Assembly (NCBI GenBank): GCA_964035545.1 | Contig: OZ037770.1 | Span: forward strand, 15,490,642-15,554,641 | Length of the DNA: 64,000 nucleotides | Source: Bugula neritina | Lineage: Eukaryota > Animalia > Bryozoa | Reading direction: 5' to 3' | The notes under the pieces: generated by a model | The model's database searches: none | Told to the model about the DNA's origin: nothing | The model's input: only the letters and a program-made list of their open reading frames with translations | Made by a program: the position numbers and the translations under genes | Shown: positions 1-64,000 of the stretch, piece after piece | Numbering within the stretch: the first letter of the stretch is position 1 | How the letters are laid out: each line of letters begins with the position of its first letter

Positions 1-5
1 GTAGG

Positions 6-1199
6 ATGAGATGGACGTTGCGGTCTTGGAAGTTCAGATTTATGTTCTTGGTGCTTATTGGAGGTGGTATATTGCTGTATAGGCACCTAAAAGTCTTGCT
101 TCAACCTGCGCAAATCGAACCTCAGCTTAGTCATGACTCACTTCGGTTGTTACCGCCCGCTGGTGCTAAGCTGTCCTCCCACCCCAGGGTTATATACGGG
201 GCAACAATCCCATCCGGCCTTTGGAAAGTCTTTGAATTCAGTTCCTGTCAAGTTTCTGATTGTATTATGCAGGCTAGCACTAGTTTTGAATACATAGAAA
301 AGGCTGATGTTATTCTATTCAAGCATAAACCGAATTTGATTTACCCGGATGTACCGTGGAGCATTCGGCAGCATCAGTATTGGGTGCTGATCACAAAAGA
401 GTCTCCCAACAAACCTTTCGACACTTGGTCTCATGACGTCAACGGCATATTCAACTTTACTATAACGTACAGACGCGACTCGTTTATTTCCAACCCTTAT
501 GGCAAAGCGAAAAAGTTGCCAGCAAAATTGGCCTCAAAATCAACCTATAACTACGCTTCAGGTAAAACTAAAGGGGCCTACGTTTACGTCTCTAACTGTC
601 ACAGCTACAAGTATGATAGATTGGAGGCTATCCAATACCTAAGACGATATATTCAAATTGATATATTTGGTTCATGTGTGGGTAGGCACCCTTGTAATTG
701 GTTAGATGTTGGCTGCGAGAAGAGAAAGCAGACGCAGTACCGATTCTACCTGAGTTTTGAGAACTCTCTGTGTAAAGACTACATAACAGAAAAGTTTTGG
801 CTCAGACTACAGTTGAGTACTCACGTACTTCCTGTAGCTATCGGAGGTCTCTCACAACAAGAATACGATAATGTAGCTCCTCCCAACTCCTACATTCACG
901 CGTATAACTTTACCTCTCTCGACCACCTCGGCAGATATTTAAAAATGTTGATGACGAATGACACAGCATACAACAAATATCATGAGTGGAGAGCTAGTTA
1001 TAAAGTGGAAACTAGTGGTAGTATGTATAAAAAGACTGCATGTAAACTGTGTGAACTCGCTCATACAGGAACTAAAATACCTGCTCAGAATAACTTAGAT
1101 AGTTGGTATAGCCCTAGAACAACCTGCAGATCCCATTCTATGTTACCTGCTAGTCGTTTTTCTCTACTCCATGAAATAAAAAACAGTTTATTTGTTTGA
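6..1199 (+). CDS. Alpha-1,3/4-fucosyltransferase (GT10 family), single coding exon
   Basis: Type II membrane topology (short basic N-tail plus hydrophobic FMFLVLIGGGILLY). GT10 motifs ESP, FNFTITYRRDS, VSNC, FYLSFENSLCKDYITEKFW, PPNSYIH and YxxYHEWR...CKLC. Confidence 0.95.
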   Translation: MRWTLRSWKFRFMFLVLIGGGILLYRHLKVLLQPAQIEPQLSHDSLRLLPPAGAKLSSHPRVIYGATIPSGLWKVFEFSSCQVSDCIMQASTSFEYIEKADVILFKHKPNLIYPDVPWSIRQHQYWVLITKESPNKPFDTWSHDVNGIFNFTITYRRDSFISNPYGKAKKLPAKLASKSTYNYASGKTKGAYVYVSNCHSYKYDRLEAIQYLRRYIQIDIFGSCVGRHPCNWLDVGCEKRKQTQYRFYLSFENSLCKDYITEKFWLRLQLSTHVLPVAIGGLSQQEYDNVAPPNSYIHAYNFTSLDHLGRYLKMLMTNDTAYNKYHEWRASYKVETSGSMYKKTACKLCELAHTGTKIPAQNNLDSWYSPRTTCRSHSMLPASRFSLLHEIKNSLFV

Positions 1200-2425
1200 A
1201 ATTCACTCTCCTGCAAGTTCAGAGTTGGCCATTTCTTCTCTACAAGTTGCACTAGTTCACAGTTTAATTTTGTCAATTTGATAGACTCACTCATTACCTC
1301 CTTATGATTTTGTATACTCTATGCTCAAATGGTAGCTAACTTTATTTTTGTACACCATTTAATTATTGTCTTCCTTTACATTAATTCTCATCATGAAATC
1401 AGAATTGCCATAAAAATGTTCTATTATTCATTAACATAACCACTTTTATATTTGTTCTATTTTCAATCTGTTATCTGCGCATGGGTGAATTGATTACATT
1501 CCATGGCCATAGTACTACTGTGTTATAATATGTTAAATGCTCAAAAATTTAGAAAATTAGTTCTCCTCACAAAACTTCTCACATTTAGATAGATAACTGT
1601 AATGAAATTTTTGTTGAATTATATATTTTTCATCATTACTCAAATCAAGTTTGTGGTATTCTATTATAAACTTTTTAATAATTCAATAAACTTCGTCATT
1701 TGAAAATCTTATCAATTTAATTGTTATTTAAGCAATATAAAATATTCTAAAGTTTTATTTAATGCATTTACTATCAGAATGAATATCTAACAGACTTGAA
1801 ATGGTGAGCTTTAAATTGAAACACTGCAGCTATATTACATAGGCTATCGCAAACCTTAAAAAAATTAAAGTTCATTATGCTAATTTAGTATAATATTATT
1901 TGTGGTGTGAATCTATTTACTAGTAGTTGTCTTTTCTCATGTGAAAAAAGCCAACTAATTCAGTAATGTTATTGTAAATTCATAGTGAAGAGCTACTAAT
2001 ACTATTGCTGGTGACAGTAATTAGAAGTTGTCTGCTTTTCTAGTTCAGTTATGGTTCAATATGCACATAATATTATTATAATGTTGTTAGATTGCAGAGT
2101 AAAAACTTATTTGTAACTTTTAATTTACATATAAACAGTTGTTTAGCTTCAACAACAGCATGATGATGTACAAAATCAAATGTTCAGACTACGAAGTTGA
2201 AGGTAAATACTTTTTGAAACAAATTTATTGATCAAATTTTTAGCAATGACAAAACACGATTTCTTATAGAAAAGAACATTAGTTAGCAAACTTCATGTTG
2301 ATGCAATTAGTGTTTAGAAAAAGTGAATTAACAGTGTTCAATGGCAATTAAAATCAAGATAAAAATATTTTGTAACAGTTCTAGTGAACTGAAATCGCCA
2401 GGTTGGGAGGTTGTACTGTAGCTCC

Positions 2426-4709
2426 TTAATATGGAATACAGCAGCAATCAGATCTCAGTTTAAACCATCTCCATTGGAATCCCCCAGGCCATCTCCAAAT
2501 GAGAAATCTGACATATCTATACTGCGGAACACATCTACCATTCCACCACAAGTTACCAGAGAGCTGCAATACAAACACACACACTTAGTTGGAGATACAC
2601 ACATGCATACAGTAGTTTAATGTAGTATATTATATTATATTATTATATTACCATATTGCTATTTTGTTACTGTATTACTATTATATTATAATCCTATATT
2701 ACTATTCATTTACTTATGCTACTACTTACTGATCGGCCTGAACATTGCGTTTGGTGACACCAGCAGTGATGGAAGAACTGGTAAAAGTAGAAAGGTCTGA
2801 AGTGGACGATGTGCCACCAGTGTCCTGCATGGAAGATAGCTTTTGGGTACCAGAAGAAACAGGACTTCTGGCATGATGTTTCCCATTTTCCGCTGCTAAT
2901 TCTAAATAATTAACAGAGACTTACTGGTTAGCCTATGTCTGGCATACCCATTCTAGCTGAGTCTTATTGAAACAACAAAATTAATGTGAATTTAAAATGA
3001 TTAAATTTTGAAATGCAGTTTTTAGAAGCTCGTTTTTGAAAAATAATAAAAAATGAACAGCACCAATGACTTTCCTTATAATGTTGTACATATTGTATAC
3101 AATGAGTAGGTGTGTGAAAACAGGCATTATTCAATATGCTAGCAGGAAATAGCTCTACGCGGTAAAAACTTACAGGTAATAGTTAATCTATACTTTCTTT
3201 GCAAATATTATTATATGTGATTAATTCTATTTGTCCATATTTGAAAATATTTCTGAGAATAAAAAAACATTTAATATTTTTCTCACAGTGATGCCTGGTT
3301 CGATCTAAATTCTCTGGCCATGTTTGTCATTCCACGTTCAAGAGCTCCGTGTTCATCCTCACTATTACCCAAATCTGTCTCATTTGTGAATTTTGCTCTG
3401 GCTGCACGTTGCATAGCAGCTTCGTTGCTGTTGCGGGAACTAAAGGCATCAAGAATAAAGTAAGTATTACATTCAATCTAAGCATTTGTACAATACGCTA
3501 TTCTATCTACACCAGTCAAAGGTGATCAGATGTTCCTGTAACTGTATGTAGTTATACTACAACATCTACCTTTGTAAAAAGGGGCGTGGTCTATTAGTAT
3601 GTATTTTGTATTCATAGTGAGCACAACTCTCTAGCTACAATTCAGATATAAAGTCTGTTTACATACTTATGAGACTCAGACTGACTGCTAAACACAACAT
3701 AGTATATATTTACTATAAGTTGGGGAAATGAGCCATTAAATTATCACATTCTAAGATACCAGAGTTGTCTTCTCATGTGACTACTGAGTCAACACTATGA
3801 ACTCAACCACATGGTGAAGCTGACCTACTAAGTATATTAAAAGAATCACTCTCCTGCTAGTCTATATATTTACTCACTTAAAAGTTCCCCGAGGAAGTTT
3901 ACTCAGATCTGAGCAGAGCACTCCTTCTTCAGTGCAATCATCAGGACTTGTCTCCCCATGATCTCCTTGGGGCTGCTCTGTAGTGCGACGCTCTGTAGTG
4001 CGGCGCTCTGTAGTACGGCGCTCTGTAGTACGGGGCTCTGTAGTACGGCGTTGAGCGGAAACCAGGGCTAGCAACAGGGTCACAAGCTAAAACATGACAT
4101 ATGAAATAATTTATCAACAGGGTTTGTATGTAGAAACATAGTCACTGCCTGTATCATTGAGTGGAGTCTTGCATTCAAATCTGTTATATAATATAGTTAT
4201 ACCAAACTACAGGTTATAAGGTTTGTATACATACGTCGATATTTGATAAAATGTTATCAACAACAATTCACCAAAACTGCTGCAGATCTTCATGTTGAAC
4301 AAGTAGAATGTGTGACAATAACTGCTAGTCTGCATGCATATATCATTTATAGTATAAGCAACGTTAAAAAATAATGACATACTTTATTTTTCTTTTGTGT
4401 TAATTAGTTATATTAGTAGTAACTCTGCAATTACATAATATTTATTGTTTATCTATGTGATTTATTTTATACAGTATAAGAATTTGTGGTATAAATTTTT
4501 TACATTTAACAAAATTGAAATAAGAGAAATTTATTTTCAATAACTCTTTTCCATCTAACAATATGTTCGAAGACAATAACTTCAATTGATAAGTCAGTAT
4601 ATATAACCATGATTGCTATTTAGAATTAAACACAGATGTGTGCTTACAGCTATATTATTTGAATAACCATGTATAAAAGATAAACTATACTTACCACAAA
4701 ATACTTCAT
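2426..4709 (-). CDS. Secreted Spaetzle/neurotrophin-like cystine-knot precursor, copy A (228 aa, 5 exons)
   Basis: Exons 4709-4695, 4086-3878, 3439-3287, 2901-2730, 2563-2426; all GT-AG and phase-compatible (0,2,2,0). Signal peptide MKYFVLVTLLLALVSA, 5x (R/P)RTTE, pro-domain CTEEGVLC, C-terminal SCQKSCFFWYPKAIFHAGHWWHIVHFRPFYFYQFFHHCWCHQTQCSGRSLSGNLWWNGRCVPQYRYVRFLIWRWPGGFQWRWFKLRSDCCCIPY. Differences from copy B in exons 4-5 are mostly synonymous. Confidence 0.85.
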
Positions 4710-4770
4710 ATTGTTGAAAGATGAGATGAGGCTCCAGTGAATGAGTGACAACTGAAGATAAAGTTCTCCC

Positions 4771-4777
4771 TTTTATA
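4771..4777 (-). promoter_or_regulatory. TATA box of copy A
   Basis: GGTATAAAAGGG on the minus strand, with Inr-like TCAGTT/TCACTC 24-31 nt downstream and the ATG at 4709. Conserved in copy B. Confidence 0.7.
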
Positions 4778-4920
4778 CCGAACCACCTGTTGGCACCTGC
4801 CAAATATTTATTGCGAAATACCATATACCATAGAATTTATTACCTGCTGCATCCAATAAGATACTTGTATACTGATATAGTTGGGTGTAACTAATTAGGT
4901 ATCTAATCGTGTGGGTATAG

Positions 4921-5330
4921 TGTGATAGATTTTAGTAGTGCAAGTATTATGGTATTAATCGAAAAGGTTTACTCTATATTGTTTTATGTATCTTGTGAGT
5001 TCGACACTGTCGGAGTGTAGCTATGGGCAGTAGTGGCACCATTAGTAGCCACCAATCAGGACAATGACATTAATTGATAGCAGGTGGAGCTAGCTACTCG
5101 TAGTTGCAGTGCGCTGAGTAGCTAGCCGGCAGAGCAGCTTGGGACTTCATTTAGAACAGTTGTGTATTAAAGCTCACTAATTATGTAATCGTTTTCTATT
5201 CATGCTAGCAGTAAATAACCTTCTTGTATTTGTGTAAATAATAAAGTATCTTATCGTAAACAACCTGTCGCAGTGGCTTTGATTAAGTAGACCCACAAAT
5301 AATAATAGTGAACTGGCAAAATTCACTACA
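4921..5330 (+). repeat. 5' LTR
   Basis: TGTGATAG...CACTACA; no difference from 12394-12803 found by eye. Contains AATAAA and an 11-bp inverted repeat at 5089-5126. Confidence 0.97.
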
Positions 5331-5331
5331 C

Positions 5332-5349
5332 TGGTGGCAGCAGTGGGAT
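5332..5349 (+). promoter_or_regulatory. Primer binding site (probably tRNA-Leu)
   Basis: TGGTGGCAGCAGTGGGAT, 1 nt after the LTR. Its complement ATCCCACTGCTGCCACCA resembles the 3' end of animal tRNA-Leu plus CCA. Confidence 0.8.
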
Positions 5350-5385
5350 CTCACTTAATACAAATGCCCCTAGCCAGGGAGTAAG

Positions 5386-6255
5386 ATGGCCGACGAAGTC
5401 GTCGACGCGCCCCGACAGGAGCCAGCAGCAATGGAGGAGGATCACATAGGCGGCCCAGCGCTGCCTATGGACAGGTACCACTTGCGGGCTCCCACCTTCT
5501 CTGGAGAAGAAGATGTGGAGCAATTCATCACTGAGTTCAGTGATGTGGCGGACATCTGCGGATGGCCGAACAGGGTTACTCTGATCCAGCTGCGGTTGTG
5601 TCTGACAGGGCCGGCTAAACCCTATGGGATAAGCCAGAATGTCGGTGACATATTTGAAGCAATACGAGCTAGGTTTGGATTAACCGCTCGAGATGCTCGC
5701 GTGCAACTGCAGAGTCTTAGGAGAAATCCTAAGACCAATCTGCGAGAGCACGCTACCGTAGTCGAACGACTGGCACAAGTTGCTTACAGCGACTTGCCTG
5801 CCGATGGTCGACAGAGCCTAGCACTGGATGCATTCCTCCAGTCTATTAACAACCTCGGTCTTAAACAGCACCTGCTGGTGGCCGAAGTTGAGACTATGGA
5901 GAGAGCTCTAAGGCTTGGGAATGCCTATTTCCAAGCCGACAGTGCAAGTCGACCTGGCGCGACAGTACAGCAAGTCGAGGCAGACGACGTGTCGACGTCG
6001 CCAACGAAGACAGCTGTACAGGTCGCAGCGGCAGCAGCAGACGAATCTAACTTAACCACGAGCTTGATTCGAGAACTGCTCGCCGAGATCAGGCAACTGC
6101 GCCAGCAGGCGACAGCCGAGAGACCCAAGAGGTCGTCGGTAGCTGTCGACGACAGGCGCGGCCCCGTATGCTGGGGCTGTGGTAGTGGTGGGCACTTCCT
6201 ACGAAGTTGCCCCCGCGGCAGTGGGAGGCGGTTAAACAGCGACGGCCCACGGTAA
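5386..6255 (+). CDS. gag: Gag
   Basis: Capsid-like PTFSGEEDVEQFITEF region and CCHC knuckle CWGCGSGGHFLRSC. Confidence 0.92.
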   Translation: MADEVVDAPRQEPAAMEEDHIGGPALPMDRYHLRAPTFSGEEDVEQFITEFSDVADICGWPNRVTLIQLRLCLTGPAKPYGISQNVGDIFEAIRARFGLTARDARVQLQSLRRNPKTNLREHATVVERLAQVAYSDLPADGRQSLALDAFLQSINNLGLKQHLLVAEVETMERALRLGNAYFQADSASRPGATVQQVEADDVSTSPTKTAVQVAAAAADESNLTTSLIRELLAEIRQLRQQATAERPKRSSVAVDDRRGPVCWGCGSGGHFLRSCPRGSGRRLNSDGPR

Positions 6256-6274
6256 CTTCCGCCTACCGTGGGCC
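6231..6274 (+). promoter_or_regulatory. -1 programmed ribosomal frameshift signal (gag to pol)
   Basis: G_TTA_AAC in the gag frame (6231-6237), 6-nt spacer, then perfect 11-bp hairpin GGCCCACGGTA/TACCGTGGGCC (6244-6274). pol lies in the -1 frame. Confidence 0.8.
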
Positions 6275-9200
6275 CCAGTTTAACCCCCCAAGGCAAAGGC
6301 TACGGCCCCCACCCCATCGGGTGAGGAGGCCGCCTTCGCCAGAGTGGCAAGCCCCAAGGAGAGTGAGTCGGCCGCAAGGCCCACCAATACCTCCGGCTTG
6401 GGCACTCAAAAACCGCTTTGAAGGTTTGCTTGATGAGGGAGTGAACGACGAATGGGAGCACAACAAGGATTTTCCTCGGTTGCCCACACGAGCATCAGTC
6501 CGAGAATTCACTCGGCCGCCCGTGTGTGAGCGAGACCGAGACGTACCCTGCCCGCCCATGCAACGTCGACGACCCCCTCGCAACCGAAAAGCACAGGTGC
6601 ATCCCCAATTCCATGCACATGAGGTGTCGCCTCAAGAGACAAACCGCTCAGTGAGCGCCCAGCCATATGGAAGCAGCTATTTCCTCCCCGGCAAAGTTGC
6701 TGGTAAAGCTGCCACATTCCTGTTGGATACTGGGTGTACCACAAATCTACTGAGTCGACGTCTCTTCGACACTCTCAGTGCCAAGGACAGGGCTAGCCTA
6801 GAACCATATGAGGGGGAACACGGCACGTTGGCGGACGGGTCGTGTATTCCTTTCTATGGGGTAATTCAGTTGACTGGTAGAGTCCGTGATCAGATGATCA
6901 GTGAGACCTTCATCGTCAGTCAACTCAAGGAGGATGCCATCTTGGGCATGCCATTTCTGAAGCGACACAGGTGCTACATCGACTTTAGCAAGTCGGCAGT
7001 AGTGATGGCGGGGCGTGAGCTGGCCTGTGTCGACCGATTTGGCCGACCCTTGGTGGGGGGAGTGCAGGTGGTACAGCGCTGTACTGTACCTGGGCGCTCC
7101 CGGGCTACAGTTCGCTGCAGAGTGAACGGTAGGGAGATCTCCGAGCTCGGAGTGGTGGAAGGTGCACTGGGGGGCGTCCAGCTCGCTAACAGTCTGAATA
7201 GACTGGATGAGCGGAGGGAGTTCCTGGTCCAGTGCGTAAACCCTTTCACGGAGCCGGTAGAATTACCGGCTGGGTCTCTAGTAGGGAAGTTCCACTCCGT
7301 GCAAGAGGAGGATGTAGGGCCCGCGCTGGAAACAGCGGACGGTGCCCGGGGAGTACCCACTAGAGACGGCAGGGGGCCGGTGCCTGAACACGTAGCAGAG
7401 TTGTACGAGGATGCCTGTGATGGCTGTGAGAGCAAGCGAGAACGCCTGGAGATGGCGCGGCTACTCTCTGAGTACAAGGACGTGTTCAGTTGCGGCGACC
7501 ATGACATGGGTCTGACTGAGACGGTTCGTCATGAGATACCCCTGGCGGCGGGGACGGTGCCGATTCGGCAGCCGACCCGCCGGTTAGGTCCTGAGAAGGA
7601 GAGAGAAGTGAGCCGTCAGGTGCAAGACCTTCTGAACCGGGACCTGATTGAGCCAGGCCATGGGGCCTGGAGTTCTCCAGTCGTCCTGGTTCGGAAAAAG
7701 GATGGTAGCTGGAGGTTTTTTGCGTTGACTATCGCAGGCTGAACAGCGTGACCATCCAGGACGCTTACCCTCTCCCGAGGATCGATGAGTCGCTCGATGC
7801 CTTAGCTGGTAGCAAGTTCTTCAGCACGTTGGACTTGTTAAGCGAGTATTGGCAGGTGCCCCTGAGTCCTGAAGCACAGGACAAGGCCGCGTTTATAATG
7901 CGGGATGGGCTCTGGAAATGGAAGGTGTTGCCATTCGGACTTACGTCCGCACCAGCCACCTTCCAGCGACTCATGGAGCAGGTCCTGAGTGGACTGCACT
8001 GGAAGACCTTGCTCATATATCTCGATGATGTCATCGTCATCTCCCCCGACTTCGACACACATGTCAGTCGACTCAGGGAGGTGTTCGACAGACTCCGAGC
8101 TGCTAACCTGAAGCTGAAGCCCTCGAAGTGTGCATTACTACAACGCGAGGTCAAGTACCTGGGCCATGTAGTTGGTCGAGACGGGGTCGCCACCGACCCC
8201 GAGAAGGTACGGGCCGTGAGGGACTGGGCCGTTCCTGTCGACCTCTCTGAATTGCGGGCGTTCCTGGGGCTGGTTGGGTACTATCGTCAGTACATACCAG
8301 ACTTCGCAGGAATTGCACAGCCGTTAAATCGGCTGACCGCGAAGGGGGTGCGATGGCAGTGGACGCAGGCTGAGCAAAAGGCATTTGACCACCTGAAGGA
8401 TCGCCTGGTGGAGGCACCCATCTTGGCGTATCCTGACCCTGCGAAGGAGTACATTTTGGATACTGATGCCAGTAACCATAATGTGGGGGCGGTGCTATCG
8501 CAGGTCCAAGATGGTCGCGAGGTGGTGGTGGCTTACTATAGCAAGGCCCTGTCGGCGCCTGAGAAGAACTACTGTACAACCAGGAGGGAACTCTTGGCAG
8601 TAGTCAAGGCGGTCAAACACTTTAGACCATATCTATATGGGCGCACATTCCGGCTTCGGACGGATCATGCGTCTCTGATATGGCTGTGTCGACGGGCAGA
8701 ACCATCAAGCCAAGTGGCGCGCTGGCTAGAGATCCTGGCAGAGTTTTCTTATCGGATCGAGCATCGACCCGGTAAGAAACACGGTAATGCAGATGGACTC
8801 AGCCGCCGCCAGGCAGATGGGTGTAAGCAATGCCAGAATATCGAGCGCAGGGACGGTGGACCCCCTCGCTCGGACGTCGAAGCGCAGTTGGGGAAAGCGG
8901 GTGTGTACAGCTGGGAAGAAGGGCAACTCCTGTCCGAATCACCCAACAAAGCTGTTAACAACCTTCACGCAAACCCCACGTTGCTTCGGAACGTCAGGGA
9001 GCTATGTCGGCTCCAGTCCACGCTACCAGGAGTGGTAGCTGACCTAGTCCGGGCCAAGAAGGAGGGACGGCGGCCGAGTGAGGCCGAACAGCGAGTGAAG
9101 AGTACTGAGTTTAAGTACTTCTGTGACCGCTGGGACTCCCTAAGGTTCAACAGCAATGGGCTGCTAACGATCACGTTGGCAGTCGGCACCAATCGCAGTG

Positions 9201-10714
9201 AACGAGAGAGGGTAGTCTGCCCGTCAGCTCTGCGGCGGGAGTTGATCTGGGACACCCATAAGCAAGCTCACGCAGGAGCTAGCCGGGTGATCAGGTGTCT
9301 TCAACTCCAGTGGTTTTGGCCCGGTATGACCCGGGATGTCCGACTCCGGGTGCGGAAGTGCGAGGTGTGCCAAGCTAGCAAGCATGGCCGCCCCACTGAG
9401 ACCGCAGGGAGGCGTCGCCTCCATGCCGGTCGTCCGTGGCAGGTGGTTGCTGTCGATCTGGTAGGCCCCATGCCCACTACAGCGAGAGGTAATAACTGGA
9501 TACTGGTATTAACTGACCATTTCATGCGGTGGTCTGATGCACTGGCTATTCCAGATGCGTCGGCCCCCTCGGTGGCCAGAGCTCTGGATCAACAGGTGTT
9601 CTGCTATTTCGGCTTGCCGGAGCAGATACACTCTGACCAGGGCGCCCAGTTTCAGTCGCAACTTATGAGCGATCTCTGTAGAATGTGGGGGGTAAACCAG
9701 AGTCGGACGACCCCGTATCACCCGCAAGAGAACGGGGTCGTGGAGCGGAACAACCGAATGCTAGGGGACTCTCTGAGAAGCCTGCTTATCGGTAGGAGCC
9801 AGGAAGAGTGGGACTTGGTGTTGCCGCAGATCATGCGAGCGTACCGTAGTACCCCTTACTCCAGTACACTGGAGACCCCTAATTTTCTCATGCTGGGGAG
9901 AGAAACAAGGGTTCCTGAGCACGTAACCTATCATGTTCCGAATCCAGAGAGCAATGTCCACGACTACGTGGACAAGCTCGTAAAACGCATGGGGACGGCT
10001 CACGAGGTGCTACGTGAGCAGCAGTGGCAGGTCAGGAGTGGTGACTCTGACGACCCACCTTTATACAAGGTGGGGGACTGGGTCTGGATGACCAGTCATC
10101 GCCGCAGGCGCGGACAGGCAGCCAAGTTGCAGCCGAAGTTCGTAGGTCCCTACTGCGTAATTGAGGTAATGCCAAATCATACATACAAAGTGGAACGGTC
10201 TGGACAAGTGTCGGTCCAGAACGAGGCACGGCTAAAACCTCACTGGGCAAGTCCTGAGGCGGCAGGTCAGGCACCTCCTCTCTTAGAGCCAGCTAGGCGC
10301 CTTTCTATGAGAGGGCGACCCATGGCATATCGAGAGATTGAGGAGATACTGCCAGACCAGGACGGGGCGGCTGATGCGCCAGCCGACCAGCCCCAACCTC
10401 CTCCACCCCAGGAAGAGGAGGTCGACACACCTGAAGACCTGTCGGAGCCGGCCCCACTACCTGTGGAGCCGGTCGACAGGCCCATCGTTCCAGATGAGAT
10501 GGAAATTCCTCAGGATACTGAGGGAGAGGCAGCTGGGGGAGGGTCACCCGTACTGGTGGACCCCCCCGTACTAGTGACACCACCTTTGGTGGAAGAGTCA
10601 CCAGTCGCAGCAAATTCCCCAGTACCGTTGGAACGTAGCCAACGTACCAGGGCGCCACCATCTTATTTGAGAGACTTCTTGTGCGACTTGGTCGACACGT
10701 ACCGTATCTTGTAG
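6231..10714 (+). pseudogene. pol: Pol (PR-RT-RNaseH-IN) interrupted by a +2 nt frameshift in RT
   Basis: Protease LLDTG, RT YLDD, RNaseH DTDAS...TDH, integrase H-H-C-C, DLVG...SDQG...E and GPY motif. A T6 run at 7716-7721 sits where WRFCVDYR needs T4 and splits pol into ORFs 6207-7742 and 7748-10714. Confidence 0.9.
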
Positions 10715-11293
10715 CGTGTCGACAAGTACAAAAGAAGTCTGGGGGGCGAGGTAATTGATAGCAGGCGACCCAGTGGCGGATTGAATAGGTCAGCCGGGGG
10801 TCAGCAGAGCGTAGCCAAATCACAGCGTATAGGGTGTTACATAAGCACTCTAGCTGTGAGCGCTCTTTTCAATTACAGCTAGCAAACAGGCAGCACGTCT
10901 TTTGCAATAAATAATTTGGCTATCTACGAGCCCTAAGAAAGCAGCAGCATCATTATGTCTAATGCAGCAACTGTTTTGGGGGGTAAGTCTACTAGAAATT
11001 CTATAATAATTAATTAGAATTTATTCTGGTAGCGACAGCAGTCTCACTTTGTCATAATGATAAAGTTGAAACTCCTGACAGCGAATGATATTGATAATTA
11101 GAGTGGGACAGTCAACTCAGCTGATTACACGATCAGTGAGTGACAGTGAGACTCGATTATTTAATATTGTTTGGAACGGGAGTCCCACGCATAGAGTGTA
11201 ATTAAATTTAAATACTCTATTGCAGGTGAGACTGAGCCTGTATCCGACGAGATACAGGCATTACTTGACACGCCTACGACTAACTGGGACAGC

Positions 11294-12151
11294 ATGTCAG
11301 AAGCAGGGGTAGACATGCTGTCCGACATACATTTAGCAACATTTACGGACTCCCCGACACACACTGCGATGCAAATTGATACCAACGACTTGACTGATGA
11401 CTTGACTGTAGCCAAGGACACTACTCTAGCACTACCAAGAGCCTTACTGGGACGGACTAACTGGACGACTCGACGGACTCGAACATTGATAGAAGCAATA
11501 GTAGGGACGGACGACAATAGACAATGCACTGAATGTAGAAGAATACTATCGACTACTAGGAGACTGAGAATACACGTTCCACAACACTTTACTGTGACTT
11601 TCTGTCCCTGCGGAGTTCACCACTTCTGCAGGGACACGATACTGAGACACCAACGAACTAGAGACTGTTACGTAGGGCACTTGTATGAAGTCGACGCAGA
11701 CTCTTACACGGAGTTCCGGGACCTAATACTACCCCACGTGACTGACCCGGACCGACGGCAGACTCTCCTGGACCACTTCCCCGCTACCCGACCTACAGTA
11801 GAGAGTGACTCTGATGCAGACCCCCAACCCTCCGAAACAACGACTACCTACCCTCCAGACGTAACCACCCAACCTCTACGCGTCGTAGTAACCCGTGCTG
11901 GACGCGCTGTGACGAAGGACTCACAACCCCCAACGACGACAATCTCCTATGTACCCCGACACACCCATAAGAAGAAGAGGGGTGCTAGCAACACACCCCG
12001 AGATGACAGCGACCCTGACCAATCCCTACTAGCCGACATTAGGAAAGTACAACGGCGTATGGCTCGCCTCAGTAAGGAACAGAAGCGAGCAACCACCGAG
12101 CTGGCTAAGTTGCAGACCCGACTAGAGAAACGGCTGGCAAAGAAGTGCTAG
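11294..12151 (+). CDS. Retrotransposon ORF3: putative zinc-finger/coiled-coil nuclear protein (not Env)
   Basis: 285-aa ORF between pol and the PPT. C-x2-C-x12-H-x3-H (CTECRRILSTTRRLRIHVPQH), a second C/H cluster (CPCGVHHFCRDTILRHQRTRDC), basic HKKKRG and a C-terminal heptad helix. No signal peptide or TM segment. Confidence 0.7.
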   Translation: MSEAGVDMLSDIHLATFTDSPTHTAMQIDTNDLTDDLTVAKDTTLALPRALLGRTNWTTRRTRTLIEAIVGTDDNRQCTECRRILSTTRRLRIHVPQHFTVTFCPCGVHHFCRDTILRHQRTRDCYVGHLYEVDADSYTEFRDLILPHVTDPDRRQTLLDHFPATRPTVESDSDADPQPSETTTTYPPDVTTQPLRVVVTRAGRAVTKDSQPPTTTISYVPRHTHKKKRGASNTPRDDSDPDQSLLADIRKVQRRMARLSKEQKRATTELAKLQTRLEKRLAKKC

Positions 12152-12381
12152 AGGTGCGGCCACCTACACATGTACCCCCCCCCTCCCGGCTAGTCAAGCA
12201 GTGTAAATAAGTGTTATGGACTACGGCGTGAAGACTCATTTATTATACTTATGTTATCTACTCTGTATATATATTTTCTCTTGTTCAATTGTACCCTAGT
12301 TTTGTAAAGCACTATGTTACCTTCATTATTATTCGTGTGTTACTGTCATGTAAATATTAAGTCTAGAGAGTACTTTTCGAT

Positions 12382-12393
12382 AGGTGAGGAGAG
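12382..12393 (+). promoter_or_regulatory. Polypurine tract
   Basis: AGGTGAGGAGAG directly abutting the 3' LTR. Confidence 0.85.
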
Positions 12394-12803
12394 TGTGATA
12401 GATTTTAGTAGTGCAAGTATTATGGTATTAATCGAAAAGGTTTACTCTATATTGTTTTATGTATCTTGTGAGTTCGACACTGTCGGAGTGTAGCTATGGG
12501 CAGTAGTGGCACCATTAGTAGCCACCAATCAGGACAATGACATTAATTGATAGCAGGTGGAGCTAGCTACTCGTAGTTGCAGTGCGCTGAGTAGCTAGCC
12601 GGCAGAGCAGCTTGGGACTTCATTTAGAACAGTTGTGTATTAAAGCTCACTAATTATGTAATCGTTTTCTATTCATGCTAGCAGTAAATAACCTTCTTGT
12701 ATTTGTGTAAATAATAAAGTATCTTATCGTAAACAACCTGTCGCAGTGGCTTTGATTAAGTAGACCCACAAATAATAATAGTGAACTGGCAAAATTCACT
12801 ACA
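12394..12803 (+). repeat. 3' LTR
   Basis: 410-bp direct repeat of 4921-5330, followed by TSD ATAG. Confidence 0.97.
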
Positions 12804-15800
12804 ATAGCTTCAGTAGATACAATCTTCACAGTGGACCAATCACTGAAGGTTATTGTACTCTTATATATCTATATTTTGATTTGTTGGCAGTCTGCATTAG
12901 ATATAAACGACATTCAATAGTAAATTCAGTAAAATAAATATTTAAAGTGTTATGCACATAATTCAAAGGAATAATATAATTCAAAAGAAACTTTTTCTCA
13001 AGCAGTAAATTTGATTGACAAGTCAAGCTAAACATACAGTGAATTCTGAGCTGTCATTTGCAGCAGTTTCTATAAGTTTTTCAGACGAGATTTTAACTGT
13101 TATGTAACCTACTGTCAAGGTTATGTAACGTCAATTGTCTATAGGCAGCTCTTCCAATAATGTCTCACAACTGTCTTCATACCATATTAGTGTTTCTGAT
13201 TTATACAATGAAATTCTTTTCTGTTGCAGTTTGTTGATAATTTTTATTTATATTAACAACTATCTATCATGTTTTAAATGTTTTATTAATCGAACATATG
13301 TCCAACTATTTTTATTAATTTTAGTATACTTTACAAAAGCGGATGAAAACTGTTTTCACAGTCAATTAGTTGATTTGAAGCACAATTTCTCAAAAAGCAG
13401 GTTACACTGTTACTTTTAATCCTAATTAATTTACCCTGTTGCTACAACATAGGGAAGTGTGTTAACTTTTGTGAAAGCATAAATTAATTCAATAATATAG
13501 ATTTAAAAATAAAATCGAGTTTATATTTCCTCTTAGACATTGTGTAATACTTTATTTACTTTAAAACTAAAGGTCAAAATGTATAAATAACGCACTTTGT
13601 CAGTCTGCCATTCTATTATAATACACAAGAGAAATTGATGCTTGGTAATTAATGATGAAAGAGTGTTGCCAATAGTATAATAATACAACATGCTAAAATA
13701 TGGTATTAGAATTTAACAAAATTAGAATGCAATAATATGTAATATAATACACTATTAGGCAATGATGTAATATAACACAATGATATAACTAAACATAATT
13801 AATATGATAAGTGGTTTGAAAGTAAAATATTATTGTCAAATAAGTACATTATATGTACTTTTATCACTGCATAGAGAGAGATGGTGTTATTTATATACTG
13901 AGTCTAGTCGTATTGGATTTTACATACTAAATATAATTCTGTTTACCTGACAATCCATTACTAAACAAACATATAATAATATGACTGTAAGACTGCGCCA
14001 TACTGTGTTCCTCAGCTTGCTGATAATTGAAGCAAATTAAAACTCTTAACATTTTTAATCTGTCGCTATAGCTTACTAGCTTCTTACAATGTATATACAA
14101 AACTCAAACTTCAATTCTGTTATCTTATAGTCGCTCTAAATTATACCTTCTGTATTGACTGTATTTTACAAAAACAATAGCAAATAGTAAATGGCATTAC
14201 GCTGTTTTCAAAGTTGAGCACATTTGAGACAATAATATTTCTAAAAGCATCTGGTTGGATTGGTTTTTTTAACCTTAACTAATTTGCCTTGTGGTTTCAA
14301 CATAAGGAATTGCTAATATTTCCACAAAGGTAAATTAATTCAATAATGTCAGATTAAAAATAAAATTTAGTTCCTATTTCCTTTAAGACATTATTTATTC
14401 CGTCTACTTTGAAATTGAAAGGTGAATATATAATACTTTGTCAGCTTGCAGTTCTGTAATATTATGCATAGGATTATAGCGTTAAGCCTTCCTAATTATA
14501 GTATATCAAAACACTTCCTGGATCAAACTAATACCACCTTTCAAGGAAATAACAGATTATAGTAGATTTTACAATCAATTGTTCTGCTCTTTATAACTTA
14601 TATGTCTAAGTTTTTACAGAATGTAAACAAAAATTCTCAATAACGCTGTTTACCACTATTGTTGAAATTTGCAACTGAAAATATAATTAAAGCATAATAT
14701 AATGCAAATATAATACAATATATTATAAAATCATACAATGTATAATATAGCACAATATGTCATTTAATAATTTTTTATATAATATAATAACAAACACAGT
14801 GTTATTTTACGAATATTTTTAGTTGTCCAAACTATCACTTAATTCAAATATTTAATATGTTATTAATCATGAGGTTGGGATATTGAATGCGCTTGATTAT
14901 TAATTATGTCAGAATTACACCTGCAGATGGCTACACAATTATTGAAACTTGCTGCTGTTTCATTAGTTGATACAATATAAAGCGGTTCTTCTGATATTTA
15001 CATTGACCAATTTAGAATAATTACATCACATTATTCAACATAACTTTATTTATTTTCAAAAGTGTGCAGGAACTCTTTATTTACAAAGTAGTATTTATAT
15101 TAATATATACAGTATATTATTATAGCTAAGGTAGGGCAGCATCACATGTGTTGCTGAGAATTTTAACTTACTGAACCTAATTAAAAACATAGAAATAGTT
15201 AAAACAGCTAATCTGTTTTATTTTTTATTTTTACATAAATTCTTCCCTTTTAAAACAATATTATGATAAAATAGTTTTCTTGATCCATTGAAGCTCTCTG
15301 TAATGAAGCTTGCAGCTGTGTGATGGAATTATATAGCTTCATAAAGATGAAACAAACTTGTAATTAGTGATAAAATTTACATAAAATATATAATTTTAAA
15401 AATCATGCAAGAAGTGTGTTTAAATTATTTATTTATTTGTTTATTAAGTATTTCTTAAAAGCATAACCCATACTAAGTGAAGTATTGGATCAATAAACGA
15501 CCTTGAAATCATCGTAATCTCATCAATATAACTTACAAAGTTAATGGTTGACTAATGAATCGAATCCAGGTAATGGTAACCCTCTCTTAACTGCTATTCA
15601 ACTCTCAGCCAATCATATGCAACAAATGATTTGATTGGCTGACTTTTTGTAATTACTATAATAACATAAACAGACAATCTTAGATTACTATGCTTTGAAA
15701 AAAGAGACAGAGAGATGAGTCGTTTAACTTAGTGAGTTCTGATTGGGTAAAAACCTGACACTTTCTAGCTCAGCCTTAAAGTCATAATTATTATATGTTT

Positions 15801-16361
15801 GTTTAGTAATGGAGCGTGAAATCATCACGTACAGAATGTCTTCTTTTTTACTGGAGAATGAATTACGAAATCCTAAATACCTGCATCGCATGAGAACTGC
15901 AGCTAATGCTTTGTACAAAGCTGGCACTATATACTTTTGCACCAAACCAAAGGTTTGCGAAATCTTTAAAAATCCAGGTTACATTTGAGTAAAGCAGAGA
16001 GAATTGAAAGCTGGTTTAAGTTGTGGAATGATTCACCATAAGCTGTTGCATTGCATTGTATGTAGCAGCAATATATATGGGAATTATAGCCTCCACATAT
16101 ATGTTATCCCATATAATATATTAAATTTATAGTTCTGTGATCTGCCTATGTTAAGAGAGAACATTCTAGTAATATATTATGGTTATGAAACTGACATTAT
16201 ATATAGGAGAATATATCAGTTACTTCCAGTATATATATACTAAAAGAAAACTGGACTCTGTATATGAATAACACTCACTCTCAAACCACTTCCCATTGAG
16301 TATAAAACAGTTTACTCAATCTTAAAGTCATGTTCACCCTAATGTGCCAACATAATGTATA

Positions 16362-18184
16362 CAGGGATGTAGTGGTACCCATACGGTCCCATACGCCGTA
16401 TGGCCTAGAAGAAAATAGGCTGTTCTTGGCCATACGCCCGTATGGGCATATATTTTTTGAAAGTGTTACTGATTAGTGCACAGGATAGTTAAGGCATCCT
16501 CATTGAGAACATCATAAATTTCGCTCACAATCTAGTTTAAGTTCTTGTTATGTTAATGCTATGTGGGTGGCATGCGTGTTGCCTACTTGTGATTGTTTAG
16601 CCTGAGATTACACTATGAATAATAAGCAGCTATCAACATTCCATCTTCTCATCTCTACGTATTCACTGAAGCGCGAAGTGCTGCGCATTAGTGATTACTA
16701 AGGAAAAAATATTTCATTTTCAGTGTATAAATCACTAATTTGTAGAAAATCTATGAAGGCTATTGAAAAGATAAAAAAGTTTGCTATGCATAAATTTCTC
16801 AGGTTTTCGACAGTGTTTGTTTTATTCGAATACTATGCTTTCCTGCTGAGATATTTGGCAGGGTTTGAAAAATAAACTTTTCAGGTAAAATTGGCCAAAA
16901 TAGTAGATTTTTGTCTATAACCTTGCAAAAAAAATATTGAAAATTCGAAAAATCAGGTGCTCTGAGGAACAGGAAGGTCTAAAACATAGTTTTTAAATTT
17001 TAATTCTAGCACAATTAAGTATGGTTTTATTTGGCTGGACTGAATTATTATAATATACCAATAATGTGGCCTCAGCAAGGCAGTGTCAGCTAGAAAGTTG
17101 CCATTATTTATCTTGTGTGGACTTGGATTTTGTCAATAAGCAATGAAATTTGGAAAAAAACCAACATGAAATCCAGAAATAAAATCAAAATGTCTTCAGG
17201 AAACAGTACCAGGTGTGTAGGAGAGGTTAACGAAAATTTATCACTGAGGTCTACAGGTACTATGTCCACATTTTGCTCAAAAACCTAGCGTTATTGCATG
17301 TTAATTATATCAATGCAATGAGGTTTTGCAAACTGTACACCACCATAAGTAACCGTTTATGTTTGATTGTACTAACTAACATCTGGCTTTATATTTAATC
17401 ATCTTCTAGGTTAACACATATTAAACCTGTCAACTTTTTTTATTTGGGGTATGTTTCCTTGATGTGTCTAGTGAAAGTTCAGGGGTTTTATTTTAAAACC
17501 AAGTTAACATACTCTTCTTGGGTGTGCTTTATTGTGCGTTAGAAGGTGTGGTGGTATCTCCTTATGGTTTAGACTAATACTCTAATAAACTCCAATTAGG
17601 TTTTTAACCAATTTCTGCTTGCCAATGAGTTACCAATTCAAATTGCTCTTTATAAATAACAAACGCACATTTTCTGATTTGCAATCTGCCTCTCTTCTGA
17701 TCTATTATTCTTTTTCTAGGCACGTCAGTCTATTAGTTATTAATAAAGTAATCAGGTTGCATTTGGAGAGCACTTGTTACCTGCCTCTATCCTTCCATCT
17801 TTTTGAGATCTTCAGTAATTTTTCTGTACAGTTTGGACTTGGTGCATGTCAGAACAAACCTAACTGCAGTTGAGTAAGACTACATTTAAAATTACAGCCA
17901 ACAAGTATGGGACAATACTGAATATTTATACAGTTTGCAGCAATGCCCAGTTGTCACGTAGCTGGTATGGTATGAAAATAATAGTGAGGTGCACATTTCA
18001 ACACAGATTTTTTTCAGAAGAATTAGAATTCACAATGGCTTTAAATTGCATAAATTTGCATCAGAAGCGCTCTGAGGGCTTCGGCGGCCGGGGCGCTGCC
18101 CCGGACCCCGCCGGGGGCCTGGGCGGCCCCCTGGACCCCCGGCCTGAGAGTATGGCCTAGAATATTTTTGCCACTACATCCCTG
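16362..18184. mobile_element. Non-autonomous hAT-type DNA transposon (1823 bp)
   Basis: Perfect 14-bp TIRs CAGGGATGTAGTGG/CCACTACATCCCTG, 8-bp TSD AATGTATA (16354-16361 and 18185-18192), subterminal CCATACG/CGTATGG motifs, GC-rich block at about 18075-18145, no transposase ORF. Confidence 0.9.
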
Positions 18185-19339
18185 AATGTATAGTTATGTT
18201 ATTGTGTTATATTGCATTATTATAACATTTTTATTAATTAATGTAAATTATTACATAATATATTAGTAAATTATAATTTTATCAATTTCTGTTATTATAT
18301 TCTAGTATAATATATTATTATTTTATTGGCAACACTCTTTCATTACAAATTCTTCATTAATTACCAGGTAAACTTCAGTTTTACAGTAAAATATGCATAA
18401 CATTATAAAATAGCATGTTGATAAATTACTATATATAATCAACCCTCAGTTTCAAAGTAGAATAAGTGTTACAGAATTTCTTAATGGGAATGAAAAGTAA
18501 ATTTGGTTTTTTAATCCATTTTATAATTAGTTTACTTTCATGCTGATGTGAGCACTTCCTTATTTAGGTTAAACTATTTAGGATTAAGTTTGACTATTCC
18601 ACCTGGTGCTTTTTGATACTATACCAATTCACATTTATACTTTATATTGTGCTGGGAAATTTTGTAGCGGTTTGCTTGTTTTGGTAGATTAATGTATAAA
18701 GTCATTAAATATAGTTTAAAATATGTTTAAAAATTAAATATTTAAAGTGAGATAGATGACTTTGAAAATATAAATTACCAACAAGCTACAGGAATAACCC
18801 TTCATATATACTTTTTATTATACAGATAAAAACATTGAGACAATAAGGAGAAGAACGTGCAATGAGAAATTATTGAGAAAAGCTGCCTTGATATGACACT
18901 ACGTAACAGTTAAAGTGTCGTCTGATAACTTATTAAGGCTGCTGAAAATGGCAGCTCAGAATTCACTGAACGTCTAGCTTTACTCATCAATAAACTTTAG
19001 TGTTTGAGGAAAAGCTCCTCTGAATTATATTATTTCTTTGAGTTATTTACATAATAATTTATATATTGATTCGTTCTATTTTTCTATAACATATCGTATC
19101 TATCTGAGGGAGGCTGCCAACAAATGAGAATATATAGATATATACGAGTATAATAACCTTCAGTGATTGGTCTACTGTGAAGATTGTATCTACTGAAGCT
19201 ATACACACCATTTGATGCCTAATTAGTTACACCCAACTATATTAGTATACAAGTATCTTATTGGATACAGCAGGTAATAAATTCTATGGTATATGGTATT
19301 TCGCAAAAAATATTTGGCAGGTGCCAACAGGTGGTTTGG

Positions 19340-19346
19340 TATAAAA
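19340..19346 (+). promoter_or_regulatory. TATA box of copy B
   Basis: TATAAAA at 19340, Inr-like TCACTC with A at 19371 (31 nt downstream), ATG at 19408. Confidence 0.7.
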
Positions 19347-19407
19347 GGGAGAACTTTATCTTCAGTTGTCACTCATTCACTGGAGCCTCATCTCATCCTC
19401 CAACAAT

Positions 19408-21918
19408 ATGAAGTATTTTGTGGTAAGTATAGTTTATCTTTTATACATGGTTATACAAATAGTATAGCTGTAAGCACACGTCTGTGTTTAATTCTACATA
19501 GCAATCATGGTTATTATATACTGACTTATTAATTGAAGTTATCGTCTTCGAACATATTGTTAGATGAAAGAGTTGGTGAAAATGAATTTCACTTATTTCA
19601 ATTTTGTTAATTGTAAAAATGTAAATCATAAATTCTTATACTGTATAAAATAAATCACATAGATAAACAAAAATATTATGTTGTAGAGTTGCTACTAATA
19701 ACTAAATAAAATAAATCAAATAAAGTATGTTATATTATTTTTTAAGGCTGCTACTAAATTATTATTATATGCCTGCACACTAAGTTATTGTCACGTATAT
19801 TATATTTGTTCAACATCACAATGTGCAGCAAGTTTAGTGAAATGTTGTTGATAACATTTAATCAAATATCAAAATGTATACAAACCTTACGCATAAACCT
19901 CTTATAGTTTGGTAACTATATATAATAGATTTGAATGCAAGACTCCACTCAATGATAAAGTTAGTGATTATGTTTCTACATGTAAACTATGTTGATAAAT
20001 TATTTTATATGTCATCTTTTAGCTTGTGACGCTGTTGCTAGCCCTGGTTTCTGCTCAACGCCGTACTATAGAGCGCCGTACTACAGAGCGCCGTACTACA
20101 GAGCGCCCCACTACAGAGCGCCGTACTACAGAGCGTCCCACTATAGAGCGCCGTACTACAGAGCGCCGTACTACAGAGCGCCCCACTACAGAGCGCCGTA
20201 CTACAGAGCGTCCCACTACAGAGCGCCGCACTACAGAGCAGCCCCAAGGAGATCATGGGGAGACAAGTCCTGATGATTGCACTGAAGAAGGAGTGCTCTG
20301 CTCAGATCTGAGTAAACTTCCTCGGGGAACTTTTAAGTGAGTAAATATATAGACTAGCAGGAGAGTGATTCTTTTATTATACTTAGTAGGTCAGCTTCAC
20401 CATGTAGTTGAGTTCATAGTGTTGACTCAGTAGTCACATGAGAAGACAACTATGGTATCTTAGAATGTGATAATTTAATGGCTCATTTCCCCAACTAGTA
20501 AATATATACTATGTTGTGTTTAGTAGTCAGTCTAGGTCTCATAAGTATGTAAACAGACTTTATATCTATATTGTAGCTAGAGAGTTGTGCTCACTATGAA
20601 TACAAAATACATACTAATAGGCCACGCCCCTTTTTACAAAGCTAGATGTTGTAGTCTAACTACATACAGTTACAGGAACATCTGATTACCTTTGACTTGT
20701 GTAGATAAAATAGCATTGTAGAAATGCTTAAATTGGCTGTAATAATTACTTTATTCTGGATGCATTTAGTTCCAGCACTGATGAAACTGCTATGCAACGT
20801 GCAGCCGAAAGAAAATTCACGAATCAGACAGATTTGGGTCAAAGAGAGGATGAATACAGAGCTCTTGAACGTGGAATGGCAAACATGGCCGGAGAATATA
20901 GATCAAACCAGGCATCACTGTGAGAAAAATATTAAATGTTTTTCTAGTCTCAGAAATATTTTCAAATATGGACAAATATAGAATTAATAATCACATAACA
21001 ACATTTGCAAAGAAAGTATAGCTTAACTATTACCTGTAAGTTTTTACCGTTTAGAGCTATTTCCTGTTAGCATATTGAATAATGCCTGTTTTCACACACC
21101 TACTCTTTGTATACAATATGTACAACATTACAAGGAAAGTCATTGGTGCTGTTCATTTTTTATTATTTTTCAAAAACCAGCTCCTACAAACTGCATTTCA
21201 AAATTTAATCATTTTAAATTAACATCAGTTTTGTTGTTTCAATGAGACTCAGCTAAAATGGATATGCCAGACATAGGCTAACCAGTAAGTCTCTGTTAAC
21301 TATTTAGAATTAGCAGCGGAAAATGGGAAACATCATGCCAGAAGTCCTGTTTCTTCTGGTACCCAAAAGCTATCTTCCATGTAGGACACTGGTGGCACAT
21401 CGTCCACTTCAGACCTTTCTACTTTTACCAGTTTTTCCATCACTGCTGGTGTCACCAAACACAATGTTCAGGCCGATCAGTAAGTAGTAGTATAAGTAAA
21501 TAAATAGTAATGTGATAGTAAGCAGTAAGTTATAGTGAGTAGTTAGTATTGATTAAGTAAACAGTGAATATAGTAAGTAGTAACTAGTAAGTAGTAAATG
21601 ATAAATATAGCGAATAGTAAGTAACAAGTTGTGCATGGATAGTAAGTAGTAGTATAAGTGTATAAATAGTAATATGGGATTATAATATAATAGTAATATA
21701 GTAATATAATATAATATACTACATTAAACTACTGTATGCATGTGTGTATCTCCAACTAAGTGTGTGTGTTTGTATTGCAGCTCTCTGGTAACTTGTGGTG
21801 GAATGGTAGATGTGTCCCACAATATAGATATGTTAGATTCCTCATCTGGAGATGGCCTTTGGGATTCCAATGGAGATGGTTTAAACTGAGATCTGATTGC
21901 TGCTGTATTCCATATTAA
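19408..21918 (+). CDS. Secreted Spaetzle/neurotrophin-like cystine-knot precursor, copy B (262 aa, 5 exons)
   Basis: Exons 19408-19422, 20023-20336, 20770-20919, 21308-21479, 21781-21918. Same architecture as copy A but with 12 R(R/P)T(T/I)E units. The knot domain differs from A at only 2 residues (A/V, G/L). Confidence 0.85.
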
Positions 21919-22669
21919 GAGGCTGCAGTACAACCTCCCAACCTGGCGATTTCAGTTCACATAGAACTGTTACAAAATATTTCTATCTTGATTTCAATTG
22001 CCATTGAACACTGTTTATTTACTTTTTCTAAACACTAATTGCATTAACACAAAGTTTGCTAAATAATGTTCCCAACCTTGCTGATTTCAGTTCACATAGA
22101 ACTGTTACAGAATATTTCTACCCTAAACCTTAATTACTGCTGTAAACTGTTAATTTACTTTTTCTAAACACTAATTGTATTAACATAAAGTTTGCTAACT
22201 AATGCTTTTCTAAAAAACTGTCTCTTTTACTTGTTAAAAATTTGACCAATAAATGTTTTTCAAAAATTATTTGCCTTCAACTTCATAGTGTGAATATTTA
22301 TAAATTGCGTACATCATAATGCTGCTGTTAGAGCCAAACAACTGTTTATATGTAAATCAGAAGTTACAGAGAAGTTTTTACACTGTAATCTAACAACATA
22401 TTTGCATGATGAATCATAACTGAACCAGAAAAGCAGACAACCCCAGTTATTGTTACTAGTAATAAAATTAGTAGCTCCCTAATACAAGCTTATTATAACT
22501 GAATGCATTTTCATTGTTCATATGAGACAATTTAATTGTTTTACTCTTCAAACTAATGAATTAAAACGGTATTATAAAACATGCCACAGAGTAGAGTAAA
22601 GCAGTATTAAAATATATTATAGTCGAAGACTTAACTGGATTGCTGTGTAGATCTCAAGCCAACTGAGCA

Positions 22670-25600
22670 TTAATCTTCTTCGCTTTCTGTCGTTTTCCTT
22701 ATGGTTTTATCTTTTCTTTTTTTGTATACAAATTTTCCACAAACACCAAATAGTCCAGCAATCAATTCGAATATCTCCAGAAAAGATATCACAGACATTC
22801 CTATCCACAATCCAAGATGGCCGCCAATACTACCAACCAAGTCTTCAAACTAAAATATGGACCAGTAAGAACTGAACTATACTTTTATGAACATTCTATC
22901 AACTTATCACAGGCATGTTGAGCAAAGAAACAAATTAACAAATAATAAATAAGTAACAAAAATTTTAAAATATAAATTTTAAAACTAATCATTCACATAA
23001 GCCTTAAATTTCAATAACGGTGTTGGTAGATAATTTTATTAATATTTGCTAGATGTAAGATTGCTTCTGTAGATACAAGTATATTGGAAAAATCAACACA
23101 TAAACAGCTAAATGTAGCTATAACTACCAGCAACTTAGCGACTGATTTGTAACATATACACGTACCGTCATGGCCGCTCTCTCCCTGAACACATGGTACT
23201 CCAAACTGTCAAAGTACATGTTGATATCCACGAATTCATTCTTTATATTCTGGTCACTGAGGCAAAACAAATAAATCGTATTATAACTATTATATATGAA
23301 TATATATGTATATGGTACTATGTACTATATACGTTATATTGTATGAATATGTATATATTATATAATAATATAATTATTTTATATGCAGTTATATATCAGA
23401 TTATATAAGATATCTTACATGATTTTATGATATAATCGGTACAAAACTGTATATCAGAACTATAGAGTAAAAGCAGCATAGCAGTCACAAACAATTAGGA
23501 TACTTTAGTAGTTGTGCTCTCACCTTGAGATATTCTGTCCAGAATCATCTATAAGTATGGATAGTCTGTCTTTCATGTAGCTTGTCCAAGATGGCTGAAA
23601 TTTGTATAATGCCAGGATATTGAAAACACGATTTGAATTATTAGTGTAGATGAGCTTCTAATTATAATAAGCAAGTAATTTAACAATTTTAAAAGGACTG
23701 TTTTAAACTAAAACAAAACATAATGAAATACTATTATAGCTTATCTATTTGATTTATACAGTACAAATTTATTGAAGTAGCAACTAAGACAGCCAATCAC
23801 CAGCCAGGTAGCATGCAAACAGCCAATCACCAGCCAGGTAGCAAGCAAACAGCCAATCACCAGAAGGCACTCATTCACCTGTTTACCTCGTACACCGCTG
23901 ATGGCCAATCACTGAAAGACACCGTAGGCCGATACTTTGCCTCTTTACACGGCAGCTGACAGGAACAGTCTTCCTTATACATCATGTTGAACTGTACGCT
24001 GGCAGCGCATATTCCAGCTGAATGTTAGAAATATTCAAAGTGATTAGAAAAATTACCATTAAATTTAGAAAATTATTTTTTATGTTGTGATTTTGTCCAA
24101 ATTAAACATGAAGTCTAGGGTTTTCTTTGGCAAAGAAAATAATTAAATTCAAACATAACTTTGTAAATTCAAAATGACTTAAATATAATATAACTTTTTA
24201 CTATTAGGCTATATTTATGCAGCTTACTTATTGATTTTTAGCAAACATTCTAAACATATATTATAGCAAGTTTATATTATACAATTATATTATACATATT
24301 ATACTATATTGTATTATATTACACCACACATTCTATATTATATTGCACACATTATATTATATTACCTTATAAATACTATACTATGTTATATCATATTATA
24401 TTATAAATAATATATTATATTACATTATATACATATTATATTATATTATGTTACATTATACATATTATATTATATTATATTATGCTATATTATACATATT
24501 ATATTATATTACAGTATGACTTGCCATTTTCAGCCATACAGATATTGTAGCCAGCAACTGGAGTTAGGAGTGAATTCAGACAGCCACATCTCTTGTAAGT
24601 TAGGAGTTGTATGCACATCTCATAACATCCCTGAATCACAATAAGACATCAACAGCACTGCCAGAAACTTAAACCTATCTAAAGATATAGTTGATAGTTT
24701 GTACTATTATAGCTCTTATAATTACAGCACAATACAAACAGCAAGTTAAGTATTCTAATGGTTCTGCTGTTACAGCTTTTATTTGAGACTTAGCTGGTCT
24801 TTTTAAGCAAGCTAAATTTTCTTTTAACAATCGTACTTGAATTTAAAAAGAAAAATCGGAATAAAAAAGCATTTTAAAGTAATTATTAATTGATTTTAAT
24901 AATTGAAATTGCTTAGCAATGCTAGCAGCACCTGCAGTGAGTAAGTTCCCGGTATAACGAAGTCAGAAAAGTTGCCATGGGGAGTAAACTCCACTCCACT
25001 AGTACAGTTGCTGTAGTACTCTCCTTTTAGCCTTTCTATTTCATACTGTACAAAGTATACATACAAGAAATCTTACAAAGTGTGAAAGCGTTTTGAGTAT
25101 ATTTTAGTAAATTTATTAATTTCACTCTCTGGAACCATGAACTCTGTTAGAAATCATAAAAATGCAAGTTTCAGACATTTGTGTTAGCTGTGTTCAAGAG
25201 TTGATCACTGTTGTACATGCAGCAGGTGCTTTTGAATGTAGCACACTATGTGTGAAGTGTCATACAACCATTACCATATATGGAAATGTTTGTGTTTCTG
25301 GTAGTATATGAGCAATAATACAGTTTATCTAGCTGAGAATAATATGACTATATATAACTAGACGTACATAACTGAGAGCTACAGAGCTCCTTAGTCCTGG
25401 AGGTACGTTAAATCCTTTGTCCATATTAGGAAGTTCACCTTGTCTGTGTACCAGAACCCTAATACCTGCCTGGTTACCTAGACCAGGTATGTACTGCTTC
25501 TGGTTCACAAACAGAGTCATAGACAAACCTGAAAAAGTACTCATAATTTTATACAAGCAAGATTTTATACGAAATTGAACTTTTTCACATTTTTAAAATT

Positions 25601-28600
25601 CAAATCTAAATAATTTTGGATAAAAATGCTTTTTATGAATTTTTCATTTATACAAAGAAAAAATTGGGTTGTTTGTACTTCAAAACATAGACTTTGCCTA
25701 TTTGTAAGCTGATAAGTAAAGTACTTTTTAGGCTGAAGTAAAACTAGTATAGACTGAGTAAGAGTTATCTTACCATACATTGGACCTGCAACCAGTGACG
25801 TGGCGTAACTCCCATTCAGTCCACTGTTGAATGTAAAGCAGTTACCATACTTTCCATCAAAATACTTGTAGAAATCTCTGCCAGTACAATGGTAATGAGA
25901 ACAGAAATATAACTGCAGACTAATAAAAGATAATCAAACTTGTATCCACTCAGTTTATGGTGGAATAAATAGTTGTAGTGGATACGTACGTTGGATGACA
26001 AATCTCGTTGTTGAAGGTACACCCTTGTAGCATATCTGTGATGTCATACGCAGCATCTGAAATTATATGACGGCCATAGTTGTAATGTCAATTAATGTTT
26101 GTTATATTAGTGAGACTTATATTGGTGATACAAGTTGTTTCAGCTGTTGTATTTGCATGAGTCAATATTTACTAAATCAGAATGTTAATCCTCTGCCCAT
26201 AGTATATGTGTATAGTCTTACCTAAAGACCATACAAGATAAATAATAAGTAGATCACTTAGGCAGCTAATTCACTTTGACCTAAATTAGTCAGTAGTCTA
26301 AGAATTATTTCTACCAGCATAAAGTTACTTGATAGCCGTTTATTCATGTAATGTGGGCTGTGAATGCTTTGCATAACTGCATGCAAGGTAATGATGGGTT
26401 GGGTTTTTTAAATACAAAAATGAATAATATAAATACAAATTTGTTTTCGACTATAGATTGAAAGTTTCCTTTTTTTACATACAAAAACTTGAATATTCTG
26501 GGAAAAAGATTGTTTTAAATCTACAAAGAAAGTCTTGATTGCTGTTTTAGTTCTGAAAATTAAAATTGCAATTATATGTCACTTGATGAATTTTAGTCAA
26601 AAATTGACCAACAGTTGAGTGCAGTTGCACTAGCAAACAATAATAGATGACTGCAGACTGCTATAGGTTAAACTAAATCTAGGTAAGCCATGTTGGATAT
26701 ATGTAGTATGTATTTCATAAATATTTCCTAAAATCAGTTGAGAAAATACGTTTTGAATTTAAGTTCTAAATGATTAGAAGTATGACTCAGGTATGACTCA
26801 TGCCCCTTACCTTTCAGTTTCTCGTGATCTATATCAGACGCGACTGAAAGCACATGTAAAACTGCCAACTCATAGAAAGCATTGAGTCTGTGTCTCTTCC
26901 AGTAACTCTCAGTCTTGGAAGACAGAGTTGGCTGGTCATAAAGATGTTTCTAGAAACAACATTATACTATATATTTTGGCTTAATGCCAAATGCTTAATG
27001 CTTTGTCACAATCTAAATTTCAGCAGTAAATAGCTTCACTAATGAAGTTTATGGTATAGAAATAAGCATTTTAATGTACCGATTGCTGATGCAGCTGTCG
27101 AAATAGAGTCACAAATGGAAGTACCAAAGCTTAGATGCTCCATAAATCATAATTATCTTCAAATAAAAAAAAAGCATAAATTGAGCAGCAAAATTTTGTG
27201 AATAAAGCAGATAAAGAATCTTCAATTAAAAAGAGAATATTTAGCTGTCATTTAAAATAATATATTAATTTAACCCAAATAAAGCAAACTGTTGCTGCTG
27301 ATTTAGAACAAACCTTTACAACCTCCTAAAACAAACACAGTTTACTTTTAAGTTAATTTGAAGTTGTCTTACTAATCGATTGATGAGATTTAGTTTATCA
27401 TCTGGAATATTGACTCTTAGAGCTGCAGAAGCACTGGAGACCAGTCTTTCAGGGGAGTTAATTCCAAAGAAGGATTCGGTGGTTGTCTCTATCGACGGTA
27501 AGATATAAGAGTGTTCGCAGTAAGATAGAGTGTAGGGAATCCTCAAACAATACATGTGTATATTGTTGGAAGATTTGTATATGAGTTTAGCAGAGCAGTA
27601 CATATTATACTTATCAACACAAAACCGTTTCTTTTAAAATGTTTTCGGATGCATTTAAAATCTTTTTGTTGAAAAGGTTCACCAAATTTCAACTTTTCTA
27701 ATGACATCAGAAGTAAGTGGTAGAACACATCTTAATACTTTGTGAATATTGCTTTAAATGTCGATTAGCTTACCTTGCCCAGGATAGTCAGAACTCTTTC
27801 TGTTGACATAGTCAGGGTTCTTTCTGTGGGCGTAGTCAGATATTATTTTAACATAGGACAGGACCAGAGGTTCCACTTTGTCAACTTGAAAAGGGTTCAG
27901 ATTGCAGAAGGTTACAGCGGGAAAGTCAATTGCATCAAATTTTATCTGGAAAAATATATTTCGAACCACATGTTGGAATTTACTGGTAAAAGTGTGTATG
28001 TGTACTTGTTTGTAGAGAAGAGTTTATACTGTAAAGTTAGTATACTAGTAGTATATGCAAATACCGTCATGAAAAGTGCAATACACACTAAATAGTTTAT
28101 AAAGATTTCATCGCACTTGCAAAGTTTATCTGAACAGTATTTTTTATAATCCTATAAAACATAAAAAAGCTTGTTGCTAGTTCACACTCTCAGGTAAAAA
28201 AAAGTTGAACATTATAAAGTCAATCAATCTTCTTTAAACAGACTCATGCTCTTACAAAAATTATTAACTCAGTGGTTATTAAGAAGAAAATGCTTTAAGA
28301 CTAATGGCGTGACTCTGTGGCTAGCACAGCATCTCTCAGTTTCTGATATACTTAAAAAATTTTTGTAGCCATAACTGCTCAGTGAAAGTTACAACTGTTA
28401 AGAGAACGACATTCTCACCTGCACGTCAGTTGTGGTCTCATATTTCCTGTATTGTATTATCAACTCATAACTGAAGTAACCAAATACACAAACACCTGTG
28501 AGAAATAGAATTACCCAGAATACTTTTCCAGCTACAAATCTGTGTCCCACAATCTACAAGTGTTAGAGTCTGGTAAATAAATTTATTTAATGCTTCTTGT

Positions 28601-29766
28601 CATTAAGAATTTGATTAACTGAAGTTTAATCCATGTTATCCATATATCATATAATGTATCATATAATACGTCATATAAAGATATCACTATTGATATAACA
28701 CATAATATGACATATAAGGTATCACATAATATATTACATAATACATTGCATAATATGTTATACAATATTATATCATATTACATATAGTATATCATATAAT
28801 ATGTTATATAATACATTACACAGTATATTACACAATATATAATATTATGCTCTAGTACTATTCAACTTGCCTTCAAAGTATAAGTCGAAATATAATTTTT
28901 TTGATTCAGCACCACCATATGAAGAGAAGTTACTATTTATACAGCTTGATTTTGATTACAGAGCAAGATTGCTACACTTTGTGTCTGTCTGTGTGTCTAG
29001 TTGTCTGTCTGCTTGTCTATGTTGTCTGTCTGTGTGTCTAGTTGTCTGTCTGTGTGTCTAGTTGTCTGTCTGTGTGTCTAGTTGTCTGTCTGTTAGTCTA
29101 GTTGTCTGTCTGTGTGTCTGTCATTTCATGAAACAACAGGATACAAGCTCAAAACATTTATCTAAAATTTATTACTGTTAGAGTTGTGCTGCACATACCA
29201 CAACATCAATTAATTAATTGATTGATTGATTGATTGGTTTATTACATGTCACAGGTATGAAAACATGTTGCAAAATTAAGTGTTAAGACACTGGTTTTTC
29301 TTCTTACAGTGAAACTAGTACATTCAAAGAGTTAGCATAATCAGGTTATACTTTGTTGAAAATAGCTCAAAAATATCACTTCATGTAGCTATATTTGGGA
29401 TAAAAGTGTAATAATTATGAATATTTCTTGTTCATGCAGTTGATGGACTCACCAATGTTTCGTTTCTATATATTCACTGAATGTGCTGTGAGTCAAACAC
29501 TAAGTTCGTAAAAACTTTATCTAAACAATAGCAAGAAAACTTTAAGTGACTGGACTAGAAATCTGAGTCTATGAAACTCTCACCTTTGGTGGTCCGTGAG
29601 CACTCGTAGACTCAGAGAAATCTTTAACCACTGAACTCAATTTTCGTTTCAGTTCTGGTCGTTGTCTCTTTAAATGCTCTCCACAATGTCCATTCCGCTG
29701 CATGCTATCAAGCTTTTCTTGCTTTGGCTTTTGAACTTTCAGCTGCTCCTGTTTTTGCTCCTTCAT
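22670..29766 (-). CDS. DEG/ENaC amiloride-sensitive channel subunit, paralog 1 (13 coding exons)
   Basis: Exon 1 29766-29584 (STSAHGPPK), TM1 [36 protein letters not shown], Cys-rich thumb (GCYEMC..CGC, CSCQLPC) and last exon 22849-22670 with TM2 [25 protein letters not shown]. No stops seen in the exons read. Confidence 0.93.
28980..29120. repeat. 20-bp GTCTGTCTGTGTGTCTAGTT minisatellite (homolog at about 37295-37450)
   Basis: Tandem units in intron 1 of ENaC paralogs 1 and 2. Confidence 0.9.
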
Positions 29767-30961
29767 GTTTCAGATTCGTGTAGACAGTACGTTATATGTT
29801 GTTATCCAGCAGATGAAGTAGATGTGAATAATATTTGAGCTGCTGTGTCAGGATGTTGTAAGTATATAGACAGGATAAGATGCTGGTACATCGAGGTAAT
29901 TCTTAATATAATGAATGTAACAATTCTTTAGCCTAGCATATGACCGGAAAACATTCCTTTACTCCAGTATATCTTATTAGCGAAATCTATACCTGTCCCT
30001 GGAATGTGCATTTACTTATGGTGTAATGATTTGCAGTAAATTAAAAAAGCAATCACCATTATGTCAATATTGTAGTGACGTAATATTGTATTGAAACAGT
30101 AATATATCAATATATACATATTATTTTATATAGGCAATTATTGCGCATAATATATTATTATATATTATTATCATTAAATATATTCTACTAATGAAAAATG
30201 GGCACAAATTATATAAGTTGTTTGTGTAGGACTCATTAATTAAATAAAAAACTTTCAATTTGAATCCCAATTTGATTTCACAAAAATTATATGATTAGAA
30301 TAGCGCTTCTTATAAATGCGAATTGCTTGTCACATGAAAATAATAATTTAGTGCAACTACAAATAAATAATTATTATCCTTATAGCCTACTATAATCGTA
30401 TTTTTTATTATATTATTAAAATATAACAGAAGCCAATTGCAAGCTAATTATATTATGATATATGAATATAAAATATAACAAAAATATGAAAACTGGCTTT
30501 GTCTAAAAGAATGTATAGAATTAGAATAAGCATCTACAATTTCATACATATTAAATATACTAGATAATAGGCAAAAAGTTACAGAAGACAAACTACTAAA
30601 ACTTCTGTCACAAGTTAATGAATAAAGTTACTTTAAACTTGCATAAAATAACTTCTAAGAGAATTTGTTTTCTGTTTGCTGCACTGCTGTGCAGAAATTT
30701 AAATTATTGCTTAACTTGAGTTTCTGAGTTTAGGCTAGAGTTTTTGGTTCGATCTGAAGCATTATTGTACAAGCAGATAATTTTCCACGCTGAAAATATT
30801 TACTGCAACTCTGTAACTCAAAAAGAGGCAACTTTGTTTAAATATTTTTTCAACTCAAGTTTGTTTACAGGAACTGATTTGTATGCATTCAATGTTGCCC
30901 TCTATACTGTTCTATGTAGCTGTTTAAACTGTTTCATATTGTTTAGATTGGTTTCTATTGC

Positions 30962-33900
30962 TCAAGATTGCTCTAAATCTTTATTTTTAGTTTTGTTTTT
31001 TCTTCTTTTGTATACAAACTTTCCACAAACACTGAATAGACCAGCAATCAGTTCGAATATCTCCAGAAAAGATATCACAGACATTCCTATCCACAATCCA
31101 AGATGGCCGCCAATACTGCCAACCAAATCCTCAAGCTAAAACAGACAACCCTAATGTTGAATAATAAAACTCAAAGTTAGCATTGTAACATAAATTTTGT
31201 ATGCTAATATAAAATAAATTGAAATATATTTGCTTAGCATATTTAAGTCGGTAATTAATTTTAGTTTTAGTTTGTATAACAAAATACAAAAAGAACACTT
31301 ATTCAGCTACTTACCTTCATGCTGGCTCTTTCTGTGAACACCGTGTATTTTAGACTCTCAAAGTACACCTCAATGCTGACAAACTCATTCTTTATGCTAA
31401 AAAACAAGATATAATTGTTTTAAATCTCATTCACCACATACTAGTTGGAGGATCATATGACTCGATCAAATTAATTTTACCAATTAAATGATTTAATGGA
31501 GGTTAGGAAAATTTTACTTTTCAAAACTTTTGGATGATTTTAGAAATGTTTGTATACAAAACTACACATTATGCAGATTTTTGAAGTAAAAAATGGCAAA
31601 AGTATTAATTTCTTTTAATTTTAGAGCATAATATATAACTCCAAAATCTTAAATATTTTCAATCAACCCTGTTATACTTACTCTGATACATTTTGTAATG
31701 TTGGTACTCTTTCTTTCATATAAGGAGTCCAGGTCGCCTGAAACAGTCATGTGACAGTCATGTGAGTGATTAACTTATTTTGTTGCAACTATAAATGTAA
31801 GACAACACACGGATTTAATTGTTGAGCTTGGCTCGCACATATTTGAACTTACCTCGTACTTGGCAGCTGGCCAATCACTGAATGACAAGCTGGTGGAATA
31901 CTCGAGCTCCTTGCACGGCAGAGGGCAAGAGCAGTTAACTCCGTACACAATATCATATTGCACTCTCAAGCTGCACAATCCTGTTTGTATGAAATGCATA
32001 ATAGTATTGGCATTAGTACGACAACTCCTAGCATACACTGCTCAATCTCAGTTATTCACCAAATAGTCAATTAGGTACAAGTTATTTACTATCACCAACG
32101 AAGTTTCGACACTGAGAGCTTCAATAAGAACAAAATAGTAAATGAGTGCAGTACACAAATCTAGTACTATCAGTATCACTATCACTATCACTATCACTAT
32201 CACTATCACTAAGAAAGTTCAATAGATGGTTTCAATCAGAACAGACTGATAAATGAGTGCAAGCCTAAGATCCTAGTAATACTTGCATATTATTTATGAA
32301 ATGCATTGCATACCCTCATCATCACTTGTACAGACTCTGTATCCAGGAACTTGGGTGAGCATGGCACTTGAACATCCGCAGCTTTGATAGATCAGCTCCT
32401 GTACACACATGTCGTAGCACCCCTAGACCAAGAGAACACAACTTAACCTCTTAGTATATGGTATATTACCCGCAGAGTGTGTATAGTCTTATAGTAACAA
32501 ATATTACCTGCAGTGTGTATATGGTTTCATAATAACAAATATTACCTGCAGTGTGTATAACATAGTCTTATAATAATAAATATTACCTGCAGGGTGTATA
32601 GTCTTTTAGTAACAAATATTACCTGCAGTGTGTATAGCCCTGGAATAGCAAAGTCTGGGTTCTCAGGACTATATTCTTCTTCATTAGTACAGTTACTGTA
32701 ATGTTTACCCTGCAGTCTGTTCACTTCAGACTATTGTAAGTGCAGCACATAAAATAAAGAGATGTTCATCTACTATGTCAATACAATACATGTATATGGC
32801 TGTAATTTGCAATACATGTTTTTATATGGGAATTTTGTCCTATGAATAAATCAAATTTATTGTTTCCAGAACTTCAAATTACATCATGCAGGTATTAAAT
32901 TAGAAAAGTAAGTTTTTGTAAATACAGAAATGCTTTAATCAAGTACCTGTCACTACAAACATTAACGTTTTGTGAACATGTGGTAATAAGTGTATGTAGG
33001 CCATGAAAACATCTCCTATATAGTAATTATTATTATAAATTAAAAATAAATAAATTTAGCTGAAATTTAACAAATATTTAGAATTAAAATTTTGACGTAC
33101 ATAACTGAGAGCTACCGAGCTCCTTAGTCCTGGAGGTACGTTAAATCCTTTTTCCATATTAGGAAGTTCACCTTGTCTGTGTACGAGAACCCTAATACCT
33201 GCCTGATTACCTAGACCAGGTATGTACTGCTTCTGGTTTACAAACAGAGTCATAGACAAACCTGAAATTACATTGTAAACAACTTTTCAACTGGTATAGA
33301 AGTTTGATATCTTTCATATTATTTATTTGATATTTAAAAGATACTGATACATAAAATTGGACATTAGATATTATTAAATTTTTTTAGGTCAATTAAGTAG
33401 AAATTTATTGTTATTTGATAGGTTATAGTTGATTCAAACTTAAACTTGTACATCAAAGTTATTCACAGAAAACTTTGTTTAAAGCGACTAATTACAGTGT
33501 ATATTGGGTGCTGATTTGCTACTCGCCATTTTGATTGTGTGCTGATTGGCTACTCACCGTGTTTACTGCATGCTGATTGGCTACTCACCGTGTTGACTGC
33601 ATGCTGATTGGCTACTCACCGTGTTGACTGCATGCTAATTGGCTACTCACCATGTTGTCGACCTGCAACTCGTGCCTTAGCATAGCTGTTGTTTAGTCCA
33701 CTGTTGAAAGTAAAACAGTTGCCATATTTCCTGTCGTAGAACCGGTAGAAGTCACTGTATAAATAACACAGAGATGACATGCTATTGCATTACTCTATTC
33801 CAGCTTACTCAAAAGTATAATAAATAATATTGGATATTAAGCAGATTTTCAATACTTAATATGAAATTGCTGTTATCATAAAATCTATATCAATAAAATA

Positions 33901-36900
33901 ATTTATAGTAGAGAAACATCAGTATTATGCTACAATAATTAACAAAAAGCTATGCTAATATTAATACTAAATAGGTTACGTATTGGCAATGAAACACACA
34001 CTATGGTAATGTGTAGTTAAAATATTTGGGGTGTTTTCTTACAGCTAGATACTAATAATTCACTACTTTAGCCTAAGAGGAGTTTGGATCGATTTGCTAC
34101 TGCTGGTGATTACTATGATCTTAGGCTATCATATAGAAACAATGTATATCTAGTTTCTACTGGTATTCTATCTGAAAGCCTTCTGAGAATGAGTCAGGGA
34201 AATGGAGCACCTGGGGTTACAGAATCTGCTGTTGAATGTGCATCCTTGCATCATCTCTGTCAGCTTGTATGCAGCACCTGCAACAACCAAATTTTATTTA
34301 ACTTTTATTGCACAACATAAAGAAAGCTTCTGTTGAAATTTTATTGTCATTAAGTTTAAGCAAATAAAGAGTTTCCTACTTGAGCATTTCTCAAAATAGT
34401 AAATATTTTAGATATTGGCCCTAGAAATTTTGTGAATTACAGCAAGATTACAAGGACTCTCTATGTACTACTCAACAATTACTTTCTCTGTGAATAGAGC
34501 AAGAAGATTTCAAAATGTATAAGTTTCTATGAGTTGAGGTATGATAAAATTCTTCGCAGCATGTATTAATTACAAGGCCTTAGAGATATCAGCTTTTATA
34601 GCTAGTGTGCTAAGTCAATTTACACAGTTACCTCTACACACACTTACCTCTACACACACTTACCTCTACACACACTTACCTTTACACACACTTGTCACAG
34701 CATGCTGCTGCTTTGTTGAAGTCATTGAAATCGCTTTTACTCAGCAGTACTCAGCAGTACTCAGCAGTACTATGCAGTACTATACAGTACTATGCAGCAC
34801 TATGCAGTACTATACAGTACTATGCAGTACTATGCAGTAATATACAGTACTATATACAGTACTATGCAGTACTATACAGTAATATGCAGTACTTCGCAGT
34901 ACTATGCAGTAATATGCAGTACTATGTATAGTACTATGTAGTACTATGCAGTACTATACAGTACTATGCAGTACTATACAGTACTATGCAGTACTATACA
35001 GTACTATGCAGTACTATACAGTACTATGCGATATTATGCAGTGCAGTTGAATAGTTTCTATAGTTCATTGATAACCTCACATACCAGCTTAATAAATTTT
35101 ATATCAAAATTGATCTTTAAAAAGCTTTGAAATGCTTCTGAAATTTAAAGAATTTATATTTTGCTTTATATGTTGTTTTATCTAGATGGCTAACTTACTC
35201 TTTAAGGCTTCTTCATCAATGTCCGGTATTAATGCCAAAAAATTTAAAGAAGCCAATTCAAATAGGGCGTTGTCTTGATACTTTCTCCAGTAGTTCAGTT
35301 CCTCAGCAGAGAGTTCTGGTTGATCATAAAGTTGTCTCTAAATTTAATTGAAAACACAGGATAAAATTAATGCAGTTTCAATTGAAATCTAAGGCTAAAA
35401 CAGAAAAAAATACAAATAAACATAACTCAAAAAATCACAACTTGATACAACTTTAAAGAAGAATTAAATGTTAGTTCTTTGTCACTGAACATACTATATA
35501 TTGAAACATAAACAGGCATATATCTGCGGACTAAAAGCACAGCCTGTAATTATAATGGGTGGCATACCAGACGTTCAATAGCTTCAACTTTCGTTTCTGA
35601 AGCATCACTCAGAAGGCTGGAGACTTCCCCGGAAAAAAACGGCTCTGGAGCTTCGGTTGCCTGGAACGACTGAGTGGTTGTCTCTATTGAGTAGATATAG
35701 TATAGTGAGTAGATATAGTATAGAGAGAGTAGAGACAGTATAGAGAGTAGATATAGTATAGTGAGTAGAAATAGTATAGTGAGTAGATATAGTATAGAGA
35801 GAGTAGAGACAGTATAGAGAGTAGATATAGTATAGTGAGTAGAAATAGTATAGTGAGTAGATATAGTATAGAGAGAGTAGAGACAGTATAGAGAGTAGAT
35901 ATAGTATAGTGAGTAGAAATAGTATACAGGGAGTAGAGACAGTATAGAGAGTAGAAGAGTTGGGCCAGTTGCAAACAAGCAATAGCAACAGAGACATAAC
36001 ACTGTTAAGTTATTTTGAAGAAAAGATGGCTGCTTTTTCACAGCATAAAATTAAAAGCAGATTGAAGCAGCTGCATAGGCATAAGTATTTCACTATCACA
36101 AGCTAAGGAGTATGTGAACACATCTGGTAAACTTACAGGGAGTGTGTGAAAACGTCTCGTAACCTTATAGAAACATAGCCTACAACCTACCGTTATTATA
36201 ACCAGTATTCTCATTCCCACTATGTAGCTGAAAGCTCAAGTATAGAAGATAGTCCTGAATGACCTTGTCAGTCTTATCAGTTTGGAAGGGGTTCAAATTA
36301 CAGAAAGTAACCGCCGGAAAGTCTATGGCATCGAATTTTATCTAAAAGGTTATACATGTGTAAAGAATGCAAAAGTCACTAAATTGGGCAAAATGACTTA
36401 TAGGTGCTAGCAAGTTTCATTAGCCGCAAGAACACTTATGTTGGTTTAAATTTTTTATCTCTGTGAGAACTCTTAATGGTGAGAAAAGTTTAATCAGCAA
36501 ACTAAGCACTCTGTCTCACTATATTCTGACAATGTCGTCTTAAGACTTTCACTCTATCACAGAGACAATTATTTTCGAATGTTCTTCCTTTCAACAACTT
36601 TGCCATTATAAGCTATACATTTTTAAAGCAATGAATGTATACAATGTGTGGAAACCAGTCATGACTTGTGCAGTTCAGGTAAAGAGACAATGGTGAACTA
36701 CGAATACCTAAATATCAGAAGTTGATATCATGCAAATTTTTAATAATTTTCATATTGAAAATCATTAGTGTTAACAAGCAGAGAAAACAAGAGAGGCATA
36801 TAACTGTTTTATAAAATATTGTATTGATTTTCTCACCTGTACATCAGTTGTGGTTTCATGCTTCCTATATTGTATTATCAACTCATAACTGAAGTATCCA

Positions 36901-37957
36901 AATACACAAATACCAGTGAGAAAAAGAATTACCCAGAATACTTTTCCAGCTACATATCTGTGTCCCACAATCTACAAGTGTTATAGTTGGGTAAATAAAT
37001 TAATTTAATGCTTCTTGTCATGAAAATTTAGATTAGATAAAGTTTAAACATGTTATTTATATCATATAATGTACCATATACAATATTACATAATATATTA
37101 CATATAGTATATCACACAGTATGTTATATAAAAATCACATATAACATACTGTATATGCTCTGATACTATTTCACTTGCTTCGGTATTACTTTAAAGTAAG
37201 CCGTGATATAATTGTTTTATTTCAGCATAACTATTCAAAGAGAAATTATTATTTATACAGCTTGATTTTGATTACAGAGCAAGATTGCTACACTTTGTGT
37301 CTGTCTGTGTGTCTAGTTGTCTGTCTGCTTGTCTATGTTGTCTGTCTGCTTGTCTATGTTGTCTGTCTGTGTGTCTAGTTGTCTGTCTGTGTGTCTAGTT
37401 GTCTGTCTGTGTGTCTAGTTGTCTGTCTGTTAGTCTAGTTGTCTGTCTTTATTACTGTTAAAGTTGTTTTTGTTCTACAGTGAAGCTATAGTTGCAGTTG
37501 CAGGCTATGCCTTGGTGAATAGCTGAATACAATTACTCCAAAACTATAATATTTTTGCTGCAAGTTTAAAACTTATAAATATTTTTATTTTTTAGAAGCT
37601 CTTAAACAATATTCTTGTTCAGTTGACATATTTTTATGCAGTCTATCGACTCACCAATGTTTTGTTTCTATTCACTGAGTGTGTTTTGAGTCAAACACTA
37701 AATTGGTAAAAAAACTTTATCTGAACAATAGCAAGACAACTTTTGAACAAGAAATCTGAGTATGAAAATCTTACCTTTGGTGGTCCGTGAGCACTCGTAG
37801 ACTCAGAAAAATCTTTAACCACTGAACTCAATTTTTGTTTCAGTTCTGGTCGGTGTCTCTTTAAACGTTTTCTACAATGTCCATTCTGCTGTATTCTATC
37901 AAGCTTTTCTTGTTTTGACGTTTGAATCTTCAGCTGCTTCTGTTTTTGCTCCTTCAT
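30962..37957 (-). CDS. DEG/ENaC channel subunit, paralog 2 (chimeric)
   Basis: Same exon set: exon 1 37957-37775, exon 2 36971-36837, [34 protein letters not shown]2 [11 protein letters not shown], stop at 30962. Confidence 0.93.
34740..35040. repeat. 10-bp CAGTACTAT(G/A) satellite
   Basis: About 30 units in a paralog 2 intron. Paralog 3 has only a seed at about 42350-42370. Confidence 0.9.
35686..35955. repeat. 16-18-bp GAGTAGA(A/T)ATAGTATA satellite abutting a splice acceptor
   Basis: Tandem units immediately upstream (minus strand) of the ETTTQSF exon. Confidence 0.9.
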
Positions 37958-38654
37958 GTTATATGTTGTTATCCAGCAGATGAAGTAGAGATGAATAATA
38001 TTTAAACTGCTGTGTCAGGATGTTGTAAGTATATAGACAGGATAAGATGCTGGTACATCGAGGTAATTCTGAATATAATGAATGTAACAACTCTTTAGAC
38101 TAACAGTATCTCTCATTAGCGGAATCTATATGTGCAACCGGACTCAGTTTATTTATTTTGTAACGTCTATTTTCTAGGCAACTGATATGCAATGAAGTGA
38201 AGAAGTACTAATCAATATAATATTATAACAATATATTTTTGTATTGATGTAGCAATACATTTAATATTGTTGTACATGTCATATAGCACATGTACCATAT
38301 TAATATAATAATATCATTCAATATATTCTACTAATAAAAATAGGCAATGAATCTACATCAACAAGTAAGTTGTTTATGTTTGACTCAATAATTAAATTAG
38401 AAAAATTACAATTTGAATCACAACCTAATTCTAGCAGAAATCTAGCAAAAAATATGTAATTAAAATAAATGTTAAGTGTTTGTGACATGAAAAGAATAAC
38501 GCGCAATTACATAAGTAATTTGTATCTTTATACTATAAAAATATTATTTTATTACATTACATTACCGGAACTGATTTACAATTTGCCAGCGTTTACTGTT
38601 TCCTTCTAAACTGTTTATATACTGTTCTGTGCTGCCCAGATTGGTCTCTATTGT

Positions 38655-41566
38655 TCAAGATTGTTCTAGATCCTTAATTTTAGTTTTGCTTTTCCTTCTT
38701 TTGTAGACAAACTTTCCACAAGTGCCAAACAGCCCCACAAAGAGTTCGAATATCTCCAGAAAAGATATCACAGACATTCCTATCCACAATCCAAGATGGC
38801 CGCCAATACTGCCAACCAAATCCTCAAACTAAAACAGACTACCCCAATGTTAAATAATAAAACTCAAAGTTAGCATTGTAACATGTATTTTTTATGCAAA
38901 TAGGAAATAAATTGAAATGTATTTTTCTTTAGCATATTTAAGTCGGTAACTAATTTTAGTTTTAGTTTCCAACAAAATACAAAAAGAACACTTATTCAGC
39001 TACTTACCTTCATGCTGGCTCTTTCTGTGAACACCGTGTATTTCAGACTCTCAAAATACACCTCAATGCTGACAAACTCATTCTTCAGGCTAAGAAACAC
39101 AATATAATTGTTTTAAATTTCATTTACCACATACTAGTTAGAGGATCAGATGACTCAATCAAATTAATTTTACCAATTGAATGATTTAATGGAAGTTATG
39201 AAAATTTTACTTTTAAAAACTTTTAGACAGTTTTAGAGATGTTTGTATTCAAAACTACACATTATGCAGATTTTAGAAGTAAAAAATAGCAAAAGTATTA
39301 ATTCTTTTAATTTTAGAGCATATTTAACTCAAAAATTTTAAATATTTCCAATCAACCCTGTTATACTTACTCTGATACATTTTGTAGTGTTGGTAACCTC
39401 TCTTTCATATAAGGAGTCAAGGTCGCCTGAAATAGTCATGTGACTGTCATGTGACTGATTAACTTATTTTGTTGCAACTATAAATGTAACACAACACACA
39501 GATTTAATTGTTGAGCTTGGCTCACATACTTGAACTCACCTCGTACTTGGCAGCTGGCCAATCACTAAATGACAAGCTGGTGGAATACTCGAGCTCCTTG
39601 CAGGGTAGAGGGCAGGAGCAGTTAACTCTGTACACAATATCATATTGTACTGTCATGGCACAATATCCTGTTTGTATGAAATGCTTAATAGTATCACCAT
39701 TAGTACAACAACTCTTACCATACACTGCTTAACCTCAGTTATTCATAAATTAGCTGAATAAGCAGACATTATTATTGACTATCAGTTCAACAGATAGTTT
39801 TAATCAGAGCAGAATAGCAAATGGCTGTAGCACAACTCTGGTACTAAGGTGCTAATACTCGCACATTACTTGAGGGATGCATTGCCTAAGGTCTAAATAC
39901 TCGCACATTACTTGAGGGATGCATTGCCTAAGGTCTAAATACTCGCACATTACTTGAGGGATGCATTGCCTAAGGTCTAAATACTTGCACATTACTTGAG
40001 GGATGCATTGCCTAAGGTCTAAATACTCGCACATTACTTGAGGGATGCATTGCCTAAGGTCTAAATACTCGCACATTACTTGAGGGATGCATTGTCTAAG
40101 GTCTAAATACTCGCACATTACATTAGGGATGCATTGCCTAAGGTCTAAATACTCGCACATTACTTGAGGGATGCATTGCCTAAGGTCTAAATACTCGCAC
40201 ATTACTTGAGGGATGCATTGCCTAAGGTCTAAATACTCGCACATTACTTGAGGGATGCATTGCCTAAGGTCTAAATACTCGCACATTACATTAGGGATGC
40301 ATTGCCTAAGGTCTAAATACTCGCACATTACTTGAGGGATGCATTGCCTAAGGTCTAAATACTCGCACATTACATTAGGGATGCGTTGCATACCCTCCCA
40401 ATTGTTTCTACACGCTCTGTATCCAGGAACTTGGGTGAGCATGGCACTTGAACATCCACAGCTTTGATAGATCAGCTCCTGTACACACATGTCGTAGCAC
40501 CCCTAGATTAAGAGAACACAACTTAACATCTTAGTATGGTATATTACCTGCAGAGTGTAGTCTCATAGTAACAAGTACTACCTGCAGTGTGTATAGTTTC
40601 ATAGTAATAAATATTACCTGCAGAGTGTATAGTTTCATAGTAACAAGTACTACCTGCAATGTGTATAGCCCAGGAATAGCAAAGTCTGGATTCTCAGGAG
40701 TATAATCTTCTTCATTAGTACAGTTACTGTAATGTTCACCCTGCAGTCTGTTCACTTCAGACTATTGTAAGTGCAGCACATACAATGAAGAGATATTAAT
40801 TTACTATATAAATACAATACATATGGCTGTAACTTCCAATAAGTGTCTATCAATAGATATGAATGTTTCCAGAGCTGAATTTAACATCATCAAATAGAAT
40901 CACAATCTATAGACGTACATAACTGAGAGCTACAGAGCTCCTTAGTCCTGGAGGTACGTTAAATCCTTTGTCCATATTAGGAAGTTCACCTTGTCTGTGT
41001 ACGAGAACCCTAATACCTGCCTGGTTACCTAGACCAGGTATGTACTGATTCTGGTTCACAAACAGAGTCATAAACAAACCTGAAATTACATTGTAAACAA
41101 CTGTTTAACCAGTATACAAGTTTGATATTTGTACTATTAGTGACTTGATAATTGACTGCAACCTGGTAGGTTAATTCAGTTCTGTAACGTATAAACAAAA
41201 CTTATTCACAGAAATAGCTTGCTCAAAGCGGACGAATTGCCGTGTTTGTTGTTCCCATTAGCTACTCACCATGTTTGTTAAGCACTGATTGAATACTTAC
41301 CATGTCAACTGCGTGCTGATTGGCTACTTACCATGTCAACTGTGCGCTGATTGGCTACTCACCATGTCAACTGCATGCTGATTGGCTACTCACCATGTTG
41401 TCGACCTGCAACTCGTGCCTTAGCATAGCTGTTGTTCAGTCCACTGTTGAAAGTAAAACAGTTGCCATATTTCCTGTCGTAGAACCGGTAGAAGTCACTG
41501 TACAAATAACATAGAGATGACAACAAATTATCTATTGCAGTTTACTCAAAACACACACACGCACGT

Positions 41567-41622
<56 letters not shown>

Positions 41623-44600
41623 ACGCACACGCACACATGAACACACACACGCACACGCACACATGAACACACACACGCACACGCACACATGAACACACCC
41701 ACACACAAGCTTATGAACAGCTTAGATAGACATGCCACTGTTGGTGATTACTATGATCTTAAGCTATGCATCACTCTACTTATATCATGTAGAAACAATG
41801 CATCTCTAGTTTCTGCTGGTATTCTATCTGAAAGCATTTGGAGAGTAAGTTAGGGAAGTGAAGCACCTGGGATTACAAACTCTGTTGTTGAACATGCAGC
41901 CTTGCATCATCTCTGTCAGCTTGTATGCAGCATCTGTAAAGAATAAACTTTTATTTAATTTCACTACACAAAATAAACAAAACTTTTGGTGAAATTTTAT
42001 TGCCATCAATCCTAGGCAAATGACAAAATTTCCAGCTTAAAGCAATTTTCAAAATAATAAATATTTTAAGATTTAGCCACAAAAATTCTTTGAATTACAG
42101 CACAAGATTACAAGTGCTCTCCATGTACTGCTTTGAAATTGCTTTTTTTATAAATAAAGCAGGAAGACTTCAAAATGTGTAGGTTTCTATGAGTTGAGGT
42201 AATAAACTGTTTCACAGGCATTTACTATTATAGGCCTAGCAGATATTAGGTGTTGTGCTCTAGCGTGCTAGGTTGTTCATGTGCATAATTACCTCTACGC
42301 ATATGTCACTGCATACTAATATCAAGTAGAAGTCATTGCAACCACTTCACTCAGCAGTACTGCATAGTACTTATATGCGGTGCAGTTGGATAGTTTGTAT
42401 AGCTCACTTATAATTCAAAATTGTTCTTTAAAAAGTTTGGAAATGTTTTTAGAATCTGGAACTTGAAAAATCTAGATTTTGCTTTATATCCGGTTTCATT
42501 TATACGATTAACTTACTCTTTAAGGCCTCTTCACCAATGTTCGGTATTAATGCCAGAAAATTCATAGAAGCCAATTCAAAGTAGGCATTGTTTTTATGCA
42601 TCTTCCAGTACCTCTTTTCTTCAACTGACAATTCCGGCTGATCATAAAGCCTTCTCTAAATTTAATTTAAAACACAAAATAAAATGAATGCAATGCCCGT
42701 TGAAATTTAAAGCTAAAATATAGAAAAATGAAACATGAATAAACAAAAATCTAAAAACAGAAACTACCAACCTAATACAAGCTTAAGGAGCCAATAAATA
42801 TCAATGCTATGTCACTGGAAATGTTAGATATTGAAACATATAGCTGAGAAGCAAAAGCAATGCATGTAATAATATCATAACGGGTGGTGTACCAGACGCT
42901 CAATAGCCTCAACTTTCTTTTCTGAACCAGTACCCAGAAGGCTGGAGACTTCTCCGGTAAAAAACGGGTCTGGAGCTTTGGTTGTTTCGAATGACTGAGT
43001 GGTTGTCTCTATTGAGTAGAAATAGTATATAGAGTAGAAATAGTTTAGAGAATAGAAATAGTAGAGAGAGTAGAAATAGTATAGAAAGTAGAAATAGTAT
43101 AGAGAATAGAAATAGTATAGAGAATAGAAATAGTATATAGAGTAGAAATAGTTTAGAGAATAGAAATAGTATAGAGAATAGAAATAGTATATAGAGTAGA
43201 AATAGTTTAGAGAATAGAAATAGTATAGAGAATAGAAATAGTATAGAGTGTAGAAATAGAATATAGAGAATAGAAATAGTATAAAGAGTAGAAATAGTAT
43301 GGAGAATAGAAATAGTATAGAGAATAGAGATAGTATAGAGAGTAGAAATATTATAGAGAGTAGAAATAGTATAGAGTGTAGAAATAGTATAGAGAATAGA
43401 AATAGTATAGAAAGTAGAAATAGTATAGAGAATAGAAATAGTATAGAGAATAGAAATAGTATAGAGAATAGAAATAGTATAGAGTGTAGAAATAGTATAT
43501 AGAGAGTAGAAATAGTATAGAGAATAGAAATAGTATAGAGAGTAGAAATATTATAGAGAATAGAATAAGTATAGAGAGTAGAAATAGTATAGAGAGTAGA
43601 AATAGTATAGAGAATAGAAATAGTATAGAGAGAGGTTTCGGGCCAATTGCAAGCGGGCAACAGTCACATTGGCATAGCATAAATGAGTTATTTTGAGTAA
43701 TATTGATGGCTGTTTTTTTCACAGCATAAAATCAAAAACAGATTGAAGCAGCTGCATAGGCATAAGTATTTCACAATCACAAGCTAAGGAGTATGTGGAC
43801 ACATCTGGTAAACTTACAGGGAGTGTGTGAAAACGTCTCGTAACCTTATAGAAACATAGCCTACAACCTACCATTATTATAGCCAGTATTCTCATCCACA
43901 CTATAATGCAGTTGAGAGCTCAGGGCTACAATGTACTCCTGAATGATTTCATCAATCTTGTCAATTTGGAATGGGTTCAGATTACAAAAAGTAACCGCCG
44001 GAAAGTCTATGGCATTGAATTTTATCTAAAAGAACAGAATTGTGTAAAAATTCAAAATTCCCGAAATTGGGCAAAACGGGTAGCTGCCAGCAAGTTTCAA
44101 CAGCCGTAGGAACATGTTTTTGGTTTTTTTTTTCTATTTCTGTTAAAACTCTTAATGGTGAGAAAAATGTTAAGTGGACTAAAGACTCTGACTTCACTGT
44201 TCTGACAATAATGTTAATGTTAATGTGGTTTGAGGTCCTTTACTGCATCACAGAAACAGTTATTTTTGAATACTCTCCCTGACACTACCAATCACTCTGG
44301 CATTAAGGTTATGCTTTTGATATACAATGCGTGGAACCCAGTCAAACTTGACTAGTTCAAGTGAAGAGGCAATGTGGAACCATGAAAACTTAGATATAAA
44401 AAGTTACTGCCATATAAATTTTTAATAAGTTTTAAATTGAAAACCATTAGTGTTAACAGGCAGAAATTGTAAAAAAAGGCACAACTGTTTAAACTTTTAT
44501 ATTGTTTCTCACCTGTACATCAGTTGTGGTTTCATGCTTCCTGTATTGTATTATCAACTCATAACTGAAGTATCCGAATACACAAACACCTGTGAGAAAT

Positions 44601-45362
44601 AGAATTACCCAGAACAACTTTCCAGCCACAAATCTGTGTCCCGCAATCTGCAAATTTGATTTTACACTCACCTCAAACACTAATTTTTTACAAAGTTTTA
44701 AATTTATAAAATGGAATTATAGCATGTTACTTATTGGTTGATCCTTGCAGAAGACACCAAAGCAGAAAAATCTACAAACAAGCTTTGATAACAAAATAAT
44801 AAAGTTTTGTATGGCGGAAGGAAAATAATTGAGTTACAAGAAGCAATTTAATCCTCGAGATAAATATGGAAATGCAATGAAACTTTATAAACATTCTTTT
44901 TTTCATTCAACAATAAAATCAGATTTTGGTAAACTGATAACAGATACGAATTCTATCTTGAATATTAGGAATAGGTTGGCAGTATATAGACTACAGTCAC
45001 TACACAATGCACTATAATATGACAGCAGTTTTTTGACCTATGAGTCGCTTGTTAATGTATAGGAATGTTTGGTTTTTTAGAAAGCACATTATTTTTAGAG
45101 TGTTTGCTGCTTGCTGCTTTAGATATTGACATTAAAATGTGTAGCTGAAGTGACTACCCATGCCTTGGGTACTCTGCTTACACTGTGGGTGGTCGACTCA
45201 TACCTTGGGTGGTCCATGAGCGCTAGTAGACGCTGAGAATTCTTTGATCACTGTGCTCAAACTCTTCTTCAACTCTGGCCGCTGTGTATTTTTATTTCTC
45301 TTTTCTCCTCCTTGTCCTTCATCGTGTATCTGTACCTGTGTATCTGTTTGCTTAGTCTCCAT
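38655..45362 (-). CDS. DEG/ENaC channel subunit, paralog 3
   Basis: Exon 1 45362-45204 (METKQ...STSAHGPPK), TM1 exon about 44512-44647, downstream exons homologous to paralog 2, stop at 38655. Confidence 0.93.
39855..40390. repeat. 42-bp minisatellite, about 13 units
   Basis: TACTCGCACATTACTTGAGGGATGCATTGCCTAAGGTCTAAA units starting just after a donor of paralog 3. Confidence 0.95.
41550..41710. repeat. (CA)n/(CACG) microsatellite
   Basis: Direct reading. Confidence 0.95.
43012..43632. repeat. ~18-bp AGAGAATAGAAATAGTAT satellite abutting a splice acceptor
   Basis: Same intron position as 35686-35955, longer array. Confidence 0.9.
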
Positions 45363-48236
45363 CTCTTGTAATCACCCTCTTGACAATGTTCTGAGGCTGT
45401 TTAACTTACTCCGCTGGTGGAATCTACAGTTACTCATGTTAAATGGGGTTCACATGCAGTTATACATAACAATACGATGCGTGTCCAGCTGAATTCCGCA
45501 GGTAGGTGACATTATTAGCTAGACATGTCACCTGAATGCTATGTGGGTGGGGAGAGATATGTCTAGTATCCTAGACTCATCGGTGCAGAAAACGAGTCCG
45601 GGGTCAGTATAATTCTATAAATTGCCTTTGCCAGTGTATTTGTTAAATTGATAATACCAAAGTTTTCAAACAAATGGCTAATGCAGGCGTACAGAGCAGT
45701 GTTGTGCTAAGCTCTCAACCTGAGAGGAGAAGCAAATTAAGATGATGCAGAAATAAGTGCTTTAGTTTTTTTACTTTTTTTACTATTTGCGATACATTAT
45801 ACTTGATGGACCGACAATTTTTTGCTTATTTGGCATTGATGTTTGGAAAAAATGTGGCAGTTTATAATATTACTTTATGCAGTATATAGCTGACAGCTAG
45901 GGACATACTTAATTCAGAATCTCAAAATGGGCACATGATAACAATAATTTAAGTAATTATGATTGTTTTGAATAAAAACTCCACTGTCACATCTGTTTTT
46001 TAATAGACAGTCTATTCATGTATAAAAATAATTTAGCAGTACTTTTGTAAATAATTCGACATTTAGCAACTGAAATAACAAAATAAGCAATGATGCACTT
46101 TTCTTGGTGCAGTCTGTGGCACTAGTGCTATGCTGCATTATTATTGGTAATATAGGTAGGTGCTGGAAATCAGTGTCCCACTAGGTTCACACACTTGAAC
46201 AGATTGAATGTGAATGTACAAAGCATTAGTTACATTTTAGAAACACAAAGTTGAGTTCGAAGAGATATGCTTAATTTTCTAACTTGACTCTTGCATAACT
46301 TGTAATTATGTCTGAACTGAAGTACATTTTGCAATGTTTAAATTTTTACAAAGTTTGGAAACAATGCTTTCTATTACTTTTTGCGCTTTAAAATAGGTAA
46401 TTTTTTTGTATGTAAATTTTCAATGTCGATTTTCTACATTTAGAAATATGTGATTCAAATAGCAAATATTTTTATTTATCTTAACAAATCTTACTTCCTG
46501 TAACTATGAGGAAGCAATGAATCAATAATATAATAACTAGAATTTGAAATTTTAAACCTTGTAAATAATGCAAAGAAACCGATGAACCCGAGGTGACGTT
46601 TCATAAGCAGAAGGTGATTGTATACTCAATATTTGAGAACCAAGACTTATAATGATAAAAAGAAGTTTGATAGGGATTTAAGTTGGAGTGGGGAAAACAA
46701 CAAGTAATGGCAATTTTGTTTTATGAGTTTCACATATTCACATGTGATTTCTTGTTAAATACAGATTGAATTGACATGTGCATATAAAGGTGTTTTTATC
46801 ACAATGAGTTGAAGTATTTCCATTTGCTGCTTTGGGTCTGCTTCAAACTTTTCAAGGATGGGTTTAATCAAATTGAGTACCTATAAGTACTTTTTCAGCT
46901 CTTATCTATTTTAGAACATTGATTTACGGAGTTGCCGTTGAAGGGAAAGTGCAAACTCAGATGTTATTGTAGTCTCAGTTCTCTCATATGCTTGATATAT
47001 GGGTGGTGTGTGCTTTGTTTACTGAAGCTAAACTGTGACAAATAGATAGTCTTAACAAAGGTGGTATCAGAATACAAATATAAGTGCTATAAATTCATGA
47101 CTTTCCGATGTGCTAAAACTATTATCTACAGTAAGTACAGTCATGATACAACTTCTGCTACTTCTAACTACCTCAATGCTAACTTTGTGCAAGCCGTGCT
47201 TTTAGAATTCCTATTAATTCCACATTAATTTATTGAGCTAAAAGTCTAACTAAACCGAATTTTAGTATATCTCGTACTCGTTATTGATGTTGCCGGTCAA
47301 ACTTTCCATGTTGGGCCGATATGTAACTCAATAGCTGAGGTGTTTACACCAGCAGCTTATGAGGGCAACAGATAGCTTAAGTTTCTTATCATTAGTAGAG
47401 AGGTTTGATTGTTAGAATCATGTTTAGCAGGCTGTTATAAATATTTTTGTAACTTGAATTTGCTGAAATCAAAATGTTGGCAGAACTTGGCCAGTGAAAT
47501 AAGAAGAGTTGAAAGACATGTGGTTGGATTGTATAAAGAATTTATTTGACATGATACAACCAGACAAATTCACCACCTGCTATCTATAAATATAAAAGTA
47601 AATAAGTACGTAACTACATAACCATATTAGTTAGGATGGGTGCCGCTACCCCCCCCCACATGCATAAAAATAATATGACTTGCAAGCACCTTTTTTGTTA
47701 AAGTTATTTATAGCTAAAACTCTGACCAACATACTTCCCTACAAAATATAGACACTTCAACTATTAATACTGATTTTAAAAATAATTTACATCTTAGCTG
47801 AATTCTCAAGCTGGAAAGTAATAAACAGAAATAAATCACAGACGAGATTGTAGTAGACAGGAATATAATATTAGTATTACATAACAAACCCCCCTCCCAC
47901 CACAAGGATCAGCTTTACAGTTTATTACAAAGTAAAACTAATAATTTAAAAACCCACAAAACAATCACAGTAACTTGTAACCACACAGTAACAGTTCTAC
48001 CATATCGTTAAGATACATGATTACACAGTAATAGTTCTATAAAATCACGGAGACATGTGACTAAACACTACCAGTTTTACCATATCGCTGAATTAAGTGA
48101 CTACACAGTAGCAGTTCTACCATACTGCTAAGACATGTGACTACACAGTAACAGCTAGATGCATGTGGCACAGCAATACTGATGCTATAACTGAAAATAG
48201 AGATTAGAGGAACGTGAATATCCACACCGAAGAACA

Positions 48237-51200
48237 TCACAGCACGGGCTCAATGATGTCGTTGTCCAGTACCGAATTAGCTTCCTTAAGATGATCACAT
48301 GACTGAGCTCTTCGATGATTGGCTGAAATTCTAGAGAAAAATGGCTGAAGGTCTCGCAGGGAAGAGATGGTCTGTTGCTGCAGTAAGAGAGCTGCATTCT
48401 GATTGGCTGGAAATCTGTGGTTTCCAAACTACAAGTAAACATGAAAGAATAACCTCAGTTCCTCTGTGTTGAATGCAGCACTAGGATAATATATCAAATA
48501 TACAGAGAAGATGATAATGTAGTGTACAGATGGTAGAGATAGACAAACTGCGTAAACAACTTTACCTTAAATGACATTCGCTGGCAGATGTTAGGCACAT
48601 GAGCAGAAAATTTAACAAGAGTCTCTCCATTGGCTACAGAAACCTCATCATTGACAGTAGGCTCTTTCTTATTGGCTGGTCGAGTTTGGTGATGGCCATT
48701 GATTGGTCGAGCAAATTCCAGGTTGGTATCGTCCACGCCACAGAACATCCAAACATAACTACAAGAGAAGGTATAGAGGTAACTATAAGAGAAGGTATAG
48801 AGGTAACTATAAGAGAAGGTATAGAGGTAACTAGAAGAGAAGGTATACAGGTAACTAGAAGAGAAGGTAACTACAAGAGAAGGTATAGAGGTAACTAGAA
48901 GAGAAGGTATAGAGGTAACTAGAAGAGAAGGTATAGAGGTAACTAGAAGAGAAGGTATACAGGTAACTATAAGAGAAGGTATAGAGGTAAATGTAATATA
49001 AATTCATAAAAGATAACACAGCAATTCATATCTATTATGAAACTCACTGCTGAAAGTCTGGCACCAGGTGAGCTGGCAGGAAGGTGACGAGGTCAAGGAG
49101 CTTACAGGCAGCGAGGTAGAGGGTGAGCCAGGAGGCAGACTGGTGGACGTTGACGTCAGTCGGGTGAGAGAATGAGTCTAATTCGCTGACTCGGCTCAAC
49201 TGTAGTCTAGAATATACAGTAATACGGTATAGAGTATACAGTAATACGGTATAGAATATACAGTAATACGGTATAGAATATACAGTAATACGGTATAGAA
49301 TATACAGTAATACGGTATAGAATATACAGTAATACGGTATAGAATATACAGTAATACGGTATAGAATATACAGTAATATGGTATAGAATATACAGTAATA
49401 TGGTATAGAATATACAGTAATGACATAATTATATTGTAGAGAAGTACAGTATTGTGGTGGATGTATGTAGTAATACTGTCAGGGGGTACAGTCTAGTGGT
49501 GGATGTATGTAGTCATACTGTGAGGGGGTACAGTCTAGTGGTGGATGTATGTAGTAATACTGTGAGGGGTACAGTCTAGTGGTGGATGTATTTAGTCATA
49601 CAGTCAGGGGGTACAGTCTAGTGGTGGATGTATGTAGTCATACTGTCAGGGGGGTACACAGTCCAGTGGTGGATGTATGTAGTCATACTGTCAGGGGGTA
49701 CATTCTAGTGGTGGATACTCACTCATCATCATCAGATAACACCAGCTCATCTTCTATGTACACCATCACGTTCACCTGAAAGCAACAGAATATACTAGTC
49801 AGTAACAGGCAGTACATTATTCAGTGTGAGGTTACAAAGAGTACGGTAAGCTATACGTGTATTGTCACTCTGGTCTTTCAGTTAGATGTGAAATAAACTC
49901 AACCTTGACCCAGCAGTGTATAATCAGCTCTGAGAACACAACTCCAATAACATAGTATTACAGCTGAAGCTAACTGCTGCAGGTAGATTAAACTAGTCTG
50001 TTGGAGCAGAGCAACTCACCAGCTCGGTGACGATGGTGGGCCAGAGAGAGGTGAGGGCACTCGGGGACATCCTGAGGAGCAGAACCCGGAAGCAGAGGAA
50101 GACTTGAGTCAGCACGGCGGGTGACTGGTTGAGTCTCAAGTTCTCCGCAAGTCTCTCTACAACAGCAGTCAAGTCTCTACTCAAGTACTCAAGTCTCTAC
50201 TCAAGTACTTAAGTCTCTACTCAAAACTCTCTTCTCAATTGTCAAGTCATTTACCCTGTGTATCTCTACAGGAGTCACTTACCCTGTATATCTCTACTCA
50301 AGTACTCAAGTCACTTACCCTGTATATCTCTACTCAAGTACTCAAGTCACTTACCCTGTATATCTCTACACGAGTACTCAAGTCACTTACCCTGTATATC
50401 TGGCATGTAGTTTTTATAGTAGTCCAGATCCCCACAATAAATAAGGAAAGACAACTTCTTCAGATTGTGAGCTCTCTGCACAAACTCCAAGTCTTTGTTA
50501 CCAAACAGCTGCATGGCTGCGTTCCCCGCCAGCATGAACTTGGCTACAAAGGAAGTGAGAGATTCGTGTCATATTGCGTGCTTCATAAATACTGCAGAGC
50601 AAAGCATTAAAATATTCTTAATTATTTCAGTTGGTCACATTGTCCTTCAACCTATTAATGGTCCTTATTTGAATATAGCCTGAGTATATGCCTCAGATAG
50701 TCCTGGTTATGGCAGAGTACAACAGTAACTAAATACTTCCATTAGTGTACTATCAGTTAACCAAAGAAAACTGCTGCACATCCAAGACAGTGGGAAATTC
50801 CAAGACAAGAGGAAATTCCAAGACAGTGGGGAATTCCAAGACAAGGGGAATTCCAATCCGGGAAATTCCAAAGTGGAGGTTTTGGTTGTCTCCCCGCTGG
50901 ACAAAGAACAGAGAGCCAACATAACAGCTCACTTCTGCTCTCACAGTGAGTGATAAAGCAGAGGGTTGTAGTGCACAGCCTACCCAGGAGGTCTTTCAGC
51001 ATGGCCTTCTCATGAGTCACCAGGTTGTCTGTGAGAACCTTCCAGAACTGCAGAGACTGAGTATCCATCTTAAAGAAGTCAGCAGAGAGTAAGATGTCAT
51101 ACACGTCCCGTCTCCATGTGCGTCTCGTGTACTGGTAGGAACTGATGCTAGCTAGTAACTTAGAGCTTGACTGGAAGCAGGACATGTTTAGTAAGCTGAA

Positions 51201-54200
51201 ACATACAATGGGGTGAGTTAACAGTTGTGGGCTGGCATGTATACAAGGGGAGAAAGTATCAAATTGACTTTCTTTTTAAAGTCATCATACAAATTGTTTG
51301 AAATATTTATTTAAGCCCTAATAAAAGTGCTGCTATTAAAATAAATATTTTCTAAAGTAATATTCCATCCCACTGTGTAGAATTTACACAAAGTCTCTGA
51401 AAATATTAATGGTATGAGACACAACTTCTTAACTAAAATAAAGTGACAGTAATATTCTAAACTAAGGTACTACATCTAGTAGCTATAGCAGTCTAGAGTT
51501 ATTACCTGTGGTTTCTGAGGTAAGGAAATACTCTACTAAGAATATTGTTCAGTAGAGATGTTACTTTGTCTTTATCTTCACTCGGATAAACTACGTCCAG
51601 TAGACCAGCTGTTACCTAGCAACACAATAACATAATCTTACTCTTACAGTTACCCTAACTAGCACAGGTTTACTCTTACAGTTGCTCTAGCTAGCACAAG
51701 TTTACTCTTACAGCTACCCTAGCTAGCACAGGTTTACTCTTACAATTACCCTAGCTAGACCAGGTTTACTCTTACAGTTACCCTAACTAGCAGAGGTTTA
51801 CTCTTACAGTTACCCTAGCCAGCACAGGTTTACTCTTACAGTTACCCTAGCCAGCACAGGTTTACTCTTACAGTTACCCTAGCCAGCAGAGGTTTACTCT
51901 TACAGTTACCTCGGCCAGCAGAGCTAGAGCGTGTGAAGTGTACTCTGACTCGTGCTCCTCAGTTGAAGTCTCATCAACTGATATCCCGGGTGCAGTAGAA
52001 CTCATTGAGTCTGATGCCATGTTGTAGAGCTCATTGCTAGAATCTGATGACGGTGCTTTGACCTGATGATATGAAAAATATCATGTGGTTAGAGTTGTAA
52101 GCCACGACCTTTAAGACTGCAACTGTGCCTCTCACCATATGAGTTGAGGACAAAGTAAAGAAGGGTGAATATAAAACACTGGAAACAAACTCATAGTGCA
52201 TCTCAAGCAGAGAAACTTCAACACGATATTGATACTGAGACATAGGATAGAAAACTTTCTGGAATAAACATGAGTTCTACAGAGTACTGAGGAGATGTGT
52301 ATAACATACTAGACACACTGTGTAACATACTAGACACACTGTGTATATCATACTAGACACACTGTGTATAACATACTAGACACACTGTGTATATCATACT
52401 ATACCCACCTTCACCGTGTAATTCTTTCTGATTGTCCAAGAGCTGGCCTCCAGTTGCGACGAGACAATTTGACAGCAGGCTTCCAGAACCTTCCCTACGA
52501 TCTCCTGAAAACATTTGTATACAGAATACTGTACTTTGGTGAAGAATTGGACATCTAAATCAAACACCTGACACCAAGAGAATGATAAAATGGAATTTCA
52601 GTAATATTCAGTGAGTAGATTGAAGGTTGAGTAAGTGACTGAGTGATGCTATTATCTCATAACCCAGTCCTAAAGTTACTGATGGCGGTAACCCAATAAA
52701 TGTGTCATAGTAATGACAGCAGACCAAAGCCTAAGGCTTTAACTTGGTAGAATTTACCAACAAAGATTTTACCTGCAGATCCTTGATGACTTTCTTGTCG
52801 TCAAGATTTCCGAGTTTATGTACGAACTCCGTCACCGTCCTAAAAGAGACAGAAGGAAGAATATATTGTACAGTTCTAGTACAAACAGAACACAGGATGA
52901 GTTGAAGTTGGTCAGTAACTTACTCTAAGAGTAGCAATATTCCAGGGGCGGGTAGTCCGAGCTGCAAACAATGCTTGAGCAGCACGCACACAGAACTGAG
53001 GCTATTCTTAGCTATAGAACCCGTCTTGACGATGTAGCCTTTGAGAAACTTGAGACAACTGAGTTGGAGAATAACCTGTAGGATCAGAAAGAGGAAGCTA
53101 ATGCTACGAAGGGAACACAAACTACAAACATATCTCCTGTAATCCATACACTCTACACAACTGAGACGGGTTCAGTAGACTGAGTTGGTTCCACATGCAG
53201 TGACTTAGCAGACGGACAACTGCAGACGTGGCATGACGGGAGCAGACAACTGCTGGTAACATGACTAAGCTATGTGCAGGTGAACAGGGGATAAGGTAAC
53301 AGGTAGACTAAATATTTACATAATATGAAACTATAAAGGATTATTAACTTTGCCAATTTCATGTATCAGCAAATTTGATTGGTTAAATATAGACACTAGA
53401 ATTAGAGAGTTGAAGATACGCATGACATATATTGTTATTAAGTAAGTCACATGATGTACTAGCTGCAGGCAATCTGGTAGACAACTCCTCAACACAGAGA
53501 GAGGAGGTAACTTGGGAATTCCATGACTTACAAAGGTACTGTAGAGTTCACTGCTACTAGACGTTTAAATACATGACATGCAGGTGTCAACAAGCTCATA
53601 ACCAAAGCATGCGTATAGAGAGAAACTGAGCCAACCCTGGCATTATCTCTCCACTAACACAGAATTATATAACTCTCATCTTTAGATGGTATAGATGTTA
53701 GTTTCTGAGTGAAATCGTATGATAATAAAAGATGTCATTTGGTCTTGTTTGAAAAATCTTGAAAGTAGATTAAAATTGTAGTCAAAGCTGTTGAGGAATA
53801 TTCTAAAGTGTGTTAAATGTGCAGCTCAGTAGTTCTCTGCAATTAACTTGGTAATGTGGCACAGGAAATGCTTGCGCAGTGTCTCTCTACAGGAAGTGGT
53901 GGATTTACCTGATCCGTCTGCGAGAGGCAGTTAGTGTAGACAAGATGGAGCTGTTAGATACAGTATAACAACATTACGTCACAGCTATTACGTCACAATG
54001 TAGCATGATGTTATTATGGCAGCACATGAAGCTGTACAGTGGCAGCGTTCACCAGATAAGAAGTAACATGGGTGAGTAGGCAGTATACTGACAGCGACTT
54101 TACAAAGATTCTTACTTTTCTAAATTTCAAAAGTTTTTTTTCAACAAAATAATATTTAGTCAATATGAAAACACATTTTCTGAACAGCTACAGATGAAAG

Positions 54201-57200
54201 CGTAGCTCAATAGAAATTAAATTTGTTAGGCAGATTTTAAGTGGAAAACATATTATAGCAACGTTTCCCAATCCACACCAATACATTAGAAACACATCGT
54301 AGAAAAGTCACTCTCAGCTGTGGTTAGTTAAACCCATTTCTTACAACAGCCAGTGATGTGTCACTATTTGATTGGTTTACATATTTACTTTTGAACCCTG
54401 CAACAGAATTGTATATTAGGAAAAACCATGTAGTTCAACTACTGGTCTCATATTCAGGAGTTATCTTTTCATTATTCTCTCATTATATCTAGAAGTTATC
54501 TTCTTATTATATCTGGGAGTTACCCTCTCAAAATATTTAGAAGTTATCCTTTTACTATATCTAGGAGTTATTCTCTTATTACATCTAAGAGTTATCTTCT
54601 CATTATATCTAGGATTTATCCTCTTAATTGCCTATAGTGCATACAAACAGTTACATAGACACATTCTACTCAATTTCTGAGTGCAGAATACCAGCATGAG
54701 AGATTGATTATCCTTTCCAGTACTAAACTAAAGCATTTAATTAAAGTTTGCTCCAAATATATCAAGTGGAGATAACAGAGAAGGTAAAATATAGATACGA
54801 CAGCAAGCTCATCCTGGTATTTTACAAACAAAGAGTTACAAGTACATTCAGGTGTCTTACAACATGTAGTGAGAGCAGTTGCTACGGCAACCAACTGTTA
54901 GGAAAGACAACTCTTAATTAACATATTTTCATATTTGCAAACCTAAAGTCTAAAACTCTTAAATAAAATTAAACTAATGAAAATTGGCTACTGCATAATC
55001 CATGTTCATTTACAAACCTGCACCATCTGACAGATTCAGTTTATTTACTATGACACCCACTTTTAGCGTCTTGTCATAACTGGCAGGTGTGACATTTGAC
55101 ATTACTGACAGGTGTGACATTTGACATTACTGACAGGTGTGACATCTGACATTACTGACAGGTGTGACATTTGACATTACTGACAGGTGTCACATTTGAC
55201 ATTACTGACAGGTGTGACATTTGATATAACTGACAGGTGTGACATCTGACATTACTGACAGGTGTGACATTTGATATAACTGACAGATGTCACACCTGTC
55301 ATAACTGACAGATGTCACATGACACACACACTAGTGACAAGCATCCAACAGCTACCTGACACCATCAATCACTTGCTAACTGAATAACCAGACACCTGTC
55401 ACTCACCCTGGTATTAGTCTGATGATCAGTGGCAGGTGGTTTCTTCATGACAACAGCCAGTTTGTCCACTATAGTGTCCATGGGCAAGGCTTTAATGGAT
55501 ATCAGCAGGTCTACCAGAGTAGATTGAGTGAGGTGGGCTGATTTTATCACATCCTGACTGAAACATCATGGATAGTAATATAGGTGAGACTGTGTCTAGT
55601 CCAACCTGCTGTTGTGTATGTTGAGAAGTTCTCAGAAAAATCTAGACAGAAATTAGCTAACCTTTTGCTACGAAATGTAAAGAAGTTGCAAAGTCAAATT
55701 GTCAAAGCCTAAAGCATTTAGGTTTAGAGTGATATTTAAAGTTGCTGGCAAGCACTGTTATTTGAAAAGAGTTAGGGATTAAAAAGGTAACAAGTGGGTA
55801 TAGGCTTGGCTGAATATATATGAATATCTGAGAAAACTGAGTAGTGACTTATTAGGCAAGCAATGAATAAACAGCTATCAAGTTATACTAATATATTTTC
55901 CATATAATTTACATTTTTTAGCTGTGGTTATAGCAAAAACAAAGCAATTCATTAAAAGGCATCAAAGATATAACTTCAGAGATTTACGAAACCAACATGA
56001 ATAATAACAAAGTAATGGATTTCTAGCAAATAAAATTAATAAGAGTACTATTACAGCAGTACACTAAGATAAGAGCACTATTACAGCAGTACACTGAGGT
56101 AAGAGCACTACTACAGCAGTGCACTGAGATAAGAGCACTATTACAGCAGTACACTGAGGTAAGAGCACTATTACAGCAGTACACTGAGGTAAGAGCTGTC
56201 ACTGTTAAAACATGCAGGTGTGAAAGATTTGGCTGAGAGTGTGAATTTTATTACTGAAAATTTGTTTGCAAGCATTACACGCAAATAGCCTTATATCATA
56301 TTTCCTTAACACAGAAACAGTAATCTCACTGTACAAATTGCAACAGTTGGAAGTTGTGTAGAATTTTGATATCAGTGCAAAACCAACAACGTCATTGATT
56401 TCAAATACAGAGAATTTTAAGACTGACAACTTTTTGTTTTGTTTGTCATAGAAAGATTTAAGAGTCAAGAATTTTAACGGAAGTGTCTGTGAAACATAAG
56501 CTGGTGAAGGTAGGAAGCAGATTTACAGTACAGGAAGTAGTAAGGAGCTTTAGATGTATATGAGTCAAGGTAAAGACATACAGGTAAAGGTAGCACTGTA
56601 GTCAAGATAAAGACATACAGGTAAAGGTAGCACTGTAGTTAATGTAAAGACATACAGGTAAAGGTAGCACTGTAGTCAATGTAAAGACATACAGGTAAAG
56701 GTAACACTGTAGTCAAGATAAAGACATACAGGTAAAGGTAGCACTGTAGTTAATGTAAAGACATACAGGTAAAGGTAGCACTGTAGTCAATGTAAAGACA
56801 TACAGGTAAAGGTAACACTGTAGTCAAGGTAAAGACATACAGGTAAAGGCAACACTGGGTAATTAGTTAATACAATGCTGTAACAGGTAAATAGAACAAG
56901 AGGTGAATGCAGGTAAAAAAGGTGACCGCAGGTAAAAGAGGTTAAACTCACCAGACTAGTCTATAGCTAATGAATACAACAGAAAGATATACAGACGTAC
57001 AGACATACTATGGTTAACACAGCTACATAAGGGGCTTACAATACAGTGGTGATAGAAAGATGGACTACAAGGAGGTAAAAACAAGGGAATTATTCAATAA
57101 CTGTCTGGGCTCCATGCTACAATATATAGAAAGGATAAACCAAAGTTACCAAGAGGGTACTACTGAGCAAAATGGAAGATCTAGAAACAGTGAGAGAATG

Positions 57201-60200
57201 TAAGAGAAGACAAACCTGTCACTCCAGACCACTGAGACAGACCCAAGCAGCTCCTCCGCGTAGTTGTGTAGGATGGGACTGAAGTACTCGTTGACCAACT
57301 GTACCACCTGCAAGGGGAGCAGAGACTATGAGTAACTATGGTGCTGTAAGCCCCGCCCTGCTGTAAGCCCCGCCCTGCTGTAAGCCCCGCCCAGTTCTGC
57401 GTACCTAATATACTATTGCACTAACTCATGGCTGTTCATAAAACGATTAAGATTCAGAAACTCTGCTGTGAGCATAACTACTGGTACACAACACAGCCAC
57501 ACCCACAGCACAGAGCCACGCCCACCACCACGCCCACAACACACAGCCACGCCCACAGCCACGCCCACCGCCACACCTACAACACACAGCCAACCCCACA
57601 ACAGAACTGCCTGTAAGGACAAAGATGAAAATTACTTTGGAGTTGTCAGCCCGTTGGTAGACCCTCCAGAGGTTGCTGACGCTGGCGAGGATCTTCGGCA
57701 GAATACTGAGGAGGCTGTCCCTGCACTTTACTCTGGGGTCATAGTAGACCTTACCTGTGCGATACAGTGCATGTATTACAGTATAAGACATGTATACTAC
57801 TCTGGGGTCATAGTACACCTTACCTGTGCGATACAGTGCATGTATTACAGTATAAGACATGTATACTACTCTGGGGTCATAGTACACCTTACCTGTGCGA
57901 TACAGTGCATGTATTACAGTATAAGACATGTATACTACTCTGGGGTCATAGTAGACCTTACCTGTGCGATACAGTGCATGTATTACAGTATAATACATGT
58001 ATACTACTCTGGGGTCATAGTAGACCTTACCTGTGCGATACAGTGCATGTATTACAGTATAATACGTGCACTTTACTCTGGGGTCATAGTAGACCTTACC
58101 TGTGCGATACAGTGCATGTATTACAGTATAATACATGTATACTACTCTGGGGTCATAGTAGACCTTACCTGTGCGATACAGTGCATGTATTACAGTATAA
58201 GACATGCACTTTACTCTGGGGTCATAGTAGACCTTACCTGTGCGATACAGTGCATGTATTACAGTATAAGACATGCACTTTACTCTGGGGTCATAGTACA
58301 CCTTACCTGTGCGATACAGTGCATGTATTACAGTATAAGACATGTATGTTTGGTAAAGTATAATGAAATACAATACCTTATATCATGTGCAGTAACAAAG
58401 TTAAAAGCTAAGAAACACGGCCTACTAACAGGTATACCTGCGGCGTCATGGTCCGCACTCGGGTTGCCCCCCTTTCTGGTGAGGGGGTTGAAGACGCTGA
58501 CCAGGTTAGAGAAGATCTGACCGGTGCTGATTCCAGGGGGTTTGGAGTCCTCCAGAGACTGGGAGGCAGACACCTCCATGAAGCAGAGGTGACAGATCAT
58601 GGTGAAGTCTTCTAGGATCTGCGGCACGTAGTCCGGGGGCAACACGCTCCTGTGATATTATGGTAGCTGAAGTTTAGAGAGTAAAATCAACAAACAGGTG
58701 TGGATTAAAGGTGTGGTTAGGTAATTGCTTGAGATTTCACTTTGATAGTAATTTGGGTGAAAATAGGCAAGGCAGTTGAATCATATTTATAAATAAAGTA
58801 TGGGACAGGAACATGTTTGCTTTATCAATTCACATCACAATGTAGTCACTCTCACTGTCACATCACAATGTAGTCACTCTCACTGTCACATCACAATGTA
58901 GTCACTCTCACTGTCACATCACAATGTAGTCACTCTCACTCACATCACAATGTAGTCACTCTCACTGTCACATCACAACTAAAGTAGTCACATCACAATG
59001 TAGTCACTCTCACTGTCACATCACAATGTAGTCACTCTCACTGTCACATCACAATGTAGTCACTCTCACTGTCACATCACAATGTAGTCACTCTCACTGT
59101 CACATCACAATATAGTCACTCTCACTGTCACATCACAATATAGTCACTCTCACTCACACCACAATGTAGTCACTCTCACTGTCACACCACAATGTAGTCA
59201 CTCTCACTGTCACACCACAATGTAGTCACTCTCACTCACATCACAAACGGATTGTCAAAGTTGGCACAAATTCTGTCGAAGATGCTGCAGACGGAGGAGA
59301 CGACTGACTGCAGGAAGTTGGCTGTGATTGGCTGAGAGATGACGTGGGGGAGAGAGTTGTTGATAACGGAGAGCCAGTGGTGATGTACAGCTGCCAGTTT
59401 GTCCTCAGAGAGGTGTGCTGTTATACTAGAGAGAAGGGAGGGGTGGGAGAACATCCGCCTTTTGAACAGGTGGGGAGCTAAGCCTACAGTCAGTAGTTAG
59501 AACAGTACAGTATTACAGCAGTATACTGTAGACATAGCAGAGTATACTGCATACATAACAGAGTATACTGCATACATAGCAGAGTATAGTACAGCAATAG
59601 AATAGTATAATACAGTAATAGAATAGTATAATACAGTAATAGAATAGTATAATACAGTAATAGAATAGTATAATGCAGTAATAGCAGAGTATAATACAGT
59701 AATAGAATAGTATAATACAGTAATAGAATAGTATAATACAGTAATAGAATAGTATAATACAGTAATAGAATAGTATAATACAGTAATAGAAGAGTATAAT
59801 ACAGTAATAGAAGAGTATAATACGGTAATAGCAGAGTATAATACAGTGATAACAGAGTATAATACAGTAATAGAATAGTATAATACAGTATTACAGAAGT
59901 ACCATTGTCATGTAATAAACAATATTGAAGTCACGAAGAGATGGAGGACAGAAAGGCGAACCTTTGTTGGCAGCACTCTGTCCCTCGTGAACCGTCTGCA
60001 GTTTAGACTCCAAGAGGATGAGACCCTCGGTGAGCAGCAGACACTGTCTGAAGAGTGAGACGTTTGCGGTCGGATCATGTAGTACTCCTGTAACAGTAGA
60101 GTAAGCAACTCCTGTAACAGTAGAGTAAGCAACTCCTGTAACAGTATAGTACAGACAACTCCTGTAACAGTGTAGTACAGACAACTCCTGTAACAGTATA

Positions 60201-63200
60201 GTACAGACAACTCCTGTATCAGTAGAGTAGACAACTCCTGTAACAGTAGAGTACAGACAACTCCTGTAACAGTAGAGTACAGACAACTCCTGTAACAGTA
60301 TAGTACAGACAACTCCTGTAACAGTATAGTACAGACAACTCCTGTAACAGTAGAGACAACTCCTGTAACAGTATAGTACAGACAACTCCTGTAACAGTAT
60401 AGTACAGACAACTCCTGTAACAGTATAGTACAGACAACTCCTGTAACAGTATAGTAGAGACAACTCCTGTAACAGTATAGTAGAGACAACTCCTGTAACA
60501 GTATAGTAGAGACAACTCCTGTATCAGTATAGTAGGGACAACTCCTGTATCAGTATAGTAGAGACAACTCCTGTAACAGTATAGTACAGACAACTCCTGT
60601 AACAGTATAGTAGAGACAACTCCTGTATCAGTATAGTACAGACAACTCCTGTATCAGTATAGTGCAGACAACTCCTGTTATCCTCACCTAAACCCTGCAG
60701 ACGCTCAGCTCTCTCCTCCATCAAACTCTGGAGGTGAAAGACGCAAGTCTTGACAACTTTGTACTTGTGTAGGATATCCACGAGGTAGGAGGGGAACCCC
60801 TTGGGGGAGTCAGCGAGGATGTGACAGAGGTCAAAGGTCAGCGCTGACAAGAGATGCACCGACTTGAGTTGCACTTGACTATTCCGTGAGATGGAGTTGT
60901 CGCCTCTCTTGTCTATGGTGTTGCTATGGTAACTGCAATACAACAAATACTAAGATATAGATAGAGTTATCTCTCCCCTCTTGAATACACAGTTGCCATG
61001 GTAACTGTAAAGAGGACAGACAACTACTAAGATATGGACGTAGTCGACTACGCAGAGTATTACCTTCTCCAGAAGTAGAGACAGAGAGTAACAATGATCT
61101 CTAGCAGTCTAACGTTCCTCAGAGATACGAGATCCTCCTGGGAGAGGTCACTGTAGAAGTTGTGTCCCTCTAGAGATCGAGTGTGTCTAGCTAGTAGACT
61201 GAGCACCTTGTTATCAGAGCAGGTGGAGGTGGTGAGTTTGGAGAGAACAAGGCTAGGCTCTACTTGTATTATTTTCTACAAAATATTATAATATATATTA
61301 CACATAACATACAGTACTGTACACTGTATATACTATATACTATACTGTATACTGTATGCACCATACATACTATACTATATACTATACAGTACTGTACACT
61401 GTATATACTATACATACTATATACTATACAGTACTGTACACTGTATATACTATACATACTATATACTATACAGTACTGTACACTGTATATACTATACATA
61501 CTATATACTATACAGTACTGTACACTGTATATACTATACATACTATATAGTACTGTACACTGTATAAACTATACATACTATATACTATACAGTACTGTAC
61601 ACTGTATAAACTATACATACTATATACTATACAGTACTGTACACTGTATATACTATACATACTATATACTATACAGTACTGTACACTGTATATACTATAC
61701 ATACTATATACTATACAGTACTGTACACTGTATATACTATACATACTATATACTATACAGTACTGTACACTGTATATACTATACTATACTATGTACTATG
61801 CAGTACTGTACACTGTATATACTATACTATATACTGTATATACTATAGTGCAAGTTCTAATAACTATACCTGAATAATACTGAAGGCAAACAGCACACGC
61901 TCCGTATCATAGCACTGGTCATATATGAGAATAAAGCCCAGGATACCTGCAGTACCTTCACTCGGGCTATCAGCAGCCACAGCTTCAGACTACAACACAC
62001 ATCAAAGAGACAGTGATAAAATAATAGTGAGGTACACGCGTAGTGATGACATCATCAGAACACGCAGAGCAGAATAGCACCTGTTGTTGTCTGTCACCAG
62101 AGGAAGCAGTAGACTCTGTGCTGTTAGCAGAAGACAGGCCACTACCGCGACGACCTTCTAGAGCATTCTCTTTCACCTCTGACCTTTCAGCTACCAATTC
62201 TTCAGCTGTATCCGTGTCGTCTGCCACCACAGCACCTTCCGGAAGACAACCAGTGTCCTCCACCAGAGGGGGTGGCTGCTCCACCACCCGGTGAGGCATG
62301 TTGGTGTCCGGCAGCGGAATGGCTGTGCTGGCACACGGCAGCGAAGTCGCCTTCACGTCTTCATTATTTGCTGACTCAGTGTCATCTTTGGAGGTCAAAC
62401 GCTTCACTTTAGACTTTCTCTTCGGTTTGACTGGCGGCTGAGCAGGCGGGGCTTCATTAGATTCGTCCACAGACTTCCTTTGACTAGAACTTTGATCTAC
62501 ATCATTAGATTTACTGCTGACATCGTTTCCTGTGCCATCAGGCACCACCGGGCAGCGGTCAGGTGGTGTGGCCATCTTGTCTGAAGTATTTTGGGAAGAG
62601 TCAGAGGGTGTTTCCGCTCCAAACACGATGCCTTCTTGTTTACACGTCTCTTTATCCAATCTCTTGGCCTTGGAGACTATAGACTGGTAGCTCTCCCCTT
62701 TATTAGAGACAGCTGTAGACCTGTTCATTACAGAAGGTAAGAGTTTGAACGGCAGAACAACATTGTGACACTTGAAACAAAGTGAACTCAGATTGAAAAC
62801 AAAAAAAAATAGTTTGAAAAGTATCAATCAAACTGTTCGAAGGAGCTGAGGCTAGAAATATTTAGGAGAATTAACTAAAGTTAGTAGCAGCCAACATTCA
62901 AGGTGATCATAGTCATATGCAATTATTTAGATAAAATGGCTAACCAATTTCTTCTTCTTTCTGCATGTTTCACAACCACTTCCCATTCAACAAGTTTCAA
63001 TTTCAAAAATAAAAGAAAGTAAAAGCTGATGTTAAAGTAGAGTATTTATGAGAACTTAGAAGAAGCAGATGACAAGAAGCAGACGACAGGAAGCAGATGA
63101 CAGGAAGCAGACGACAGGAAGCAGACGACAGGAAGCAGAAGACAGGAAGCAGAAGACAGGAAGCAGACGACAGGAAGCAGAAGACAGGAAGCAGAAGACA

Positions 63201-64000
63201 GGAAGCAGACGACAGGAAGCAGAAGACAGGAAGCAGACGACAGGAAGCAAATGACAGGAAGCAGAAGACAAGAAGCAGAAGACAACATGACTCACCATCT
63301 GCTCTTCAGAATCTCGTGAGGTGTGAAGCCCTCAAAAATCAGATGATCCAAATCACTGGAGTTACCGAAAGGGTTGAGGGCAAGTCCGGCACTCCGATAC
63401 TGAGTGACATTCTCACAGTCTAAGGGCTCCGTCACCAGCTGTGAAGGAGTCACGTGACCTTCCTTGGTTACTACAGACTGCGTGATTGGTCGAACTGGTC
63501 CTGTCTTGCTGCCACCTGGTGAATACTTGTATGCGTCATGTGAGAGAGAAGGCAATTGCTAACAGCTGTTTAACACTTGAACAGTTTAATTACAGAGAGC
63601 TGCCATATTATACACAACTTGATAATAAACTGACTATAAGTAAACAACTGACAATCTGTGTATACATAAAAATTACGCAAATATTGATGTGGGAGATGAG
63701 AAGACATGTTAACTGCAGGCTATTATACTACTTATGATGGAATGTTCACCATACAGTGTTATATAAACCATATAGTGTTATATAAACCGTACCAGTTTTC
63801 CGAGACACCCTGCCATCACTGCTAATAGACTGTATGCTCTTCTGGGCCGTCTCAAGAGACTGTGCGAGTAAATCTTCCTTGGTGGGTGTCGGCTCTTCTG
63901 TCTTTCTGTCTGTGAACATACAATACTAGTTGCAGTAGATACCAGTTATTACTAACTCAAGTCTCAGTAGATACTAGTAGATACTAACTGCGGTGTTGAA
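48237..64000 (-). CDS. DOP1: Dopey (DOP1/pad-1) protein, 3' portion; gene continues beyond the window
   Basis: More than 20 GT-AG exons whose translations resemble Dopey C-terminal segments as I recall them: KGFPSYLVDILHKYKV, PPDYVPQILE, LLDVVYPSEDKDKV...PYLRNH, ISSYQYTRRTWRRD, PDIQERLAENLRL, FLCFRVLLLRMSP..LTSLWPTIVTEL, LYLAACKLLD. Stop at 48237-48239. Confidence 0.92.
57723..58345. repeat. 69-bp minisatellite x9 spanning a DOP1 intron/exon junction
   Basis: Each unit contains cgcacag|GTAAGG(TC/TG)TACTATGACCCCAGAGTA on the minus strand. Confidence 0.95.
60085..60680. repeat. ~24-bp minisatellite filling a DOP1 intron
   Basis: About 25 units containing tg(t/a)tacag|GAGT on the minus strand. 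Confidence 0.95.

What the first reader, a model, noticed from the sequence alone, without database searches (positions are those of the whole stretch)
2426..21918. Hidden head-to-head pair of secreted, extremely aromatic Spaetzle/neurotrophin-like cystine-knot genes
Seen: two 5-exon genes with TATA boxes and signal peptides, of which the ORF track shows only exon 2. Exons 4-5 differ by about 8 synonymous versus 2 replacement codons, consistent with purifying selection. Known: the pattern C..YPK..W.IV..YQ..C..C..C.(P/Q).Y..L..FK..S.C.C is the Spaetzle knot, while WNGRC..YVRFL..WRWFKL..DCCC recalls the neurotrophin WNSxC..YVRAL..WRFIRI..CVC. Unusual: by hand count the 102-aa domain has 11 Trp, 11 Phe, 6 Tyr, 7 His, 9 Cys, 12 K/R and only 2 acidic residues. 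Inference: either a lineage-specific Toll/Trk-type ligand, or a knot scaffold repurposed as a self-assembling structural, adhesive or antimicrobial protein held soluble by its pro-domain.
Basis: partly seen in the sequence, partly recalled or inferred. Interest (0 to 1): 0.85.

Follow-up and report, generated by a model that had tools for sequence, protein, structure and literature searches.

The report
Aromatic neurotrophin/Spätzle-like secreted gene pair
Two mirror-image copies of an unannotated five-exon gene, probably in a bryozoan genome, encode a secreted precursor whose last 100 residues look like a very divergent, extremely tryptophan- and phenylalanine-rich relative of the nerve-growth-factor/Spätzle signalling proteins; the gene is real and under selection, but the family assignment is still below database thresholds.

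Summary
Two inverted copies (A on the minus strand, 2426-4709; B on the plus strand, 19408-21918) share TATAAAA boxes, an MKYFV start exon, four GT-AG introns, frame-preserving exon indels and a TAA stop. The composition count is exact: W11, F11, Y6, H7, C9, K+R 12, D+E 2 in 100 residues. So is the substitution count for exons 4-5: 8 synonymous against 2 replacement codons, dN/dS 0.07, p=7e-5.

Exon 5 alone (45 aa) matches only two Pfam families, NGF (E 0.002) and Spaetzle (E 0.007-0.02). Both matches lie at the C-terminal end of the profile and both are below the gathering score. Its six best solved-structure hits are NT-3, BDNF and NT-4, gapless, with three cysteines aligned. Exon 4 matches nothing.

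It carries a mix of residues diagnostic for Spätzle (Pro after Cys I, Phe133) and for neurotrophins (Trp130). No relative turned up among 1.84 billion representative proteins.

The most likely reading is a proteolytically activated cystine-knot ligand. A coagulogen-like self-assembling, adhesive or antimicrobial role is not excluded. The contig is not human.

The parts
19340..19346 (+). Copy B TATA box (TATAAAA), 62 nt upstream of the ATG
   Evidence: conserved in copy A
19408..19422 (+). Copy B exon 1: ATG plus 4 codons (MKYFV), followed by a GTAAGT donor
20023..20336 (+). Copy B exon 2: rest of the signal peptide (LVTLLLALVSAQ), 12 copies of a 15-nt coding repeat (RRTTE/RPTTE), then an acidic tail with two Cys. 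Ends in phase 2.
20770..20919 (+). Copy B exon 3: charged pro-region with an N-x-T sequon, ending ...GEYRSNQAS. Possible activation cleavage after the Arg (inferred).
21314..21479 (+). Copy B exon 4: N-terminal half of the Cys-rich aromatic domain (5 Cys, 5 Trp). Has a NAGNAG acceptor.
21781..21918 (+). Copy B exon 5: C-terminal half of the domain (4 Cys, 6 Trp), WWNGRC...YVRFL...WRWFKLRSDCCC, ending in a TAA stop
22248..22253 (+). Copy B AATAAA polyadenylation signal
4771..4777 (-). Copy A TATA box
4695..4709 (-). Copy A exon 1 (MKYFV)
3878..4086 (-). Copy A exon 2: signal peptide remainder, 5 copies of the 15-nt repeat, and the same acidic two-Cys tail
3287..3439 (-). Copy A exon 3: pro-region, ending ...REFRSNQAS (R-x-x-R before the Ser)
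2730..2895 (-). Copy A exon 4: one replacement relative to B (Ala for Val)
2426..2563 (-). Copy A exon 5 with TAA stop: one replacement relative to B (Gly for Leu) and six synonymous changes
2224..2229 (-). Copy A AATAAA polyadenylation signal
4921..12803 (+). Context: young Ty3/gypsy-type LTR retrotransposon inserted 212 bp upstream of copy A's ATG. It has 410-nt identical LTRs and an ATAG target duplication, and it interrupts arm A of the palindrome.
12804..13796 (.). Continuation of palindrome arm A beyond the retrotransposon. Pairs with 19202-18186 at only 67% identity.

Best explanation
Two divergently transcribed paralogues in an old inverted duplication, homogenised over the gene bodies, each encode a pre-pro-protein. 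Its parts are a 17-residue signal peptide, a highly charged and probably glycosylated pro-region (RRTTE repeats, an acidic two-Cys segment, and a fast-evolving segment ending in Arg-Ser), and a C-terminal domain of about 100 residues and 9 Cys. That domain is a very divergent member of the neurotrophin/Spätzle cystine-knot superfamily.

Shown:
- The gene structure.
- Purifying selection on the domain.
- Sub-threshold but specific NGF and Spaetzle similarity of the C-terminal hairpin, with Cys IV, V and VI in register.

Inferred:
- The pro-region is removed by a trypsin- or furin-like endoprotease after the Arg 13 residues before the first Cys, as in Spätzle and proNGF.
- Three disulfides form the knot, and the odd ninth Cys allows a covalent dimer, as in Spätzle.
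- The dimer acts as an extracellular ligand for an LRR-ectodomain receptor (Toll or Trk) or a p75-type receptor.
- The charged pro-region keeps the very hydrophobic, cationic mature domain soluble until cleavage.
For: - Gene model coherent in both copies.
- dN/dS 0.07 in exons 4-5, synonymous versus non-synonymous p=7e-5. Non-synonymous rate below the intron rate, p=0.005.
- Exon 5 alone gives NGF PF00243 (E 0.0018/0.0026, profile positions 70-106 of 112) and Spaetzle PF16077 (E 0.007/0.019, positions 59-94 of 96). These are the only two of 24,736 Pfam families reported for exon 5.
- The PDB top six are NT-3, BDNF and NT-4 (E 0.0095-0.57), gapless over 37 aa, with WN..C, YVR.L, WRW and C.C aligned.
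- The 55+ residues upstream of that match fit the remaining 58-69 profile positions.
- Exon 5 folds on its own as a long beta-hairpin (pLDDT 70). Its Foldseek neighbours are almost all cystine-knot cytokines, although every one has E>1.
- Diagnostic sites listed in PMC2772990 are present: Trp130, aromatic 133, hydrophobic 135 (from the alignment), and Pro 9 residues after the first Cys.
- The signal/pro/C-terminal-knot architecture matches that described for Spz and neurotrophins (PMC2772990).
- Toll receptors exist in at least one bryozoan (PMC8609888).
Against: - All family scores are below Pfam's gathering score, and they come from half a domain only.
- Exon 4 has no profile, PDB or protein-database match. 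On its own it is modelled as two helices at pLDDT 69.
- The PROSITE neurotrophin motif is not met: the Cys III-IV spacing is 15 rather than 12.
- In a protein with 11% Trp and 11% Phe, the 'diagnostic' Trp130 and Phe133 could be compositional.
- There is no evidence of transcription, no orthologue, and no receptor evidence.
- 28% W+F+Y with a net charge of +10 is unlike any characterised soluble ligand of this superfamily known to me.
Confidence: 0.45

Rival explanations
1. The knot scaffold has been repurposed. After the charged pro-region is cleaved off, the aromatic, cationic, His-rich domain self-assembles or binds a surface. It would then act as a clotting or wound-plug protein (as coagulogen does), as a cuticle, chitin or adhesive matrix component, or as a Trp/Arg-rich membrane-active antimicrobial, rather than as a receptor ligand.
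For: - Extreme composition: 28 W+F+Y, 7 His, 12 K+R and only 2 acidic residues in 100.
- Aromatic residues lie on both faces of the predicted strands.
- The pro-region has the opposite character: 41 charged and 30 Ser/Thr residues out of 104, and one aromatic.
- Established precedent: coagulogen has an NGF-like cystine-knot fold and polymerises after proteolytic removal of a peptide (my knowledge of the crystal-structure literature, not retrieved here).
- No orthologue was detected, as would be expected of a fast-evolving lineage-specific effector.
Against: - The argument rests on composition only. There are no tissue, proteomic or biochemical data.
- Strong purifying selection on nearly every residue (dN 0.012) fits a specific binding interface as well as it fits a material.
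- The retained neurotrophin-type interface residues (WN..C, YVR.L, WRW) argue for a conventional dimer.
Confidence: 0.25
2. It is a cystine-knot cytokine of another family (an IL-17-type, Trunk/PTTH-type or PDGF/VEGF-type ligand), and the NGF/Spaetzle hits merely reflect the shared knot.
For: - Foldseek neighbours of the exon 5 hairpin are headed by IL-17A/F, VEGF-B and sclerostin, with NT-4 only at rank 31.
- IL-17 ligands with all six knot cysteines are widespread in invertebrates (PMC11087794).
Against: - All Foldseek E-values exceed 1, and a two-strand hairpin cannot discriminate between families.
- No Pfam family other than NGF and Spaetzle appears for exon 5, even at E<=10.
- The sequence identities to NT-3 (WN..C, YVR.L, WRW.., C.C) are family-specific.
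- The long cleavable pro-region is the neurotrophin/Spz architecture.
Confidence: 0.08
3. The genes are not expressed or are decaying: silent duplicates, a chance ORF arrangement, or an assembly artefact. The 'protein' would then not exist.
For: - No transcript evidence.
- No matching protein in 1.84 billion representatives, not even a fragment.
- A retrotransposon sits 143 bp upstream of copy A's TATA box.
- One antisense frame of exon 5 is also open and equally 'conserved'.
Against: - Both copies keep all five exons open, with canonical splice sites and frame-preserving indels.
- Synonymous changes exceed replacements 8 to 3, against a neutral expectation of about 1 to 4.6.
- The arms differ by 5-9%, by an LTR insertion and by repeat copy number, so this is not a fold-back assembly artefact.
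- The antisense frame is a 52-codon stretch between stops, with no start or splice context.
- The neighbouring fucosyltransferase ORF of the same contig is also not on record in the related look-up collection. So the blank probably reflects the source genome not being covered.
Confidence: 0.12

Closest known systems
Spätzle family (Pfam PF16077; Toll ligands and Drosophila neurotrophins DNT1/2)
   Same: - Signal peptide, long pro-region and a C-terminal knot domain of about 100 aa ending the protein.
- Pro 9 residues after the first Cys.
- An aromatic residue at alignment site 133 and a hydrophobic one at 135.
- An odd number of Cys, with an extra Cys in the Cys V/VI cluster.
- An Arg just upstream of the domain as a candidate activation site.
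- Exon 5 matches the profile's C-terminal third (E 0.007-0.02).
   Different: - Below the gathering score, and exon 4 is undetected.
- Has Trp at site 130, which PMC2772990 reports as absent from all Spz.
- The extra Cys lies between Cys V and VI, not before Cys V.
- 9 Cys rather than 7.
- 28% aromatic residues.
- As of PMC2772990 (2009), no Spz had been recovered from lophotrochozoans.
Neurotrophins (Pfam PF00243: NGF, BDNF, NT-3, NT-4, and invertebrate NTs of Daphnia, Capitella, Lottia, Platynereis)
   Same: - Best Pfam and PDB matches.
- Gapless 37-residue alignment to NT-3 with WN..C, YVR.L and WRW, and Cys IV, V and VI at identical spacing.
- Trp130 present.
- Pro-protein architecture.
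- Multi-exon knot, as in the Daphnia NT gene.
   Different: [quoted passage not shown]
- Cys II-III loop shorter and Cys III-IV loop 3 residues longer.
- Phe instead of Ile/Val at site 133.
- Three extra Cys.
- No dibasic furin site in copy B.
- Extreme aromatic and cationic composition.
Coagulogen (horseshoe-crab clotting protein with an NGF-like knot)
   Same: Possible working analogy: a cystine-knot protein that becomes self-associating once a peptide is proteolytically removed.
   Different: No sequence match to the Pfam coagulin family was reported. The analogy is functional only and untested.
IL-17 family cystine-knot cytokines
   Same: The C-terminal beta-hairpin ending in C-x-C resembles IL-17A/F in the Foldseek ranking.
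   Different: No Pfam IL17 hit. All Foldseek E-values exceed 1. IL-17s lack a long cleaved pro-region.

Membership tests
Neurotrophin (NGF) family, PF00243 | Score at or above Pfam's gathering score (27 bits) | tested here: inconclusive
   Exon 5 alone scores 18.3/18.9 bits (E 0.0026/0.0018); exon 4 scores nothing.
Neurotrophin (NGF) family, PF00243 | Cys IV, V and VI with neurotrophin spacing (C-x28-C-x-C) and the WN..C / YVR.L / WR[FW]I motifs | tested here: met
   Gapless alignment of exon 5 residues 6-42 to NT-3 residues 74-110, with all three Cys aligned.
Neurotrophin (NGF) family, PF00243 | [quoted passage not shown] | tested here: not met
   Exon 4 ends Q-C-S-G-R-S and exon 5 begins L-S-G-N-L-W-W-N-G-R-C. 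The Cys-to-Cys distance is 15 rather than 12, and Gly replaces Ser.
Neurotrophin (NGF) family, PF00243 | Trp at alignment site 130; Ile/Val at site 133 (PMC2772990) | tested here: inconclusive
   Trp130 is present, but site 133 is Phe, the Spz state.
Neurotrophin (NGF) family, PF00243 | Cys I, II and III in the N-terminal half forming the knot with IV-VI | not testable with these tools
   Exon 4 has five Cys (positions 8, 12, 44, 46, 51), so candidates exist. Their pairing would need the joined fold or a disulfide map.
Spätzle family, PF16077 | Score at or above Pfam's gathering score (27 bits) | tested here: inconclusive
   Exon 5 alone scores 16.0/17.4 bits (E 0.019/0.007), profile positions 59-94 of 96; exon 4 scores nothing.
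Spätzle family, PF16077 | Conserved Pro shortly after Cys I (site 13) and an aromatic residue at site 133 (PMC2772990) | tested here: met
   Y-P-K with the Pro 9 residues after Cys 8 of exon 4. The positional equivalence rests on my recollection of Drosophila Spz. Phe at site 133 follows from the alignment.
Spätzle family, PF16077 | No Trp at site 130 (PMC2772990: absent from all Spz) | tested here: not met
   Trp31 of exon 5 aligns with the neurotrophin Trp.
Cystine-knot growth-factor fold (superfamily) | Four-stranded, two-hairpin fold tied by three disulfides (I-IV, II-V, III-VI) | tested here: inconclusive
   Exon 5 alone models as a long beta-hairpin (pLDDT 70), and its Foldseek neighbours are cystine-knot cytokines at E>1. 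Exon 4 alone models as two helices (pLDDT 69). The joined domain was not folded.
IL-17 family, PF06083 | Pfam match | tested here: not met
   Not among the families reported for any exon at E<=10.

The most novel reading that the evidence does not exclude
A neurotrophin/Spätzle-type cystine knot has been turned into a material or effector protein. A charged, repeat-bearing pro-region would chaperone a domain with 28% aromatic residues and a net charge of +10. On proteolytic release this domain would polymerise, coat chitin or surfaces, or attack membranes. This would be a second, independent 'coagulogen-like' exit of the knot from signalling, in a lophotrochozoan.
Probability: 0.2. Interest if true: 0.8.

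Novelty: new variant of a known kind. Interest (0 to 1): 0.55.

Why it matters
If confirmed, this would be a lophotrochozoan (apparently bryozoan) member of the neurotrophin/Spätzle superfamily that combines residues considered diagnostic for the two paralogous families. That bears on when Spz and neurotrophins split, and on whether Spz-type ligands exist outside ecdysozoans.

Its composition (11% Trp, 11% Phe, 7% His, 9% Cys, almost no acidic residues) is far outside that of known soluble cystine-knot ligands. So it is either an unusual receptor interface or a case of a signalling fold recruited for a physical role.

The locus is also a compact example of an inverted gene pair in which the knot domain is strongly constrained while the adjacent pro-region changes at least 15 times faster at replacement sites.

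Tried and rejected
1. phmmer of exon 5 against 1.84 billion representatives gave two 'hits' at E 1e-19 and 1e-15. Both are long translated tandem repeats matched in 13 and 27 weak stretches, so they are spurious.
2. A metagenome scan with exon 4 gave one locus, L001. It is a bacterial contig, and the match lies off-frame and antisense within a substrate-binding-protein gene, so it is spurious.
3. Exon 4 against 5.8 billion clustered proteins (length band 30-96 aa): no candidate. Exon 4 against Pfam and PDB: only chance FYF..HHC matches to neuroligins.
4. Exact look-up of the neighbouring fucosyltransferase, to name the source: not on record.
5. Exon 4 folded alone gives a two-helix model at pLDDT 69. 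I regard this as a fragment artefact and did not send it to Foldseek.
6. Alternative reading frames. The ORF-track frame of exon 4 would stop three codons into exon 5. One antisense frame of exon 5 shares third positions and is equally 'conserved', but it is 52 codons between stops with no start or splice context.
7. Fold-back assembly artefact: rejected. The arms differ by 5-9%, by an LTR insertion and by repeat copy number.
8. Positive selection on exon 3: dN/dS is 1.26, not different from 1. The rate exceeds that of the introns, but the neutral rate across the locus is heterogeneous (0.04-0.13), probably through gene conversion, so no claim is made.
9. Rfam found nothing in the window. The bacterial promoter/terminator scan is irrelevant here.


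Full report
SOURCE AND SETTING

The window is AT-rich (about 33% G+C outside a G+C-rich insertion) and intron-rich. An intronless alpha-1,3-fucosyltransferase ORF at 6-1199 (Pfam GT10) has its best named relatives in the bryozoan Watersipora subatra (40-47% identity). Bugula neritina, annelids and molluscs score lower. I therefore take the contig to come from a bryozoan, or at least a lophotrochozoan. It is not human. The exact ORF is not on record in the gene-position collection, so the source genome is apparently not part of the protein collections searched. This weakens every 'no homologue' result below.

THE OBSERVATION

The region contains an inverted duplication. Both copies support the same five-exon model.

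| Feature | Copy B (plus strand) | Copy A (minus strand) |
|---|---|---|
| Exon 1 | 19408-19422 | 4709-4695 |
| Exon 2 | 20023-20336 | 4086-3878 |
| Exon 3 | 20770-20919 | 3439-3287 |
| Exon 4 | 21314-21479 | 2895-2730 |
| Exon 5 | 21781-21918 | 2563-2426 |

- Each copy has TATAAAA 62 nt before the ATG.
- The donors are GTAAGT, GTGAGT, GTGAGA and GTAAGT. The acceptors are pyrimidine-rich and end in AG. All are identical between the copies.
- AATAAA lies 200-330 nt after the TAA stop.
- Exon 1 encodes MKYFV and exon 2 starts LVTLLLALVSAQ. Read in succession these form a classical signal peptide, with a likely cut after VSA or SAQ (my reading; no predictor was run).
- Exon length differences keep the frame. 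There is a 105-nt difference in a 15-nt coding minisatellite (5.1 versus 12.1 copies of RRTTE/RPTTE) and a 3-nt indel in exon 3. Intron indels are of arbitrary length.
- Only these two copies exist in the window.

So is '8 synonymous versus 2 replacement codons' for exons 4-5.

IS IT CODING, AND IN THIS FRAME?

Counted per exon and summed, exons 4-5 have 8 synonymous and 3 non-synonymous nucleotide differences over 53.5 and 246.5 sites. That gives dN/dS 0.07 and Fisher p=7e-5. The non-synonymous rate (0.012) is also below the intron rate (0.05, p=0.005).

Among the six frames of exon 5, only two show a single amino-acid difference and no stops: the modelled frame, and the antisense frame that shares its third positions. 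That antisense frame is a 52-codon stretch between stops without a start or splice context. The other open frame of exon 4, the one an ORF track shows, would terminate three codons into exon 5.

The arms differ by 5-9%, by an LTR insertion and by repeat copy numbers. This rules out a fold-back assembly artefact.

I conclude that these are real, constrained protein-coding genes. Transcription and the exact junctions remain unverified.

WHAT THE PROTEIN LOOKS LIKE

After the signal peptide comes a pro-region. Its exon 2 part is very charged and Ser/Thr-rich: in copy B, 22 K+R, 19 D+E and 30 S+T out of 104, with one aromatic residue. It ends in an acidic segment with two Cys. Its exon 3 part carries a conserved N-x-T sequon and ends ...REFR/GEYR-SNQAS.

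The last 100 residues (exons 4 and 5) are the opposite in character: 11 Trp, 11 Phe, 6 Tyr, 7 His, 9 Cys, 12 K+R and only 2 acidic residues.

FAMILY TESTS

No search, profile comparison or fold of the joined exons was made.

Exon 5:
- Exon 5 alone (45 aa) matches exactly two Pfam families at E<=10. These are NGF (E 0.0026 in B, 0.0018 in A; 18-19 bits against a gathering score of 27; profile positions 70-106 of 112) and Spaetzle (E 0.019 and 0.007; positions 59-94 of 96).
- Against all PDB sequences its six best hits are NT-3, BDNF and NT-4 (E 0.0095-0.57). The alignment to NT-3 is gapless over 37 residues and puts WN..C, YVR.L, WRW and the terminal C-x-C in register.
- The match ends two or three residues before the stop codon. 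It leaves about 60 residues upstream for the remaining 58-69 profile positions, so the domain has the right size and position.
- Folded alone without an alignment, exon 5 gives a long beta-hairpin (pLDDT 70).
- Its Foldseek neighbours in the PDB are almost exclusively cystine-knot cytokines (IL-17A/F, VEGF-B, sclerostin, PlGF, NT-4). All have E>1, so this shows consistency only.

Exon 4:
- Exon 4 gives nothing in Pfam, PDB or the 5.8-billion-cluster search.
- Alone it is modelled as two helices at pLDDT 69. I regard this as uninformative for half of a disulfide-tied domain.

Diagnostic sites:
- Wilson (PMC2772990) lists sites that separate Spz from neurotrophins.
- This protein has the Spz states at two of them. 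There is a Pro shortly after Cys I (Y-P-K, nine residues after the first Cys; the positional equivalence is from my memory of Drosophila Spz). There is also an aromatic residue at site 133.
- It has the neurotrophin state at the third: Trp130, reported as absent from all Spz.
- It also has the shared hydrophobic site 135 and a Gln seven residues before a candidate Cys II.
- The PROSITE neurotrophin motif quoted in that paper is not met. The Cys III-IV distance is 15 instead of 12, and several positions differ.

The safest statement is that this is a divergent member of the neurotrophin/Spz superfamily of uncertain subfamily. Two caveats apply. The assignment rests on half a domain, and Trp and Phe at 'diagnostic' sites may be compositional in so aromatic a protein.

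RELATIVES

- phmmer of exon 5 against 1.84 billion representatives found only two spurious repeat proteins.
- The metagenome scan found only a bacterial false positive.
- With a 45-residue query in so large a library, only relatives above roughly 45-50% identity would be seen, and the source genome itself is absent.
- The family is therefore undetected, not shown to be absent. The literature searches made here turned up no bryozoan neurotrophin or Spz. Toll receptors are reported from Membranipora but were not found in a Bugula transcriptome (PMC8609888).

EVOLUTION OF THE PAIR

The gene cores, from about 290 bp upstream of the ATG to the 3' UTR, are 91-95% identical. The flanking arm sequence is far more diverged: 67% identical on the inner side (12804-13796 versus 19202-18186) and 80% on the outer side. 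Identity along the genes is mosaic, ranging from 74% to 100% per 100 nt. This suggests an old inverted duplication with gene conversion over the genes.

Exon 3 stands out. It is 16% diverged, with dN 0.18, dS 0.15 and 19 of 23 changes non-synonymous. Its non-synonymous rate is 15-fold that of the knot domain (p=9e-8) and 3.7-fold the intron rate (p=2e-5). Because the neutral rate is heterogeneous here, I do not claim positive selection. I claim only that the pro-region next to the putative cleavage site is free or driven to change while the knot is not.

MECHANISM

Best reading (confidence 0.45): a secreted pro-protein is activated by cleavage after the Arg 13 residues before the first Cys. 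In copy A this site is R-E-F-R, a minimal furin-type site. In copy B it is G-E-Y-R, which would need a trypsin- or clip-type protease as Spz does. Cleavage releases a knot domain of about 105 residues. Nine Cys allow three knot disulfides, one extra intrachain bond and one free Cys for a covalent dimer, as in Spz. The dimer would signal through a Toll-, Trk- or p75-type receptor. Everything after 'secreted pro-protein' is inference.

Main rival (0.25): the domain's composition means it is a material or effector. It could be clot-forming like coagulogen, chitin- or surface-binding, adhesive, or membrane-active, with the charged pro-region keeping it soluble.

Lesser rivals: another knot family such as IL-17 (0.08), or silent or decaying genes (0.12).

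VERDICT

This is a new, compositionally extreme variant of a known superfamily, with its fold and function still to be shown. Interest 0.55.

Noticed in passing
window 4921-12803: Young Ty3/gypsy-type LTR retrotransposon with protease, RT, RNase H and integrase domains. Its 410-nt LTRs are identical, and the target duplication is ATAG. It also has an extra 285-aa ORF (11294-12151) without a Pfam match.
   Followed up: partly
window 1990-4920 + 12804-13796 versus 18186-22477: The palindrome is much older than the genes suggest. The flanks are only 67-80% identical, while the gene cores are 91-95% identical with a mosaic of near-identical tracts. This points to gene conversion confined to the transcribed region and proximal promoter.
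   Followed up: partly
window 20770-20919 and 3287-3439: Exon 3 (pro-region next to the putative cleavage site) is 16% diverged, and 19 of its 23 changes are non-synonymous. That is faster than the flanking introns, and 15-fold faster at replacement sites than the knot domain.
   Followed up: partly
window 3975-4050 and 20059-20239: A coding 15-nt minisatellite (RRTTE/RPTTE) has 5.1 copies in copy A and 12.1 in copy B. All three sense frames and the antisense frames are open across it, which produces misleading ORFs.
   Followed up: yes
window 21936-22204: A 136-nt tandem duplication in the 3' UTR of copy B, absent from copy A. Intron 4 also differs in length (301 versus 166 nt) through an AT-rich GTAA/ATAGTA-type repeat.
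   Followed up: no
window 21308-21317 and 2892-2901: A NAGNAG tandem acceptor (TTAG|CAG|C) at exon 4 in both copies. Either site keeps the frame and would add or drop one Ser.
   Followed up: no
window ~22670-45350, minus strand: Three tandem amiloride-sensitive sodium channel (ASC/DEG-ENaC) paralogues at about 22.67-29.8, 31.0-37.95 and 38.7-45.35 kb. Their introns carry long minisatellites that create many spurious repeat ORFs.
   Followed up: partly
window 6-1199, plus strand: An intronless alpha-1,3-fucosyltransferase (GT10) gene. Its best named relatives are a large Watersipora subatra paralogue family (40-47% identity), which gives the taxonomic hint.
   Followed up: yes
window 46000-64000: Numerous coding-looking minisatellites (for example 57447-58520, 59891-60946 and 61264-61848) are open in several frames on both strands. 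There is also a 280-aa Ser/Pro-rich ORF at 61985-62827 (minus strand) without a Pfam match.
   Followed up: no
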